Below are positions 1-64,000 of a stretch of DNA of 64,000 bases, in pieces. The notes beneath the pieces are model-generated. The model saw nothing but the letters and a program-made list of their open reading frames with translations, had not been told where the DNA came from and did not search any database. The DNA lies in assembly GCA_964291415.2 (NCBI GenBank), contig OZ219918.1, positions 672,001-736,000 of the forward strand, in the 5' to 3' direction. A program made the position numbers and the translations under genes. The stretch comes from Alphaproteobacteria bacterium (GTDB lineage Bacteria > Pseudomonadota > Alphaproteobacteria > SP197). Position 1 is the first letter of the stretch; the number at the start of each line of letters is the position of its first letter.

Positions 1-170
1 TGTCCGGCTGCAGCGACGATTCCTGGCCCCGTCTGGCCTCCGTTCCGGAGACTCCTCCCGATACCACGACCCAGGAGGAGTTTGACGGCACCGTTGACGC
101 GCTTCGCGCGGTCAGGGAAGCGGTTGCCGAAGAACTGGAATCGTGGCCCTACCCGGAAACCGGGAACTAA
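1..170 (+). CDS. Partial hypothetical lipoprotein (5' end outside window)
   Basis: Open frame from nt 3 (SGCSDDSWPRLA...YPETGN*) with lipobox-like xSGC; its TAA (168-170) overlaps the hom ATG. Confidence 0.5.
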   Translation, partial: SGCSDDSWPRLASVPETPPDTTTQEEFDGTVDALRAVREAVAEELESWPYPETGN

Positions 171-1459
171 TGGCGACTCTCGGAATCGGAATTGCCGGGC
201 TGGGGACGGTTGGCTCAGGCGTGATCGGACTTCTTCGGCGGAACGCCGGCCTCATCGAGGCCGGGTGCGGCCGAAGGATCCGGATTGCCGGAGTGTCGGC
301 GAGGGATCGCAGTCGCGACCGTGGACTCGACCTTGGCGACTGCCGCTGGTTCGATGATGCGCGGGATCTCGCGGACGATCCCGAGATCGACGTTGTCGTT
401 GAACTCATCGGTGGCGAGGGCGGCATCGCTCTCGATCTTGCCAGGCGCTCCATCGCTGCGGGCAAGCACTTCGTCACGGCCAACAAGGCGCTCCTGGCGA
501 TTCACGGAACGGAACTCGCGACAGCTGCCGACCATGCCGGCATCCATGTCGGCTACGAGGCGGCGGTCGCTGGCGGCATCCCGGTGATCAAGACGCTGCG
601 CGAGGGACTGGCGGCGAACCGGGTCCGGCGCGTCCACGGCATCCTCAACGGCACGTCGAACTACATTCTCACCGCCATGCGCGAACACGGCGCGGCTTTC
701 GATGACGTTCTCGGCGAGGCGCAGCGCCTGGGCTATGCCGAGCTCGATCCCACCCTCGACATCGGTGGTGGCGATGCGGCGCACAAACTCGCGATCCTTG
801 CCGCCCTTGCGTTCCGCCGTCCGGTGGATTTTGCGGGAGTCCATGTCGAGGGGATACGCGACCTGACACCCATGGACATCGCCTTTGCCCGGGAATTCGG
901 CTATCGCATCAAGCTGCTTGCCATCGCCCAGGCCGGCAACGGTGGCATCGAACAGCGGGTGCATCCCACGATGGTGCCCGAAGATGGCGCAATCGCGCAC
1001 ATCGACGGCGTCTTCAACGCCGTCGTCATCGAGGGTGACGCGGCTCCGGTGACAACCCTCATCGGGGAGGGAGCCGGGGCAGGCCCGACGGCGACGGCCG
1101 TGATCGCCGATCTTGCCGATATCGCCCGGGGTGTCCGTCACGCCATGTTCGCCTCTCCCGGTTCCGAACTGGTCCACCGTCCACCGGTGACAATCGACCG
1201 GCGACAGGGCGAGTACTACGTGCGTCTGATGGTGATCGACCAGCCCGGTGTCATGGCGGACATCTCCGCGATTCTGCGCGACGAACAGATCTCCCTCGGC
1301 AGCCTTCTGCAGCGGGGCCGGGATCCTGGAGAGACCGTACCGGTGGTGATGACGACCCACGAGGCGGAGGAGGCGTCGATGCGCCGGGCCTGCGGTCGCA
1401 TTGGCGCTCTCGACACTGTCACCGAGCCGCCGGTCACCATTCGCATCGAGCGGGTATGA
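170..1459 (+). CDS. hom: Homoserine dehydrogenase
   Basis: GLGTVG, VTANKA, YEAAVAGGIP, GILNGTSNYIL, C-terminal ACT domain; ATG at 170. Confidence 0.96.
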   Translation: MATLGIGIAGLGTVGSGVIGLLRRNAGLIEAGCGRRIRIAGVSARDRSRDRGLDLGDCRWFDDARDLADDPEIDVVVELIGGEGGIALDLARRSIAAGKHFVTANKALLAIHGTELATAADHAGIHVGYEAAVAGGIPVIKTLREGLAANRVRRVHGILNGTSNYILTAMREHGAAFDDVLGEAQRLGYAELDPTLDIGGGDAAHKLAILAALAFRRPVDFAGVHVEGIRDLTPMDIAFAREFGYRIKLLAIAQAGNGGIEQRVHPTMVPEDGAIAHIDGVFNAVVIEGDAAPVTTLIGEGAGAGPTATAVIADLADIARGVRHAMFASPGSELVHRPPVTIDRRQGEYYVRLMVIDQPGVMADISAILRDEQISLGSLLQRGRDPGETVPVVMTTHEAEEASMRRACGRIGALDTVTEPPVTIRIERV

Positions 1460-2439
1460 CGCAGTCGGCAACGGCATCCGTGACGGGCGTCGAACACCTC
1501 GTCCTCGATGCGGCACGGGTGTGCGAGGCGGCGGCCATCGCTGCTGCCCGTCATGTCGGACTGGGCGACGAGAAGGCCGCGGACCAGGCGGCTGTCGATG
1601 CCATGCGGCGCGCCCTCAACCGCATCGACATGCAGGGCCGGGTGGTGATTGGCGAGGGAGAGCGCGACGAGGCGCCGATGCTCTACATCGGCGAAGAGGT
1701 CGGCACGGGAAAGGGTGCGCGCCTCGACATCGCTCTCGATCCGCTCGAGGGCACGACGCTCTGTGCGACCGGAGGAGCCAATTCACTGGCGGTCCTGGCG
1801 TTTTCGGGGGCCGGAGGACTCCTTCATGCCCCGGATACCTATATGGAGAAGGTCGCGGTCGGAGCGGATCTGCCACCAGGCGTCGTCGGGCTCGATCTGC
1901 CGCCGGGCGAGAACATGCAGCGTCTTGCCGAGGCGAGGGGTTGCCGGACTGCCGACCTCGTGGCACTGATCCTCGACCGTCCGCGCCATGACGACCTGAT
2001 CCGGGAGGTGAGGAAGACGGGCGCGCGCGTCCGGCTCATCCAGGACGGCGATGTCGCCGGCGTGATTGCCACGACAAGGCCGGAGACCGGGATCGACATC
2101 TACTTAGGAATCGGCGGCGCTCCGGAAGGCGTACTGGCCGCCGCCGCCCTTCGCTGTGTCGGCGGCCAGTTCCAGGGCCGCCTTGCCTTTCGCGATCACG
2201 GTGAACGCAGCCGGGCCCGTGCCATGGGAATCACGGATCCGGACCGCATGTTCCCGCTCGGCGAACTGGCATCAGGCGACGTGGTGTTCTGCGCGACCGG
2301 CGTGACCGATGGCTGGTTGCTCAAAGGCGTCCGGCACGACGGCGCCAGGATCGTCACCCAGTCCCTCGTCATGAGTTCCAGTGCGGTGCGCGTCATCACC
2401 ACCGACCACGCGCCACGCGAAGGAGATCCTGAACGGTGA
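1456..2439 (+). CDS. glpX: Class II fructose-1,6-bisphosphatase
   Basis: VIGEGERDEAPMLYIGE, DPLEGT, DGDVAG, GGAPEGV, ATGVTDG; typical hom-glpX-recJ synteny. Confidence 0.96.
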   Translation: MTQSATASVTGVEHLVLDAARVCEAAAIAAARHVGLGDEKAADQAAVDAMRRALNRIDMQGRVVIGEGERDEAPMLYIGEEVGTGKGARLDIALDPLEGTTLCATGGANSLAVLAFSGAGGLLHAPDTYMEKVAVGADLPPGVVGLDLPPGENMQRLAEARGCRTADLVALILDRPRHDDLIREVRKTGARVRLIQDGDVAGVIATTRPETGIDIYLGIGGAPEGVLAAAALRCVGGQFQGRLAFRDHGERSRARAMGITDPDRMFPLGELASGDVVFCATGVTDGWLLKGVRHDGARIVTQSLVMSSSAVRVITTDHAPREGDPER

Positions 2440-2444
2440 GTGCC

Positions 2445-2458
2445 GCGGTTCTCGGCGT
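2445..2458 (+). repeat. Left 14-bp direct repeat (attL-like) in the original recJ 5' end
   Basis: GCGGTTCTCGGCGT, identical to 18510-18523; GTG at 2436 reads MSAAVLGV, matching recJ ...SAVLGVTRS. Confidence 0.85.
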
Positions 2459-2742
2459 TGGAAGGAGGCGACTGCGGCAGATGCGCCGGCTGAAGGGCTC
2501 CAATTCCACCATGCGTTTATTTCAGTTGCCACTCAGCGCCTCGCGTGAAGACTTGCCCTTGCGGCTGCATAGCACCGCCCGCTACCGGCTGGCCGCTGAC
2601 GTCGTATCCGCAATCCTGTTGCTGCGTGATTTCGGGCAGGAATTGGAGGTCAATAGTCACAACGGTTGTAGAGATCTGTTGCTTCATGTTGCATGAGTGT
2701 GATGAATGACAATGGTGTGCGAAGCGCGAGGAGAGCCAAATC

Positions 2743-3216
2743 TCATACCATTTCGTTTGTCCACTCACCCCAAGGAACAAATATAGCACGATACGCCAAT
2801 TCTATAGCATAGTGTCTCAGTGCGTCTCTTCTGTCTTCAGCGTCCAACGCAACCGGCACTACAATATCAGCGTGATAGGGATTATCGTCCAACGGTGTCG
2901 GAATAGCTCTACAGCCGACATCCGCGACGTCGCCTGCCGACAATGTATACCAACCCCAGAAATTCTTTCCGGACAGGCTAGCATTTCGCACGCCCAATTC
3001 AGCCAACGTGACGGCTGGTGCCAATGTCATACGATTGACCGAGATTTCGTTAGTGTTGCTGGGTGGATCGAACTTGGATGCAGGCACCCAAGCCTTACCT
3101 TCTGCCCTTAGTCGGCGAAGGGCTTTCTTGGCGCCCGTTTGTGATCGTTCGTCCCTACCAAGCTTCTCATCGCTCCCAAGGGGCACGATTTCCCGTTCAT
3201 CAATCTGGCTCGTCAC
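2743..3216 (-). CDS. Hypothetical protein, possible small ADP-ribosyltransferase-like toxin
   Basis: 157 aa; EKLGR...KFDP...EISVNR...PLDDNPYHADI pattern; start overlaps the upstream stop. Confidence 0.5.
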   Translation of the reverse strand: MTSQIDEREIVPLGSDEKLGRDERSQTGAKKALRRLRAEGKAWVPASKFDPPSNTNEISVNRMTLAPAVTLAELGVRNASLSGKNFWGWYTLSAGDVADVGCRAIPTPLDDNPYHADIVVPVALDAEDRRDALRHYAIELAYRAIFVPWGEWTNEMV

Positions 3217-3878
3217 TACCGAATACCCACCCTCTTCAGCTCTCGAAGCCCGCCTTCCTTTAGCAAGTTGGCGGCATCAACAACCCGTAGGCGTCCTTTC
3301 GAATCGCTGGTTCGATGGAAAAGCACTCCAGAACCATCTTGCTCTATCAGGAACAAAATACCACTCTTGCTATCAGGGTTGCGAAAGTCGATAGCGATGC
3401 AACTCTGTTGCATGGGATAAATCTCCGGACGATCAACTACATAGTTTGCGACCTTCTCAAGCAAGTCCTTTGCCTTGACCAAGGCAAGGTTCGAAGGTTC
3501 GTCCATTTCCTCTTCTTGTGCGTGACACGGGCACTCTGCCAAGTCCTGTAACGATTCTTGCAACCAGCTACCATAGTCTCGCAACGGGTTGGTTAGTCCG
3601 AAATGGACAATTGATGCGACAGGCGCCGAAACGCGTGTAGCTAGCGGAAAGGAACCGGAGATGTATTTTTCGAACTGCGCTTGAGCCGAATCGTGGTAAA
3701 GTTGCTCTTCGACCGGTGGCGGGGGTATACGGGCCTCGTAGTGTCTGAAATAGTCCGCCGTGTTGGCGCTCTCGAAGGACCTACCCTGGAGGACGACCCG
3801 TGGGTCTCGGCGAATGGCTGCCGCCGCTGGTTGGCCTGCGGGCTGTGTCAGAGGAAGACGGGGCGAAGCAGTGAGCAT
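3216..3878 (-). CDS. Hypothetical protein (middle gene, putative antitoxin/partner)
   Basis: 220 aa; Pro/Ala-rich N-half; C-domain EPSNLALVKAKDLL...PEIYP...IAIDF...LFLIEQDG. Confidence 0.55.
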   Translation of the reverse strand: MLTASPRLPLTQPAGQPAAAAIRRDPRVVLQGRSFESANTADYFRHYEARIPPPPVEEQLYHDSAQAQFEKYISGSFPLATRVSAPVASIVHFGLTNPLRDYGSWLQESLQDLAECPCHAQEEEMDEPSNLALVKAKDLLEKVANYVVDRPEIYPMQQSCIAIDFRNPDSKSGILFLIEQDGSGVLFHRTSDSKGRLRVVDAANLLKEGGLRELKRVGIR

Positions 3879-3887
3879 TCTATGTTG

Positions 3888-4601
3888 TTACTCCACGGCG
3901 AGGTTCAGCTTATCCATGACAGCCTGCGAGACTAAAGCAAGGTGATTGGCCTTGTCATCAAAACTGTCAAAATGAGAGCCCGCAGCATATTCACCAGACA
4001 TCTCCAAGAACAAGTCCGCCTCCTGCAAGGCTGATTTGTCAACTGTGATGCCAATTCGCCATAGATCGTTACTGTTGATACACTCAAACTTGACAAGTGA
4101 TCTGGTGTTCGTTGCCTCAATTTGAAATGGGTCGTCAGAGTCGGGAAGCCAAGTAAGTCCTCTAACAAGTCCTTCGGCAGCGGGAACACCTCCTTCGATG
4201 GTCAGCCAGGAGGGCGTTACAAGTCTTGAATCGGCGGGTGCTCCGTCGGCAAGAAATCCACAAACAGCATCCTCAAACAGCTTGGCATGTCGTTTGGCCT
4301 GTTCGACGGCATTGGATGATCGAAGATCAAGAAAACGTGTCTTGTAACCGTCAAGTCTTGCTTCGAACACGCTGAGGCCTGAATGCAATGTCAAGGTGAC
4401 GCCAGCCGTGGCTAGTGTGTTGCCATTTTCCAAACTAATCGCATCGGAGGGAATGTTGAACTCTGATGAGAAAGCATCGTAAATGGGCTCAATAATCTGG
4501 GCAAACGACGCCATTCGACTGAATGCAGGACGAGCAAAGGTGACTTCGTAATGCGCATCAAATCGGAATACGTTGGCTTTCATTGGTTCAGACTCAGACA
4601 A
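3888..4601 (-). CDS. Hypothetical protein, possibly TIGR04255-like
   Basis: ~235 aa low-GC ORF, first gene of a tight three-gene operon; alternative ATG at 4583. Confidence 0.5.
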   Translation of the reverse strand: MSESEPMKANVFRFDAHYEVTFARPAFSRMASFAQIIEPIYDAFSSEFNIPSDAISLENGNTLATAGVTLTLHSGLSVFEARLDGYKTRFLDLRSSNAVEQAKRHAKLFEDAVCGFLADGAPADSRLVTPSWLTIEGGVPAAEGLVRGLTWLPDSDDPFQIEATNTRSLVKFECINSNDLWRIGITVDKSALQEADLFLEMSGEYAAGSHFDSFDDKANHLALVSQAVMDKLNLAVE

Positions 4602-5051
4602 GGGTAGGGGCCGGTCATTCTGATACGGAATTGGTGCACATTCAACATATGTAGGTATTCAGCGTACGTTCTGCAATCATCAAGAAGGGTCGCGCGAAGC
4701 GTGCGAGCCGAGGGCGCACTGTTCTTGACCATGGAAGGTCGATTGGAGTTGTCACGCACGGAGGGTGGCGGAAGAGCGCTTGGCTTGTCTTTGCTTGAGT
4801 GGAAGAGGGCATTCGCGACAGGCGTTCAAGAAGACGAGCATGACACGAAATCAGATTACAGGGAGAACTACAACAGATGATGCATTCAGGGACTCCGGTC
4901 GAACGGTGGGGCAAGCTGGCCGCGGGCAGTTGATGAGAGATTCAGGCATGCCTTTCTTTTCTAAGGGCGACTAGTTCCGCGGCGCACACAAGGGAAGACA
5001 GGCAGCGAATTCCGCGCTAGTTATTCTGGAGGGATGTACGTGCCATCGGTG

Positions 5052-5237
5052 TCACCAGCGCCCGGTTCAGTCAGGTGAGGGGAACGCAGTCGCAGAGCGT
5101 GCCCAGTGCCACCAGATCGAGCCACTGCATGAGATCGGGCTCGGGACATTCGTCGAACCGGCCGCGCTGGCGCAGTTGCCTGTTGATAGCAACGACGGTC
5201 ATGAATGTCACGCCAACAGCCGCGAGGTTGCCCAGGC
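5052..5237 (-). pseudogene. recJ: Inverted 186-bp internal copy of recJ
   Basis: Reverse complement matches 19105-19290 with 8 mismatches by manual alignment, including GGA>TGA. Confidence 0.92.
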
Positions 5238-5244
5238 GGCCGCG

Positions 5245-5630
5245 GGTCGCGACAAGCTTTCCTGGAGCAGACGTGTCAGCGCACTGCGCAGCGGCGCCTT
5301 GCTGAACTCGTAGAGTTCCACCAGCATTCCCTCGGAACTCCCGGCGCCCGGGCAGGATTTCGTTGCTTGGCGCGCGATACACCCTGTCGTCGAGGCCTTC
5401 CTTCTGCCGGTCCCTGCCGGAATTCCCGACTGTAGCCGGGAAGGGCCTGATTCGATCGGAGTGGTACCTCAGGCCACCGCCTCGCATCCTGTTTCGCGGC
5501 TTCGCCTCGGTAGTGCCGGAACCCTCCAGCGAACCAAGGCCTCCGGGTGCATCGGCGCTGTGTTCCTGAAATCGCCTAGGGGCCGGACGGGGCGATCCCG
5601 GCCTCGCCATTCTCGGAAGATCGCGACCTC
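5245..5630 (-). pseudogene. GntR-family regulator 5' remnant, copy 1
   Basis: Across a frameshift: GLDDRVYRA.SNEIL.../SEGMLVELYEFSKAPLRSALTRLLQESL; similar to 11841-12038. Confidence 0.6.
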
Positions 5631-6338
5631 GGCATCCCCTCCGGTGAGAAAGCGGCACTTGTCGGCAATCCCCGCGCCGGAGAGCGAGAAGCGCAAGATG
5701 GCGCTCGAGTTGTTCTTCGGGAGCACCTCCTCGTCGTCGTCATCATCGGTCGGCAGCGGCGCGAGGAGAAGGGCCGTCATCGAATGGTCGTGTTGGCCGT
5801 TGACCTGCGAGAATTGATGGTCCACAGGCACCAGGATCTGCTTGAGGTCATCGGTCTTGCCGTCCTCGTCCTCGGCGAGGATGCGGACGCGGTCGCCGTC
5901 GCCCACCTTCCAGGGCGTGTCGCGAAAGAGCCGGACTCGGCGGCGCGCCTCGGCAGTGAACGCCTTCGCGTCGTCGCAGAGGACATGCCGGCGCGACGCG
6001 CGGTGGAACACCATCGGTGACGACCAGACTTCCCGGATCACGATCTTGTCCGTCCGTTTCGACCATTCGTCGGGCGGTCCGAGATGGAAGTGCCTGCGCG
6101 GCCCCCGGCAGTGATCCTCGTCCGGGTGGCTGAGGAGCAGCGCGTCGACATAGAGCCGTCCCGCAGCGTCCCGTACGAGCTTGTCGCGCAGCTTCGCGGC
6201 AACGTCGGGCGTATCGTCATCGGGATCGTCGGCGGCAGAGCGAATGTTCATGTCGATCAATATCCTGTTGCCCCCCTCGGTCTGGACGAGCGTCATGTCG
6301 CCGTTGCCGACCGGGAAGAACGAAAGCTGGGCAGTCAT
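5630..6338 (-). pseudogene. C-terminally truncated metallo-beta-lactamase-fold (ComEC-like) hydrolase
   Basis: FFPVGNGD, LID, SHPDEDH, NNSS, LTGGDAE; runs into the duplicated sequence after EVAI, no downstream PHH motif. Confidence 0.75.
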
Positions 6339-6414
6339 GGTCTCAATCTCCGAAACGGAACGCGGGTTCGCTCGTCCACATGGGGATGCCCTGGTCGCGG
6401 TTCAACCCCTGTAA

Positions 6415-6448
6415 TTGACAAAAATCGCACCTAGCTATAGTTTGTCAA
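6415..6448. promoter_or_regulatory. Palindromic operator overlapping a promoter between divergent genes
   Basis: TTGACAAA-N18-TTTGTCAA; TTGACA-17 nt-TAGTTT toward the XRE gene. Confidence 0.6.
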
Positions 6449-6463
6449 CCGCAACGAAGGAGG

Positions 6464-7558
6464 GTGAAAATGACTGTAGGCCAACGTATTAGAGTATCAC
6501 GCCGCGCCTGCGGCCTGTCGCTCCGCGACCTGGAGGCCCGAATCGGCAACCGCGTGACGGCGCAGGCCATCAGCAAGTACGAACGCGACGAGTCGATGCC
6601 CAGCTCGGGCGTGCTCATCGCGCTGGCCGACGCCCTCGAGGTCCCGATCGACTACCTTGCGAGCGACAGCGAGATTCGCCTCGAAGCCGTCGATTTCCGG
6701 AAGAAGCGGCTCACCAGTCGCCGAGAGGAGTCGCAGATCGAAGCCAACGTCCTGCACCTCCTGGAACGGTATCTCACGGTCGAGGAGATCCTGGGGCTCC
6801 CCACCGTCGCGTGGGACATGCCGCGTGACGCCCCCTGGCCCGTGCTGCGCGACCCGGTCGAAGCCGAGCAGGCCGCGCTCGGCATGCGTGCCCACTGGGG
6901 TCTCGGTCTCGATCCGATCCCGAACCTGGTCGATCTGCTGGAGGAACGCGGCATCAAGGTTCTCTCGATGAGCCTCCCCAACATCGATGGGCTCACGGCA
7001 CGGGTGCGCCGCGAAGACCGGAGCCTGGCGTCGGTCGTCGTCGTGAACCGGGACGATTGGGGCGAACGCCAGCGCTTCACGCTCGCGCATGAGCTCGGCC
7101 ACATGGCCCTCGACCCGGCGGCGAAAGTCGACGAGGAGAAAGCAGCGCATCGTTTCGCCGGCGCGTTCCTGATGCCCGCCGAGACGCTGCGGGCGGAGAT
7201 CGGCAAGCACCGCAAGTCCATCGGCTGGGGCGAGCTCTTCGAGCTCAAGCGCATCTTCGGCGTGAGCGTCCAGGCGCTCACCTACCGCTGCAAGGACCTC
7301 GGGATCCTCGGGGCGCCCGCGTTTCGGACGCTGTTCAACGAATTCACCCGCCGCGGCTGGCGGAGCCCGCCATACAGGGAGCCCTGGGCCATGCCCGGCG
7401 AGCGGTCTCTGCGCTTCGAGCGCCTGTGCTTTCGGGCCCTGTCCGAGGAAGCGATCTCGGAAGCGAAGGCTGCCGAACTGCTTGGCCATTCCGTCCACGA
7501 GCTCAACCGGCGCATGGACGAACCGCCGAGCGTGGACGCGGAACTTGCCGGAGTGTGA
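6464..7558 (+). CDS. XRE HTH / ImmA-IrrE metallopeptidase fusion
   Basis: N-terminal HTH (LSLRDLEARIG...AQAISKYE); RQRFTLAHELGH; AHRFAGAFLMP. Confidence 0.92.
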   Translation: MKMTVGQRIRVSRRACGLSLRDLEARIGNRVTAQAISKYERDESMPSSGVLIALADALEVPIDYLASDSEIRLEAVDFRKKRLTSRREESQIEANVLHLLERYLTVEEILGLPTVAWDMPRDAPWPVLRDPVEAEQAALGMRAHWGLGLDPIPNLVDLLEERGIKVLSMSLPNIDGLTARVRREDRSLASVVVVNRDDWGERQRFTLAHELGHMALDPAAKVDEEKAAHRFAGAFLMPAETLRAEIGKHRKSIGWGELFELKRIFGVSVQALTYRCKDLGILGAPAFRTLFNEFTRRGWRSPPYREPWAMPGERSLRFERLCFRALSEEAISEAKAAELLGHSVHELNRRMDEPPSVDAELAGV

Positions 7559-8784
7559 GTGCCGTGAAGGTTCTGGTGTCTGACACCTCCGTCCTGATTG
7601 ACCTCGATCGCGGGAGCCTTGTCGAACTGGTCTTCCGGCTTCCGTTCGAATTCACCGTTCCCGTCATGCACTGCTACGCAACCTACGCCATGGCGCGCGC
7701 GGCGGGCCTCGAACCGGACGATGCTCGCATCATTGCGACGTCCGCCCAATTCGTGGACGACAACGTCGCCCGAAGTCATGTCGAGTTCGGCGACGGGTCG
7801 CGTCTCGACCAGGAAGCTACCGCCCACCATCCTATCGACCTGTCGAATCGCGACGACCGCGACCAGCGCAGGGTCTGGGTACCGTTCCATTTCATTCCGG
7901 GCAATGAAGGCGACGACTACACCGAGCGCCTCAAGTGCCCCATGGACAGCCCGATCGTCCGCGAGTTGCCGGACCATCACCTGACATATGCGGATCGCGG
8001 CTTCGGGGTGCACCTGCTCGGCATCACGGCGCATGTCTATGCGGATACGTTCTCCCACTACGGCTTCTCGGGAGTCAGCTCGCGCGGGAACAAGGTCGAC
8101 AATTCCAGCTTTCGCTTTCACGAGGAGGTCGAAGAGGCGGACGGCGGAGTCGCACCATTGTCACCGGAGATGAGGGGTTACGTAACCGAGAAGGCCGATC
8201 GGCTCTTCAGGGATCGTGGCGACCACGGCGGGTTGCTCACCAATGTCAAGAGCTGGCTCGCCGAAGAGCTTTCGGGCGCTCTCGGGCATGGTTCGGTGGC
8301 AACCCTGCCGGACAGACCCTATCTGGTGTGGAGCTTCGACTACGAGCGGCCCGATGCGGTTGCCGGTGGGCGCAGCATCCGCAACAACCCGGTCACATAT
8401 CTGGCAGGCTGCGGCGCCTTGCACGAGATGTTCAGGCGGTTCGCCGCGATGAGGGCGGATGCGCGCGACGGCGGTGACGGCCGCGACTTCGAAGCCATCG
8501 CGGACCAGGTTCGTGAAGTGCTGCTCGTGCAGGCCGACAAGGCCGGGCGCATCGCGGCCTGGCAGGATGCGGCCCGGTCCGGAGAGATATTCGGGCCCGG
8601 CGACGAGGACATCCCGGAATATGACGGGCATGTCTGGAACGAACAGTGGCAGGGGCTGGACGGTGCTGAGGACTACCAGGCGGCCCAAGACTTACCCGTC
8701 TGGCAATTCTATCGGGCGGCCGCCGTGCATCGCACCTATGTGCTACGTGATCTTCTTCCGAAACACGGGCTCGTCGTGGACTAG
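7555..8784 (+). CDS. PIN N-terminal stub fused in frame to a DUF6765-like protein
   Basis: GTG overlaps the XRE stop; VLVSDTSVLIDL...FTVP then MHCYATYAMARAAG...SAQFVDD, WVPFHF, HVYADTFSH, LGHG. Confidence 0.65.
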   Translation: MSAVKVLVSDTSVLIDLDRGSLVELVFRLPFEFTVPVMHCYATYAMARAAGLEPDDARIIATSAQFVDDNVARSHVEFGDGSRLDQEATAHHPIDLSNRDDRDQRRVWVPFHFIPGNEGDDYTERLKCPMDSPIVRELPDHHLTYADRGFGVHLLGITAHVYADTFSHYGFSGVSSRGNKVDNSSFRFHEEVEEADGGVAPLSPEMRGYVTEKADRLFRDRGDHGGLLTNVKSWLAEELSGALGHGSVATLPDRPYLVWSFDYERPDAVAGGRSIRNNPVTYLAGCGALHEMFRRFAAMRADARDGGDGRDFEAIADQVREVLLVQADKAGRIAAWQDAARSGEIFGPGDEDIPEYDGHVWNEQWQGLDGAEDYQAAQDLPVWQFYRAAAVHRTYVLRDLLPKHGLVVD

Positions 8785-9029
8785 TGGCTCAGGAAGGAGC
8801 GCCCGCTGTGTCGCCAAAGGGTCAATTTTTGGTGTCGCGTGAAAATATGTGCACGGAGCGATGGGCGGTGAATTCCGAGGGTAGGCCGCATTGGATGATC
8901 GCCGGCACCACCGGCTCGGAGGCCGGGTGATGGAGCGAGGCCAGAGGAGTAGGCGCTAATGCACAAGAGTGGCGTAGGTTATGAATGTGGGCGACGATGG
9001 TCTCGCCGGGTTCTGGTGCAAATTGGCCC

Positions 9030-9248
9030 TCATGTGGATGCGAGCCTGTCGGCCTCCGCCGTCGTGGTGGCCCGGCGGCTCGCCGCCCATTTATCCAGAT
9101 CGGACCGACGGTAGCGTACCCGGTTCCCGAAGCGGTGGAAGGCAGGCCCCGCGCCGCTCACGCGGTAGCCGTCCAACGTGCGGGGCGAGAGGCCGAGATA
9201 GTTCGCCGCGCGCCTGGTGTCGAAGAAGCCGCCGTCATCGTTGCCCAT
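9030..9248 (-). CDS. Excisionase/AlpA-like HTH protein
   Basis: DTRRAANYLGLSPRTL...GAGPAFHRFGNRVRYRRSDLDKW. Confidence 0.85.
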   Translation of the reverse strand: MGNDDGGFFDTRRAANYLGLSPRTLDGYRVSGAGPAFHRFGNRVRYRRSDLDKWAASRRATTTAEADRLAST

Positions 9249-9664
9249 ATTGTCCCCCTTCGATTGCCCGAAGTCCCAGACCTTCCGCGGCGCCGATCCG
9301 ATGCCGGCCGCCGCGCACCGGCGCAGCGACCGTAGGAGGGGCCGCCGGGTTTTGCAAAGCGCACGGTAAGGAGAAAACCGGCGACCTCCCGCCGTTCGGA
9401 CCCATGCGCGCGCTCCCGCGCGACGGCGTTGACACCGCGCGACCGCATGTCGTCGTCAGCCCGCCAGCCGCGTCCGGGGAAGCCCCGGCCCAAGTCAGTG
9501 TGGCCGCCGTAACTCCGGAGTTTGGGGAGTCCTGCAACGCCGGGGCATACATGTTCACCGCGGCGCGCGGTTTCGGAGCCCGATCGCTCTCTGCATGCTC
9601 ACGGAGCCAGAATAGGTTCAGAGGGAAAGTAGAAAAAACTGCTATATTACGGTCACGTACGGAG

Positions 9665-9945
9665 TTACTGAGCGCGTTCTACGATGTGCGTATCCACAGA
9701 AATGGTCCCGCGATGCCGAGCCATGAGCACCTCATAAATCGGCCGGGCGAGCGACGCCGTGGAACGCGAACAGATCCGAGAGATCGTCGACGCTGAGATC
9801 GAGCAACGCGGCAGCCCGGCGGACGGAGACGAGCCCGTCCCCGACAGCAAGACCGACAATCTCCATGAACGTCCTCGAAAACAGCGCCGGCGGCACATTC
9901 TCGACATCATCGCGACCGTTGTGGCGCAATGCGTCGTCCGGAACC
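9665..9945 (-). pseudogene. Remnant of a second ImmA-PIN pair
   Basis: FSRTFMEIVGLAVGDGLVSVRRAAALLDL (ImmA-like C-terminus), then MARHRGTISVDT* (PIN-like start). Confidence 0.5.
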
Positions 9946-10289
9946 GCCTCCGGGTCGCCACATGCTCCACACCGTATCGGTGCCGGATCCAGCTTCACGT
10001 CCGATACCGCCATGGCCACCGTCTACAATCCCAACTCCCTCCCGCACCCGTCCCAATCCCTTGACGACGATTCTAGTCCGTCCCTCTCTGCGGCAGTTCC
10101 CGTGCCAGCCTCCGATGTCCTCACCGGTTCCAAATCCCGGTCGGCCGCCTTCCCGTCCTCCGGTCCCGTCACCCTGTCCTCCCCCAACGGCGTCGATGGT
10201 GGAAGAAAAAGCCGTTATATCGCCGAGAGTTATGTGAGAGACGACGCTGCTCGTCGAGGAGCGTCGTCGTGTGCGTACTCTTCCTTGTT

Positions 10290-11835
10290 AGACATCATGG
10301 CTTGACCTGCCCTGGCCTCGAGGATCGTGGGTTATTCTCGAGGTCAGGAACCCTTTGAGCACAGAGCCACATCGAGGAGGGCAGGTCATGATCGATTATA
10401 GCGCATACGTTGGTCTGGACGTCCACAAGGAGACGATTGCGGTAGCGGTTGCGGTGCCGGGTCGAGAGGAGCCGGTGTACCGGGGCGAGATCGCCAATAA
10501 GCGTTCGTCCCTGCGGCGTCTGGTGGGGCGGCTGAGCCCCGATGGCGAGGTGTTGAGCTTTTGCTACGAGGCCGGTCCCTGCGGCTATGGGGTGTACCGG
10601 GAGCTTGTGGCGACGGGGCACGACTGCATGGTGGTGGCGCCGAGCCTGGTTCCGCGCAAGGCGGGTGACCGGGTGAAGACGGACCGCCGTGACGCTTTGA
10701 ACCTGGCGCGTCTTCATCGTGCCGGGGAGTTGCGTCGGGTGTGGGTTCCCGACGCCGACCAGGAGGCGATGCGGGACCTGACGCGAGCGCGCGAGGACAT
10801 GAAGGCAATCGAGCTCAAGGCCCGGCAGCGCCTGGGGGCGTTCCTGCTGCGCCACGAGCGGATCTACGCCGGGCGCAGCCGCTGGACGCAGGCGCACTTC
10901 CGCTGGCTTGAGCAGCAGTCCTTCGAGCATCCGATGCAGCAGGTGGTGTTCCAGGAGTACGTGGACGCGGTGCTGGACGCCCAGCGCCGGGTGGCGGGCC
11001 TGGAAGATCAGATCCACCAGGCCGTGTCGTCGTGGTCGCTGCGTCCTTTGGTGGAGGCCCTGATGAGCCTGCGCGGGGTCAACGTTCTCACCGCGGTCAC
11101 GGTGCTGGCCGAACTCGGCGACCTGACGCGCTTCGACAGCCCCCGTCAACTGATGAGCCATCTGGGCCTGGTGCCCAGCGAACATTCGTCGGGTCTGAGA
11201 CGGCGTCAGGGTGGGATCACCAAGACCGGCAACGGTCATGTGCGCCGCGTGCTCGTCGAGGCCGCCTGGAGCTATCGCTTCGCGGCCCGCAAGACGGCCC
11301 ATCTCAGGCGCAAGGCAGCCTCCGCCCCGCCCCGCGTCCAGGCCCTCGCCTGGGCCGCCCAGAAACGCCTGTGCGGGCGCTACCGGCGGCTCTCCCATGC
11401 CGGCAAGGCGCACTGCCAGGTGATCACCGCCGTGGCCCGCGAGCTGGCCGGCTTCATATGGGCCATCGCCTGCGAGATGGCCGGCCGTCCCCACAACAGT
11501 CGCGCCCTGGCCTGAGATCCGCAGGGCCTGAAACAACCAACAACTCTGCTTGGCAGGGCAACCAACAAAGGACGATCAGGCATGACGGGTGCGGAACGCG
11601 GGCGGCCGGTGAGGAGAACCCTCGTTCGGGCTATGCGAGGCGAACCGGAACGTTCGTCAACCCGCGTTGTTAGACAGAGGCAGCTCCGCGACGAAGTGAA
11701 GTCAAGTGGTAACCAACCCACGGATATCAGAGTGATCCACCGTCGCAACAAGCCGCCCGCGGTCCGCTCCCGTCATGCCAAAAGGGGGTGGGGACAAAAA
11801 CAGACCGAGCCGGTATAGACAGGTCAATCCATATC
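10290..11835 (+). mobile_element. IS110-family element, IS1111-like
   Basis: Sub-terminal inverted repeats ATGG(C/A)TTGACCTG at 10297-10309 and 11820-11832; ~300 nt non-coding 3' end. Confidence 0.85.
10388..11515 (+). CDS. IS110-family transposase
   Basis: YVGLDVHK, CYEAGPCG, KTDRRDA, GLVPSEHSSG, ITKTGN, AVARELAGFIW. Confidence 0.96.
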   Translation: MIDYSAYVGLDVHKETIAVAVAVPGREEPVYRGEIANKRSSLRRLVGRLSPDGEVLSFCYEAGPCGYGVYRELVATGHDCMVVAPSLVPRKAGDRVKTDRRDALNLARLHRAGELRRVWVPDADQEAMRDLTRAREDMKAIELKARQRLGAFLLRHERIYAGRSRWTQAHFRWLEQQSFEHPMQQVVFQEYVDAVLDAQRRVAGLEDQIHQAVSSWSLRPLVEALMSLRGVNVLTAVTVLAELGDLTRFDSPRQLMSHLGLVPSEHSSGLRRRQGGITKTGNGHVRRVLVEAAWSYRFAARKTAHLRRKAASAPPRVQALAWAAQKRLCGRYRRLSHAGKAHCQVITAVARELAGFIWAIACEMAGRPHNSRALA

Positions 11836-11840
11836 AGCCC

Positions 11841-12038
11841 CGTAGCGTTCCACCAGCATTCCCTCGGAACTCCCGGCACCCGGAGGCAAGCGGCACAGCA
11901 GGATCTTGTTCCTTGGCGCGCGATACACCCTGTCGTTGAGGCTTTCCTTCTGCCGGTCCCTTCCGGATTCCCGACGGCAGCCGGGAAGGGCCGGACGGAG
12001 CGGTCCCGGCCTCGCCATTCCCGGAAGATTGCGACCTC
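11841..12038 (-). pseudogene. GntR-family regulator 5' remnant, copy 2, ending at the IS110 end
   Basis: ESLNDRVYRAPRNKILLCRLPPGAGSSEGMLVERYG, then IS terminus; direct repeat of 5309-5630. Confidence 0.65.
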
Positions 12039-12152
12039 TCGCGGCGGTGGCCCGCGCTGGGGCCGTTGACGAAACAACACCTTTGTGCGCGCCGGCAAGA
12101 GCGATATGATGACCGGGGCAGGTACGCGGCACGCGTACAGCGAAGAGATGAC

Positions 12153-15137
12153 ATGGGGATTGCCAAGCTAGCTTCGAAGTTCGTCTCCTTCGACATGATC
12201 ATGTTCGGCCTTCACAAGCACCTGATCATCACGAGAGCGAGATTTCCCGAGTTCGCGCGAAAGATGGCCGAACGCGACCTCGTGGCCCAGGTCATGATCC
12301 ACCAGGAAAGGTCCGGATACTGGTTCGAATTCAGGGGCGGGAAGGTCAGGCTCTCGAAAGGGGTCTACGAGAGGCCCGATGTGACCCTGGGATTCCGCGA
12401 CCGGCGCACGGCCAGAGACCTCCTGATCCCGCCCTTCGACTGGTCCGAACAGATCCATGCCCAGAAAATGTTCCGGCTGACCATGGACGGCAGGCCGGAC
12501 GACACCGCCTGGTTCCAGCGCCTTCTCATACGTTCGACGACCATCGGCGAAAGCTACGGCCAGAATCGTCCCGGCGGCGAGGTCCGCTACGTCAACAACA
12601 ACAATGGCGGTCCGGTTTTTGTCGATGTGAAGGATGGCAGGATCGTTCGCATGACGCCCATTGTGCTGCGCGACGACGACGCGAAATCCTGGACCATCAC
12701 GGCCAGGGGCAGACAGTTCTCGCCACCCCGCCGGGCCGCCATTGCCTCCCATGCCCTGTGCATGAAGTCGCGGGTCTATTCCGAAGACCGCATCATGTAT
12801 CCGATGAAACGGGTCGACTTCGATCCGCATGGCGAGCGCAACTCCGGCAACCGTGGCGTCTCCGGACACGAGCGCATCTCGTGGGACGAGGCGCTCGCCA
12901 TCGTTGCCGGGGAAATCGTCCGTTGCCGTACGCAATCCGGTCCGGGCTCGATCGGCACGCTCATATCCGCGCACCACCTGTGGGGCAATGTGGGCTACCA
13001 CCTCAGTGCCGCGCACCGGTTCTGGAACCTGATCGGCCACACCTACATCGAGCACAATCCCGAAAGCTGGGAAGGCTGGTTCTGGGGTGCGATGCATCAC
13101 TGGGGGCATTCGACACGGGCCGGGGCCGGAGATCCCTATGGCCTGGTCGAGGACTGCCTGCAGAATGCCGACATGATCGTCTTCTGGTCCTCGGACCCGG
13201 AGGCGACCGGCGGTTGCTACGCAGGCACCGAAGGATCGATCCGGCGTCAATGGGCCAAGGAACTGGGGATCGAGTTCGTTCACATCGACCCCTACTTCAA
13301 TCACACGGCGCAGGTTCTCGGCGGCAAATGGATCGCTCCGCGCCCCGGCACCAGCAATGCACTGGCGCTCGCCATCGCCTTCGTCTGGATCGACGAGGGT
13401 CTCTATGACACGGACTATGTCGAACGCGTCACCACGGGCTTCGACGAATGGAAGGCCCATATCATGGGCGAGGACGGCACGGTGCCCAAGACGCCGGAGT
13501 GGGCCGAGGTGGAATGCGGGGTCGAGGCGCACGTGATCCGTGCGCTCGCCCGCAAATGGGGCAAGTCCAGGACCTATCTCGGGGCCGGCGGCTGGGGCAA
13601 CTCCGTGGGCAGCGCCAATCGCCAGTCGACCGGCGTGCAGTGGGCGCGTTCGATGGTTTGCCTGGCGGCGATGCAGGGCATGGGCAAGCCGGGCTCGAAC
13701 ATGGGCAACCTGCAGTTCGGCACACCAATCGACTACACGTTCTATTTTCCCGGCTACGTGGAAGGCGGCATTTCGGGCGATCTGGAATACACCGCGTCCG
13801 CGGTCAGCAACTACCAGCGCATGCCGCACCTGATGACGGTGAACAGCGTCAAGCAGAGGATCCCGCGCCTCAAGTTGGCCGATGCCATTCTCGACGGACG
13901 GTGCGAAGGCAACGTCATGGCCGTCGACAGCGTGACCGGCCAGTTCGAGAAGCACGTCTATCCGGCCGAAGGCTATGCGCCGGTGGAAATGCTCTATCGC
14001 TACGGCAGCTCCTATACCGCGACGATCGGGGATTCGAACCGCCTGATCGAGGCGTTTCGCTCGCCGAAGCTGAAGTTCATCGTCAACCAGTCGATCTGGA
14101 AGAACAACGAGACGGTCTTTGCCGACGTGATACTGCCCGCCTGCACCAACTACGAACGCTGGGACATCGGAGAATGGGCGAATCCCGGGGCGCTGGTCTT
14201 TCACGCCCAGTCGCAGCTGAACCACCGGGTCGTGGCGATGCAGCACAAGTGCATCGAGCCGGTGGGCGAATCCAGATCGGACTACGAGATCTTCTTTGCA
14301 CTCTCCAAGAAACTCGGGCTGTCGGACTACTATTCCGAGGGCATGACCGAATACGACTGGGTGAAGCGGGTCTATGAATCCTCCGACATGCCCAAGGTCA
14401 TGCCGTGGAGGAAGTTCCTCAAGCGGGGCTATTACGTCGTGCCGCCGGATTCCGAGGACACCCGCGTGCCGACGGCCTACAGCTGGTTCGCGAACGAGGA
14501 AAAGAAGAATGTGCCCGACGCAACACCCGTGGCCAGCGAATACAACACGGAGTGGCTGAAGGGCCTGCAGACGCAAAGCGGCAGGTTCGAGTTCGTGCCG
14601 GAGACGCTCAGACGCAATCCGCCCGAGGTCGACCGGCCCGCCGTCAACACCTACCAGCGCGGCTGGGAAGGTTACTGGGACGAGGAGCGCCGGCGAAAGT
14701 ATCCGCTGCAGATGATTGCTCCTCACCCTCGCTACAGCTTCCACACGATGGGGGACGGAACCGATTCGTTCCTGTCCGAGATCGAGGATCACCGGGTCTG
14801 GGTGGATGGCTGGCCCTACACCAAGATGCGAATCCACCCGGAAGACGCCGAGGCGCGGGCCATCAGGGACCGGACGCTCGTGCGCGTCGCCAACGACCGC
14901 GGAGGCCTGGTCTGCGCGGCGCAGGTTACTTCGAGGATCCGCAAGGGTACGGTCCACGTCTACGAATCCTCGTCCCTCTACAGGTCCGCCGGCGAGCCCG
15001 GCAAGTCGGTGGATCTCGGCGGCGGTGCGAACCAGGTCTCGTCAGGACGCATGCAGGTCAGGAACTCGCATGCCGGCGCCGGCAACTCGATCCTCGTGGA
15101 GGTCGAGAACTGGGATGGAAAGGCAGGCTTTCAATGA
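12153..15137 (+). CDS. Molybdopterin oxidoreductase, pyrogallol transhydroxylase large subunit-like, with N-terminal SCP2-like extension
   Basis: GGPVFVDVKDGRIVR, YPMKRVDFDP, AHHLWGNVGY, NPESWEGWFWGAMHHWG, PHPRYSFHT; start approximate. Confidence 0.85.
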   Translation: MGIAKLASKFVSFDMIMFGLHKHLIITRARFPEFARKMAERDLVAQVMIHQERSGYWFEFRGGKVRLSKGVYERPDVTLGFRDRRTARDLLIPPFDWSEQIHAQKMFRLTMDGRPDDTAWFQRLLIRSTTIGESYGQNRPGGEVRYVNNNNGGPVFVDVKDGRIVRMTPIVLRDDDAKSWTITARGRQFSPPRRAAIASHALCMKSRVYSEDRIMYPMKRVDFDPHGERNSGNRGVSGHERISWDEALAIVAGEIVRCRTQSGPGSIGTLISAHHLWGNVGYHLSAAHRFWNLIGHTYIEHNPESWEGWFWGAMHHWGHSTRAGAGDPYGLVEDCLQNADMIVFWSSDPEATGGCYAGTEGSIRRQWAKELGIEFVHIDPYFNHTAQVLGGKWIAPRPGTSNALALAIAFVWIDEGLYDTDYVERVTTGFDEWKAHIMGEDGTVPKTPEWAEVECGVEAHVIRALARKWGKSRTYLGAGGWGNSVGSANRQSTGVQWARSMVCLAAMQGMGKPGSNMGNLQFGTPIDYTFYFPGYVEGGISGDLEYTASAVSNYQRMPHLMTVNSVKQRIPRLKLADAILDGRCEGNVMAVDSVTGQFEKHVYPAEGYAPVEMLYRYGSSYTATIGDSNRLIEAFRSPKLKFIVNQSIWKNNETVFADVILPACTNYERWDIGEWANPGALVFHAQSQLNHRVVAMQHKCIEPVGESRSDYEIFFALSKKLGLSDYYSEGMTEYDWVKRVYESSDMPKVMPWRKFLKRGYYVVPPDSEDTRVPTAYSWFANEEKKNVPDATPVASEYNTEWLKGLQTQSGRFEFVPETLRRNPPEVDRPAVNTYQRGWEGYWDEERRRKYPLQMIAPHPRYSFHTMGDGTDSFLSEIEDHRVWVDGWPYTKMRIHPEDAEARAIRDRTLVRVANDRGGLVCAAQVTSRIRKGTVHVYESSSLYRSAGEPGKSVDLGGGANQVSSGRMQVRNSHAGAGNSILVEVENWDGKAGFQ

Positions 15138-15976
15138 CCAAGTGGAACATGATCCTCGACGTCGATCGCTGCAACAACTGCCGGAACTGCTTCCTCTCGG
15201 TTCTCGATGAATACGCCGAGAACGAACACGCAGGATACAGTGCCCCGACTCCGCGCAAGGGCGCGCACCTGATGGAAATCGATACCCATGAAAGGGGCAG
15301 CGGCCAGGACCTGGACGTGACCTACGTCCCGGTTACCTGCAACCACTGCGATGATGCGCCCTGCATGAAGGCCGCCGAAAAGGGTGCCGTCTACAAGAGA
15401 CGGGACGGGATCGTGATCATCGACCCGGTCAAGTCCAAGGGGCAGAAGCAGATCGCACAAGCCTGTCCCTTCGGCCGTGTCTACTGGAACGAAGAGCTGC
15501 AGATCCCGCAGATCTGGACCTTTGATGCGCACCTCTTGGACCAGGGCTGGGAGCGACCCCGCATGGCAGATGCCTGTCCGACGCTGGCCATCGAGACCGT
15601 CAAGTGCTCCGATGCCGAAATGGAATCCCGTGCACGACGCGAGAGCCTGCGCACGCTGCAACCGGAACTGGGCACGAAACCCAGGATCTACTACCGAAAC
15701 CTGGACCGGATCTTCGAGAACTTCGTCTCAGGATCCGTGCTGGTGAAATCCGGTGACACGCTGGATATCGTCGAAGGCGCCGAGGTCGTCCTCAGGCAGG
15801 ATGAAGACAAGACCATCGAAACCAGGACCGATTTCTTCGGCGACTTCACGTTCACGGGCCTGCCGTGCGAGGCCACCGAGATCGAGATCGAGGTGCGGTC
15901 GGGCGGCAAGACCGTATCCCGGCGCATGACCGTCGCACGATCCGGCCGGGTGGATCCCTTCATCCTCGAGGCCTGA
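15134..15976 (+). CDS. Fe-S subunit, transhydroxylase small subunit-like
   Basis: ATGA overlap; CNNCRNC, CNHCDDAPC, ACPFG, ACPT, GTKPRIYY; C-terminal beta domain (TDFFGDFTF). Confidence 0.88.
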   Translation: MTKWNMILDVDRCNNCRNCFLSVLDEYAENEHAGYSAPTPRKGAHLMEIDTHERGSGQDLDVTYVPVTCNHCDDAPCMKAAEKGAVYKRRDGIVIIDPVKSKGQKQIAQACPFGRVYWNEELQIPQIWTFDAHLLDQGWERPRMADACPTLAIETVKCSDAEMESRARRESLRTLQPELGTKPRIYYRNLDRIFENFVSGSVLVKSGDTLDIVEGAEVVLRQDEDKTIETRTDFFGDFTFTGLPCEATEIEIEVRSGGKTVSRRMTVARSGRVDPFILEA

Positions 15977-16179
15977 GCCGGCACATCCTTCCCGGCGGAC
16001 ATATGTGCGGATGGAACCGGCACGCGAAGGGAAGGACAAATGGAACCGTTCTCGCCCGGGTCGCGTTCGAACGGTGCATGCCGTTGTCGTCCCGCCCTGA
16101 GGACGCCGTGGAACGGCATCGCGAACCATCGCCCGGCGTGGTGGCGGCGTCAGGTTCGGTGCTCCTTGGGGAACTCGGT

Positions 16180-16566
16180 GTCGCTCCGCTCAGGGGCATT
16201 TCCGGACATTGTCTTGGCAAACTGTATGGCCAATTCGGAGATACTGAAGGACCGACGATCACGAAGCTCGAGGAATTGTTTCGCGAAGCAACGACAGGCT
16301 TTCCGTTTAGTCTGGTTGCATTCCTTAGCACCGACGATCCCAAAGTTCCTGCGGGGCCCGACGACCGGAAGTTAGTCACCCTGGCTGATTTCTTCGCGTA
16401 TATGGATGAAGATGTGGAGCTGTGGAACAAGAGATATTCGTGGGAACAATCCGCCGGCAGGCAGTGGCAGCACTATCTCGATGACCTGAGCGCGTTTTTC
16501 GCGTTTCTCGACAAGACAGAAATTTTGGCAACACAAATGGCGCGAGAGCAAGGCATAGTTCGATAG
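16180..16566 (+). CDS. Hypothetical protein or 3' gene fragment
   Basis: Lower-GC open frame ending at 16566 with protein-like composition; start unclear. Confidence 0.25.
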   Translation, partial: VAPLRGISGHCLGKLYGQFGDTEGPTITKLEELFREATTGFPFSLVAFLSTDDPKVPAGPDDRKLVTLADFFAYMDEDVELWNKRYSWEQSAGRQWQHYLDDLSAFFAFLDKTEILATQMAREQGIVR

Positions 16567-17004
16567 CGGTCTGGTTCCTCATTTTCCTTCAGTTTCAGGT
16601 CGACGTGCAGATAGACGTTCGTGGTCTCGATGAATTCATGACCGAATCACAACGCGCTTGATGCTCCTCCCTTATGGCATCCCAAGTCTCTTTCGTCATT
16701 GCTGAAAGTACTCCTGGCGGTGATACAACCTCCTTCATGACGGCATCATGCTCGTTGTCGGCTACAGAGTTTGCGACATCTGCTGCGAAGATGAGCAAAA
16801 TCCTTGGCAGTACCTTCGAATGCTTCCTCTATGGTCCCAACCACCTTGGTCATGGCGACTATCGGGGCATCATTGCCCCCACGCAAATGCATTTCGCAAG
16901 GATGTAACCAACGCATGAGGGGCTGTCTCCGCCCAGGTCGTTGCAAACTCCAAAGTCCTCACAGCCTTGTCATCGACTGCAAGACCGTGGTGCAGTCTCG
17001 TCGC

Positions 17005-17128
17005 TAGTGTCTTGATCGAGAAATTTGCCAGAGTATTTTCATCGGCAATGTTGGGGGAGTGACCGGTGGGCGGAGCAGCGGTGGCGATTACCTTGTCGGA
17101 AGCGGAGCGGCGTGAGCTGGAGGGACTG
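17005..17128 (+). mobile_element. IS630-like left-end remnant
   Basis: TAGTGTCTT... end followed by AVAITLSEAERRELEGL, resembling IS630 transposase N-termini. Confidence 0.45.
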
Positions 17129-17600
17129 GGAGAGGAAGCATCAACTGGCCGGACACCAGTTCAATGGCCTTTTCGTCCTCGCCTTCGGATGCGAGTTTCA
17201 TGGCGGCAATGATCAAGTCCTCGTGCTGGATCATGGAGTTGATGACCGGCTTCAACGCTTTGGGCGCCGATTCGACAATCTCGCGATAGCGATCCTGAAA
17301 TTCTACGCTGGCCGCCACCATATAGGCGGTCGCCTCGGTCCAGCTCATGTGTTCGACGCGCCGAATGAAGGCCCGGGCATCGTTCCGGCTGGCGTCGCTC
17401 TCGACGATATCGCCGCCATGCTCGAAGACGACCTGGCGCAGGCGCGCCTTGTTCTCGGTTTCGAGTTGCAGCAGTGAGCCGATGAGGTGTTTCTGAACCG
17501 GGGTGTGGAACAGGTGCAGCAGGGCGCAATAGAAGGCCTCGCCGTACACCTCGCCCTGGTACATTTCGGCCACTTCCCGTATCTGCTGCTCCGATATCAT
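17088..17600 (-). CDS. Ferritin-like hypothetical protein
   Basis: SD GAGGGAGG; YQGEVYGEAFY, QLETEN, MIQHE helical pattern; 3' end overlaps the IS630 remnant. Confidence 0.55.
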   Translation of the reverse strand: MISEQQIREVAEMYQGEVYGEAFYCALLHLFHTPVQKHLIGSLLQLETENKARLRQVVFEHGGDIVESDASRNDARAFIRRVEHMSWTEATAYMVAASVEFQDRYREIVESAPKALKPVINSMIQHEDLIIAAMKLASEGEDEKAIELVSGQLMLPLPVPPAHAAPLPTR

Positions 17601-17761
17601 CCGGCGCCTCCCTCGTTGACACGTCAGGCAAGCATGCCAGCTTTTCGTCGCCATACAAACCTCGGACCGCCGTTCAGCGGGTGCTCCAGGCGATCATCCC
17701 GGGCGCAGCTGTTGCGGGAAACCAAACTTGTCTGCGCCGACAAGGGACTGTCAGCAAATTG

Positions 17762-17890
17762 CTGAGGCTGTTGAAAAAGTCGGAGCCGACAGATTTTGCG
17801 CAGCTATCGTTCCGGTGAATCTTACGGATTGAGCGGGTGAGCGGGCGCAGGCTTTCAGCGGCGATCAGGATGCGAGCTGCGCGACGATCA
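17762..17890 (-). mobile_element. IS5/IS1182-like right-end remnant
   Basis: Minus strand ...GACTTTTTCAACAGCCTC (DFFNSL), typical of these IS ends. Confidence 0.35.
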
Positions 17891-17899
17891 GGATGAGAT

Positions 17900-18250
17900 T
17901 CCCGGCGGCAGCGGCGAGAGGATGATTCCCGTGGCCGGCGGCGGTTGCAAGCGTGTTCTTGGTTTGATTGTCGCGGCGCGACAGACAGCGCGACATGGGT
18001 GTTGCTGGTGTGGTTGGAGAGAACCGGCCCGCGGAGATGACCTCCGCGGGCCATCAGTGTCGTGATGGTTCAGCTTCTGGTGTTTTTCTCGGTGGCATAG
18101 CTTGCCGGCCTGCCGGGTCCTCGCTTGCCCTTGTCGAGGGCGGCGCAGCGGCGATAGCTCTCGACATTCATCTCGAGGATGGCTGCGTGGTGGACGAGGC
18201 GGTCGACGGCAGCCACCGCGGTTGTTTCGTCCGGGAACACCCAGTGTACC
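17900..18250 (-). pseudogene. istB: IS21 istB 3' remnant and element end
   Basis: VFPDETTAVAAVDRLVHHAAILEMNVESYRR. Confidence 0.8.
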
Positions 18251-18259
18251 GTCAGACGA

Positions 18260-18390
18260 GAGGCGAAATACTTGCACCCTGTCGGGTGGACGCGGACGCC
18301 GAAGCCCTTGAGGCCGGCATCGCGGATATCTATGGTGGCCATGCGTGGCCGCAGAGCCGCGATACGCGCTTGAGTTCATTGTGTCGTGGC
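18260..18390 (-). pseudogene. Tyrosine integrase N-terminal (Arm-binding) remnant
   Basis: TQARIAALRPR...DIRDAGLKGFGVRVHPTGCKYF, next to the right junction. Confidence 0.7.
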
Positions 18391-18476
18391 CCTGGATTCC
18401 CTCCCTGCCTTGAGTTGCAGACGCAGAATGATTCGGCACGGAATCATCCCGCAACTGCAGTCGAGAGAGGAAACAA

Positions 18477-20264
18477 GTGTCGTCAAGTCCGATCAATGGA
18501 ACCAAGAGTGCGGTTCTCGGCGTGACACGGTCATGTACCGGGAAGTACTGGAATGACCGTCTTGACGACGATCAGGCCGTCATGACGCTGGCCCAGCGTC
18601 TCGACCTGCCTGAAGTCCTGGCTCGCCTCCTGGCAGCCAGGGGCATCAAGGCCGACGGCGTCGACGGATTTCTCGAACCCCGCGTGAAACACCTGATGCC
18701 CGATCCTCTCAAGATGGTTGACATGGCGAATGCCGTCCGGCGCATCGCGGATGCTGTCGAAGCCGATGAGACGATCGGCATCTTCGGTGACTACGATGTC
18801 GATGGCGCCACCTCGGCAGCCCTTCTCGTGCGCTATTTTGATTGCCTCGGCGCGAAGACGGTGGTCCATATTCCCGATCGCAGGAAGGAAGGATACGGAC
18901 CGAGCATCAACGCCCTTGCTTCCCTGAAGGAGAGAGGCGCAGGCCCGGTGGTGACCGTGGATTGCGGCATCACGGCCCATGAGCCCCTGCGTCTCGCACA
19001 CCAGGCGGGAATTGACGTCATCGTGCTCGATCACCATCAGGTGGCGGGCGACCTGCCCCAGGCCACGGCACTGGTCGATCCGAACAGGCCCGACTGCGGC
19101 AGCGGCCTGGGCAACCTGGCGGCTGTCGGCGTGACATTCATGACCGTCGTCGCGATCAACAGGGAACTGCGCCAGCGCGGCCGCTTCGACGAATGTCCCG
19201 AGCCCGATCTCATGCAGTGGCTCGATCTGGTGGCACTGGGCACGCTCTGCGACGGCGTTCCCCTCACCGGACTGAACCGGGCGCTGGTGAGTCAGGGACT
19301 GAAGGTTCTGGGCCGCGGCGCCAACGAGGGTCTGTCGGCCCTCGGCCGCTCCGCACGCCTGACAGAGGATCCGACAGCCCACCACGCGACGTTCGTGTTC
19401 GGACCACGCATCAACGCCGGCGGCAGGGTCGGCGATCCGGCACTGGGTGTGCGCCTGCTGACCTCCAGGGACGAGGAAGAGGTGGCAGGCATCGCGGTCA
19501 GGCTGGATGACTGCAATGACGAGCGCCGGCGCATCGAGAAAGGCGTGCTCGAGGCCGCCATGAACCAGGCCGAGACCCAGGCGTCGCGCCACTGCTACGT
19601 GGTGTCGGGGAAGGACTGGCACCCCGGTGTCATCGGCATCGTGGCGAGCCGGCTGGTGGACCGTTTCTCCCGGCCTGCCGTGGTCATCTCCACTGCCGAT
19701 GCTCCCGGCACGGGTTCGTGCCGTTCAGTCAGGGGCGTGAACATCGGCGCCGCGGTCGGGCGTGCGGTGGAGGAGGGGATTCTCGTCAGGGGCGGGGGCC
19801 ATCCCGCGGCCGCGGGCCTGGCGGTCGAGGAAGCCAGGATCGCCGACCTCGCTGCCTTTCTCGAAGACCACCTGGCGCGGGAGGTGGCATCGTTGCCTGA
19901 GGTGCCCGAACTCGGCATCGATGGCGTTCTCAGCGTTGCTGCCGTCAACGAGGACCTGATCCGCTCGATCGAGCGCGCAGGTCCCTTCGGCGCCGGCAAT
20001 GCCCAGCCGCGTTTCGCCATCAAGAATGCGCGCGTCAGCTGGGCGCAGCGGGTCGGGGAGCATCATGTCCGGGTTGCCGCCAGGGATGCCGGCGGCGCGC
20101 GGCTCGATGCCATCGCATTCCGTGTCGCGGACGGTCCGTTGGGCAAGGCCCTGTTGACCAGCGGCACCGGCGCCTTTCACCTTGCCGGGCACCTGAACAT
20201 CAACACGTGGCGGGGCCGCAAGCGCCCGCAACTGGTCATCGAGGACGCGGCAGTGGCCACCTGA
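18477..20264 (+). CDS. recJ: ssDNA exonuclease RecJ (first ~11 codons island-derived)
   Basis: GDYDVDG, TVDCG, LDHH, GPRINAGGR, WHPGVIGIVASRL, GGGHPAAAG. Confidence 0.96.
   Translation: MSSSPINGTKSAVLGVTRSCTGKYWNDRLDDDQAVMTLAQRLDLPEVLARLLAARGIKADGVDGFLEPRVKHLMPDPLKMVDMANAVRRIADAVEADETIGIFGDYDVDGATSAALLVRYFDCLGAKTVVHIPDRRKEGYGPSINALASLKERGAGPVVTVDCGITAHEPLRLAHQAGIDVIVLDHHQVAGDLPQATALVDPNRPDCGSGLGNLAAVGVTFMTVVAINRELRQRGRFDECPEPDLMQWLDLVALGTLCDGVPLTGLNRALVSQGLKVLGRGANEGLSALGRSARLTEDPTAHHATFVFGPRINAGGRVGDPALGVRLLTSRDEEEVAGIAVRLDDCNDERRRIEKGVLEAAMNQAETQASRHCYVVSGKDWHPGVIGIVASRLVDRFSRPAVVISTADAPGTGSCRSVRGVNIGAAVGRAVEEGILVRGGGHPAAAGLAVEEARIADLAAFLEDHLAREVASLPEVPELGIDGVLSVAAVNEDLIRSIERAGPFGAGNAQPRFAIKNARVSWAQRVGEHHVRVAARDAGGARLDAIAFRVADGPLGKALLTSGTGAFHLAGHLNINTWRGRKRPQLVIEDAAVAT
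18510..18523 (+). repeat. Right 14-bp direct repeat (attR-like)
   Basis: GCGGTTCTCGGCGT, identical to 2445-2458. Confidence 0.85.
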
Positions 20265-20323
20265 CGCCGGTGTGCCACTTGAATTTGTCGAGACGGGCCG
20301 TTATCTGAACGTCTGCCCTGGAC

Positions 20324-20398
20324 GACCCCTTCGTCTAGAGGTTAGGACACAACCCTTTCACGGTTGAGACAGGGGTTCGATTCCCCTAGGGGTCACCA
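20324..20398 (+). tRNA. tRNA-Glu(TTC)
   Basis: Acceptor GACCCCT/AGGGGTC, anticodon arm CAACC-CTTTCAC-GGTTG, GTTCGA, CCA. Confidence 0.95.
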
Positions 20399-20903
20399 AC
20401 ACGGCAGGTCCATGACGCTGCGGTCTCATGCCCCGCATGAATCCGGAGAGGCAGGTGGGAGGCAATTCCCGCCGGCGCCGCTCCCCGCTCAAGGCGCTGC
20501 ACGTCACGCAATCTCTCACAGGAAAACAGCATTCGCGTCGCGGCGCGGTGCCGGGAATCGCTGCTGCATGGATGGCAGGGATCGGATGGTGCGGCTCAGG
20601 CGGCGGTCCGGCTCGGTACGTCCCATGCCGCGCTCGGAGCCCCCGGGACGTGGGTGGCGGTCCAACCGGCCTGCGCAAGGAGTCGGTTCACTGGTCGCCT
20701 CGGGCAAGACGAGGGGAACGAGGCCTTGGCCTTGATCGGAATTCTCGTCTCCGTCATCTGACGCAGATCTTCCGCTTCTTTGCCAGGACAAGGCGGCTGA
20801 AGCCCAAGATCGCGATCCACATCGCCAAGTCGTGCATGCCGGGGAGGCCATGGCGGCGGGCCGGGCGGAAGCCTGCAGGCGGCCGTATCGCCTGCAATGT
20901 CGG

Positions 20904-21038
20904 CCCTTCTCCCGGGTTCATAAGCGGATGCTATCCGGGCCACAAGAAAACGGTCTTGGAAGCCGTCGCCGGGCGGGCTCACGTTGCGTTGAGGCCCATA
21001 TGCGAGGGCTGCAACCGGAGAGAGTGAGACGGATGGCG
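20904..21038 (+). repeat. ~130-bp leader repeat, copy 1
   Basis: Similar to 23802-23936; shared AAACGGTCTTGGA and ATGCGAGGGCTGCAACCGGAGAGAGTGAGACG-ATGGCG. Confidence 0.8.
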
Positions 21039-22061
21039 CAGGGAAGGGAACAACACCCTCAGACAGGCAAACGGAGCGAAGCGGCGCCGGGGCGCGCCGA
21101 CATGTTCGAACGGCGCAGCGACCTGGTGCGGCTCGTTGCCGTCGCGGAGGCGGAGAGGATCGTCACCGCGGCGGACCGCCTCGCCATGACCCAGCCGGCG
21201 CTCAGCCGCGTCGGCGCCCGCCTGGAGCGGGAGTTCGGCGCGCGCCTCTTCGAGCGCATCCCCACTGGCGTGCGCCCGACCCGCCTCGGCGCCCTCATCA
21301 TCGAGCGCGCGCGGCGCATCCTGCGCGAGATCGAGGCGGGCGAGGAGACGGTGGCGGCGGCGCTCGCCGGGCGCACGGGCCGGTTCCGCGTCACCGCGGC
21401 GCCGCTGTGGATGCAGGTCGTCGTCGCGCCCGCCGTCCAGGCGTTCCACTCGGCCTTCCCCGAGATCGAGCTCAGGCTGCGCACGGCCTCCTGGCGCGAG
21501 GGCGCGCGGCTCCTCGACGACGGCCGGAGCGACCTCCACTGCGGCGGCCTCTACAGCGGCGAGGCCCTGCCGGCGCATGTGCGGTGCGAGCGCGTTCTCG
21601 AGGTGACGGGCGGCATCGTCGCCGGCGGCGGCCATCCCCTGCACGAGGCGGGACCGCAGCCCCGCGACCTCGCCGGCTGGCCCTGGATCGACGTCGACGG
21701 ACGAGTCGGCGCCGGCCGGCCGTCCCTGGCAGCGATCCTCGACGATCTGGGCGACCTGACCGGTGCCCCGGTGCACGCCGTCATGCGCGCGGGCTCGGCC
21801 GGCCTGACGCTGCTGGCCGTCGGCCCGTGGCTCTCCTGGCTGCCCCTCGATCTCCTCGACCGGCTGCCCGGAACGCCGCTGAAGCCCCTGCCGCTCGACT
21901 TCGGCCGGCGCCGCTACCGCGCCGGCTTCGTGGCCCGGCGCACGGCCGAGGATCTGGAGCCCTTCCGCGCGCTGGAGGCGGCGGTGCGCGACGCCGCGCT
22001 CGGGCGCATGGGACCCGGCCCGCGGCGCCCGGCGAAGCAGTCCGGAGGAACGGAACGATGA
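21033..22061 (+). CDS. LysR-family regulator
   Basis: AADRLAMTQPALSR...LFERIPTGVRPT; alternative ATG at 21102. Confidence 0.9.
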   Translation: MAQGREQHPQTGKRSEAAPGRADMFERRSDLVRLVAVAEAERIVTAADRLAMTQPALSRVGARLEREFGARLFERIPTGVRPTRLGALIIERARRILREIEAGEETVAAALAGRTGRFRVTAAPLWMQVVVAPAVQAFHSAFPEIELRLRTASWREGARLLDDGRSDLHCGGLYSGEALPAHVRCERVLEVTGGIVAGGGHPLHEAGPQPRDLAGWPWIDVDGRVGAGRPSLAAILDDLGDLTGAPVHAVMRAGSAGLTLLAVGPWLSWLPLDLLDRLPGTPLKPLPLDFGRRRYRAGFVARRTAEDLEPFRALEAAVRDAALGRMGPGPRRPAKQSGGTER

Positions 22062-22286
22062 CGGCGATACCCCCGCCTGATCCCGGGCGTGGCGCATGGC
22101 GGACGTGGATGCGGCGCCGAGTCCCCGGCATGAGCAGCGCGTGGTCCTTCATCAGGTCATCGACCGGCTGGAGCGGCTGCTCTGACTGGAGTGGGCTCTC
22201 GACAGCCGCCGGGCCGGACCGCGGCCGGCCGGTGACATCCATCGGTGTCGCCGTTCCGACTGCTGCCGGAGCCCGGACAGGGAGCC

Positions 22287-22336
22287 ATAGGAAGAACTTA
22301 TGGATGCTTGAAGGAAATTGTATTGGTTCTTATAAT
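22287..22336 (+). promoter_or_regulatory. Sigma70 promoter with upstream LysR/OxyR-type box
   Basis: TTGAAG(22308)-17 nt-TATAAT(22331); ATAG-N7-TTAT at 22287-22301. Confidence 0.6.
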
Positions 22337-22473
22337 CGTTCCAGATTAGTTGTCATCGGACGACGTCCCGGAGCATCCCGTCCATGCACGTTTCGTCGAG
22401 GAAAGGGAGCGGGACCGCCCGGGGAAGCGATTGCCGGCGGGATTGGATGCCGCCGTCGCGGAAGGATGGAGTC

Positions 22474-23406
22474 ATGCCGATCACATTGCGTCAGTTGCGC
22501 TACTTCCAGGCCCTGGTGAAACACGGATCGTTCTGCCGGGCGGCCGAGAGCGTACACGTCTCCCAGCCGGCGCTCTCGCTCCAGATCCGCGAGCTCGAAG
22601 CGTCCCTGGGCGGGACGGTGGTCGAACGCGAGAGCCGCGGCATCCGGCTGACGCGGCTGGGCCGCGAGGCGCACGAGCAGACGCTCAGGATCCTCGACGA
22701 GACGCTTCTCCTGGAGACCATGGGAAAGCGTCTCGAGGAGGGACCGCTTCACCTCGACGTCGGAATCCTTTCGACTCTCGCCTCCTATCTGCTGCCGGGC
22801 CTGCTGGACCGCCTGAGGGTGTCGTCGCCGCGGGTCGAGCTCACCGTGACGGAGGCCCCGGGCCAGGATCTCGTCGCCCGCCTGCTGGCCGGACGGCTCG
22901 ACGCGGCGATCGTGTCCCTGCCGCTCGGCATGCTGGAACTGCCGGAGCGGGAGCTCTTCGAGGATCGCTTCCTGCTCGCCGGCTGCGTCCGGCGACTCGA
23001 AGCGCTCGACGCGCCGCGGCCGACCGACCTGGCGCGGGAGGACACCGGGCCGCTGCTCACGCTCGCCGACGGCCACTGCCTGGCCGACCAGGTCCTCGGC
23101 GCCTGCTCGATGTGGCGCATCCAGGAGGTCCGGCGCGGCGCCGGCTCGCTCACCACCCTGTCGCGGCTGGTGGCGGGCGGCGCCGGGCTGACGCTGCTGC
23201 CGGAGACCGCGGCGCTCCTTGAGCAGTCCGCCTCGCCCGAACTGAGCTTCCTTCGCTTTCGCTCTCCCGAGCCGGCCCGCCAGATCGGTCTCGCGCACCG
23301 CGCGGCCTGTCACGGGCAGCCTTGGGTCGACCTCCTCGCCGACGCGGCGGCGGACGCCGGCGAGGCGCTGGTCGAGGAGGCGCGTCAGGCGATCGGGAAG
23401 GGTTAA
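22474..23406 (+). CDS. oxyR: OxyR-like LysR regulator
   Basis: TLRQLRYF...VSQPALSLQIRELE; DGHCLADQVLGAC retains both redox cysteines. Confidence 0.78.
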   Translation: MPITLRQLRYFQALVKHGSFCRAAESVHVSQPALSLQIRELEASLGGTVVERESRGIRLTRLGREAHEQTLRILDETLLLETMGKRLEEGPLHLDVGILSTLASYLLPGLLDRLRVSSPRVELTVTEAPGQDLVARLLAGRLDAAIVSLPLGMLELPERELFEDRFLLAGCVRRLEALDAPRPTDLAREDTGPLLTLADGHCLADQVLGACSMWRIQEVRRGAGSLTTLSRLVAGGAGLTLLPETAALLEQSASPELSFLRFRSPEPARQIGLAHRAACHGQPWVDLLADAAADAGEALVEEARQAIGKG

Positions 23407-23499
23407 TCCGGAGGAGGCCGCCGGAATCCCTTCTCCCCCGCAGGGGCGCGGGTCAGGGCGAGGGGGATGTGGACAGCGCGGACCGCGCGAATTGGAAGC

Positions 23500-23720
23500 G
23501 CCGCAGGGTGTCCCGTTGAAGGTGGCCGTGTTCCTGGTTGACCTCGGCGAGCCGGGCGATGGTCCAGTCATCGGCGTATCCCTGGGTGACGCCGTTGGGC
23601 CCGGCATGGTTCACCAGGCGCCTGGTGAGCGAGGGAGGCAGCATCAGTTCGCGCCCAGCGGACCGCCATGGGAACCGCATCCGGCTCTTGCCTGTCGGAC
23701 CGAAGACGTAGGCGCCTTGC
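23500..23720 (-). pseudogene. Tyrosine integrase C-terminal remnant
   Basis: AYVFG...RELMLPPSLTRRLVNHAGPNGVTQGYADDWT. Confidence 0.65.
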
Positions 23721-23801
23721 CGACCGCGAGGCAAATGCCGATCAGGTGATTCTGCATGCCGCCCGCCCGTCTCCGCGTCAGTGCCGTGGACGGAATCCCG
23801 A

Positions 23802-23936
23802 CCCGTCTCCCGGTTCGATAATGCAAGGCTATCCGGACGACGGGCAAACGGTCTTGGAGGTCGCCGTCGGGCGGGCACATGGTGCGGCCAGGCTCGCATG
23901 CGAGGGCTGCAACCGGAGAGAGTGAGACGCATGGCG
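23802..23936 (+). repeat. ~130-bp leader repeat, copy 2 (no intact gene follows)
   Basis: Direct repeat of 20904-21038; frame from ATG 23931 closes at 23990. Confidence 0.8.
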
Positions 23937-24353
23937 AAGACAATGCACAACCGCCGGACGCGGCGCCGCGCAACGCCGCGCTCGGGCTGAGCAGCGAGCC
24001 ACCCGGATGAGGTACGGCCACGCGAATTTCGCGCTATGCGCCTGACTCAAGATCCTCGACGACGAGCGCGAGTGAGCCCTGCCGACAATGACCGCCCCGG
24101 CCAGTTGCCGATGACCGAACAGATCCGGGACGCCAGGTGCCCTGACCAGACCCGCTGTCGCGCAGCGTTGACTGAACGGATGCCGACGCGCAAAGGCACT
24201 GCCGTTCATCGGCTTCCGGACGAGGCTACGCAGACTGTCGCGCGGGCCGGTTTCGCCCGGGGCCCGGCGGTTCGGCGCCTTCGCCGTCAGTGGTACCCGG
24301 GACAGTCGCTATCGAGGCCTGAGTCCTGAGCGATGTGGTCGAGCACGTCGGCA

Positions 24354-25090
24354 CTATCGATCCCGGTCCATTGTCGTGACTCTCTCCTTCCAGATCTCGA
24401 CGGCTCGATTAACGCGCTCGCAGTTGGGTTCAAGGTCTTCAAGGTGCGCGCTCAGACGGCCACACAGGGACGAGACGATGTCTCGAGACGCCCCCGCATT
24501 CATGCCCATCGTCACGCCCGCCCGGACAAAGTCGCGGGATGACAGACGGTTCCGCTTGCCCGCCAGCGAGAGCGCGAACTGATCGGTCTCGAGGCCCGGG
24601 AAAACCCGAGTCGTCACGGCATCGTAGACCGGGGCGAGCCGGACAGATGAGAAGTTCCCCGCTCCGTCGCAGGCAACCCGCGGGACGGCCAGGTTCTTCA
24701 GGTGGCAATCGCCATCCGCCATGAGCCAGGCGAGCACGGCGCGGCCAAGCAGCAACGCGACATCCGCTTTGGCGTCGCTGGAGACGTTCTGCAGCGCCCG
24801 GGCTGCCTGCTCGATGGAGCCCTCGTATTTTTCGGAGGGCGCGACACCGCGAACGGATGCCATGTCTTCCATGGCGATCTTTCGACGGTCATTGCGGTCT
24901 CGCCGGATGTCGAAGCGTTCGACGAGCAGCGCGTCGGGCAGGTTGCCGGGCATCGAGACCAGTGCGTGCACAGCCGTCTCGAACCCGCAGGCCCGGGCCG
25001 CCGCCAAACATGCCACTTCGACCTGAGGAAGGTCTTCGAAGCCGGGCCCCGGTGAAGGCTTGAGGATATGCGTGAAGGGGTGTTACCAAC
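24354..25090 (-). pseudogene. HipA-family kinase, C-terminal part only
   Basis: PFTHILKP, LLVERFD, AMEDMA, EKYEGS, DGDCHLKN, LAPVYD; N-terminal half absent. Confidence 0.75.
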
Positions 25091-25331
25091 TCCGGGCCTG
25101 TCTTGATCGAATCGTCGGAATAGTCGCCGGGCCGACCTGTCGTATAGGGCGTCTAGGCATGTGTAATCAAAATGTTATGCCAGTACATGAGTGTCCCCAA
25201 GCGGATTCGAACTCCCGAGACATGAGCGAAGGAAGGGGCCCGGATACGCTTGAGGCCCTGCAACGTGTGATGATCTTTGCCCGAGCGACGGGCGTCTCGG
25301 GAGGATTGGACAGACAAAACGGAGCAACGAC

Positions 25332-25823
25332 ATGATCGCGAGCCGCACGCTCTACCTTGCCAATCCATACGGCTTTTCCGAATCGTTGAAGTCAGGACCC
25401 CTGCAGGACCTCGTCAGTCGTCTCGAGGCACTGGGCGCCGAGGTGTGGGAGCCCTTCGAGTCGATTGAAAACCGCGACCGGAGCGCACCGCATTGGGCCT
25501 GGCGGATCGCCCGAAGCGATGCCAGGGGCGTCAGGGACGCCGACGGAGTCTTCGCTGTTGTCAACGGCTGTCCGCCGGACGAGGGCGTGATGGTCGAGGT
25601 CGGCCTGGCGATCGCCTGGCAAAAGCCGTTGTTCCTGTTCCGCGACGACTTTCGCCGCTGTTCGGACAGTGAGGACTATCCTCTCAACCTGATGCTCTTC
25701 GCCGGTTACACTGCCGATGGCTGGCGGGACTACTGGTACGATTCCATCGAGAGCCTCGCTTGCCCGAAGAAGGCCCTGGTGGGCTGGCTTCAGGGCGAAG
25801 ACGTAAAGCCACTCGAGGTTTGA
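25332..25823 (+). CDS. Nucleoside 2-deoxyribosyltransferase family protein
   Basis: LYLANPYGFS, VWEPF, PDEGVMVEVGLA, NLML. Confidence 0.88.
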   Translation: MIASRTLYLANPYGFSESLKSGPLQDLVSRLEALGAEVWEPFESIENRDRSAPHWAWRIARSDARGVRDADGVFAVVNGCPPDEGVMVEVGLAIAWQKPLFLFRDDFRRCSDSEDYPLNLMLFAGYTADGWRDYWYDSIESLACPKKALVGWLQGEDVKPLEV

Positions 25824-25837
25824 TCGCTTGAAGGAGG

Positions 25838-26317
25838 ATGCCGATGAGCGGAACAGGTCGGGGCGGCGGCTGCCTGTGCGGTGCCGTGCGCTACGAGATT
25901 TCAGGGGAGCCGAGGTTCTCGCCGCTGTGTCACTGTCGCATGTGCCAGAGGTGGACCGGCAGCGCCATGCTGGTCACGGTGGCCTTCGATCGCGACGGCG
26001 TCGTGTTCACGAAGGGCGAGCCCAGGATCTACTGGTCGTCCGATGTCAGCGAGCGGGGATTCTGTCCGGACTGCGGCAGTTCGCTCTTCACGCGCTACGC
26101 CTCGGGAGGGGTCTTCGACGGCATCATTTTCGTCGCCCTGGGGACCCTCGACGATCCGGAATCCGTCCGTCCGGACGTGCACTACGGGGCCGAGGCGGAA
26201 CTCTCCTGGATGCGCCGCGAGGACGGTCTGGCACGCGTCAGCATCGATGTCGACGACCCTGCTGAGCAGAACGCCCTCTTGGAGCGCCTGATGGCCGCCT
26301 CCGGCAACCCGTCTTGA
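25838..26317 (+). CDS. GFA family protein
   Basis: GGCLCGAVRY, CHCRMCQR, RGFCPDCGS. Confidence 0.92.
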   Translation: MPMSGTGRGGGCLCGAVRYEISGEPRFSPLCHCRMCQRWTGSAMLVTVAFDRDGVVFTKGEPRIYWSSDVSERGFCPDCGSSLFTRYASGGVFDGIIFVALGTLDDPESVRPDVHYGAEAELSWMRREDGLARVSIDVDDPAEQNALLERLMAASGNPS

Positions 26318-26373
26318 AGGCGGCAGGCGAGGGGACTATTCTTCGCGAGTGCGGGGATGCGGGAGAAGACGCG

Positions 26374-27549
26374 ATGTTGAATCACGCACCATCAATCACC
26401 AGCGACGAGATGGTTGACCGGGTTCTGGACGAATCGGCGGTGGCGCGGTTCCGGACGGCGACCGGAGACGGCAGCGGCCTTCCCAACGAATGCTACACCA
26501 GCCCTGAGTGGCTGAAGGCGGAGAACGAGAGAATCTTCGCCCGCACATGGATGCTTGCCGGTTTCTGTCACGACGTTCCCGAGCCGGGAGACGTCTCGCC
26601 GGTGGAGATGGCCGGCATGCCGCTCATCATCGTGCGCGATCACGACGGCATGATCAGGGTCTTCCACAATGTCTGCCGGCATCGCGGGGCGGTCGTGGTG
26701 CCGGAACGGTGCCGGCGCCAGTCGGTCCTGACCTGTCCCTATCATTCGTGGGTCTACGGCCTCGACGGCAGCCTGCGCATGCGCCCCCATTTTTTCGGTG
26801 GCGGCCGCCACGATACGGATCCCGGAAGGGACGCGCCGGGTCTGGTGCCGGTGCGCCATGCCGTCTGGCATGACCTCGTCTTCGTCAACATCTCGGGCGA
26901 CGCGCCGGAATTCGAGGATCACTGGGAACCGTTCGCCCGGCGCACCAGTGATTACGACTTCGGCGCCCTCAACTATGCCGCGACCCTGGACTTCGACGTC
27001 AAGGGCAACTGGAAGCTCATCTACGAGAACTTCTACGACGCCTATCACGTGCCCACGGTCCACCCCAAGCTGGAAATCTTTACGCCTCTCGACACCAGGG
27101 TGGCCGTCGACACGGAGGGTCCCTGGTTTCACAACACGTCGACGATCCAGGAACCCCAGCCGGGACGCGGCATCGGCATGCCCATGTATCCCGGTCTCGA
27201 CACCGAGGGACAACGCACCGAGTGGTACTTCCATCTCTTCCCGACGACCGGCATCCAGATCTGGCCCGACCAGCTCGCCATCTTCCAGCTCCATGCCCTG
27301 GCGCCGGACCGGACCAGGGAGCACATCCACATGTATTTCATCGGGGATGCGGCGAGCGACGAGGCATTCGCCCGGCATCGCCAGGATGTCTACGACATGT
27401 GGAACGAGCTCAACACGGAAGATTTCGAGATCGTCGAGAACATGCAGGGCGCCAGGACCTCGCCCGGATTCGATGGCGGTGTCCTGTCGCCCTACTGGGA
27501 TCCGGCAACCCAGCACTTCGCGAGGCTGGTGACGGACTTCATGCACTGA
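26374..27549 (+). CDS. Rieske oxygenase alpha subunit (choline/betaine monooxygenase-like)
   Basis: NVCRHRG...CPYHSW; NWKLIYENFYDAYHVPTVHP; EDFEIVENMQ. Confidence 0.9.
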   Translation: MLNHAPSITSDEMVDRVLDESAVARFRTATGDGSGLPNECYTSPEWLKAENERIFARTWMLAGFCHDVPEPGDVSPVEMAGMPLIIVRDHDGMIRVFHNVCRHRGAVVVPERCRRQSVLTCPYHSWVYGLDGSLRMRPHFFGGGRHDTDPGRDAPGLVPVRHAVWHDLVFVNISGDAPEFEDHWEPFARRTSDYDFGALNYAATLDFDVKGNWKLIYENFYDAYHVPTVHPKLEIFTPLDTRVAVDTEGPWFHNTSTIQEPQPGRGIGMPMYPGLDTEGQRTEWYFHLFPTTGIQIWPDQLAIFQLHALAPDRTREHIHMYFIGDAASDEAFARHRQDVYDMWNELNTEDFEIVENMQGARTSPGFDGGVLSPYWDPATQHFARLVTDFMH

Positions 27550-27558
27550 TCCGGGGCG

Positions 27559-28797
27559 TTACGGGCCCAGGAGATCGTCGTCCCAGGGGAAGGGTGAGAG
27601 GAGGTCGTAGCCATGGCGGGTCACGACGACCTGCTGCTCGAGCTTGACGCCCTCTCCGCCGTGCTCGGAGCCGATGAAACTCTCGATGCACAGCACCATG
27701 TTCTCCTCCAGTTCGCCGTCGGTGCCCTGGGTTTCCCAGTCGACGGGCCAGGGAATGGCCGGCCACTCGTCGCCCATGCCGATGCCGTGGGCCATGAACG
27801 GGTAGCGATGCTTGAGGAACTCTTCGGGGTAGGGCCAGCAGCCCTTCGAGAAGGCCTCGAAGGAGACACCGGCCCTCACCAGCTCGAGGTTGTGCTCGAT
27901 TATGTCGACGGCAAGACGGTAGAGACGGCGTTGCGCGGGTGTCGGCGACGCCGGACCGCAGAGCAAGGTCCGGGACACGTCGGCGCTGTAGCCCAACGGG
28001 CCGATCATCCCGCAGTCGAACGCCACCAGGTCGCCGGCCTCGATCGCCCGGTTCGACGCCTCCTGTTCCCAGGGATTGATGCGCGGTCCCGAAGCGAGGA
28101 GCCGGTATTCCAGCCACTCGCCGCCAAACGATGAATTGGTCTGCTGCAGGATCGACCAGGCCTCGTGTTCCGTCATGCCCGGGCTCAAGGCCTCGCGGAG
28201 CCGTTCCATGGCGATCCCGGCGATCGTGCAAGCGTTGGCCAGACAGCGGATCTCGTCGTCGTTCTTGATCAGTGTTGCCCGTTCCACGAGACGGTCGGCG
28301 GAGACCACCTCGAGACCCCGGGCGACGAGGGCATGCACGAGAATCGGATCGGCGATGTCGAGGGCAAGCCTCCTGCCGCCCTGGGCGTGCGCCAGATCCG
28401 CGACCTCGCCGGCGAACGACGCGGCCATGCCGGCGCTGCGTTCGCCGGCAGGGAAGTAGGCGAACACCGGCATCGGTCTCAGTTCACCGGTGGTCTCCGG
28501 AGACTCGTGGGGATCGTCGGGATGAATCGAGTCGAAGACGGTGTTGAGGCCGCTTGCCGGAACGAAGGCGGCGCTCGACGGCTTGTGGGCGTTGAAGATG
28601 GCCGAGCGCAGCATTCCCGTGGCATAGCGCTTGTTGTGGACGCCCAGGAGAAGCAGGCCGCAACAGACCTCGTCGACGATGGCCTTCTGCAGCCTCGCCA
28701 GGCGATAGCGCAGCATGCGTCCGACATCGATGACGGTCCCGGCCTCCTCGGGCGAGAAGACCGCAGCGGCCGGTGTCGGGAGGGTTGCGGTGTTCAT
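27559..28797 (-). CDS. M24-family protein, DddP (DMSP lyase)-like
   Basis: YRLARL, GGEWLEYRLLASGPRINPWEQE, GYSADVSRT, HGIGMGDEWP, CIESFIG, GVKLEQQ. Confidence 0.8.
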   Translation of the reverse strand: MNTATLPTPAAAVFSPEEAGTVIDVGRMLRYRLARLQKAIVDEVCCGLLLLGVHNKRYATGMLRSAIFNAHKPSSAAFVPASGLNTVFDSIHPDDPHESPETTGELRPMPVFAYFPAGERSAGMAASFAGEVADLAHAQGGRRLALDIADPILVHALVARGLEVVSADRLVERATLIKNDDEIRCLANACTIAGIAMERLREALSPGMTEHEAWSILQQTNSSFGGEWLEYRLLASGPRINPWEQEASNRAIEAGDLVAFDCGMIGPLGYSADVSRTLLCGPASPTPAQRRLYRLAVDIIEHNLELVRAGVSFEAFSKGCWPYPEEFLKHRYPFMAHGIGMGDEWPAIPWPVDWETQGTDGELEENMVLCIESFIGSEHGGEGVKLEQQVVVTRHGYDLLSPFPWDDDLLGP

Positions 28798-28858
28798 GAG
28801 GCGCCACTATTGACCGGCGTTGTCACGCCGCAAGTTTTTTTCTACGGTCGCCCCGTCC

Positions 28859-28935
<77 letters not shown>

Positions 28936-29013
28936 TTCTTTTGAGTTCGAGACCGTGCGCCGCGCTTTTCGATGGGCGCCTCGCGGAACCCGGCACACAT
29001 GAAGGAAGCAACC

Positions 29014-30234
29014 ATGGTTCAATCACCGGACATGCCGCGGCTTGCCGCCTGGCACATCGGCGACAAGGTCTACCGCCCGTTCTCCGATGCCGAGATGACG
29101 CGCCGCCAGGACGCCGTGAGGGACTGGATGGCGGAGCATGATGTCGATGCTGCGCTCTTCACCTCGTACCACTGCATCAACTACTACTCGGGATGGCTCT
29201 ACTGCGGTTTCGGACGCCGTTTCGGCATGGTCATCACCGCCGATTCGGCCACGACGATCTCGACCGGAACCGATGGCGGGCAGTCCTGGCGCCGCAGCTT
29301 CGCTGACAACATCGCCTACACCGACTGGCGCCGCGGCAACTACTTCGAGGCCGTGAAGAGCCTCACGAAGGGCGTGCGCCGCCTCGGGATCGAGTTCGAT
29401 CACATGAACCTCGAATTCAGGCGCGAACTGGAAGAGGCCGTGCCCGGCGTCACCTTCGTCGATGTCGCCCGGCCATCGATGTGGATGCGCACCATCAAGT
29501 CCCCGGAAGAGATTTCGCTCATCAGGGAGGGCGCCCGCACGGCCGACATCGGCGGCGAGGCCTGCATCGCGGCGGTGGCCGCCGGTGTGCCCGAGCACGA
29601 AGTGGCGATCGCGGTCACCGATGCGATGATCCGCGAGATTGCCGGCAACCACCCCTACGTCGAGCCGATGGAGACCTGGGCCTGGCTCCAGTCCGGCATC
29701 AACACCGACGGCGCTCACAATCCGGTCACCAACCGCGTCATCGAGTCGGGGGACATTCTCAGCCTGAACGCGTTCCCGATGATCTTCGGGTACTACGCGG
29801 CCCTCGAAAGAACCCTGTTCTGCGACCATGCCGGCGACGCCCATCTCGACCTTTGGGAAAAGAACGTCGCGGTGCACAGGCGCGGCATCGAGCTTGTCCG
29901 TCCGGGAGCCAGGTGCCACGAGATTGCCGCGGAGCTGAACGAGCTCTACCGGTCCTGGGACCTCCTGCAGTACCGCTGCTTCGGCTACGGCCACTCCTTC
30001 GGCGTGCTGAGCCACTACTACGGACGCGAGGCCGGCGTCGAACTGCGCGAGGATGTCGACACCGAGCTCAAACCGGGCATGGTGGTCTCCATGGAGCCGA
30101 TGATCATGATCCCGCCGGGCCTGCCCGGGGCGGGAGGCTACCGCGAGCACGACATCCTGGTGATCCACGAGGACGGAGCGGAGAACATCACGCGCTTTCC
30201 GTTCGGCCCCGAACACAACATCATCCGGAACTGA
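29014..30234 (+). CDS. Creatinase (creatine amidinohydrolase)
   Basis: FTSYHCINYYSG, QSGINTDGAHNPVT, ALERTLF, FGYGHSFGVLSHYYGREAG, GGYREHDIL. Confidence 0.92.
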   Translation: MVQSPDMPRLAAWHIGDKVYRPFSDAEMTRRQDAVRDWMAEHDVDAALFTSYHCINYYSGWLYCGFGRRFGMVITADSATTISTGTDGGQSWRRSFADNIAYTDWRRGNYFEAVKSLTKGVRRLGIEFDHMNLEFRRELEEAVPGVTFVDVARPSMWMRTIKSPEEISLIREGARTADIGGEACIAAVAAGVPEHEVAIAVTDAMIREIAGNHPYVEPMETWAWLQSGINTDGAHNPVTNRVIESGDILSLNAFPMIFGYYAALERTLFCDHAGDAHLDLWEKNVAVHRRGIELVRPGARCHEIAAELNELYRSWDLLQYRCFGYGHSFGVLSHYYGREAGVELREDVDTELKPGMVVSMEPMIMIPPGLPGAGGYREHDILVIHEDGAENITRFPFGPEHNIIRN

Positions 30235-30250
30235 AGGACTGCCCGACATC

Positions 30251-31492
30251 ATGGACTACCGCGACGAGGTGTATTTCGAGGCCCAGCCGGAACGCGAGGT
30301 TGCGTTCACCCAGGAAGAGTTCGACGCCCGCCTGGCGCGGATTCGCGAAGCCATGGCCAGGGCGGGGATCGACTGCCTGTTCCTGTCGTCTCCGGAGAGC
30401 ATGTACTACGTCTCCGGCTACGTCTGCATGTGGTATCACACGGAAAGCCCCATCGAATGGAGCGCGACCAACGGCATCGCCGTTCATGTCGACCATGACC
30501 GCTTCATCCATTTCGAGACCGAACGCGAGGCCGTCCTGACACGGACCTTCACGGTCTCGAGGGACACCCGCTACTTTCCCAAGTCGAGCTACCGCGACGG
30601 CACGGCGTTCATCGCCTCGGAACTGAAGGCTGAGGGCTGGCTCAAGGGCTCCGTCGGCCTGGAGATGCACGCCATGCGCCCCAACCGGGCGGTGAGCGAC
30701 CGTTTCCAGGCGGCGTTCGAGGCAGCCGGCGCGACGGTGGTCGACGGCAGCCGCATCCTGAGGGAGGTGCGCTGGGTCAAGTCTCCCGCCGAGATGGCCT
30801 GCCTGAAGGAGGGCTGCCGCATCGCCGCCGCCGGTCTGATGAGGGCGCGCGACGTGCTGCGTCCGGGAGTGACCGAACTCGAGGTGCAGGGAGAGGTGAT
30901 CAGCGCCCTCGCGAAGGCGGGTGGCGAACTCCAGTCGATGATGATGCCGGTGCTGTCGGGAAAGAAGTCCAACGCGGCCCACGCCATCGCCACGCGCCGC
31001 CGGATGCAGGCCGGCGAGACGGTGACCATCGACGTGGCCGGCGTCTGCAAGCGCTACCACATCAACTGCGCGCGCACCTTCAGCCTTGGCGAGCCGCAGT
31101 CGGACGTCAAGGACGTGGCCGACCGTTCGGCTGCCGTCATGGACGTGGTGCGCGCGTGCCTGAGGCCCGGGCTGCCCGTGCGCGAGCTCAACGAGAAGGT
31201 CAAGGCCCACTACGATGCCGAGGGGCTGTGGACGAGCCGCGGCTGGATCGGCGGCTACGAGATGGGTATCGGCTTCCTGTCGGACTGGGTCGGGAACTTC
31301 GTCTACGACCCGCTCTCGGAGAAGAACGCCGATCGCGTCTTCGAGCCCGGTACGGCGGTCAACCACGAGATCCAGATCTTCCTGCCCCGCCATGTCGGAC
31401 AGTTCTTCATGATCGAATGCCTGCTTTTCGAGGAGGACCAGGCGTTCATGGCGACGCCGGAGGTTCCCTATTCGCTGATCGTCGTCGAGTAG
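30251..31492 (+). CDS. M24-fold hydrolase with non-canonical active site
   Basis: EEFDARLARIR, PESMYYVSGY, VKSPAE, RYHINCART, GYEMGIGF. Confidence 0.8.
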   Translation: MDYRDEVYFEAQPEREVAFTQEEFDARLARIREAMARAGIDCLFLSSPESMYYVSGYVCMWYHTESPIEWSATNGIAVHVDHDRFIHFETEREAVLTRTFTVSRDTRYFPKSSYRDGTAFIASELKAEGWLKGSVGLEMHAMRPNRAVSDRFQAAFEAAGATVVDGSRILREVRWVKSPAEMACLKEGCRIAAAGLMRARDVLRPGVTELEVQGEVISALAKAGGELQSMMMPVLSGKKSNAAHAIATRRRMQAGETVTIDVAGVCKRYHINCARTFSLGEPQSDVKDVADRSAAVMDVVRACLRPGLPVRELNEKVKAHYDAEGLWTSRGWIGGYEMGIGFLSDWVGNFVYDPLSEKNADRVFEPGTAVNHEIQIFLPRHVGQFFMIECLLFEEDQAFMATPEVPYSLIVVE

Positions 31493-31501
31493 CAGGGCGG
31501 A

Positions 31502-32713
31502 ATGGCGACCTGGATCAGGGGCGGCAGGCTCTACGACGTCTCGGGCGGCGGCTGGCGCGACGGCGACCTTCGGGTGGTCGACGGACGAATCGCCGCTTCC
31601 GGCGGCCGCCCCTCAGGCGATGACGTGGTGGTCGATGTCGAGGGCGCCTTCCTCATGCCCGGGTTCATCGACTGCCACGTCCATCTCTGCCTGCCGACCG
31701 AAGACGGCAATCCGGACAATCCCTGGGGCGGCAGGTTGCCGGGCGAGATCGCGATCCACGCGGCCCAGGCGGCGGAGCGCACCCTCATGGGCGGCGTGAC
31801 CACGGCGCGCGATGTCGGCGGCTGGGACTACCACGAGATCGCCGTGCGCAACCTCGTCAATCGGGGCAGGCTCCGTGGTCCCCGGCTGTTCTGCGCCGGC
31901 CGGCTGCTCTCCGTCACCACATCGACGACGGCCTGGTACGCGGGCATGTACGCGACCGCCGACGGTCCCGACGAGGTCCGCGCCGCGGCGCGCCGGCAAC
32001 TCGCCATGGGGGCGGACCTCATCAAGGTGATGGCAACGGGCGCGCTCACCAGCACCGAGTACGAGGACGCCCGGGCAATCCAGTACCAGCTCGACGAGCT
32101 GAAGGCCGCGGTGGCCATCGCCTCCGAGAACTTCAGGCACTGCGCCGCCCATGCGCACGCCTGCGAGGGCATCCGCAACGCCGCCCTTGCCGGCTGCCGC
32201 AGCGTCGAGCACGGCAGTTTCGGCGACGAGGATGCCTACGCGCTGATGGCGGAGCGGGGCACGTTCCTCGTGCCGACGCTGTGCGTTCACTCGGCGCTCC
32301 TTGCCGACAATCGCGCCTCGGGCAATCTCCTCCCCCATGTCCACAGGCGCTACGTCGAGACCGAGGAGATCCACCTTGCCAACACGAGGCTTGCCCATCG
32401 CGTCGGCGTGAGGATCGCCATGGGCACCGATGCCGGCACCCCGGGCAACCACCACGGCGACAACACGCAGGAAATCGTGCGCATGGTGACGGGCGCCGGC
32501 ATGTCGCCCGAGGAGTCGATCGCCGCCGCAACGCTCGGCGGGGCGAGTCTGCTCGGCCGGGAGGCCGATCTCGGCTCGCTCGAGGAGGGGAGGTTCGCCG
32601 ATGTCACCGGCTTTGCCGACGATCCGGTCCGGGACATCCACGTCGTTCGCGACGTGCGCCTCGTCGTCAAGGAGGGCGAGGTGATGCGGAACGATCTGGG
32701 CCGAGGTCAGTAG
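31502..32713 (+). CDS. Metal-dependent amidohydrolase
   Basis: MPGFIDCHVH, IKVMATG, AHAH, SVEHG, MGTDAG. Confidence 0.9.
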   Translation: MATWIRGGRLYDVSGGGWRDGDLRVVDGRIAASGGRPSGDDVVVDVEGAFLMPGFIDCHVHLCLPTEDGNPDNPWGGRLPGEIAIHAAQAAERTLMGGVTTARDVGGWDYHEIAVRNLVNRGRLRGPRLFCAGRLLSVTTSTTAWYAGMYATADGPDEVRAAARRQLAMGADLIKVMATGALTSTEYEDARAIQYQLDELKAAVAIASENFRHCAAHAHACEGIRNAALAGCRSVEHGSFGDEDAYALMAERGTFLVPTLCVHSALLADNRASGNLLPHVHRRYVETEEIHLANTRLAHRVGVRIAMGTDAGTPGNHHGDNTQEIVRMVTGAGMSPEESIAAATLGGASLLGREADLGSLEEGRFADVTGFADDPVRDIHVVRDVRLVVKEGEVMRNDLGRGQ

Positions 32714-34296
32714 CCCAGGGCGATGCCGTCCTTGCGCGGCTCGCTGCCGCCGGCAAGCGTTCCCTTCTCCCAGTCGATCCAGATCGCCTGGCCCCCGCCG
32801 AACGGTTCCGGCGTGATGCCGAGCGGGTGACCGCGGTTGGCGAGATCGTGCATGACGTGGCCGGGAATGGCCGGCTCCATCATCGCGACGCCGTCCTGAT
32901 AGCAGAAACGCGGCAGATCGAGCGCCTCCTGGGGAGACATGCCGTAGTGCAGCATGTTCTGGAGAACGTGGGTGTGGCCCCAGGGCTGGTAGTCGCCGCC
33001 CATGACGCCGAAGGGCATGATGGCTCTTTCGTCCTTCGTCAGCATTGCCGGAATAATGGTGTGCATGGGACGCTTGCCCGGCGCAATGGCGTTGCGGTGA
33101 CCCGGTTCCAGCACGAACCCGCAGCCCCGGTTCTGCAGGGTCACACCGGACTTCGGTGCGACCCTGGACGAACCGAACGCGAAGTAGAGAGAGTTGATGA
33201 AACTTGCCGCGTTGCGGTCGCGGTCGACCACCGCAAGATACACCGTCGAGGGCGTTGCCGGCAGTTCCGCGGGCGGGAGGTCGACCATGGCCCGCGCGGG
33301 ATCGATCTGCGAGCGCAGCAGGTCGGTGTAGGAAGGCGAAAGAAGCGTGTCGACGGGAACGTCGGCCATGGCCGGGTCGGCGACATAGAGCGCCCGGTCG
33401 CGAAAGGCGAGACGCCCCGCCTCCAGGGCAAGGTGGATGCGGTCCGCCGAGAGCGGATCGCTGCCGGTGCCGTCGCAGCCCTCGAGGATGTTCATCATGA
33501 TGAGCGCCACGATTCCCTGGCCGTTGGGCGGGCATTCGTGAACCGTGTACCCGGCGATATCGCTGCAGATCGGCTCGACATATTCCCCGGCTGCACCGGT
33601 GAGGTCCTCGATTGAGTGCAGACCGCCCAGCTCCCCGAGGCGTCGGACGATGTCCTCGGCGACCCAGCCTTCGTAGAAGCCGGCGCGCCCGCAGGCGGCG
33701 ATTTCCCGCAGTGTGGCGGCGAGCAGGGGCTGGGTGTGGATGGCCCCCGGTTCGGGGGCGTCGCCGTCCACCAGGAGGACTCTGGCGGCATGGGCATCGG
33801 CGGCAAGGCGCGGGCGCGACGCGCGCCAGGCCTCGTGAATCACCGGCTGAATGACGTAGCCTTCCTCGGCAAGGCGGATCGCCGGCTGCAGGACCTCGCC
33901 GATTCCCATGGAACCGTGATCGTCGATCAGCCGGCACCAGGCATCGACGCAGCCGGGAACGGTGACGGCGTGCGCGCTGTCGGCGGCGATGCGGGAGATG
34001 TTCCGATCGAGGTACCAGGAAAGGTCCGCCTTCCGGGGAGCCCGGCCCGAACCGTTGTAGGCGACGATGCGTGACGACCCTTCAGGGGCGTAGAGGCAAA
34101 AGACGTCCCCGCCGATCCCGGTCGACATGGGCTCCACCACGGCCAGCACCGCTGCCGCCGCCACGGCGGCGTCCATCGCGTTGCCCCCGTTTTTCAGGAT
34201 ATCGACCGCCGCCCGGGTGGCATCCCTGTTCGACGTCGCCGCCATGCCGTGCTCGGCATGGGTGGTCGTGCGGGGTGGTGAGGCAAATCCGTGCAT
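32707..34296 (-). CDS. ggt: Gamma-glutamyltransferase
   Basis: GGNAMDAA, EPMSTGIGGD, STVYL, INSLY, KRPMHTIIP, GVMGG, EPRKDG. Confidence 0.92.
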   Translation of the reverse strand: MHGFASPPRTTTHAEHGMAATSNRDATRAAVDILKNGGNAMDAAVAAAAVLAVVEPMSTGIGGDVFCLYAPEGSSRIVAYNGSGRAPRKADLSWYLDRNISRIAADSAHAVTVPGCVDAWCRLIDDHGSMGIGEVLQPAIRLAEEGYVIQPVIHEAWRASRPRLAADAHAARVLLVDGDAPEPGAIHTQPLLAATLREIAACGRAGFYEGWVAEDIVRRLGELGGLHSIEDLTGAAGEYVEPICSDIAGYTVHECPPNGQGIVALIMMNILEGCDGTGSDPLSADRIHLALEAGRLAFRDRALYVADPAMADVPVDTLLSPSYTDLLRSQIDPARAMVDLPPAELPATPSTVYLAVVDRDRNAASFINSLYFAFGSSRVAPKSGVTLQNRGCGFVLEPGHRNAIAPGKRPMHTIIPAMLTKDERAIMPFGVMGGDYQPWGHTHVLQNMLHYGMSPQEALDLPRFCYQDGVAMMEPAIPGHVMHDLANRGHPLGITPEPFGGGQAIWIDWEKGTLAGGSEPRKDGIALGY

Positions 34297-34321
34297 CGTT
34301 CGTGCTGTCCTTCCCTTGGGC

Positions 34322-34807
34322 CTACCGCTTTCGCGGATGGCCGATGGCGCGGCCGGCGTTGACGTGACGGTCGATGGCGCCGTGCGCGAGCACCGTTTCC
34401 TGAAGCCGCGTGCGGGCCCGGGGGACGAACTCCATCATCGCACGGGTGTTGAGGTTGAAGCCGAGCGCCATCACCTCGTTGGTTGCCGCAAGATAGCCCT
34501 CTTCGGCGTGGCTGAGGCTGTGGAAGATGTGAAATCGCTTGGCATCGGCAGCCAGCGCCTGGGTGGTGACGACCACCGGGGCATGGACCCTGAGTTCGTC
34601 GAGGTAGTTCACATGGGTCTCGACCACGGCGTATTCGGCGCCGCCCCGTTCCTCGATGGTCACGGGCTCGTTCATCCGGTCCCAGAACGCCGCCGTCGCG
34701 TAGTCGCAGATCAGCACGTAGTAGGCCATGTTGAGGTGTCCGTACTCGTCGATCCACTCGGGCTTGACGACGGCGTTGAGACGGAATGGCCGCGAATCGC
34801 TGGTCAA
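34322..34807 (-). CDS. Hotdog-fold thioesterase
   Basis: EWIDEYGHLNMAYY, VETHVNYLDE. Confidence 0.85.
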   Translation of the reverse strand: MTSDSRPFRLNAVVKPEWIDEYGHLNMAYYVLICDYATAAFWDRMNEPVTIEERGGAEYAVVETHVNYLDELRVHAPVVVTTQALAADAKRFHIFHSLSHAEEGYLAATNEVMALGFNLNTRAMMEFVPRARTRLQETVLAHGAIDRHVNAGRAIGHPRKR

Positions 34808-34907
34808 GAAACGTCACCCCTGCTTCGTTGCGATTGACGTTCTAGCTTTACGCCGGGGCTGCCGCAACGGCATGATCCACCCTGCGGCATGTCAGGGAGA
34901 GCGGCTG

Positions 34908-36062
34908 ATGCCCCGGCTTCACTTTGGCGAGGAGGAACTGGCCCGGCGCCGGCAAAAGACCTGCGAACGCCTGCAGGAACTCGGGCTCGACGCCCTGCTC
35001 ATGTTCCGCCAGGAGAGCATGTACTACCTGACCGGGTACGACACGGCCGGGTATGCCATGTTCCAGTGTCTGGTGTTGCGCGCCGACGGCGATCTCGTGC
35101 TCGTCACGAGATCGGCCGACCGGGAGCAGGCGGCCTTTACCTCGATGATCCCGGATGTGCGCATCTGGGTCGATCGCGGCGGCGCCAATCCGGCCGACGA
35201 CGTGCTGGCCGTGCTCGAGGAAAAGGGACTTCGCGGCGGCCGGTTCGGTGTCGAACTCAATGCCTGGGGTCTGACCGGCCAGCACTGGGTCATGATGGAG
35301 AAGGCGCTCGGCGGTTTCGGCGCCTGGGAGGATGCCAGCGATCTCGTTCAGGCCTTTCGCCTGATCAAGAGTCCGGCGGAGCAGGACCATGTCAGGAAGG
35401 CGGGCGTTCTTGCCGACGCCGGACTGGAGGCGCTGCACCGGACCATCGCCGCCGGAGTCGACGAGAGCGCGCTCTACGCCGCCCTGGAACGGGCCATCCT
35501 GGAGGGCGGAGGCGACTATGCGGCGGGCCGTCCGATCATCGCCTCGGGCGACGGCGCGCTGCTCGTGCGCTACTTCACCGGCCGGGACACCATCGGCGAT
35601 CAAGACCAGGTGCAGCTCGAGTTCGCTGCCGCCTGGAGGCACTACCACGTGGCCATCATGAGAACGGTCCTGACCGGGCGCGCCGGCGACCGTCACAGGA
35701 TGATGCACGATGCCTGCGTCGAGGCCCTTGCCGCCTGCCAGGCGACCGCGAGACCGGGCGCTGAGTTCGGCGACATCTACGATGCCCACGCCCGGGTCAT
35801 GGATTCGCACGGGCTGGAGGACTGCAGGCTGAATGCCTGCGGCTACTCGCTCTCCGCCAACTATCCCCCGTCCTGGATGGAGGAGCCGATGATCTACCAT
35901 GGCAATCGGGCTAGAGTGAGGCCGGGCATGGTCATCTTCATGCACATGATCGTCGTGGACAGCGCCCGCCACCTGACCATGAGTCTGGGCGAGACCGGCA
36001 TCGTTCATGACGACCGCTTCGAGCCGGTGTCCTCGATGCCCCATGACCTGGTCGTGAGATAG
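34908..36062 (+). CDS. M24-fold hydrolase, ectoine hydrolase-like
   Basis: QESMYYLTGYD, LIKSPAE, LEFAAAWRHYH, CGYSLSANYPPSWME. Confidence 0.8.
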   Translation: MPRLHFGEEELARRRQKTCERLQELGLDALLMFRQESMYYLTGYDTAGYAMFQCLVLRADGDLVLVTRSADREQAAFTSMIPDVRIWVDRGGANPADDVLAVLEEKGLRGGRFGVELNAWGLTGQHWVMMEKALGGFGAWEDASDLVQAFRLIKSPAEQDHVRKAGVLADAGLEALHRTIAAGVDESALYAALERAILEGGGDYAAGRPIIASGDGALLVRYFTGRDTIGDQDQVQLEFAAAWRHYHVAIMRTVLTGRAGDRHRMMHDACVEALAACQATARPGAEFGDIYDAHARVMDSHGLEDCRLNACGYSLSANYPPSWMEEPMIYHGNRARVRPGMVIFMHMIVVDSARHLTMSLGETGIVHDDRFEPVSSMPHDLVVR

Positions 36063-36074
36063 GAGAAAGCAACC

Positions 36075-36917
36075 ATGGCTGCCCATCCCCGGAGGTTGCC
36101 GACGGACGAGGAACGCGAGCGGTTTCGCACCGACGGCGCTGTGGCCCTGAAGGGCGTCTACCAGGAGGACTGGGTCGACCTGCTGCGCCAGGGCGTGGAG
36201 CGGGCCATGCAGACAAGGGGGCCCTACACCAGGCGCATCCAGGATGCAGGCGATCCCGCCTTCTTCACCGACTACGTGGCGTCGGACCGTGTGCCGGAGC
36301 TTCGCCGGTTCGCCCTCGAGGGGCCGGCCGCGGAACTCTCGGCCATCCTCATGAAGTCGCGGCGTGCCAACTTCCTGTTCGACGGGATCTTCGTCAAGGA
36401 GCCGGGCGCCACCAAGAAGAGCACCTGGCACCAGGACCAGCCCTACTACTGCGTGGCCGGCCGCCAGATCGTCGTCCTGTGGGCGCCGCTCGATCCGGTG
36501 CCGGCCGACGTGTGCCTGAACTGCGTGAAGGGATCGCACCTGTGGGGGACGGCCTTCCGTCCCGTGCGGTTTCGCGACGGCGCCGACTTCGGCCGTGGCC
36601 GGGATGATGGTTATCACGATCCTCCCGACGTCGACGGCCCCCATGCGGAGAGGATTCTCGCCTGGGATCTCGAACCCGGGGATGTCATCGCGTTCCACGG
36701 CATGACGATCCATGGCGCGCCAGGCAACGCACAGGCCTCGCGGCGCCGCCGGGCAACGAACTCGACGTGGGTCGGCGACGATGCGGTCTATGTCCGCCAT
36801 CCCGGAGTCATGGAGCCCGACTTTCCCGATTGCGGCCTTGCCCCCGGAGATCCGCTGGACTGCGCCCGGTTCCCCCGCGTCTTCGATGCCGGCCGGGAGC
36901 ACCCTTCGCCGGCCTGA
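36075..36917 (+). CDS. PhyH-family 2-oxoglutarate/Fe(II) dioxygenase
   Basis: TWHQDQPYY, GSHLW, EPGDVIAFH...IHGA, RRRA. Confidence 0.9.
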   Translation: MAAHPRRLPTDEERERFRTDGAVALKGVYQEDWVDLLRQGVERAMQTRGPYTRRIQDAGDPAFFTDYVASDRVPELRRFALEGPAAELSAILMKSRRANFLFDGIFVKEPGATKKSTWHQDQPYYCVAGRQIVVLWAPLDPVPADVCLNCVKGSHLWGTAFRPVRFRDGADFGRGRDDGYHDPPDVDGPHAERILAWDLEPGDVIAFHGMTIHGAPGNAQASRRRRATNSTWVGDDAVYVRHPGVMEPDFPDCGLAPGDPLDCARFPRVFDAGREHPSPA

Positions 36918-36940
36918 GGGCCACGGCCCGCTTTCTCGCC

Positions 36941-37780
36941 ATGGGACATATCGTCTGGATTGCCAGCTACCCCAAGTCGGGCAACACGTGGGTGAGGGCC
37001 TTCCTGCACGAGATCCTGCGCCAGGACGGCGGCGCCTTCGATCTCGGCCGGATGGCGCAGACGGCGGGAAACGAGGCATCGATCGACAACTACCGCGCGA
37101 TCGATCCGAGGCCCTGGAGCCTCTGGACCCCAGGTGAGGTGGCGCGGGCCCGGCCGGCCGCGCAGGCCGCCTTCGCCCGGCGCCATCGCCGCGTGGTGTT
37201 CTGCAAGACCCACCTTGCGGTGCTGAGATCCCGGGGCCAAACCACCATCAACATGGATGTCACCGCCGCGGCGATCTACATCGTGCGCAACCCCCTCGAC
37301 ATCGCGCCTTCCTATGCCGATCACCAGGGCGTGCCGCTTGACGTTGCGATCGATCTCATGAACCTCGAGAACCACGAGACTCCCTCCACGTCGAGCCACG
37401 TCTCGGAATTGCTGGGCAGCTGGTCACAGAATGTGGAGACCTGGACACGGCGCTCGCTGCCGGGGCTTCACGTCATGCGCTACGAGGACATGCTGGCCAG
37501 TCCGGTGGCGTCGTTCTCGGACCTTGCGACATTCCTCAAGCTGAAAGTGCCCCGCAGGCGCATCAAGGAGGCGGTCAGGACCACCTCCTTCGGAAATCTG
37601 CGGCGCCAGGAGGACGAGAAGGGATTCGGTGAACGTTCCGCGCCGCAGAAGCGCTTTTTTCGCCAGGGCCGCGCCGGAACATGGCGCACAGCGCTTTCCG
37701 CGGGCCAGGTCAGGGAGATCGCGTCGCGCAACGAGGCGATGATGCGAAAGTTCGACTACTGGAGGGACGTCGGGTCATGA
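36941..37780 (+). CDS. Sulfotransferase domain protein
   Basis: WIASYPKSGNTW, KTH, VRNPLD, RYED, FFRQG. Confidence 0.92.
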   Translation: MGHIVWIASYPKSGNTWVRAFLHEILRQDGGAFDLGRMAQTAGNEASIDNYRAIDPRPWSLWTPGEVARARPAAQAAFARRHRRVVFCKTHLAVLRSRGQTTINMDVTAAAIYIVRNPLDIAPSYADHQGVPLDVAIDLMNLENHETPSTSSHVSELLGSWSQNVETWTRRSLPGLHVMRYEDMLASPVASFSDLATFLKLKVPRRRIKEAVRTTSFGNLRRQEDEKGFGERSAPQKRFFRQGRAGTWRTALSAGQVREIASRNEAMMRKFDYWRDVGS

Positions 37781-38454
37781 GCGCGGTTGACGTGACAGGC
37801 AACCTTGAGGCCGTGCGGGCGGAGATTGTCGCCGCCACCCGCGAGGCCCGCCGCCGGACCGGTTCCGTGACGCTCGTTGCCGTGACCAAGACCCATACCG
37901 CGGAGCGCATCCGCCCCGCCATCGAAGCCGGGCACCGCGTGTTCGGCGAGAACCGGGTTCAGGAGGCGGCAGCGAAGTGGCCGGCCCTGCGCCAGGAGTG
38001 GGACGGTCTCGAACTCCACCTTGTCGGCGCCCTGCAGACCAACAAGGCGGTCGATGCCGTCGCCCTCTTCGACGTGATCGAGAGCGTCGACCGCCCACGG
38101 CTGATCACCGCTCTCGTCAGGGCGATGGACAGAACCGGACGCCGCCCGCGGTGTTTCATCCAGATCAACACCGGCGAGGAGGAGCAGAAGGCCGGCTGCC
38201 TGCCTGGGGATGCCGACGGCCTGATTGCCGGTGCCCGGGAGGCGGGGCTCGATGTCGCCGGGCTGATGTGCATCCCGCCCTTCGACGAGGAGCCGTCGCC
38301 CCACTTTTCCCTGCTCGCCGACATCGCCCGCCGCAACGATCTCACACAACTGTCGATGGGCATGTCCGCGGACTACGTCACGGCGATTGCCCATGGCGCC
38401 ACCCATGTCCGTGTCGGCACGGCCATCTTCGGCAGCCGTGCCGGACGTCCTTGA
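37777..38454 (+). CDS. yggS: PLP homeostasis protein (YggS family)
   Basis: [43 protein letters not shown]. Confidence 0.95.
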
Positions 38455-38509
38455 CCGCCGGCACCGGGCGCGCCATAAGCACGCGTTCCCCGATCTGGAG
38501 CCATCCCCG

Positions 38510-39502
38510 ATGAAACGGGTCTTTTCCGGCGTTCAGCCGACCGGCAACCTTCACCTTGGCAACTACCTCGGCGCTCTCAAGCGCTTCGTGGCCATGCAGG
38601 ACGACTACGAGTGCATCTACTGCATCGTCGACCTCCATGCCCTGACCATGCCCTGGGATCCCGATCAGCTGCGTGACGCGACGCGGGAGGTGGCGGCGGG
38701 CTTCATGGCCTCGGGGCTCGATCCGGAACGCTGCGTCGTCTTCAACCAGAGCCAGTGTCCGATGCACCTGCGCCTGCAGTGGATTCTCGCCTGCCTGACG
38801 CCGCTCGGGTGGCTCAACCGCATGACCCAGTTCAAGGAAAAGGCCGGCAAGCAGAGGGACAACGCGAGTCTCGGCCTCTACGGCTATCCGGTTCTCCAGG
38901 CTGCCGACATCATCGGTTACCACGCCACCCATGTGCCGGTCGGCGCCGACCAGAAGCAGCACCTCGAGTTGTCCCGCGACATTGCCGGTGCCTTCAACCA
39001 CACCTTCGGCGTCGATTTCTTCCCGCTTCCGGAGGCCGTCATCCTCGGCGAGGCCACGCGCGTCATGTCGCTGCGTGACGGCCGTTCCAAGATGTCGAAA
39101 TCCGATCAAAGCGACTACTCGCGCATCAATCTGACCGATGACAGGGACACCATCGCGCTCAAGATCCGCAAGGCGCGCACGGACAGCATCATGGGCGTCT
39201 CGTTCGACCCGGAGAACCGGCCCGAAGCCTCCAATCTCGTGACGATCTACGCGTCACTGGCCGGGGTGAGCCGGGACGCGGTGCTGGACGAGTTCCGGAG
39301 CGCCAGGTTCAGCGACTTCAAGGCCCGTCTCGCGGACCTCGCGGTGGAGACCCTGGGACCGGTCGGCGAGGAGATGAAGCGGCTGTCGGCGGACCCGGGC
39401 TATGTCGACAGCGTGTTGCGCGAGGGGGCGGACCGGGCCCGGGCCATCACCGAGCCGATCCAGAAGGAGGTCGAGGAGCTCACAGGCTTCCTGGTGCCGT
39501 GA
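38510..39502 (+). CDS. trpS: Tryptophan--tRNA ligase
   Basis: [26 protein letters not shown]. Confidence 0.97.
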
Positions 39503-40151
39503 TCGATCGCTGCCGGCGCCGGGCGGTGAGGAACACGGGCTCCCGGCCTTGCGCCCTGGCCTTGGCTTCGTAGCGTGTCGTCGGCCAGTCGGCCGGACGA
39601 TGATGAGACCACCGCAGGTCCTTCCTGCCTTCGAGCGCCTGCTTCATGTCGAGAGCGTACTCCTCGATGTCGGTCGCCAGGCGCAGTTCCCCGCCGTCGA
39701 CGAGGAGATCCGAGAGCCGCGCCATGCTCGCCTGGTTGATGAAGCGGCGCTTCCTGTGGCGCGCCTTGGGCCAGGGGTCGGGGAAAAGAACGAAGATGCG
39801 TTCGAGGCAGGCGGGCGCAAGGGCCGCGAGAAGCGCCGTGACGTCCGCGTCGAAAATCCTGACATTGGCAAGGCCGTGACGCTCGACAAGGTCCAGCAGG
39901 TTCGCCACGCCGTTCAGCCACACCTCGGCGCCGATCAGCGTGACCTCGGGATGGCGTTCCGCCTGCCAGGCCAGGTGCTCGCCGCCGCCAAACCCGATTT
40001 CCAGCCAGAGCCGTTCGCCGAACTCGTGATCGGGTCTGCCGTCCTCGCCGACGACAACCCGCAGTTCCGGCAACAACGTATCGACCAGGGCCTGGCGACG
40101 GGGTGAAAGCCTGCGCCCCCGGCGGCGTCCCCAGGTCTGCCCGCCGGTCAG
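39480..40151 (-). CDS. trmB: tRNA (guanine-N7)-methyltransferase
   Basis: [32 protein letters not shown]; start uncertain (CTG at 40151?). Confidence 0.9.
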
Positions 40152-41335
40152 GAGAAGGCGTTCCTCAGGTCGCCGGCAAGATCGGTCCTCTCCCAGGAGA
40201 ATCCGCCGTCGGCCTCCGCCTCGCGCCCGAAGTGACCATAGGCCGCCGTGCGCTCGTAGATCGGCCGGTCGAGACCGAGGTGATTGCGGATGCCGCGGGG
40301 GGTGAGGTCCATGACCTGCCGCAGCACCTCCTCGAGGCGCCGTTCGTCGACCTCGCCGGTGCCGGCGAGATCGACATAGAGCGACAACGGATCGGCGACG
40401 CCGATGGCGTAGGCCACCTGGATGGTGCAGGTGTCGGCCAGCCCCGCTGCGACAACGTTCTTTGCCAGGTAGCGGCAGGCGTAGGCGGCAGACCTGTCCA
40501 CCTTGCTCGGATCCTTGCCCGAGAAGGCGCCGCCGCCGTGGGGTGCGGCGCCGCCGTAGGTGTCGACGATGATCTTGCGGCCGGTCAGGCCGCAGTCGCC
40601 GTCGGGGCCGCCGGTGACGAACTTGCCGGTGGGATTGACGTAGAAGCTCTCGTCCGGACACATCCACCCCTCGGGAAGAACGCCGACGACATGGGGTCTG
40701 ACGATCTCGCGGACCGCATCCTGATCGAGCGCTTCGTCATGTTGGGTCGAAACGACAACGGAGGTGGCATGGACCGGACGGCCGTTCTCGTAGGCCAGCG
40801 TCACCTGGCTCTTTGAGTCGGGTCCCAATTCACGCGCGGCGCCGTTATGGCGCGCCTCGGCCAGAGATTTCAGAATACGGTGCGCATAGTGAAGGGGCGC
40901 CGGCATCAGCGATTCCGTCTCGTTGCAGGCGTAACCGAACATGATTCCCTGATCGCCCGCTCCTTCCGCCCGGTTGCCGGAGGCATCGACGCCCTGCGCG
41001 ATGTCGCCCGACTGGGCGTGGAGCTTCACGGTGACCGAAAGGTGACGCCAGTCGAACCCCGGCTGTTCGTAGCCGATGTCCCTCACGGCATTGCGCGCCA
41101 GCGCCTCGACCTTCTCCTGCAGGCGCTCCGGCTGCATGAGGTCTCCCGGTCCCCGGACCTCGCCGGCGACGACGACGGTTCCCGTGGTGGCAAGGGTTTC
41201 GCAGGCCACCCGCGCATGCACGGGGTCGGCGGCAAGGAAGGCATCGACAACGGCATCGGATATCCGGTCGCAGACCTTGTCCGGATGGCCTTCCGACACG
41301 GATTCGCTCGTAAACAGGTAATCGCTCCGGGGCAC
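40148..41335 (-). CDS. metK: S-adenosylmethionine synthetase
   Basis: [28 protein letters not shown]. Confidence 0.97.
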
Positions 41336-41550
41336 GGCCGGCCTCCCCTTTGACATGAGAACAAGGGCGCATGCCCTCGTGGCCAAGACACTTACCAAAG
41401 GCTGATTGATAATCAAGGACGACGCCACGCCTGAGGAGTTTTGATCTGGATGACCTGGCGACCGGGATACGATTGGTCACCCGTGTCCCGGGATTCGTCC
41501 TTGTGCCGTATCGCGGCCAGCGTGACAGGAGCCTCGCTGCTTGACGCGCG

Positions 41551-41946
41551 TCAATGACCTGGCAGCAGGTCGATGTCACTGCACCGCAGCAACCGGGTGT
41601 CCGCCGTCACCAGTGTCAGGCTGCAAACCTTGGCAGTGGCGACAAGGAAACGATCCGCAGGATCCTGGTGCGCGTGGTCCACGTTGCGGCTGGCGGTCGC
41701 CACATCGATGGTGAGCGGAGCCTCGGTAACAGGGGAGACCGACATCGCCTTGCGAAGCCATCGTAGGGGATCGGTGTCGAGCACGACCCGGCCGCGTTCG
41801 GCAAGAAGCAGGGCTTCCCACACGCTGATGGGGGAGAGAAGGAGCTCGTTCTCACCGGATTGCAAGGCATGCCTGGCGGAATCGCCGAGCCGGTCCGGGT
41901 CGAGAAGACTCCACAACCAGATGTGTGTGTCGAGCAGCAGCCCCAT
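41551..41946 (-). CDS. vapC: VapC PIN toxin
   Basis: LLLDTHIWLW, SPISVWE, HQDPADRFLVATA, LVTAD. Confidence 0.9.
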   Translation of the reverse strand: MGLLLDTHIWLWSLLDPDRLGDSARHALQSGENELLLSPISVWEALLLAERGRVVLDTDPLRWLRKAMSVSPVTEAPLTIDVATASRNVDHAHQDPADRFLVATAKVCSLTLVTADTRLLRCSDIDLLPGH

Positions 41947-42183
41947 CTACCTGAGAACATCCCATTCCGCGAGGTCTGCCGCCGGTGCGACGAGATCGTC
42001 GCGGATCTCGCCGTCGTCCCGCATCGCGCCGAGCCATTCTCCGGCCGGCGATGGCGGCGGCGGCACAATCTGGGCGACCGGCTTGCCGAAACGGGTGACC
42101 AGAACAGGTTTGCGAGACCTTCCCACCCGGTCGAGAACGGCCAGGCAGGTCGCCTTGAACTTCGAAATCTGAATCTCTTCCAT
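41947..42183 (-). CDS. Phd/YefM antitoxin
   Basis: ISKFKATCLAVLDRV...VLVTRFGKPVAQI. Confidence 0.9.
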   Translation of the reverse strand: MEEIQISKFKATCLAVLDRVGRSRKPVLVTRFGKPVAQIVPPPPSPAGEWLGAMRDDGEIRDDLVAPAADLAEWDVLR

Positions 42184-42390
42184 GGAACTGTTTGTACTAT
42201 GGTCTGAGTCCATGGTCGCAACAATACTGTCGGACGTGATGCGTGCCAGATCATCGGCAGACCGGCTCTCATCACTGCGTCGTGAACGAAGATGTGTCTG
42301 TCGCGCGATCCGGCTTGGAGGACGCCCGACTCCCGCTGTCCGTCAGGGCGCGGTGGCCGCTCTCCCCCTGCTATGCGGCCGGGTCGGTCG

Positions 42391-43944
42391 TCAACGCCGA
42401 ATCAGGGCGGCGGCGATGAAGGCGAGGCCGGGCAGCAGGATGACCAGCAGGGTCCAGTTGCCGTAGCGGGACCACGGCGTGGGGTGTTCGAGGGGGGCGG
42501 GCAGGGCGGCGTCGAGGATGCCGCTGTGGCCGAGCGGCATGCTCGCCACCACCCGGCCAAGGGGATCGATCACTCCGCTGATTCCCGTGTTGGCTACGCG
42601 GACGACGGGAAGCCCCTGTTCCACCGCGCGCAGTCGGGCTGCCTGGAAGTGCTGATAGGGGCCGCTCGATACGCCGAACCATGCGTCGTTGGTGATGTTG
42701 AGGAGCCACCGTGGCGGACGAGCCGGATCCGTGATACCCGTGGAAAAGATGATCTCGTAGCAGATCAGCACGCCGAAGTCCGGCAGGCTCGCCACCTGGA
42801 TCGTGGCCGGTCCCGGGCCCCGTCCCATATCGCGTCGGCCGGGAACGATAGTGTCGATGGGTAGGATTCCGCGCAACGGCACGTACTCCCCGAACGGCAC
42901 CAGGCGGTACTTGTCATGGAGGGTCACAGGTCCCTTGCCGGAGAAGACAAGGAGGCTGTTGCGCGCCTCGAGCGCGCCGTCGGCTCCAGGGACGGCGCGG
43001 ATGGCGCCCGCCATGATGACTCCTCCCGGCGGGGCCGCGGCGGCGAAGGCGGACATAACGGCAGGCTTGCCGAGGAGCGTGTGGGGAATGGCCGCCTCCG
43101 GCCAGATGATGGCAACGGGAGGCTCCCCGGCCGGCGCCAGGGAACTCAGCGCGACCTGGCGGGCAAAGTGGTCCTCGAGGAGCGCCCTCTCCCACTTCAG
43201 GTGCTGTTCGATGTGTGGCTGGACAAGGCGCAACATCGGACCCGGCGAGTTGTCCCTGTTCTGAAGGCGCAGTTCTCCGGCCGCCCAGGCCAGGGCGATG
43301 ACGGCGATGGATACCCCGAGCCCGCCTGCCGCACGTCGGGGAGTGAAGCGGCCGGCCGGCGCCACGGCGGCCGGCGCGAGGCTCGCGACGAGGACGATGG
43401 CGCCCAGCAGCCAGGGCCCGCCCAGGGCGCCCCCCTGGATGAGGCTGTCGGAGAGAGCCAGCGAGGAGCCCACGAGATTCCAAGGGAATCCCGTCAGTAA
43501 CCAGCTGCGAACCCATTCCAGGACCAGCCATGCGACGCCGAGAGCGACGATCCTTGCGCGTCGGCCCGGGATCATGCCGGCGAGGCCCGCCGCCGCCGCC
43601 GGAAAGAGACCGAATCCGGCAGCGATGGCGAGAAGGGCCAGGGGATAGAGCCAGGCGTGCCGCTCCGGATCCACCAGCAGGGCGTTGGCGATCCAGTAGA
43701 ACGCCGCAGCGGAAAATCCGCAGCCGAACCACCAGCCGTCCAGGAAGGCGCCGGCGCCGCGCCGGTGACCGGAGATGAGCCATGCGAGTCCGCTGAAGGC
43801 GACCACGGCGCCCGGCAACAGGTGAAAGGGAGGGAGCGCTGCCGCCAGCACGGCGCCCAGACCAAGGGCCGTCAGCCGGCGGCGCCAGCCGGTGAGGGCG
43901 GTCAGCCGCAGAATGCCATCGCTGTCAACCGCGCTGGCCGGCAC
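42391..43944 (-). CDS. lnt: Apolipoprotein N-acyltransferase
   Basis: TGFPW, IWPE, DKYRLVPFGEY, ICYE, TNDAWFG, RAVE, NTGIS. Confidence 0.95.
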   Translation of the reverse strand: MPASAVDSDGILRLTALTGWRRRLTALGLGAVLAAALPPFHLLPGAVVAFSGLAWLISGHRRGAGAFLDGWWFGCGFSAAAFYWIANALLVDPERHAWLYPLALLAIAAGFGLFPAAAAGLAGMIPGRRARIVALGVAWLVLEWVRSWLLTGFPWNLVGSSLALSDSLIQGGALGGPWLLGAIVLVASLAPAAVAPAGRFTPRRAAGGLGVSIAVIALAWAAGELRLQNRDNSPGPMLRLVQPHIEQHLKWERALLEDHFARQVALSSLAPAGEPPVAIIWPEAAIPHTLLGKPAVMSAFAAAAPPGGVIMAGAIRAVPGADGALEARNSLLVFSGKGPVTLHDKYRLVPFGEYVPLRGILPIDTIVPGRRDMGRGPGPATIQVASLPDFGVLICYEIIFSTGITDPARPPRWLLNITNDAWFGVSSGPYQHFQAARLRAVEQGLPVVRVANTGISGVIDPLGRVVASMPLGHSGILDAALPAPLEHPTPWSRYGNWTLLVILLPGLAFIAAALIRR

Positions 43945-44797
43945 GTCTCACGCGCAGACGCTTGATATGCCGTGGATCGGCATCGACGATTTCGAACTCG
44001 AGCCCTGACGCGTGAGCGATGATCTCGCCTCGCATCGGAATGCGGCCGGCCATCGTGTGGACGAGTCCGCCGACGGTGTCGATGTCCTCGTCTCTCGATT
44101 CGTCCTGGAGCGTCGAGCCTGTCATGGCCTCGAGTTCGCTGACCGGCGCGCGGGCATGGGCGTCGACGACGCCGCCGGGCTGCTCGACGAGAAGAACCCC
44201 GTCCTCGGCATCGTGCTCGTCCCAGATTTCGCCGACGATGGGTTCCACGAGGTCCTCGATGGTGGCGAGGCCGTCGATGCCCCCGAATTCGTCGACCACC
44301 AGCGCCAGATGCGTGCGGGCCGTGCGCATCTTGATGAGAAGATCGACCACCGGCATCGACGGGGGAACGAAGAGGACGTCGCGCACCAGGCTGGCAAGGC
44401 TGGGCACCTGCCTGTCCTCGGGCAGTCCCCAGTGATCGAGGAAGTCCCGGACATGGACCATGCCGATCGGGTCGTCGAGGGTCTCGCGGTAGACCGGCAA
44501 CCTGGAGTGTCCGGTATCGCGCATGATCTCGACGACCTCGGCGAGCGTCGTTGCCTCTTCGACGGCGACGATATCGGCATGGGGCACCATGACGTCGTCG
44601 ACCGTGAGCTCGCCGAATCGCAGAAGATTGGACAGCATCGAGCGCTCGGCATCGGAGAACTCCGTCTCGCTGCCGTCGCCGGCCTCGAGAAGCTCCTCGA
44701 CGGACTCCCTCAGGGTGTCGCCGTTGCGGCCGCTGACCAGGCGGCGCAACCAGCCGGCAAGGCCTGAAACCGGTGTCTGGGGCGATCGGTTGTTCAC
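43925..44797 (-). CDS. corC: HlyC/CorC CBS-domain protein
   Basis: HSRLPVY, VVDEFGG, TIEDLVE, DTVGG. Confidence 0.9.
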   Translation of the reverse strand: MNNRSPQTPVSGLAGWLRRLVSGRNGDTLRESVEELLEAGDGSETEFSDAERSMLSNLLRFGELTVDDVMVPHADIVAVEEATTLAEVVEIMRDTGHSRLPVYRETLDDPIGMVHVRDFLDHWGLPEDRQVPSLASLVRDVLFVPPSMPVVDLLIKMRTARTHLALVVDEFGGIDGLATIEDLVEPIVGEIWDEHDAEDGVLLVEQPGGVVDAHARAPVSELEAMTGSTLQDESRDEDIDTVGGLVHTMAGRIPMRGEIIAHASGLEFEIVDADPRHIKRLRVRRAGQRG

Positions 44798-45339
44798 GGA
44801 GTGTCCAGGAGGTAGGGGTCGGGGATGCCGAGGGTCTCGAGCACGGCGCGCTCCAAGTCCTCCATCACGCCGGCTTCCACGTCCGTCTCGTGGTCGTAGC
44901 CAAGCAGATGAAGGGTCCCGTGAACGGCGATGTGGGACAGGTGATCGGTGAGTTCCAGGGCCCGGCGGCGCGCCTCGTCGACGACGGTTTCCCGGGCGAT
45001 GACGATGTCGCCCAGGAGAATGTCGCTGCCGGGCGGAGAACCGGCGGGACGCCGCAGCCGCGTCCCCGGGGAGCGGTTGTCGCTGGGGAACGACAGAACG
45101 TCCGTCGGCTGGTCGATGTGCCGCCAGCGGCCGTTGAGATCGGCCAGCATGCGGTCGTTTGCCATGACGACCGCCACGTTGACAGCCTCCCCGGAACAGG
45201 CGAACTGAAGCGCTCTCGTGCAGGCCCGCTCCACGACGTCGTCGGCCCCGGGCAGATCACTCAGCCAGGCCCCGTCCGCGACCGTGACGTCGACATGTGC
45301 CGTCCCGGATCGACTGCAGGCGCCGTCGTCTCCCGTCAT
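44794..45339 (-). CDS. ybeY: rRNA maturation RNase YbeY
   Basis: PTDVLSFP, LGDI, HGTLHLLGYDH. Confidence 0.95.
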   Translation of the reverse strand: MTGDDGACSRSGTAHVDVTVADGAWLSDLPGADDVVERACTRALQFACSGEAVNVAVVMANDRMLADLNGRWRHIDQPTDVLSFPSDNRSPGTRLRRPAGSPPGSDILLGDIVIARETVVDEARRRALELTDHLSHIAVHGTLHLLGYDHETDVEAGVMEDLERAVLETLGIPDPYLLDTP

Positions 45340-46304
45340 GGCGCCTCCCGGCGATCGTCCGCATCCCAGGCGCGGACGATCTTCGCCACGAGCGGGTGCC
45401 GGACGACGTCGACATCGGTGAACCTGACGACCTCGATGTCTTCGACGGATTCGAGGATGCGCACCGCATCCGCCAGTCCGGAAACCTGGCCTCGAGGCAG
45501 GTCGACCTGCGTGAGGTCGCCGGTGACCACCATGCGCGCGTTCTCGCCAAGGCGGGTCAGGAACATCTTCATCTGCATCCGCGAGGTGTTCTGGGCTTCG
45601 TCGAGTATGACAAAGGCGTTGGACAGCGTCCGCCCGCGCATGAAGGCCAGCGGCGCCACCTCGATGTCGTCGGACGCCAAGCGACGATTGGCCTTGTCGG
45701 CCGGCATGGTGTCGTAGAGCGCGTCATAGAGAGGGCGAAGGTACGGGTCGACCTTTTCGCGCAGGTCGCCCGGCAGGAACCCGAGCCGTTCACCGGCTTC
45801 CACCGCCGGACGCGACAACACGATGCGATCCACGTCGCCCGACTCCAGCATGGCGACAGCGACGGCGACGGCAAGATAGGTCTTGCCCGTTCCGGCCGGG
45901 CCAAGCGCGAACACCATGGACGATGACGACAGGGTCTTGAGGTAGCGCGCCTGGTTGAGGGTACGCGGCGTGATGCGCCGCCGCGAGGTTTTCACCACGG
46001 TATTCGAGATCGACGGATCGCCCGCCATGCGGAGCATGGCCTCGACTTCGGCGGGCCCGACCGTGAGACCGTCCTTGAGGCGCCCGTAGAGACCGTTGAG
46101 AACCAGGACGGCCGTTCCGGCCGGTTCCGAAGGCCCGGCAATGCTGACCTGATTGCCGCGGCAGGTCAGCGAGACGCCGAGTTCCTGTTCGATGCGTACG
46201 AGGTGGCAGTCATGCCAGCCGTAGAGGGAGGCCAGCAGGTCGTTGTCCTCGAAGGCCAGAACGCGTGGCGCCGGGGCCTCGTCGCGGACCGGAGGAGACG
46301 TCAT
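45336..46304 (-). CDS. phoH: PhoH-family ATPase (YbeZ)
   Basis: GPAGTGKT, RPAVEAGERLGFLPG, FMRGRTL, DEAQN. Confidence 0.95.
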   Translation of the reverse strand: MTSPPVRDEAPAPRVLAFEDNDLLASLYGWHDCHLVRIEQELGVSLTCRGNQVSIAGPSEPAGTAVLVLNGLYGRLKDGLTVGPAEVEAMLRMAGDPSISNTVVKTSRRRITPRTLNQARYLKTLSSSSMVFALGPAGTGKTYLAVAVAVAMLESGDVDRIVLSRPAVEAGERLGFLPGDLREKVDPYLRPLYDALYDTMPADKANRRLASDDIEVAPLAFMRGRTLSNAFVILDEAQNTSRMQMKMFLTRLGENARMVVTGDLTQVDLPRGQVSGLADAVRILESVEDIEVVRFTDVDVVRHPLVAKIVRAWDADDRREAP

Positions 46305-47638
46305 CAGGCTGCCAGCATCCCGGCCATGCTGTTGGGCCGGGCCTCGGTGAGGGTGACATCCATCAGCGATCCGAGGTGGCGTTCACCGGCATCGACGTGT
46401 ACGGCCTGGAGCCAGGGGCTGCGGCCCACCAGCTGGTGGGAATGCCGCCCCCTTCGCTCGAGAAGCACCGGAACCGTATGGCCGACGGTGGCGCGATTGA
46501 ACGTGTCCTGCTGGTCTCTCAGCAGGCGCTGCAGAATTCCGAGCCTCTCTGCCTTGACGTCGTCGGGCACCTGTCCGTCTGCCGCCGCCGCCGGGGTTCC
46601 GGGGCGCGGGCTGTACTTGAAGGAGAAGGCCGAGGCATAGGCGACATCGCGCACCAGCGAGAGCGTGGCGGCAAAGTCGGCATCGCTTTCGCCGGGGAAG
46701 CCCACGATGAAATCCCCCGATATGGCAATGTCGGGCCGCGCCTCGCGAACGGCCGCGATCACCGCGAGGTAGTCGGCCGTGGTGTGACGCCGGTTCATCG
46801 CCTTCAGAATCCGGTCGCTGCCCGACTGTACAGGCAGGTGGAGGTACGGCATCAGGCTGTCGATCTCGCCATGGGCGCGGATGAGGTCGCCGGACATGTC
46901 CAACGGGTGGGATGTCGTGTACCGGATGCGCCTGAGGCGATCGAGCGATGCCAGTTCGCCGATCAGACGCGCCAGGGTCCATGGTCTGCCGTCGGTGCCC
47001 TCGCCGTGCCACGCATTGACGTTCTGTCCGAGGAGGACGACTTCCACCACGCCCGTTGCCAGCAGTACCCTCGCCTCGTCGAGAATGTCACGGGCCGGCC
47101 GCGAAAACTCCGCACCGCGGGTGTAGGGAACCACGCAGAAGGTGCAGAACTTGTCGCATCCCTCCTGGATCGACAGGAAGGCGACACGACCGGCACCCGG
47201 GCGCCGTGACGGCAGGTCGGTGAAGCGGTCCCGAGCCGGAAAGTCGGTGTCGATCACCGTGCCGCCTTCGTTGGCGTGGCGCGTGATCAGGTCGGGCAGG
47301 CGATGATAGGTCTGGGGTCCGACGATGACATCGACTACGGGTGCCCGCCGGGCCATTTCCTCGCCTTCGGCCTGGGCGACACAACCGGCCACCGCGATCA
47401 TGAGATCGCCGCCGGCCTCGCGTTTGCGCTCCTTGAGCGCGCGCAACCGTCCCAGTTCCGAATAGACCTTCTCGGCGGCCTTTTCACGGATGTGGCAGGT
47501 GTTGAGGACGATCATGTCGGCGTCCTCGGCCGATTCCGTTTCCCGGTAGTCCAGGCGTGCCAGGACATCCGTCATGCGACCGGAGTCGTAGACGTTCATC
47601 TGGCAGCCGTAGGTCTTGACGAAGAGTTTCTTGGACAA
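46304..47638 (-). CDS. miaB: tRNA methylthiotransferase
   Basis: [35 protein letters not shown]; TTG start inferred. Confidence 0.96.
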
Positions 47639-47732
47639 GCGCGTCCGGATGTTCCGCTGACTGTCGAAAGGGCGCGGGGGCCCCTGGCAGTTGTGCAACC
47701 TTGTCCAATTTTCCCTGGAACCCCGATCGCTG

Positions 47733-48590
47733 TCAATGACTTCGTGCGCCGCCCTCGGGTCGGCTCTCGCCGGAGCGCCTGGCGAGCTTGCGCAGACGCC
47801 GCCTCCGGCGCGGCGGCAGCCGGCCGGCAAGAGCCAGCGAGTGGCCCTCGCGGACGGCCGCCTCGCAGTGACGCGCCAGGGAGCGCCGGTGACCGCCGGT
47901 TTCGGTGATGGTCGTCGCCGGATGGAACTGGACGATGACCGTCACGACTCCCGCCTTCAGCATCTCCCACATGTGAGGAAGAAGATCCATGTCCCCGTAC
48001 CAGGCATAGAGCGGACGCATTTCACGGTCCATCGGCAGGTTGGAAAAGCGGGTGTAGGAAATGGACACGGGCTGGACGGTCACTTCCCTTCCCCTCACCT
48101 GATTCTGGGCCGAGGCGAAGAGCGCGCTCTTGAAAGGGAGAATCCTGTTGCCGTCGCCGGTGGTGCCTTCCGGAAACAGGATCAACTGCTCGCCCGCTTG
48201 CAGGCGCTCGCTGACGGCATCCATGTGCTGGCCGATGCGGGTCCGGCGCCGGTCGACGAAGACGGTGCGCTGCAGCTTGGCGAGCAGACCGAAAAACGGC
48301 CAGGTGCCGACCTCCGCCTTGGCGACGAAGCTGCCCCGGATGAGGGCGCCGAGAATGGGAATGTCGAGATAGGATGTGTGGTTGCACACATAGAGACAGG
48401 GACGATGACGGCAGGGGCCACCCCTGACGTCGAGGTTGAGGCCGATCAGCCGCAGGCAAATGCGGTGATAGAACTGCGGGAAGGCGTGGCGGGCCCGGCG
48501 TCCCGCTGCCAGCAGCACGAACTGCACCGGTATGCAGATCAGAGTCCAGCCGACATAGAGCACCGCGCGCGCAAGACCGACGGAGATCAT
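47733..48590 (-). CDS. olsA: Lyso-ornithine lipid / lysophospholipid acyltransferase
   Basis: NHTSYLD, FVAKAEV, FPEGTT; adjacent to olsB-like gene. Confidence 0.82.
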
Positions 48591-49411
48591 GCGCCGCCAG
48601 GTCCGGTCTCGTCATCGCCACGGTAGCGGCGGCCGTACCGGTCCTCCACCACCGACACGTCGAGAAGGACGCAGACATCCGTGGTGTTGAACTGGTGATC
48701 GATGACCGCGCCGTCGCCAAACCGGCAGCCGGCCCGTGCGTAGCCCTTGATGAGCGGCGGCAGACTGGCCAGGCCCTCGGCAGCATCGAATGTGCCGGGG
48801 TCCAGCCGTTTCATGTCGACGTAGAGATGATCGAGCGCGCGGGGGCGAAGAGCGGCAGGGGCGGCGAGATGGTAGGCCATGTGGGAAAGCGGCAGGGCGA
48901 GACTGTCGGGGTCAGTGCCGTGGAGGCTGGCGCAACCGAACATGTACGAGATTCCATGCTGCACCACGTAGGCGCCGAGGCCCCGGAACAGGGCCTGGAT
49001 GGCGGCCCCGGCCCGGTAGTTCATGTCGACGCAACTGCGTCCGAGCTCCACCAGCTCACCATCGATGGCAAGCAGGCGCGAGATGTCGAACTCGCCCGCC
49101 GTGTAGAACGTGCACGTGTGCCCCAGGGTCGATCGACGCAACAGTCTCATGGTGGCGACAACGGCGGCGTCACCACCTCGCGTCGTGTCGCGCACGATGA
49201 GGTGTTCGCAGATGTCGTCGAATGTGTCGAAGTCCCGTTCCAGCTCGCTCATTCGGGGTGTGGGGCGGGCCTTCATTTCCTTGTAGAACACGCGGAAGCG
49301 CAGCCGCTGCACGGCCTGGAGTTCCGCCTCGCTGTCGACGAGGCGCAGTTCCAGAGGCCCGAGCCTGAGCCCTTTCGACAGTGCGCCCTGGTCGCGGGAC
49401 CCGGAAATCAT
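48587..49411 (-). CDS. olsB: Ornithine N-acyltransferase (GNAT)
   Basis: QRLRFRVF, DTFDDICEHL, ELGRSCV, LPPLIKGY, FNTTD. Confidence 0.88.
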   Translation of the reverse strand: MISGSRDQGALSKGLRLGPLELRLVDSEAELQAVQRLRFRVFYKEMKARPTPRMSELERDFDTFDDICEHLIVRDTTRGGDAAVVATMRLLRRSTLGHTCTFYTAGEFDISRLLAIDGELVELGRSCVDMNYRAGAAIQALFRGLGAYVVQHGISYMFGCASLHGTDPDSLALPLSHMAYHLAAPAALRPRALDHLYVDMKRLDPGTFDAAEGLASLPPLIKGYARAGCRFGDGAVIDHQFNTTDVCVLLDVSVVEDRYGRRYRGDDETGPGGA

Positions 49412-49432
49412 GGCTGAAGCGAGTTGCCGCAG

Positions 49433-49858
49433 TCAGGTGTCGGAACCGGACTTCAGCGCCCGTCCGTAGAGCTCCATGCGATGATCGATCAGATCGTAGC
49501 CCAATCGTTTCGCTATCTTGACCTGGAGCTCCTCGAGTTCGGGGTCCAGGAATTCGACGACCGCGCCGGTGTCGATATCGATCAGGTGATCGTGGTGCTC
49601 ATCCTGGTCGGCAGGTTCGTAGCGGGCCCGCCGGCCCCCGAAGTCATGGCTCTGGATGATTTCCGATTCCTCGAAGAGGCGAAGCGTGCGGTAGACTGTC
49701 GAAATGCTGATGCGATCGTCGATTGCCGATGCGCGGCGATAGACTTCCTCGACATCCGGATGGTCGTCCGAATCCGAAAGCACCCTGGCGATGACACGGC
49801 GCTGCTCGGTCATCTTGAGGCCCTTGTCGAGACATGCGTGTTCGATCTGTGAAGTCAT
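49433..49858 (-). CDS. fur: Fur-family regulator
   Basis: MTEQRRVIA, DHPDVEE, STVYRT, HHDHLID. Confidence 0.93.
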   Translation of the reverse strand: MTSQIEHACLDKGLKMTEQRRVIARVLSDSDDHPDVEEVYRRASAIDDRISISTVYRTLRLFEESEIIQSHDFGGRRARYEPADQDEHHDHLIDIDTGAVVEFLDPELEELQVKIAKRLGYDLIDHRMELYGRALKSGSDT

Positions 49859-50150
49859 GGTGCGGGCGCGAACCGGAACAGCATGACACCGGTCCGCATG
49901 TGTCCTTCATCGTGTGTGGTTGCGGAACAGTCTAGACCAAAGGACGCGGCAGCGCCATGGCTTGACAGCCTGACTGTCGGCGTGAAGCGTGCCCGACGCG
50001 CAGGATCAGGACGACGGCCAGCAGTCATTGCCCGATCATTCTTGAGACCCGGACCATCGTGAAGAACCCGCCGAGGCGCTGACCAGGCACTCTCCGCCCG
50101 ACGACGTACACCCGCGCAGGCCAACGGTTTACACGAAGGACGGTCCCCAG

Positions 50151-50270
50151 GTGATCCCGACGACCCGCGAGACCACGGCCCTTCTCACGCTCTCGCCCAG
50201 CATGCAGCGACTTCGGGTGAAAAGCGGAGGGCCTCGCTACCTCCGGGTCGGGGGAGGGTTCGATACGCCG
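50151..50270 (+). pseudogene. Degenerate excisionase-like HTH
   Basis: TTRETTALLTLSP...RLRVKSGGPRYLRVG, resembling the 9030 HTH. Confidence 0.4.
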
Positions 50271-50334
50271 GGCCGACCTGCTGGAGCGGGTGCTGACGAT
50301 GCGCCGGGATGCTGCGGCCTTGGGGTAGGCTGGC

Positions 50335-50419
50335 GCCGCAGCACCCTATCGGGTGTACCGGCCCGGTAACCGGTGTCGTCGGTGAGGCGCTGCATGGTCT
50401 GGGCGGACGGCGCCGCCAT
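50335..50419 (-). pseudogene. AbiEii-like toxin 5' stub
   Basis: MAAPSAQTMQRLTDDTGYRAGTPDRVLR directly after the antitoxin stop, then unrelated sequence. Confidence 0.5.
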
Positions 50420-51238
50420 CTACAGTCCCTCGAAGCAGCGTTCGAGGACGTCGACGGGGAGTATGACGTTCCAGTCCCTGATGGTCTTGCCCTCGCCCGA
50501 TTTGGCACCCAGAACATATCGGGGCTGAGCCGGCATGAGCGCGCGAAGCTCCTCGAACGCAGCATCCGGGATGCCCAGCCGCTCCTGCTCGCGCGGGGAG
50601 TCCAGCCAGAAACCTGCGGCACCGGCTGCGGTGGCCTTGCCAAGGGCGCGCGTGTAGCGGATCAGCGCGGGAGCGTCGATCCGCACCACCAGGTCCAGGG
50701 AGTTGAAGAGTTCCTCCGCGCCGCCGGCCAGATCGTAGCGGTCGAACAGATCGGCAATCGTCCGCTCGATCGTCGTGACCCTGATCTCCTGCCCCAGGCG
50801 GTCGACCGCCGTGACGCCATCCGGAGGCGCGAAGCCGCGCGGCGGCCTGATGAACCGGCAGGCGAAACCGGCTGCCCCGAACATGCCGGGCTCGCCCTCC
50901 GCGATGACCTGCACGTCATGTCCCTCCGTGTAGGCGTAGCCGTGCAGTTCAAGGGCCGAGTGATAGGCGATCGTGCCGCCAAGGCGCAGACGGGAGGCGG
51001 CGAGCAAGCGGTCGACCGACCATGTCGCGGCGTCGGCATGCTTGGGCACCGAGGCGAAGACTCCACGGGCGATGCGCCGGATGTTGCCGGCCTGGAGATG
51101 CTGGGCGAGCATCGCCGTGACGACCTGGGCGAGCATGTGACGACCTTGTCCAGGCTGGCGTCCGACGGCCGCGGCGTACTCCGGCCGCCGGAAGACGGGG
51201 TTGGCGCTGAAGAAGGGCGCGGAGACGAGTCGAGGCAT
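50420..51238 (-). CDS. AbiEi-like type IV antitoxin / regulator
   Basis: IRRIARGVF, IAYHSALELHG, RVTTIERTIADLF, GGAEE. Confidence 0.8.
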   Translation of the reverse strand: MPRLVSAPFFSANPVFRRPEYAAAVGRQPGQGRHMLAQVVTAMLAQHLQAGNIRRIARGVFASVPKHADAATWSVDRLLAASRLRLGGTIAYHSALELHGYAYTEGHDVQVIAEGEPGMFGAAGFACRFIRPPRGFAPPDGVTAVDRLGQEIRVTTIERTIADLFDRYDLAGGAEELFNSLDLVVRIDAPALIRYTRALGKATAAGAAGFWLDSPREQERLGIPDAAFEELRALMPAQPRYVLGAKSGEGKTIRDWNVILPVDVLERCFEGL

Positions 51239-51264
51239 GGCAGCTCGGGAGAGTCATTCAATAG

Positions 51265-51281
51265 TATTGCTTAAAGCAATA
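51265..51281. promoter_or_regulatory. Palindromic operator upstream of the AbiEi-like gene
   Basis: TATTGCTT-A-AAGCAATA, perfect inverted repeat in an AT-rich tract. Confidence 0.55.
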
Positions 51282-51515
51282 TAAGAAATATAGTTTACTC
51301 CGTCATTAACGAAGTCCCATGCATCGACCATATTCTTGGCTGAGCGGGTTTCATCTGCCGAGCCGGACCGCAAGGCGGGTGTCGGCAGTGAGGTGGCGCA
51401 TGCGCCGCCTCCAGACGCCCCATTGATGAATTCACAATGCTGTTGATTCGCTCCATTGTCATACTGCAGGCGTCGTCAGCTTGCCTGAGACGCCGCATGT
51501 CGCATCGACCGTGAC

Positions 51516-51560
51516 CTCATAACCTGAAGGTCGCAGGTTCAAATCCTGCTCCTGCAACCA
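51516..51560 (+). other. 3' half of tRNA-fMet (att-site remnant)
   Basis: CTCATAACCTGAAGGTCGCAGGTTCAAATCCTGCTCCTGCAACCA; no D-arm or 5' acceptor strand. Confidence 0.85.
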
Positions 51561-51751
51561 GCGTCGGCCCGAGAAAAAACTGATGTTTACACGGCCTTTT
51601 CCTTTGCGGGATGGGCGACTTGAAGGCGCTGATGGACGAAGTCTGGCGCTGCATGGAGGCCTGCCAACCTTGGCCCGGAAGCGCTGACGCGCTTGCCAAG
51701 GCATCGGCGGAGCGCATTCGCAATCGCTCATCCAGAGATCGACCACCCAGT

Positions 51752-52738
51752 TTACAAGCACGGGTCGCCGGGACAGCGGTGCACCTCGATCGTGAGGTGC
51801 GCCAGCCCCAGGTTGGAAAGCTGCTTCTTGTACACGGACGGTTCCCTGGGATGGTGCGATACGACCGCGATTTCGGCCGCAAGCAGACCGGGGCCAATCG
51901 ACCAAACGTGCAGGTCGACGACGCGCGTGTCGTGAAGTCTCTCGAGCGATCCGCGAACGTCATCCCGGACCGTAGCAGGCGCCTGCCGATCAAGGAGCGT
52001 CCGGCCGCTGTCACGCAGGAGTCCGTAGGCCCAGTGGGAGACCAGGCAGGCACCGACAATTCCCATGAGGGGATCCATCCAGACCGCCCCGAAGTACTTT
52101 CCGGAGACCAACGCAACGATCGCGAGCAGCGAGGTCAGGGCGTCGGCGAGGACATGGAGATAGGCGCCGCGCAGATTGTGGTCGTGGTGAGCGTGTCCGT
52201 GCCCATGATGGTGGCCATGGTGGTGTCCGTGTCGTTCCGGTCCGTCCTGGTGCGCCTCGGTGCCGTGAGGGGGCGAATCGCGCCTGGTATGGAGAATGAG
52301 TACCGATACTCCGTTCACGATGAGGCCAATGAAGGCAACGGCAATCGCCCCGTCGAACGCGATCGGAACCGGCGCCATCAGGCGCGAAACGCTTTCGACG
52401 GCCATGTACAAGGCGAAACCGACCAGCAGCAGTGCGCTCGTGTAGCCGCCAAGCGAATTGACCTTGCCGGTGCCGAATGCGAAGCCGGGATCGCCGGCGC
52501 GGCGTCGGCAGTAGACATAGGCAAAGACGGCCAGGCCCAGGGCGGCCGCATGGGAGGCCATGTGAAGGCCGTCCGCGAGCAACGCCATCGATCCGAAGCT
52601 GAGGCCGGCCACGACCTCGACCACCATGGTCACGGCGGTCAGAAGGGCGACGATCAGGGTGCGCCTTTCTCCCGGCTGCGGCCGATCAAGGCCGAACGAG
52701 TGGCCGTGCTCCCAGGTTGCGCGTTTCGTCTCATGCAT
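51752..52738 (-). CDS. dmeF: CDF Co/Ni efflux transporter
   Basis: SMALLADGLHMASH, FGTGK, His-rich loop, DHNLRGAYLHVLADALTS. Confidence 0.9.
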   Translation of the reverse strand: MHETKRATWEHGHSFGLDRPQPGERRTLIVALLTAVTMVVEVVAGLSFGSMALLADGLHMASHAAALGLAVFAYVYCRRRAGDPGFAFGTGKVNSLGGYTSALLLVGFALYMAVESVSRLMAPVPIAFDGAIAVAFIGLIVNGVSVLILHTRRDSPPHGTEAHQDGPERHGHHHGHHHGHGHAHHDHNLRGAYLHVLADALTSLLAIVALVSGKYFGAVWMDPLMGIVGACLVSHWAYGLLRDSGRTLLDRQAPATVRDDVRGSLERLHDTRVVDLHVWSIGPGLLAAEIAVVSHHPREPSVYKKQLSNLGLAHLTIEVHRCPGDPCL

Positions 52739-52779
52739 CGCAATGAGCCATGGTGCAGTCCGTCCTATCGTCTCTTGTG

Positions 52780-52920
52780 TCAAGTACCCCACGCGCATGA
52801 CAGGTTGACGAGGGGTTGAAGGCCCGGGGCATGAGGTCGTCAATGCAGGTCTTGGGATATCCGGCGATGATAGCCGCGAGGGTAGCATTGAGCCAGGCGA
52901 AGGGCTCGACGCCGTTCACC
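52780..52920 (-). mobile_element. IS66 transposase 3' remnant
   Basis: NGVEPFAWLNATLAAIIAGYPKTCIDDLMP. Confidence 0.75.
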
Positions 52921-53399
52921 TAGGCAATTTGGCTGGGCGAAGCAATGCGGCCCCGGGCGGAGCCGCCCTCGTCATGGCTGGCGATGAGTGCGCTCTTCTT
53001 CGTCAGGGCCGCAGGCGTGAAGCGATTCTCGACACAGTTGCTGTCCCTCTCAACGCGACCGTGGCCTCCTGCGGCTTGATGCGGACGCGCTGGCCGATGG
53101 TGAACCAGCGCAGCTTGCCGCGCACACGGGGCTGGCGGACGTGATTCGTCCGGACACGGGCGCTGAAGCCGATCAGCTCCTCATCCCGGTCGACGATATC
53201 AGCGCCGTTGGCATCGAGAGGCTCGATACACGCTTGAGCGAGCGGTGCAGCAGCCATAGATTCACTCTGGCCCTGAGTTGCAGGTGTGGAATCTCCCCGC
53301 GATTGTATGGGAGAGAGGGAAAACAGGTCGTTGTTTCGCCAGTTTGGCGGCGCGGGTGTGCTTTGTTGGAGTGCGATGGCAACGCAAGGAAAGCAGACT

Positions 53400-53642
53400 A
53401 TGGAACTGGCCGTCGACATGCGCCTTGACATCACCGGTGATGTCTGTCCGATCACGTTCGTCAGGACGAAACTCATGATCGAGGGCATGGAATCCGGCAT
53501 GGTTGCAGAGGTCCGCCTGAACGAAGGCGAGCCGTTGCAAAACGTGCCGCGCTCGGTCAGGGAACACGGCCATTCCATCCTGTCGCTGGAACCGGAAGAC
53601 GGAACGGCCGGCGTGTGGCGGCTTCTTCTGAGGAAGGAGTAA
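53400..53642 (+). CDS. TusA/SirA-family sulfurtransferase
   Basis: LDITGDVCPITFVRTKL, NVPRS. Confidence 0.88.
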   Translation: MELAVDMRLDITGDVCPITFVRTKLMIEGMESGMVAEVRLNEGEPLQNVPRSVREHGHSILSLEPEDGTAGVWRLLLRKE

Positions 53643-53652
53643 GGACCTGGTT

Positions 53653-54075
53653 TCAGGTGCAGTCGCCCCGGATCTCGCACAGACAGGATTCCTCCTTGCC
53701 GCCGAGTGCCTCCGCGTGGCGTACGCCATCCGGGTAGACAAAGACGAGCAGGCTGCAGGACGCGCCGTCGTAGCGCCACATCCTGGCGCTGCCCTCGGTC
53801 CATACGAAGGCCGGATCGCCGAGCATGTCGACCACCTCGCTTTCCTGCAGGCCGGCGAGGTCCCTGGCAGCCGTGGCTTCCTCGATTGCCAGTGACGCGT
53901 CGTCAGGACCGGCGACCCCGGCGGCGGTCTCACTGACGGCCGCCGTCGAGCCGGTCCCGGCAAAGGGATTGCAGGCCGCCAGCGCCAGGACGCATGCCAG
54001 AAACAGGGCAGATGACGGAGTGGGACATCGCCGGTCAGGCCGTGTCATCCCGGCCTCCGTCAAGGGACCGGACAT
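53653..54075 (-). CDS. Hypothetical lipoprotein
   Basis: LALAAC lipobox; LGDPAF...MWRYDGASCSLLVF. Confidence 0.7.
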   Translation of the reverse strand: MSGPLTEAGMTRPDRRCPTPSSALFLACVLALAACNPFAGTGSTAAVSETAAGVAGPDDASLAIEEATAARDLAGLQESEVVDMLGDPAFVWTEGSARMWRYDGASCSLLVFVYPDGVRHAEALGGKEESCLCEIRGDCT

Positions 54076-54111
54076 GGTGAAGGGTGGTCGGCCACATCGC
54101 CGGAGAGGGGG

Positions 54112-54837
54112 CTAGCCGGTGGATGGAGTCCAGGCCGTCGCATCGGAGTTCCTGTGAAACATATGGGTCATGGCGATCGCGGCAATGACGGGCATGGCGA
54201 GATTGAGAAGGGGAACGCTCATGCCGGCGGTGATGACGGCGCCCGAGGCGAGCAGGCGCCAGCGGTGCCGCTTGCGCCAGGCGTCCGAGTCGCGGCGGGC
54301 GAGGCGCCGCAGCAACACGATCTCGGCGTACTCCCGGGCGAAGAGAACGCTGTTGACGATCCAGAAGACGACGATCGACAGGCCGGGGATGAGAATTGCG
54401 GCAAGATAGAGCGGTACGGCGGCGAGATTGACGAGCAGCAGCCAGCCGACAAAGCGAAGGGACGCGACGATGTCTGCCGCCACCGTCGTTCCCCGCGCAC
54501 GAGGCAGATGCGGGTAGTCGGTTTCCTCGACGCGCGAGACGATGCCATCGAGAAAGAGCGATGCCACGGTCTGCACGACGACGACGAACGTGAACCAGAC
54601 GAGGGCCACGGCGCCCAGCGTGGCCACGACGAAGACGACGCCATCGGCCAGCCAGCCGGGCATCCAGGTGACTTGGGATTCGACCCAGGAGCCGGGGTCT
54701 GAAGCCATCGCGCCGCCGATGACCAGAGCGACGAGAACCGAAGACGCAACGGCACTGGTCAGCGCAATGAGAACCAGGCTGCGGCGGATCCTGCCGTCAC
54801 GCAGGTTGACGGCAATCCTGCCTGGAATGTCAAGCAC
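54112..54837 (-). CDS. EI24/CysZ-domain membrane protein
   Basis: Transmembrane helices; SLFLDGIVSRVE..DYP; FAREY; VPLLNL; GTG start inferred. Confidence 0.8.
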   Translation of the reverse strand: MLDIPGRIAVNLRDGRIRRSLVLIALTSAVASSVLVALVIGGAMASDPGSWVESQVTWMPGWLADGVVFVVATLGAVALVWFTFVVVVQTVASLFLDGIVSRVEETDYPHLPRARGTTVAADIVASLRFVGWLLLVNLAAVPLYLAAILIPGLSIVVFWIVNSVLFAREYAEIVLLRRLARRDSDAWRKRHRWRLLASGAVITAGMSVPLLNLAMPVIAAIAMTHMFHRNSDATAWTPSTG

Positions 54838-56296
54838 GGTGGCGGCCGTCGGCCGGCTCCGGATCGGGGTAACGACCGGGTGTGCCGCGGGGATCGATGG
54901 GCAGGTGAACGGCAATGTCCAGGGCGCGTTCGGCGACGGCGGCCCAGCCCAGAACACGTCCGTCGCTGTGTGAGGGACCGACCAGCTGCAATCCGACAGG
55001 CAGCCCGCCATCGGTGAATCCGCAGGGAATCGAGATAGCGGGGGACGATGTCAGCGTGATCACGGAGGTGATCATGATCCAGTCCACATAGTTGTCGAAC
55101 CGGTGGCCGTCGAGCTCGCTGAGGTAGCGTTCGTGGGTGGCGATGGCCGGGACGATGGTCGAGGGCAGCGCGAGGAGGTCGAAGGTCTCGAAGAATGCCG
55201 TCATCCTCTGGTACAGCGCGCCCCGGATGCGGGTCGCCCGCATGATCTCGGCGATGCCGAGTTCAAGTCCCTTCTGGATGTTCCAGACATTCTCCGGCTT
55301 CAGCTTGTCACGGTGGTGGAGGAGATCATCTTCGTGGCCGGTGGCGAAGCCGATGGCCCGCAGGGTATGGAACGCTTCCGGCGCATCGGAAAAGTCAATT
55401 GCCGCTGGTGCGATGTCGCTTCCCAATTCTGCAAGGCGATCCAGGGCTTCCCGGCACAACCGGTCGACGTCCCGCGCCACCGGCGTGATGCCGAGATCCG
55501 GCGAGTAGCCGATGCGCCGCGGCACATCTCCCCGGTCGAGGGCTCCGCGGACCTGGTCCAGCCAGGAGACCGGCGGCGCCGGGCGCGCCAGGGGATCGCG
55601 CTCGTCGACTCCCGACATCGCGTCGAGCAGGAGCGCCGTGTCGGCGACGTTGCGCGCCAGAGGGCCGGTGACCGAAAGATCCTGGAAGGCGTCCGGTACG
55701 GGCCCGCGGGTGACGACGCCGGGGCTCGGCCGAAATCCCGTCACGCCGCAGAAGCTCGCCGGAATGCGCAGACTGCCGCCGAGATCGGAACCGGTCGCCA
55801 GAGGCACCTGTCCGCTGGCCAGCGCGGCCGCCGATCCGCCGGAGGATCCGCCAGCCGAGGCCGCCATGTCCCAGGGGTTTCTCGTCACCCCGAGAACCTC
55901 GTTGAAACTGTTGCCGCCGGCGCCGAACTCCGGAACGTTGGACTTGCCGACGACGATGGCGCCGCGGCTTTCCAGGCGCGTCACCATGAGATCCGAGGCC
56001 GCCGGCACGTGGTCTGCCCAGATCGGGGACCCGTAGGTGGTCCGCACGCCGGCGACATCCTCGAGATCCTTGATGGCGACCGGAAGACCGTGGAGCGGAC
56101 CCGGGGCACCGCCGGGCTCGAGGCTCCGTGCATGGTCCCGGGCTCGGTCGAAACAGCGGGTCGGCATGGCGTTGAGACCACCGTCAGTCGCCTCGATGCG
56201 GGCGATGCAATCCTCGACGAGTTCGAGCGGGGTTACTTCCCTGCGGCGCAGCAGACCGGCGGCTTCCGTCGCCGTCATTCTCCAGAGATCTGCCAT
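54830..56296 (-). CDS. Amidase (signature family)
   Basis: GLPVAIKD, GGSSGGS, GSDLGGSLRIPASFCG, GLPVGLQ. Confidence 0.93.
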   Translation of the reverse strand: MADLWRMTATEAAGLLRRREVTPLELVEDCIARIEATDGGLNAMPTRCFDRARDHARSLEPGGAPGPLHGLPVAIKDLEDVAGVRTTYGSPIWADHVPAASDLMVTRLESRGAIVVGKSNVPEFGAGGNSFNEVLGVTRNPWDMAASAGGSSGGSAAALASGQVPLATGSDLGGSLRIPASFCGVTGFRPSPGVVTRGPVPDAFQDLSVTGPLARNVADTALLLDAMSGVDERDPLARPAPPVSWLDQVRGALDRGDVPRRIGYSPDLGITPVARDVDRLCREALDRLAELGSDIAPAAIDFSDAPEAFHTLRAIGFATGHEDDLLHHRDKLKPENVWNIQKGLELGIAEIMRATRIRGALYQRMTAFFETFDLLALPSTIVPAIATHERYLSELDGHRFDNYVDWIMITSVITLTSSPAISIPCGFTDGGLPVGLQLVGPSHSDGRVLGWAAVAERALDIAVHLPIDPRGTPGRYPDPEPADGRHRA

Positions 56297-56425
56297 CGGT
56301 GCCTTCCGCGCGTAGAGGCCATGCCGGAGCGAGTATGGTGCCGGCGCGTGTTCCCCGGCAAGGCTTGCCAGAAAGTGCTCCACATCTATACTCGCCGCCG
56401 CCGGCAACAGGTGCCTTCAACTCGC

Positions 56426-57412
56426 ATGAATCAGCCACGCATCGATGTTCTTGGCATCGGCAACGCCATCGTCGACATCGTTGCTGAGGTCGATGAGTCC
56501 TTTCTGGCGGATTTCGACCTCGCCAAGGACACCATGCACCTTGTCGATCACGGCACGGCGACGAGGCTTCTCGACGCCTGTGAGCCCGTCACGATGATGT
56601 CAGGCGGCTCCGTGGCCAACACGATTGCCGGCCTCGCCGCGATCGGCGGCAGCGGCGGATTTGTCGGCAGGGTGAAGGATGACGCGCTCGGGCGGCGCTT
56701 CGCCGGGGATCTCAATTCCCAGGGCGTCGTCTTCGCCGCCCGTGCGGCGGCCGACGGGCCGGAAACCGGACGATCCCTCGTTCTCGTGACGCCGGACAGC
56801 CATCGCACCATGTGCACATGGCTCGGTGCGTCGCTTGATCTCGGCGTCGCCGACCTCCGGTCGGACACCATGGCCGCACGGGTCGTTCTGCTCGAGGGCT
56901 ATCTCCTGGATGCGCCCGAAGGGCAGGAGGTGTTCGCCAGGGCGGCCTCGATGGCCGCTGCAGCCGGGGCCAAGGTCGCGATGTCACTCTCCGATGCGGC
57001 ATGCGTGGATCGCCACCGGGACAATCTGCGCCCGTTCCTGCACGATCATGTCGATATCGTCTTCGCCAACGAGGCCGAAACGCTCTCGCTTTTTCCCGGC
57101 GAGACCTTTGCGGCAGCGTCCGGCTGTCTCGCGCAAGAGGTTTCCATCGCCGTCATCACGCGCAGCGAGAAGGGCTCCATGGTCTTCTCGCCCGGGTCGG
57201 TCTTCGAAATCGAATCCGTCACCACCAAGGTGATCGACGCCACGGGTGCCGGTGATCTCTATGCCGCGGGTTTCCTCTACGGTTACACCCAGGATCTCAG
57301 TCTCGACCGGGCGGCACGCATCGCCAGTGTCTGCGCCAGCGAGGTGATCGGCCAGTTTGGCGCCCGTGTCACGAACGACCTGCGTGCCTCCATTGCCAGG
57401 ACACTGGGATAG
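56426..57412 (+). CDS. PfkB-family (adenosine) kinase
   Basis: GIGNAIVD, SGGSVAN, FANEAE, DATGAGD. Confidence 0.9.
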   Translation: MNQPRIDVLGIGNAIVDIVAEVDESFLADFDLAKDTMHLVDHGTATRLLDACEPVTMMSGGSVANTIAGLAAIGGSGGFVGRVKDDALGRRFAGDLNSQGVVFAARAAADGPETGRSLVLVTPDSHRTMCTWLGASLDLGVADLRSDTMAARVVLLEGYLLDAPEGQEVFARAASMAAAAGAKVAMSLSDAACVDRHRDNLRPFLHDHVDIVFANEAETLSLFPGETFAAASGCLAQEVSIAVITRSEKGSMVFSPGSVFEIESVTTKVIDATGAGDLYAAGFLYGYTQDLSLDRAARIASVCASEVIGQFGARVTNDLRASIARTLG

Positions 57413-57439
57413 ACAACGCACCAGAAAGGGAGCGTCTCC

Positions 57440-58090
57440 ATGACCGCCATTGAACTCATCACGTCCCACGTCTGTCCGTTCGCCCAGCGAACCCACATGG
57501 CGCTCATCGAAAAGGGGCTGGAATTCTCGGTTCGCGAGGTGGATCTCTCCAACAAGCCCGCCTGGTTCGAGGAGGTCTCGCCGACGTCAAAGGTGCCGGT
57601 GGTCAAGATCGCCGACGAGATCGTCTGGGAATCCGCGATCGCCAACGAATACATCGAGGACAAGTTCCCGGATGTGCCCCTGTTGCCCGACGATCCCTGG
57701 TTGCGGGCCCAGGCGCGCATCTGGATCGATTACTGCAACACCCGCTGGATCGAGGACTTCTACGCGCTGCTGGGAGCGAAGGACGCGGAGAGTCAGAAGG
57801 ATCTCGGTGACCGGGTGAGACAGGATCTCCGCGACATGGAATCGAAGGGCATGGCGGCCCTGTCCTCAGGGCCCTTCTGGCTGGGCTCGTCGGTCAGCCT
57901 CGTCGATCTCGCCTTCTGGCCGTTCTTCGAGCGGTTTCCACTGCTCTCCCACTACCGCCAGGTCACCATTCCGGAAGACTGCCGGCGTCTTCTGCGCTGG
58001 TGTGATGACATGGCGGCACGTCCCTCGGCACGCCAGACCATGCACGACGCCTCCTGGTACATCGAGCGCTACAAGTCCCGGGCTGCCTGA
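57440..58090 (+). CDS. Glutathione S-transferase (omega-like)
   Basis: CPFAQR, KVPV, WESAI, SLVDLAFWPFFER. Confidence 0.92.
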   Translation: MTAIELITSHVCPFAQRTHMALIEKGLEFSVREVDLSNKPAWFEEVSPTSKVPVVKIADEIVWESAIANEYIEDKFPDVPLLPDDPWLRAQARIWIDYCNTRWIEDFYALLGAKDAESQKDLGDRVRQDLRDMESKGMAALSSGPFWLGSSVSLVDLAFWPFFERFPLLSHYRQVTIPEDCRRLLRWCDDMAARPSARQTMHDASWYIERYKSRAA

Positions 58091-58107
58091 CGGCGGGCGA
58101 GGGCACC

Positions 58108-58707
58108 ATGTTCTATGAACCCGCCAAGGGGCACGGGCTCGACCGTGATCCGTTCAAGGCACTCGTGGCGCCACGTCCCATCGGCTGGTTCACCACGCTC
58201 AATGGCGATGGGTCGGTCAACCTGGCGCCCTACAGCTACTTCAATGCCATGGCAGATGACCCTCCTGTGGTCTGTTTCTCGTCCGGCGGTTCGGAACGCA
58301 ACAAGGACACCGCCCGCAATGCGGCCGAAACCGGAGAGTTCGTGCACAACCTGGTGACCCGGTCGTTGCGCGACGCCATGAACATCTCGGCGCGAGAGGT
58401 GCCTGCGGGCGTCGACGAGACGAGGCTCGCCGGACTGGAACTGGCGCCCTCGGTGGTGGTGTCGACGCCTCGTGTGGCTGCAAGTCCGGTTGCTTTCGAG
58501 TGCCGTTATCTGAAGACACTGGAGATTCCGCAGAACGGCACCCCGAGCCTGGTGGTGTTCGGCGAGGTGGTCGGCATTCACATCGACGACGACGCCATCG
58601 CCTCAGGCCGCTTCGATCCCGAGGCCCTGGGGGTCATCGCCCGCCTCGGCTACGCCAACTACGCCATCGTCGGTGGTACGTTCCGTATGGAACGGCTGGA
58701 CCCTTGA
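58108..58707 (+). CDS. Flavin reductase family protein
   Basis: VAPRPIGW, NLAPYSYFN, KDTARN, ARLG. Confidence 0.9.
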   Translation: MFYEPAKGHGLDRDPFKALVAPRPIGWFTTLNGDGSVNLAPYSYFNAMADDPPVVCFSSGGSERNKDTARNAAETGEFVHNLVTRSLRDAMNISAREVPAGVDETRLAGLELAPSVVVSTPRVAASPVAFECRYLKTLEIPQNGTPSLVVFGEVVGIHIDDDAIASGRFDPEALGVIARLGYANYAIVGGTFRMERLDP

Positions 58708-58775
58708 GAACCGTGCGCGGGGGATTGATCGCGACCCGGCCGCATGATCTTCTTGCCTCAAGACGGAGTTGATCG

Positions 58776-59888
58776 ATGCTTCTTGGAGTACCCAGAGAGA
58801 TCAAGAATCACGAGTACCGCGTTGGCATGACGCCGGCTTCGGTGAGGGAGCTCACCGGACGTGATCACGCCGTGCTCGTCGAGAAGGGCGCCGGCCGCGG
58901 CATCGGGCTGACCGACAGCATGTACGTGCGCGCCGGTGCAGAGATTGTGGATACCCCGGAAGAGATCTTCGCCCGGGCGGAGATGATCGTGAAGGTGAAG
59001 GAGCCGCAACCCGACGAATGCCGCATGCTGCGCCGGGGCCAGATTCTCTTCACCTACCTTCACCTTGCGCCGGACCCGCTGCAGACGCAGTTGCTCGTCG
59101 AATCGGGCTGCACCGCCATTGCCTACGAGACGGTCTCCGACATGAATGGTGGATTGCCGCTCCTGGCGCCGATGAGCGAGGTCGCCGGGCGCATGTCCAT
59201 CCAGGCCGCCTGTCACTGCCTCGAGAAGGCCCAGCATGGCGCCGGCGTCCTCCTGGGGGGAGTTCCCGGCGTGGCGCCGGGGAAGGTGGTCGTCATTGGT
59301 GGTGGTGTGGTGGGCACCCACGCGGCGCGCATGGCAATTGGCCTCGGTGCGGATGTGACGGTCTTCGACCGTTCGATTGCCCGGTTGCGGCAACTCGATG
59401 AACTGCTGGGAGCACGAGCCAGGATCCTCTATTCGACGACCGATGCCCTCGAGGAGCATGTCCTTGCCGCAGACGCTGTCATCGGCGCTGTTCTCATTCC
59501 CGGCGCCGCAGCACCGAAGCTCGTGACCGAACGCCACATTCGCCGGATGCGCCGCGGTTCGGTGGTGGTCGACGTCGCCATCGACCAGGGAGGCTGTTTC
59601 GAGACAAGCCGGCCGACGACCCATGCCAAGCCCACCTACCGGGTCCATGGCGTCGTCCACTACTGTGTCGCCAACATGCCAGGCGGCGTGGCCCGGACAT
59701 CGACCTTCGCCCTCAACAACGCGACCCTGCCCTATATCATCCAGCTTGCGGACAGGGGCTGGCAGCGCGCCTGCCGGGTCGATCCCTTCCTGTGCGATGG
59801 CCTCAATGTCCACGACGGAAAGATCGTCTACAAGGCGGTGGCCGACGCCCTCGACTACCCGTTCGTCGATCCTGCGGACATTCTCTGA
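58776..59888 (+). CDS. ald: Alanine dehydrogenase
   Basis: [41 protein letters not shown]. Confidence 0.96.
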
Positions 59889-59925
59889 CGCCGGGTTGCC
59901 AACGACACTCCTGTGAATTCGCGGA

Positions 59926-60843
59926 TCAGTCGCGCCGTGGCGGCTGCTTGAGCCCCTCGAGCATCACCATCAGGTTCTCATCGCGCCAGCGTTCGAGATC
60001 GTCGATGTCGAGATGGCCGTACATGGCGTCGACGGCGCCGACGAGTTCTTCTCTCGCCTTGTCGCCGCGCTTCCAGCCGAAGTGGTCGATCATGTGACGA
60101 ACGCCGCCCTTGCCGCCACCGAGGTGGTAGCACGTCGCCGGTCCGGCAAAGGCCCATCTCAGTCCCGGGCCTGCCGTCATCGCCGTGTCGATGTCCCGGT
60201 AGGTGCAGATCCCCTCATCCACAAGGGCCGCTGCTTCCTCGAAGACGACATGCTGCAGGCGGTTGGCGATGTAGGCTTCGATCTCCCGGCGGAGTGTGAG
60301 AGTCGTCTTGCCGACGGATTCGTAGAAGGCCGAAGCCCACGACACGACATCCCCGGCTGTTCGGCTGCCCGCGACCACCTCCACCAGGGGTATGAGATAG
60401 CTGGGTGCGAAGGGATGGCCGATGATGACCCTTTCGGGGTGCTGGCAACGCGACTGGAGACGTGTCGGCAGGAAGGCCGATGACGAACTCGCCAGTACCG
60501 TTTCGGCCGGGGCGGCGGCATCCATGGCCTCGAACAGCGCAATCTTGAGATCTTCCCGGTCGGGCGCGCTCTCCTGGACGAAGTCCGCGTCCTTCACCGC
60601 TTCCTCCATCGACTCAACGAAGCGGAATCGGTCCCTGGAGGCACCCTTGGCCAGTCCGAGGCGTTCAAGAAAAGGCCAGGCCTGGTCGATGATGCGACGG
60701 GCGCTGGTCTCGCCATCGGGCGCCGGATCGCTCATCACCACGTCGCGGCCGGCGCCGAGAAAGACGGCGGCCCATCCGGCGCCGATGTAGCCGCCGCCGA
60801 CGCAGGCGATGTTCATGGCGCGTGCCGGTGCTGGTCGTGTCAT
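59926..60843 (-). CDS. 3-hydroxyacyl-CoA dehydrogenase (carnitine dehydrogenase-like)
   Basis: [34 protein letters not shown]. Confidence 0.88.
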
Positions 60844-61823
60844 TGCTGTCCTCCGTGGCCGCCGGCCAGGCCGATTGAGACATGATCGGCGATGCCGTCT
60901 TCGAGAGAGGTGAAGGGTCTCGTGTACCCGGCCTCGCGGAGCCGGTCCATGCGGGCCCTCGTGTAGTACTGATAGCGCCCCTCGAGTGCCGCGGGCATGT
61001 CGATGAACGTGATTCTGGCCGGCCGCGACAGTGCTTTGAACATGGCATGGCCAAGGTCCAGCCACGTCCTTGCCTCGCCGGTTCCTAGGTTGAAGATACC
61101 GCTGACGGCCGGGTTGTCGAGCAGCCACCTGACCACATCGACGCAGTCCCTGACGTAGATGAAGTCGCGTTTCTGGCCGCCATCGGCATAGTCGGGGTGA
61201 CCCGAGCGAAACAGTCTGAGCGGCCTGCCAGCCACGATGTCGGGCAGGGTCCTGGAGACGACGCTGGCCATGGCGCCCTTGTGACCCTCGCCGGGGCCAT
61301 AGACGTTGAAGAAGCGCAGACCGGCCCATTGCGGTGGCATGGTGCGCCCGGCATCGCGCTCACGGATCACGAGCCGGTCGAACAGCAGCTTGCTGGCCCC
61401 GTAGGGGGTGATGGCGGTGAGGGCGTCCATGGCGGCCGCACTCTCGTCGTCGTCGAATCCCAGCGAGCCGTCGCCGTACACCTGAGCCGAGGACGCGTAG
61501 ATGAACGGCACCCGACGCGCGGTGCACCAGTCCATGAGCTGGAGCGTCAGCACGACATTCGTCTTCATGACGAGATCGACATCCGTTTCCGTGGTGGACG
61601 AAATCGCTCCCATGTGGATGACGGCATCCAGGGGGCGCCTGCCATCGAGCCAGGCGGCCAGCGAGTCGGGGCCGAACATCTCCTGGACTTGGACGTCGGC
61701 GATGTTGCTCAGCCTCAAGTCGTCGACGTGGCGGTCACACACGGCGACCGGCATACCTGCCGCAGCCAGGGCGCGGACAATGTTGGAGCCGATGAAGCCG
61801 GTGCCTCCGGTGACAAGGATCAA
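60840..61823 (-). CDS. hldD: ADP-glyceromanno-heptose 6-epimerase
   Basis: VTGGTGFIGSN, HMGAISSTTE, YGASK, FFNVYGP.E.HKG.MASV, YQYYT; TTG start overlaps the gmhA stop. Confidence 0.93.
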   Translation of the reverse strand: MILVTGGTGFIGSNIVRALAAAGMPVAVCDRHVDDLRLSNIADVQVQEMFGPDSLAAWLDGRRPLDAVIHMGAISSTTETDVDLVMKTNVVLTLQLMDWCTARRVPFIYASSAQVYGDGSLGFDDDESAAAMDALTAITPYGASKLLFDRLVIRERDAGRTMPPQWAGLRFFNVYGPGEGHKGAMASVVSRTLPDIVAGRPLRLFRSGHPDYADGGQKRDFIYVRDCVDVVRWLLDNPAVSGIFNLGTGEARTWLDLGHAMFKALSRPARITFIDMPAALEGRYQYYTRARMDRLREAGYTRPFTSLEDGIADHVSIGLAGGHGGQQ

Positions 61824-62413
61824 GACGATGGCTCCCGGGCATGGCCGAGCTCGATTTCGATGGCGCCGCACAGCATCTGTCCCAGCATGAGGTGGACCTC
61901 CTGGATGCGTGCGGTGACAGTGCCGGGCACCAGAAGAAGCGGGTCGGCAAGGTGCGGCAGGTCGCCTCCGTCGCCACCTCCAAGCGCCGCGGCGACGAGT
62001 CCCCGGGCGCTGGCCTGTTCGAGGCCTCGCAGGACATTGACGCTTCTGCCAGAGGTCGAGAGCGCGATCGCCACATCTCCCGGCCGGCCCAGGGCCTCGA
62101 TCTGGCGTGAAAAGATTCTCTCGAAGCCCATGTCGTTTCCCGTGGCCGTGATGGCCGACGCGTCGGTGGTAAGGGCCAGGGCAGCAATGGCCGGCCGGTC
62201 GCCGACGTAGCGCACGGTGAGTTCCGTGGCCAGGTGCTGGGCGTCCGCCGCGCTGCCGCCGTTGCCGAAGAACAGGATCTTGCCGCCGCCCTCCAGGCTC
62301 GCGACACAGGCTTCCGCCAGCCGTGCAAAGGGTGCGGCGAGCGACGCACGGGCCTGCTCCACCACCGCCAGGTGCTGGTCGATCTCGCGCTCGAAGTAGT
62401 GCCGGAGGTTCAT
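61820..62413 (-). CDS. gmhA: Phosphoheptose isomerase
   Basis: GNGGSAADAQH, ND.GF, STSGRS, RIQEVH. Confidence 0.95.
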   Translation of the reverse strand: MNLRHYFEREIDQHLAVVEQARASLAAPFARLAEACVASLEGGGKILFFGNGGSAADAQHLATELTVRYVGDRPAIAALALTTDASAITATGNDMGFERIFSRQIEALGRPGDVAIALSTSGRSVNVLRGLEQASARGLVAAALGGGDGGDLPHLADPLLLVPGTVTARIQEVHLMLGQMLCGAIEIELGHAREPSS

Positions 62414-62439
62414 GGGCCAGAGATGTCCGGGTGACGCAT

Positions 62440-63060
62440 TCAAGGATTGACGAGAAACGGCAGGTGGGCAACCGCATCGGCGGGTGTGCTGACCGTGTGG
62501 ACCACATAGCGGCCGGGCTCGTCAAACGCGAGCGCGCGTTGCCGCTCTCCGCTGCTGTAGCCGTCGCCCACCAGAACGCCGCCGGCCAGGCCGGCGGCGC
62601 GCCCGGCCTCGATGTCGGTTTCCCGGTCGCCGATGATCCGGCTTCCGGAACGATCGATGCCCAGTGTCGCGGCCGCCGCCAGAAGCATGCCGGGTCGTGG
62701 CTTGCGCATGGGCGAGTTCCCGGGCCCGAAGGGCGACGCCAGCACGCCGTCCCAGTGGACGCCGGCACGGTTCAGGTGCCGCACGATCTCCTCCTGGACC
62801 GCGGCGAAATCCTCCCAGCGGAAGAGTCCGCGGCCGATGCCTCCCTGGTTGGTGACCACGATGATGGGGATTCCGCAGGCGTTGGCGCGGCCCATGACGT
62901 CGGTGATCCCGGGCACCAGGCGCACCTTTTCAGGTTCGTGGAGGTAGCCCGTCTCCTCGACGATGACGCCGTCGCGGTCAAGGAAGAGAGCGGGTCCCGA
63001 ACACTGGTGCCGGGTGTACTCGCGCCAGGTTCCGTCCTCGTGAAGGGGCCAGGGACTCAT
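62440..63060 (-). CDS. gmhB: D,D-heptose-1,7-bisphosphate phosphatase
   Basis: LFLDRDGVI, VTNQGGI, RKPRPGM, IGDRETD. Confidence 0.9.
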   Translation of the reverse strand: MSPWPLHEDGTWREYTRHQCSGPALFLDRDGVIVEETGYLHEPEKVRLVPGITDVMGRANACGIPIIVVTNQGGIGRGLFRWEDFAAVQEEIVRHLNRAGVHWDGVLASPFGPGNSPMRKPRPGMLLAAAATLGIDRSGSRIIGDRETDIEAGRAAGLAGGVLVGDGYSSGERQRALAFDEPGRYVVHTVSTPADAVAHLPFLVNP

Positions 63061-63776
63061 GGCGTTTGGAGGAATCCCGCATCTCCTTCGCAGAGGACAA
63101 GGGCCGTCAGCACATCGGTGACGACGGCGCCCGTATCGATGCCGATCCGGTTGACCCGAATGTCGGGTCCGTCCCAGGAGATGGTGTGGCCATGGACGAC
63201 GAGCCACCCGTGATCCACGGGCGAATCGAGAAACTCCTCGCGGATCCACAGGAGGTCCTCGGGGTCCTGGTCTTGAAGCGCGACGCCGGGACGGATGCCC
63301 GCGTGCACGAACAGCAGTCCGTCGATGATGTGGTGGAGCTTCAGCGAATGAAGGAAGGCGCGGTGGTGTTCCGGCATGGCGTGCCGCAGCTGGCGTCCGC
63401 TGCCCGTTCCGGGCGCCACCTCGTAGGAGAGCATGGTCTGGGCGCCACCCAGGCGGTTGATCCACCACAGGCCGTCGTCCCTGCCTTCCATGAAGTCGAT
63501 CGCACAGGCGTCGTGGTTGCCCTTGAGGAAAACCCGTTCGAAACCGTCATCGGCCCCGGCTGCCCGGGTGAGGAAGTCGATCACGCCGGCCGAGTCGGGA
63601 CCACGGTCCACATAGTCGCCGAGAAAGACGATGTACCGCCGCCGCTGCGGCCTTGTCGCGGCGTCCTCGAGAATCATCCGGTGAAGGCGGCGAAGAAGGT
63701 CCAGCCGTCCGTGCACATCGCCCACGGCGTAGACGAGCGTCTCCGGATCCATGTGCGCGGCAGGGGGCCAGGTCAT
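63057..63776 (-). CDS. Ser/Thr phosphatase-family metallophosphoesterase
   Basis: GDVHG, GDYVDRG, GNHD, HAG, HGHT, IDTGA. Confidence 0.92.
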
Positions 63777-64000
63777 CGGCCCGGCCCGCCGGTCTCGTCG
63801 AGGTGCCCGTGATCGACGAGCCAGGACATCACCATTCCGGCGAGTTCGTCGGGCTGGTGTTCCGCTGCCTTCAGCACGATGTCGGGGTCTTCCGGAGGCT
63901 CGTAGGCGGATTCGATGCCGGTAAAGTTCCTGAGCTCTCCGGCACGGGCCTTGCGGTAGAGTCCCTTGGGATCGCGCGCCTCGCATACCTCGAGGGGCGT
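63773..64000 (-). CDS. cysC: Adenylyl-sulfate kinase (CysC or CysNC), 3' end
   Basis: [35 protein letters not shown]. Confidence 0.9.

Follow-up and report, generated by a model that had tools for sequence, protein, structure and literature searches.

Does a compact, AT-rich group of three genes encode a toxin-based conflict system and, if so, of what kind? The group lies near one end of the window, by which we mean the whole 64,000-nucleotide stretch of an alphaproteobacterial contig that was analysed. An earlier, sequence-only reading of the window had proposed an analogue of the anti-phage system CmdTAC, with a sensor or chaperone encoded by the first gene, an antitoxin by the second and an NAD-using toxin of the ADP-ribosyltransferase (ART) fold by the third. 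The genes are as follows.

3888 to 4583, minus strand: g1, 231 residues from ATG; the open reading frame extends to a TTG at 4601 (237 residues)
3216 to 3878, minus strand: g2, putative antitoxin, 220 residues, ATG start
2743 to 3216, minus strand: g3, putative toxin, 157 residues, GVG-type GTG start

The packing first described, three co-oriented ORFs of 237, 220 and 157 residues with 9 bases separating g1 from g2 and a single base shared by g2 and g3, is correct apart from the start of g1. The listed g1 homologues (97% query coverage) are mostly 231 residues long, with a few of 224–253, and the start is therefore most likely to be the ATG at 4583 and not the TTG at 4601. Each ORF has 65–84 homologue clusters, which identifies all three as genes and not chance ORFs. 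No significant family was found for g1, g2 or g3 in Pfam, NCBIfam, PHROGs or PADLOC; marginal rows for HpaP, Ribosomal_L25p and Csm2 in the family scans were put down to chance. The operon shows no promoter consensus, terminator-like sites are no more common than in shuffled sequences, there are no meaningful repeats within 2400–5300 and no tRNA lies in positions 1–20000 of the window. Contigs from an RNA library bridge both the g1/g2 and g2/g3 junctions, at a depth of about 3 that is equalled by the flanking housekeeping DNA, such that carry-over of DNA is possible. They cover the operon in part (run X2 leaves parts uncovered), and cover by the DNA runs is patchy, observations on which nothing is built here.

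The three genes are horizontally acquired and mobile. Comparison with three genomes of the same genus places them as the leftmost cargo of an insertion of about 16 kb, bounded by a direct repeat that is present in one copy at the empty site of a congener. The features of this region are as follows.

2459 to 18509, no strand: insertion of about 16 kb separating glpX from recJ, by comparison with three same-genus genomes
2445 to 2458, plus strand: left copy of the 14-bp direct repeat GCGGTTCTCGGCGT, exact, bounding the insertion
18510 to 18523, plus strand: right copy of GCGGTTCTCGGCGT, with recJ next to it
2459 to 5052, no strand: low-GC islet containing the triad, leftmost in the larger insertion, delimited by composition
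5053 to 5243, minus strand: inverted 191-bp duplicate of an internal segment of recJ, from blastn against congeners and the window itself

The repeat has two matches in the window compared with none expected by chance. In 500-nucleotide windows the GC content is 0.49–0.55 from about 2500 to 5000 and 0.65–0.68 before it. The AT-richness remarked on from the letters is borne out (GC of 0.517 for the triad versus 0.667 for its flanks), and the triad has a lower GC content than its flanks at 20 of 21 loci. Among the triad loci, DNA similarity reaches no further than the start of g1 on one side and the stop of g3 on the other, ending at the ORF boundaries. Further cargo of the insertion comprises XRE–Peptidase_M78, DUF6765, an IS110-family transposase and a molybdopterin oxidoreductase, and the recJ duplicate adjoins the upstream region of the triad. 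The triad is present in a single copy in its own genome. Three of 22 other genomes of the genus carry g3, two of these copies being fragmentary, and the g3 superfamily occurs in nine of 401 sampled genomes of the class. The idea that the operon is intact while most of its neighbours are decayed is not confirmed: hom and glpX are full-length ORFs, the ORF at 18477–20264 matches recJ of the congeners, several genes of the insertion give full-length Pfam matches and the sole clear remnant seen is the recJ fragment at 5053–5243.

The sequence-only reading stood or fell with the co-occurrence of the three genes as a triad, and on this point it stands. Among the 32 loci found through g3 alone, the order g1–g2–g3 is kept in 25, and the pair of g2 and g3 is present in 30 by tblastn and in all 32 by HMM; the source names of the homologues also bear consecutive locus tags. 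The related loci come from many phyla, mostly from sponge-associated MAGs. There is no conserved neighbourhood around them, the Pfam tallies of 80 upstream and 83 downstream ORFs being heterogeneous; a fixed defence island or dedicated integrase, which was considered, was dropped because of this heterogeneity. VapBC, HigBA or restriction–modification genes adjoin some loci. Since housekeeping genes make up most of the surroundings of the 32 loci and defence families are rare (among the 25 most frequent Pfam families on each side, restriction–modification, toxin–antitoxin and integrase families are few, with 1–2 flanking ORFs each), the defence-island context is weak.

Of 27 loci in the close clade, 20 are fully intact and seven are decayed; in the latter g3 is broken in all seven, the ORF of the g2 C-terminal domain is intact in five and g1 is intact in one. 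An intact g3 beside a broken g1 or g2 was seen at none of the 27 loci. The putative toxin is thus lost without the putative antitoxin and not the reverse, a pattern drawn from small numbers in which some frameshifts may be MAG assembly errors.

The predicted structure of g3 places it in the ART-like fold class. The AF2 model (pLDDT of 89.2, pTM of 0.83) contains the split β-sheet core of ART proteins and, as the sequence-only reading had predicted in naming the fold as a point on which it could fail, ART-superfamily or NAD-utilizing toxins account for about 38 of the 50 best VIA-align rows, as read from the entry titles. The structural neighbours include Tse2, KptA/Tpt1, DarT and cholera- and pertussis-like toxins, each with a modest Z of 6.6 or less, and the best of them is Tse2. 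A Foldseek search with g3 gave no PDB or BFVD match at E ≤ 0.001. At the sequence level, no ART family was found for g3 or 88 relatives in Pfam, NCBIfam, PADLOC or PHROGs, alignment of the g3 superfamily with three KptA sequences gave an hhalign probability of 0.1% (from a thin alignment), and PDB sequence-profile searches with g3, the g3 superfamily, g2 and g1 gave marginal rows or none. The superfamily comprises at least 581 clusters at 50% identity and has no Pfam family.

The pattern R...F-x-P...SVxR...NPxHAxI that had been picked out by eye is indeed present in g3, and its residues (R21, F49/P51, S59-V60-x-R62 and N112-P-x-H115-A-x-I118) occupy invariant or near-invariant columns of the family. 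Across the 88 distant relatives S59, G88 and H115 are invariant, and R21, D/N61, R62, W89 and N112 are conserved in at least 90%; the conserved residues of the window protein are R21, S59/N61/R62, W89, N112 and H115-x-D117. They fall on predicted strands at 18–23 (R21), 57–62 (S59) and 115–119. The resulting triad is R-S-H, which is neither the canonical R-S-E nor H-Y-E: the invariant H115 takes the third position and the catalytic Glu of known ART clades is not conserved. Position 117 varies between D and E in the wider family, His-x-Asp/Glu being common at the strand-5 position. The 38/56-residue spacing of the triad is similar to that of R7-S61-E112 in cholera toxin.

The missing canonical Glu beside a conserved R-S-H, together with the lack of a sequence link from g3 to any ART family, would suit a true toxin that is built on an ART-derived scaffold but has lost the use of NAD, acting by binding or by other chemistry with g2 still as its antitoxin. 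That Tse2, the mechanism of which is debated, is the best structural neighbour points the same way. A passage in one review presents Tse2 as an ART that depends on NAD and has its active site blocked by Tsi2 (PMC6099711). We nevertheless regard this reading as unlikely. Arg on strand 1 and Ser on strand 2 are conserved, probably where R-S-E ARTs bind NAD, the strand-5 position is commonly His-x-Asp/Glu, and variant triads are found in many ART clades, for example H-Y-D in Arr and R-H-R-R in Tpt1.

The second protein, g2, has a variable N-terminal half of low complexity (about residues 1–100) and a C-terminal domain (about 105–220) that is conserved in the alignment. Its homologues are mostly about 240 residues long, and the window protein is some 20 residues shorter within the variable half. 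A Pfam scan of g2 gave no HTH, RHH, AbrB or other match, and in the ESM Atlas both g2 and g1 match unnamed clusters only. Modelling of the complex, which had been suggested as a check, predicts that the C-terminal domain of g2 binds g3: three runs gave ipSAE values of 0.87, 0.86 and 0.87, compared with 0.00 for the best control. Of 80 solved complexes 58 reach the mark applied to this score, as do two of 110 mismatched pairs. Contacts agree between runs by at least 32%, the partner pLDDT is at least 64, and no solved complex resembles g2–g3 by sequence. The confidently predicted interface on g3 comprises residues 24–28, 31, 35, 41–53, 82, 84 and 130–143 and contains none of the proposed catalytic residues. 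The score of this complex (0.87 versus 0.00), the position of g2 upstream with a 1-base overlap and the decay of g3 first all fit the role of antitoxin that had been proposed for g2, and we describe it as the putative antitoxin of g3.

A toxin and its inhibitor could also be an effector, delivered to other bacteria by a secretion system, and its immunity protein, on the pattern of Tse2–Tsi2 or the Rhs Tre toxins. The top structural neighbours of g3 include Tse2–Tsi2, TreX–TriX, TreTu, RhsP2 and Tne2–Tni2, all of which lend this some appeal, but the organization of the locus makes it improbable. The 150 listed representatives of the g3 superfamily are all stand-alone proteins of 80–184 residues without trafficking domains, and no secretion-system or Rhs family is found among the 25 most frequent Pfam families per side across 163 flanking ORFs. 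Immunity genes usually sit downstream of the toxin gene, whereas g2 lies upstream of g3 and overlaps it, and the operon is present in a single copy in its genome.

The g2–g3 pair has relatives outside the triad. PDC-M32 is one of 145 PADLOC phage-defence candidates that, according to the preprint describing them, were predicted from their embedding in BREX, DISARM or type I restriction–modification loci (bioRxiv 10.1101/2024.01.29.577857). It consists of a larger A gene that overlaps by 4 bases with a small B gene of about 125 residues. The PADLOC model of PDC-M32A is matched at E ≤ 0.1 by 36 of 42 g2 homologues (best 2.4e-6) and by g2 of the window at E 0.0027, the matched portion being the C-terminal part of the model and the C-terminal domain of g2; a direct hhalign comparison of g2 with three PDC-M32A sequences gave 2%, from an alignment that is thin, whereas the PADLOC model does match the g2 homologues. 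The PDC-M32B models are matched by three of the 88 g3 relatives and not by g3 of the window, but the g3 superfamily aligns with PDC-M32B at 93.9% (E 1.5e-7), and the S-V and P-x-H-x-x-I motifs line up. PDC-M32 differs in having no g1-like gene, and the N-terminal regions of its A proteins are unrelated (0.1% for hhalign of the first 250 residues against TIGR04255 or g1). Judged by these profiles, g2–g3 of the window is a distant relative of the PDC-M32 candidate and not a member of it.

A second set of relatives follows genes of TIGR04255, an NCBIfam family of unknown function for which a literature search gave no paper mentioning the family. Of 11 loci retrieved with the TIGR04255 model as sole query, eight have A-like and B-like genes directly downstream of the TIGR04255 gene. 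These operons have a first gene of about 250–300 residues, an A-like gene of 169–223 and a B-like gene of 133–176, with frequent 4-base overlaps. The small downstream genes align with the g3 superfamily at 98.3% (E 1.6e-14) and the middle genes with g2 at 82.6% (E 9.6e-6). On profile comparison, the B-like genes are homologues of g3 and the A-like genes probably homologues of g2.

These loci also bear on g1, which had been thought to resemble TIGR04255 proteins. The resemblance does not extend to membership: g1 of the window has no match to the TIGR04255 model (cut-off 30 bits) at E ≤ 1, none of 49 g1 homologues matches it, and hhalign of g1 against ten TIGR04255 members gave 0.3%. It does hold for genomic position, since the g2–g3-related pairs downstream at eight of 11 loci put TIGR04255 in the place of g1. 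Comparisons of other first-position ORFs were negative, with hhalign probabilities of at most 0.6% for those of two loci (L066 and L068) against TIGR04255 or g1, and of at most 0.5% for g1 against the upstream ORFs of three distant loci (L032, L018 and L027). The predicted structure of g1 is a two-lobed β-sheet with helix, TBP-like or helix-grip-like; its fold lists contain McsB, RepDE, TBP and AdoMetDC and no SecB row, and g1 has no Pfam or PADLOC match.

The fold of g1 raises one further reading, that the operon encodes a nontoxic NAD-dependent complex, like KptA/Tpt1, for the modification or repair of nucleic acid or protein, with g1 binding the substrate and g2 regulating. A TBP-like saddle, as predicted for g1, could bind nucleic acid, and conservation is highest in g1 (mean column identity of 68%, compared with 57% and 56% for the other two proteins). 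A complex of this sort would sit poorly with a sporadic distribution (nine of 401 genomes of the class, three of 22 congeners), a base composition foreign to the host and the repeated sparing of g2 in decay. The VapBC, HigBA and restriction–modification genes next to some loci, the hhalign value of 0.1% against KptA and the relation of the core to PDC-M32, a candidate embedded in defence systems, count against it as well. We give this reading little weight.

Taken together, the results make it probable that the operon encodes a three-part module for defence or of the toxin–antitoxin type, its toxin being an ART-fold protein of a new kind. The explanation that we favour, with reasonable though far from full confidence, is a horizontally mobile tripartite module of the toxin–antitoxin type in which g3 would be the toxin and g2 the antitoxin. 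In this module g3 would be a small cytoplasmic ART-fold protein. To its likely NAD-binding cleft, strand 1 would contribute R21, strand 2 S59/N61/R62 and the beginning of strand 5 H115-x-D117. The protein may ADP-ribosylate a cellular or phage target or degrade NAD+, and growth would then stop. The conserved C-terminal domain of g2 is predicted to clamp the helical face of g3, and regulation or lability probably resides in the disordered N-terminal half. An accessory role, as a sensor, regulator or stabilizer working via g2, would fall to g1, which is confined to this clade. The g2–g3 core belongs to a broad family absent from Pfam that includes PDC-M32 and the pairs following TIGR04255 genes.

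A wider view, which we put forward tentatively as a possibility with the odds against it, is that the triad is one branch of a large unrecognized tripartite conflict superfamily of which PDC-M32 is the two-gene form. Its first component (TIGR04255, g1 or others) would be a fast-evolving sensor of about 230–300 residues. The A-type antitoxin would clamp the toxin with its conserved C-terminal domain and couple to the sensor through its N-terminal extension, and the B-type toxin would define a new clade of ART enzymes that use NAD, marked by R-S-H. The branch in the window might pass horizontally between sponge symbionts belonging to many phyla and defend against phages by abortive infection.

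DarT, ParT, MbcT and CmdT each brought new chemistry on DNA, RNA, protein or NAD, and g3 represents a superfamily of at least 581 clusters with an unusual R-S-H signature. Through the window triad, PDC-M32 and TIGR04255, three uncharacterized families may be joined as one system, and each becomes testable as toxin, clamp-type antitoxin or accessory. The close clade, found in sponge-associated bacteria of many phyla and foreign in composition, may mark gene exchange, and possibly phage pressure, within the microbiomes of sponges.

How does the triad compare with known systems? PADLOC searches with the three proteins returned only PDC-M32 rows and a weak Csm2 row, and those with the g3 and g2 relatives added solely three single-member marginal rows. 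Tse2–Tsi2, from the Pseudomonas aeruginosa type VI secretion system (PDB entry 5ako), has no sequence relation to g2–g3; Tse2 is a secreted effector, whereas members of the g3 family stand alone and have their partner gene upstream. The ART-fold toxin–antitoxin systems DarTG, ParST and Xre–RES/MbcTA differ from g3 in their families and catalytic motifs, and none includes a third gene like g1. The antitoxin DarG is a macrodomain hydrolase, and ParS and MbcA are of the Xre type; g2 has no Pfam match to either. In type II toxin–antitoxin systems the antitoxin gene is upstream and the adjacent genes are co-transcribed, an arrangement that g2–g3 appears to share; most type II antitoxins have a DNA-binding domain, whereas none is recognizable in g2. 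The analogy first drawn with CmdTAC holds in architecture alone. As described in its source, CmdT has the H-Y-[EDQ] triad of the diphtheria-toxin clade, CmdC is a tetramer-forming SecB homologue, and CmdA combines N-terminal helices with an unstructured C-terminal part (PMC11618068). Here the triad is R-S-H, g1 is predicted to be TBP-like and not a SecB-like chaperone, the disorder of g2 is N-terminal, the gene order is accessory, antitoxin, toxin and no PADLOC match to CmdTAC was obtained. What the two have in common is three genes, a toxin with an ART fold (predicted for g3), a partly disordered antitoxin and the idea of a third protein that controls the antitoxin.

On balance, we favour a reading in which the three minus-strand genes encode an ADP-ribosyltransferase (ART)-fold toxin that uses NAD+ (g3), a partner that clamps and neutralizes it (g2) and a first component that modulates the system (g1). 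The three co-oriented, tightly packed, low-GC ORFs described by the sequence-only reading were found, with a 9-base gap between g1 and g2, a 1-base overlap between g2 and g3 and a GC content of 0.517 compared with 0.667 in the flanks (0.49–0.55 over ~2500–5000 compared with 0.65–0.68 upstream).

3888..4601, minus strand: g1, 237 aa from a TTG; likely start ATG at 4583
3216..3878, minus strand: g2, 220 aa
2743..3216, minus strand: g3, 157 aa, GTG start

For g1, translation probably begins at the ATG at 4583, because most of its homologues are 231 aa long, with 97% query cover. Each protein has 65–84 homologue clusters, all of which are unnamed or hypothetical and only one of which has a Pfam domain on record; in one MAG the source names give the three genes consecutive locus tags. 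Homologues were expected to co-occur as a triad, and among 32 loci obtained by scanning with g3 patterns (one genome per species) tblastn with g1, g2 and g3 found the three genes adjacent and in the same order in 25. The g2–g3 pair was found by tblastn in 30, and HMMs add a g2-like gene in the remaining two. According to the record titles, the hosts belong to Paracoccaceae, Arenicellales, Thermodesulfobacteriota, Poribacteria, Poriferihabitaceae, Binatia, Dehalococcoidia, Spirochaetia and Longimicrobiales and include an acidobacterium. Most public runs containing the stretch are labelled sponge metagenome.

The g3 protein has no match in Pfam, NCBIfam, PADLOC or PHROGs. When 1.84 billion representatives were searched by profile, 581 relatives passed E ≤ 1e-3 and 208 passed E ≤ 1e-10 (80–184 aa among the 150 listed of the 581), and none of 88 relatives has a meaningful Pfam family. 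The AlphaFold2 model of g3 (39-sequence alignment; pLDDT 89.2, pTM 0.83) has strands alternating with helices. Foldseek against the PDB gave nothing at E ≤ 0.001, with KptA and AvrPphF ORF2 among the weak rows. The ART-like fold anticipated for 2743–3216 emerged from a Foldseek-independent structure search of 48,161 PDB representatives, in which the closest neighbours were Tse2 (Z = 6.6, r.m.s.d. of 3.3 over 110 residues), KptA (Z = 6.5), Tpt1 (Z = 5.6), AvrPphF ORF2 (Z = 5.5), TreX (Z = 5.2) and DarT (Z = 4.9 and 4.7). Lower in the same list are SidE/SdeA, PltA, Scabin, diphtheria toxin, CopC, pertussis toxin, RES/MbcT, Arr, LT, TreTu, MTX, SPN, pierisin, CARDS, RhsP2, TccC3 and ParT.

The R...F-x-P...SVxR...NPxHAxI pattern noticed earlier by eye is present as R21, F49-x-P51, S59-V-x-R62 and N112-P-x-H115-A-x-I118, and these positions coincide with the columns of the family alignment that vary least. 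Across the 88 relatives S59, G88 and H115 do not vary; conservation is 90% or more at G20, R21, D/N61, R62, F86, W89 and N112. In the model, R21, S59 and H115 lie on predicted strands 18–23, 57–62 and 115–119, respectively. R-S-E toxins carry a catalytic triad such as R7, S61 and E112 of cholera toxin; the order and spacing of R21, S59 and H115 presumably recall this arrangement, with His-x-Asp/Glu replacing Glu-x-Glu. We infer that the three residues map onto the R-S-E active site. In the favoured reading g3 would modify a target using NAD+ or destroy NAD+. The replaced Glu-x-Glu motif bears on a second reading, a pseudo-ART toxin that acts without NAD+, which we regard as unlikely beside the conservation of R21 and S59.

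The N-terminal ~100 residues of g2 are variable and of low complexity, and residues 105–220 are strongly conserved in the alignment. The predicted g3–g2 complex gave ipSAE values of 0.87, 0.86 and 0.87 compared with 0.00 for the best control; 58 of 80 solved complexes attained this mark, as did two of 110 mismatched pairs. Contact agreement between runs was at least 32% and the partner pLDDT was at least 64. PDB sequence-profile searches found no solved complex similar to the pair, so the pass is unlikely to reflect memory of a known structure. The confident predicted interface joins g2 residues 112–125 and 152–198 to g3 residues 24–28, 31, 35, 41–53, 82, 84 and 130–143, a helical face of g3 that leaves the proposed catalytic residues outside. 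The C-terminal domain of g2 may clamp g3 and neutralize it. Another reading, to which we give little credence, is a secreted effector with its immunity protein.

The pattern of decay in the loci closest to the triad of the window also bears on the toxin–antitoxin reading. Of 27 such loci, 20 are fully intact and seven are decayed; g3 is broken in all seven, the ORF of the g2 C-terminal domain is intact in five and g1 is intact in one. In none of the 27 does g3 remain intact where g1 or g2 is broken. The loss order is that expected of a toxin and its antitoxin, with the proviso that the numbers are small and frameshifts in MAGs may be assembly errors. The alternative of a non-toxic, KptA-like modification complex is set against this order and appears improbable. 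A sponge metatranscriptome library contained near-identical short contigs over 2837–3006, 3157–3419 (spanning the g2/g3 junction) and 3818–4030 (spanning the g1/g2 junction); their depth of ~3 equals that of adjacent housekeeping DNA, so DNA carry-over may account for them.

The first position is variable. Of the three proteins, g1 varies least (mean column identity 68%), and its proposed likeness to NCBIfam family TIGR04255 did not hold as membership by sequence; it did hold as position. Loci were fetched with the TIGR04255 model alone, and in eight of the 11 examined (L055–L061 and L063; for example L057 495–2334) the TIGR04255 gene has immediately downstream of it an A-like gene (169–223 aa) and then a small B-like gene (133–176 aa), the counterparts of g2 and g3. 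By hhalign, the B-like genes match the g3 superfamily (98.3%, E = 1.6e-14) and the A-like genes match g2 (82.6%, E = 9.6e-6) and PDC-M32A (92.3%, E = 5.6e-7). Since these downstream genes relate to g2 and g3, TIGR04255 occupies the position of g1 in sister triads. This association was unexpected, and the operon gives an orphan family, of which a literature search found no mention, a functional context. In L066 (2567–3277) and L068 (2598–3335) a third type of first gene (236 and 245 aa, 47% mutual identity), without sequence relation to g1 or TIGR04255, lies tightly upstream of g2-like/g3-like pairs. The g2 protein is at least 206 aa long in all 21 loci having g1, and the A-like proteins of TIGR04255 triads have 169–223 aa; where a first gene is absent, the g2-like genes mostly encode 128–178 aa. 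The N-terminal extension accompanies the first gene, as a trend rather than a test. It is probably through this extension that g1 would modulate the system.

The A and B components of PDC-M32, a PADLOC phage defence candidate, appear to be distant relatives within the same wider family. PDC-M32A was matched by 36 of 42 g2 homologues (best E = 2.4e-6) and PDC-M32B weakly by three of 88 g3 relatives, and hhalign of the g3 superfamily with PDC-M32B gave a probability of 93.9% (E = 1.5e-7). Three bona fide PDC-M32 loci have an A gene (375, 135 or 162 aa) with a 4-base overlap with a ~125-aa B gene, and one adjoins a type I HsdS gene: in L033 (38–1516) the pair lies directly beside a 492-aa ORF whose sequence reads like the S subunit of a type I restriction-modification system. 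Such a neighbour fits the discovery route of the PDC set, 145 candidates predicted because their genes lie within BREX, DISARM or type I RM loci (bioRxiv 10.1101/2024.01.29.577857). In a literature search the one paper naming PDC-M32 gives it as a hit of PADLOC within a Sinorhizobium prophage (PMC12429752). None of ten proteins (PDC-M32A and B, A-like and B-like genes and the L066 first gene) has a Pfam family.

The triad forms the low-GC left end of a ~16-kb insertion. In three same-genus genomes glpX is followed directly by recJ.

2445-2458 and 18510-18523: exact 14-bp direct repeat GCGGTTCTCGGCGT, bounding the insertion
2459-18509: insertion between glpX and recJ
5053-5243: 191 bp from inside recJ, duplicated in inverted orientation; adjoins the upstream region of the triad
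5469-6338, minus strand: 289-aa ORF flanked by the recJ fragment and the XRE-M78 gene; no Pfam match
6464-7558, plus strand: XRE-HTH and Peptidase_M78 (ImmA/IrrE-like) ORF, overlapping the start of the next
7426-8784, plus strand: DUF6765 ORF (E = 9e-86)
18477-20264: ORF matching recJ of the same-genus genomes

The window has two copies of the repeat GCGGTTCTCGGCGT, against a chance expectation of none, and the empty site has a single copy. The cargo is a mosaic to which a transposase of the IS110 family and a molybdopterin oxidoreductase accompanied by an Fe-S subunit also belong; the XRE-M78 and DUF6765 ORFs may be another regulatory or conflict pair. The earlier impression that most neighbours are decayed was not upheld: hom and glpX are full-length ORFs, the recJ-matching ORF is present, several nearby genes have full-length Pfam matches and the sole remnant seen is the recJ fragment. 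The window's other match to the recJ region of the same-genus genomes lies at 18510–20398, and the arrangement suggests that recJ was rearranged earlier or received an insertion.

At the DNA level, similarity to other triads is seen only between the start of g1 and the stop of g3, and the GC content of the triad (0.41–0.58) is below that of its flanks (0.45–0.69) in 20 of 21 loci. The triad is present once in its own genome, g3 matches occur in three of 22 other same-genus genomes (two of them fragmentary) and a superfamily member occurs in nine of 401 sampled genomes of the class. L001 has a remnant of the last ~110 bases of g3 (6186–6295, 79% identical) upstream of g1, a hint that triad copies were duplicated in tandem or recombined with each other. 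The genes around the triads are mainly housekeeping genes; a few belong to restriction-modification, toxin–antitoxin or integrase families. As read by eye from the translations, distant g2/g3 pairs lie next to a PIN/VapC-like gene with an antitoxin and a RelB/DinJ-like ORF (L031 6636–7613) and next to a HigB/HigA-like pair (L030 6116–6731).

Toxin–antitoxin and defence systems built on an ART fold are already known as a kind. What is new here, as read from the sequences, is a family absent from Pfam whose conserved triad differs, together with a predicted clamp-type partner of a new type and a variable first component.
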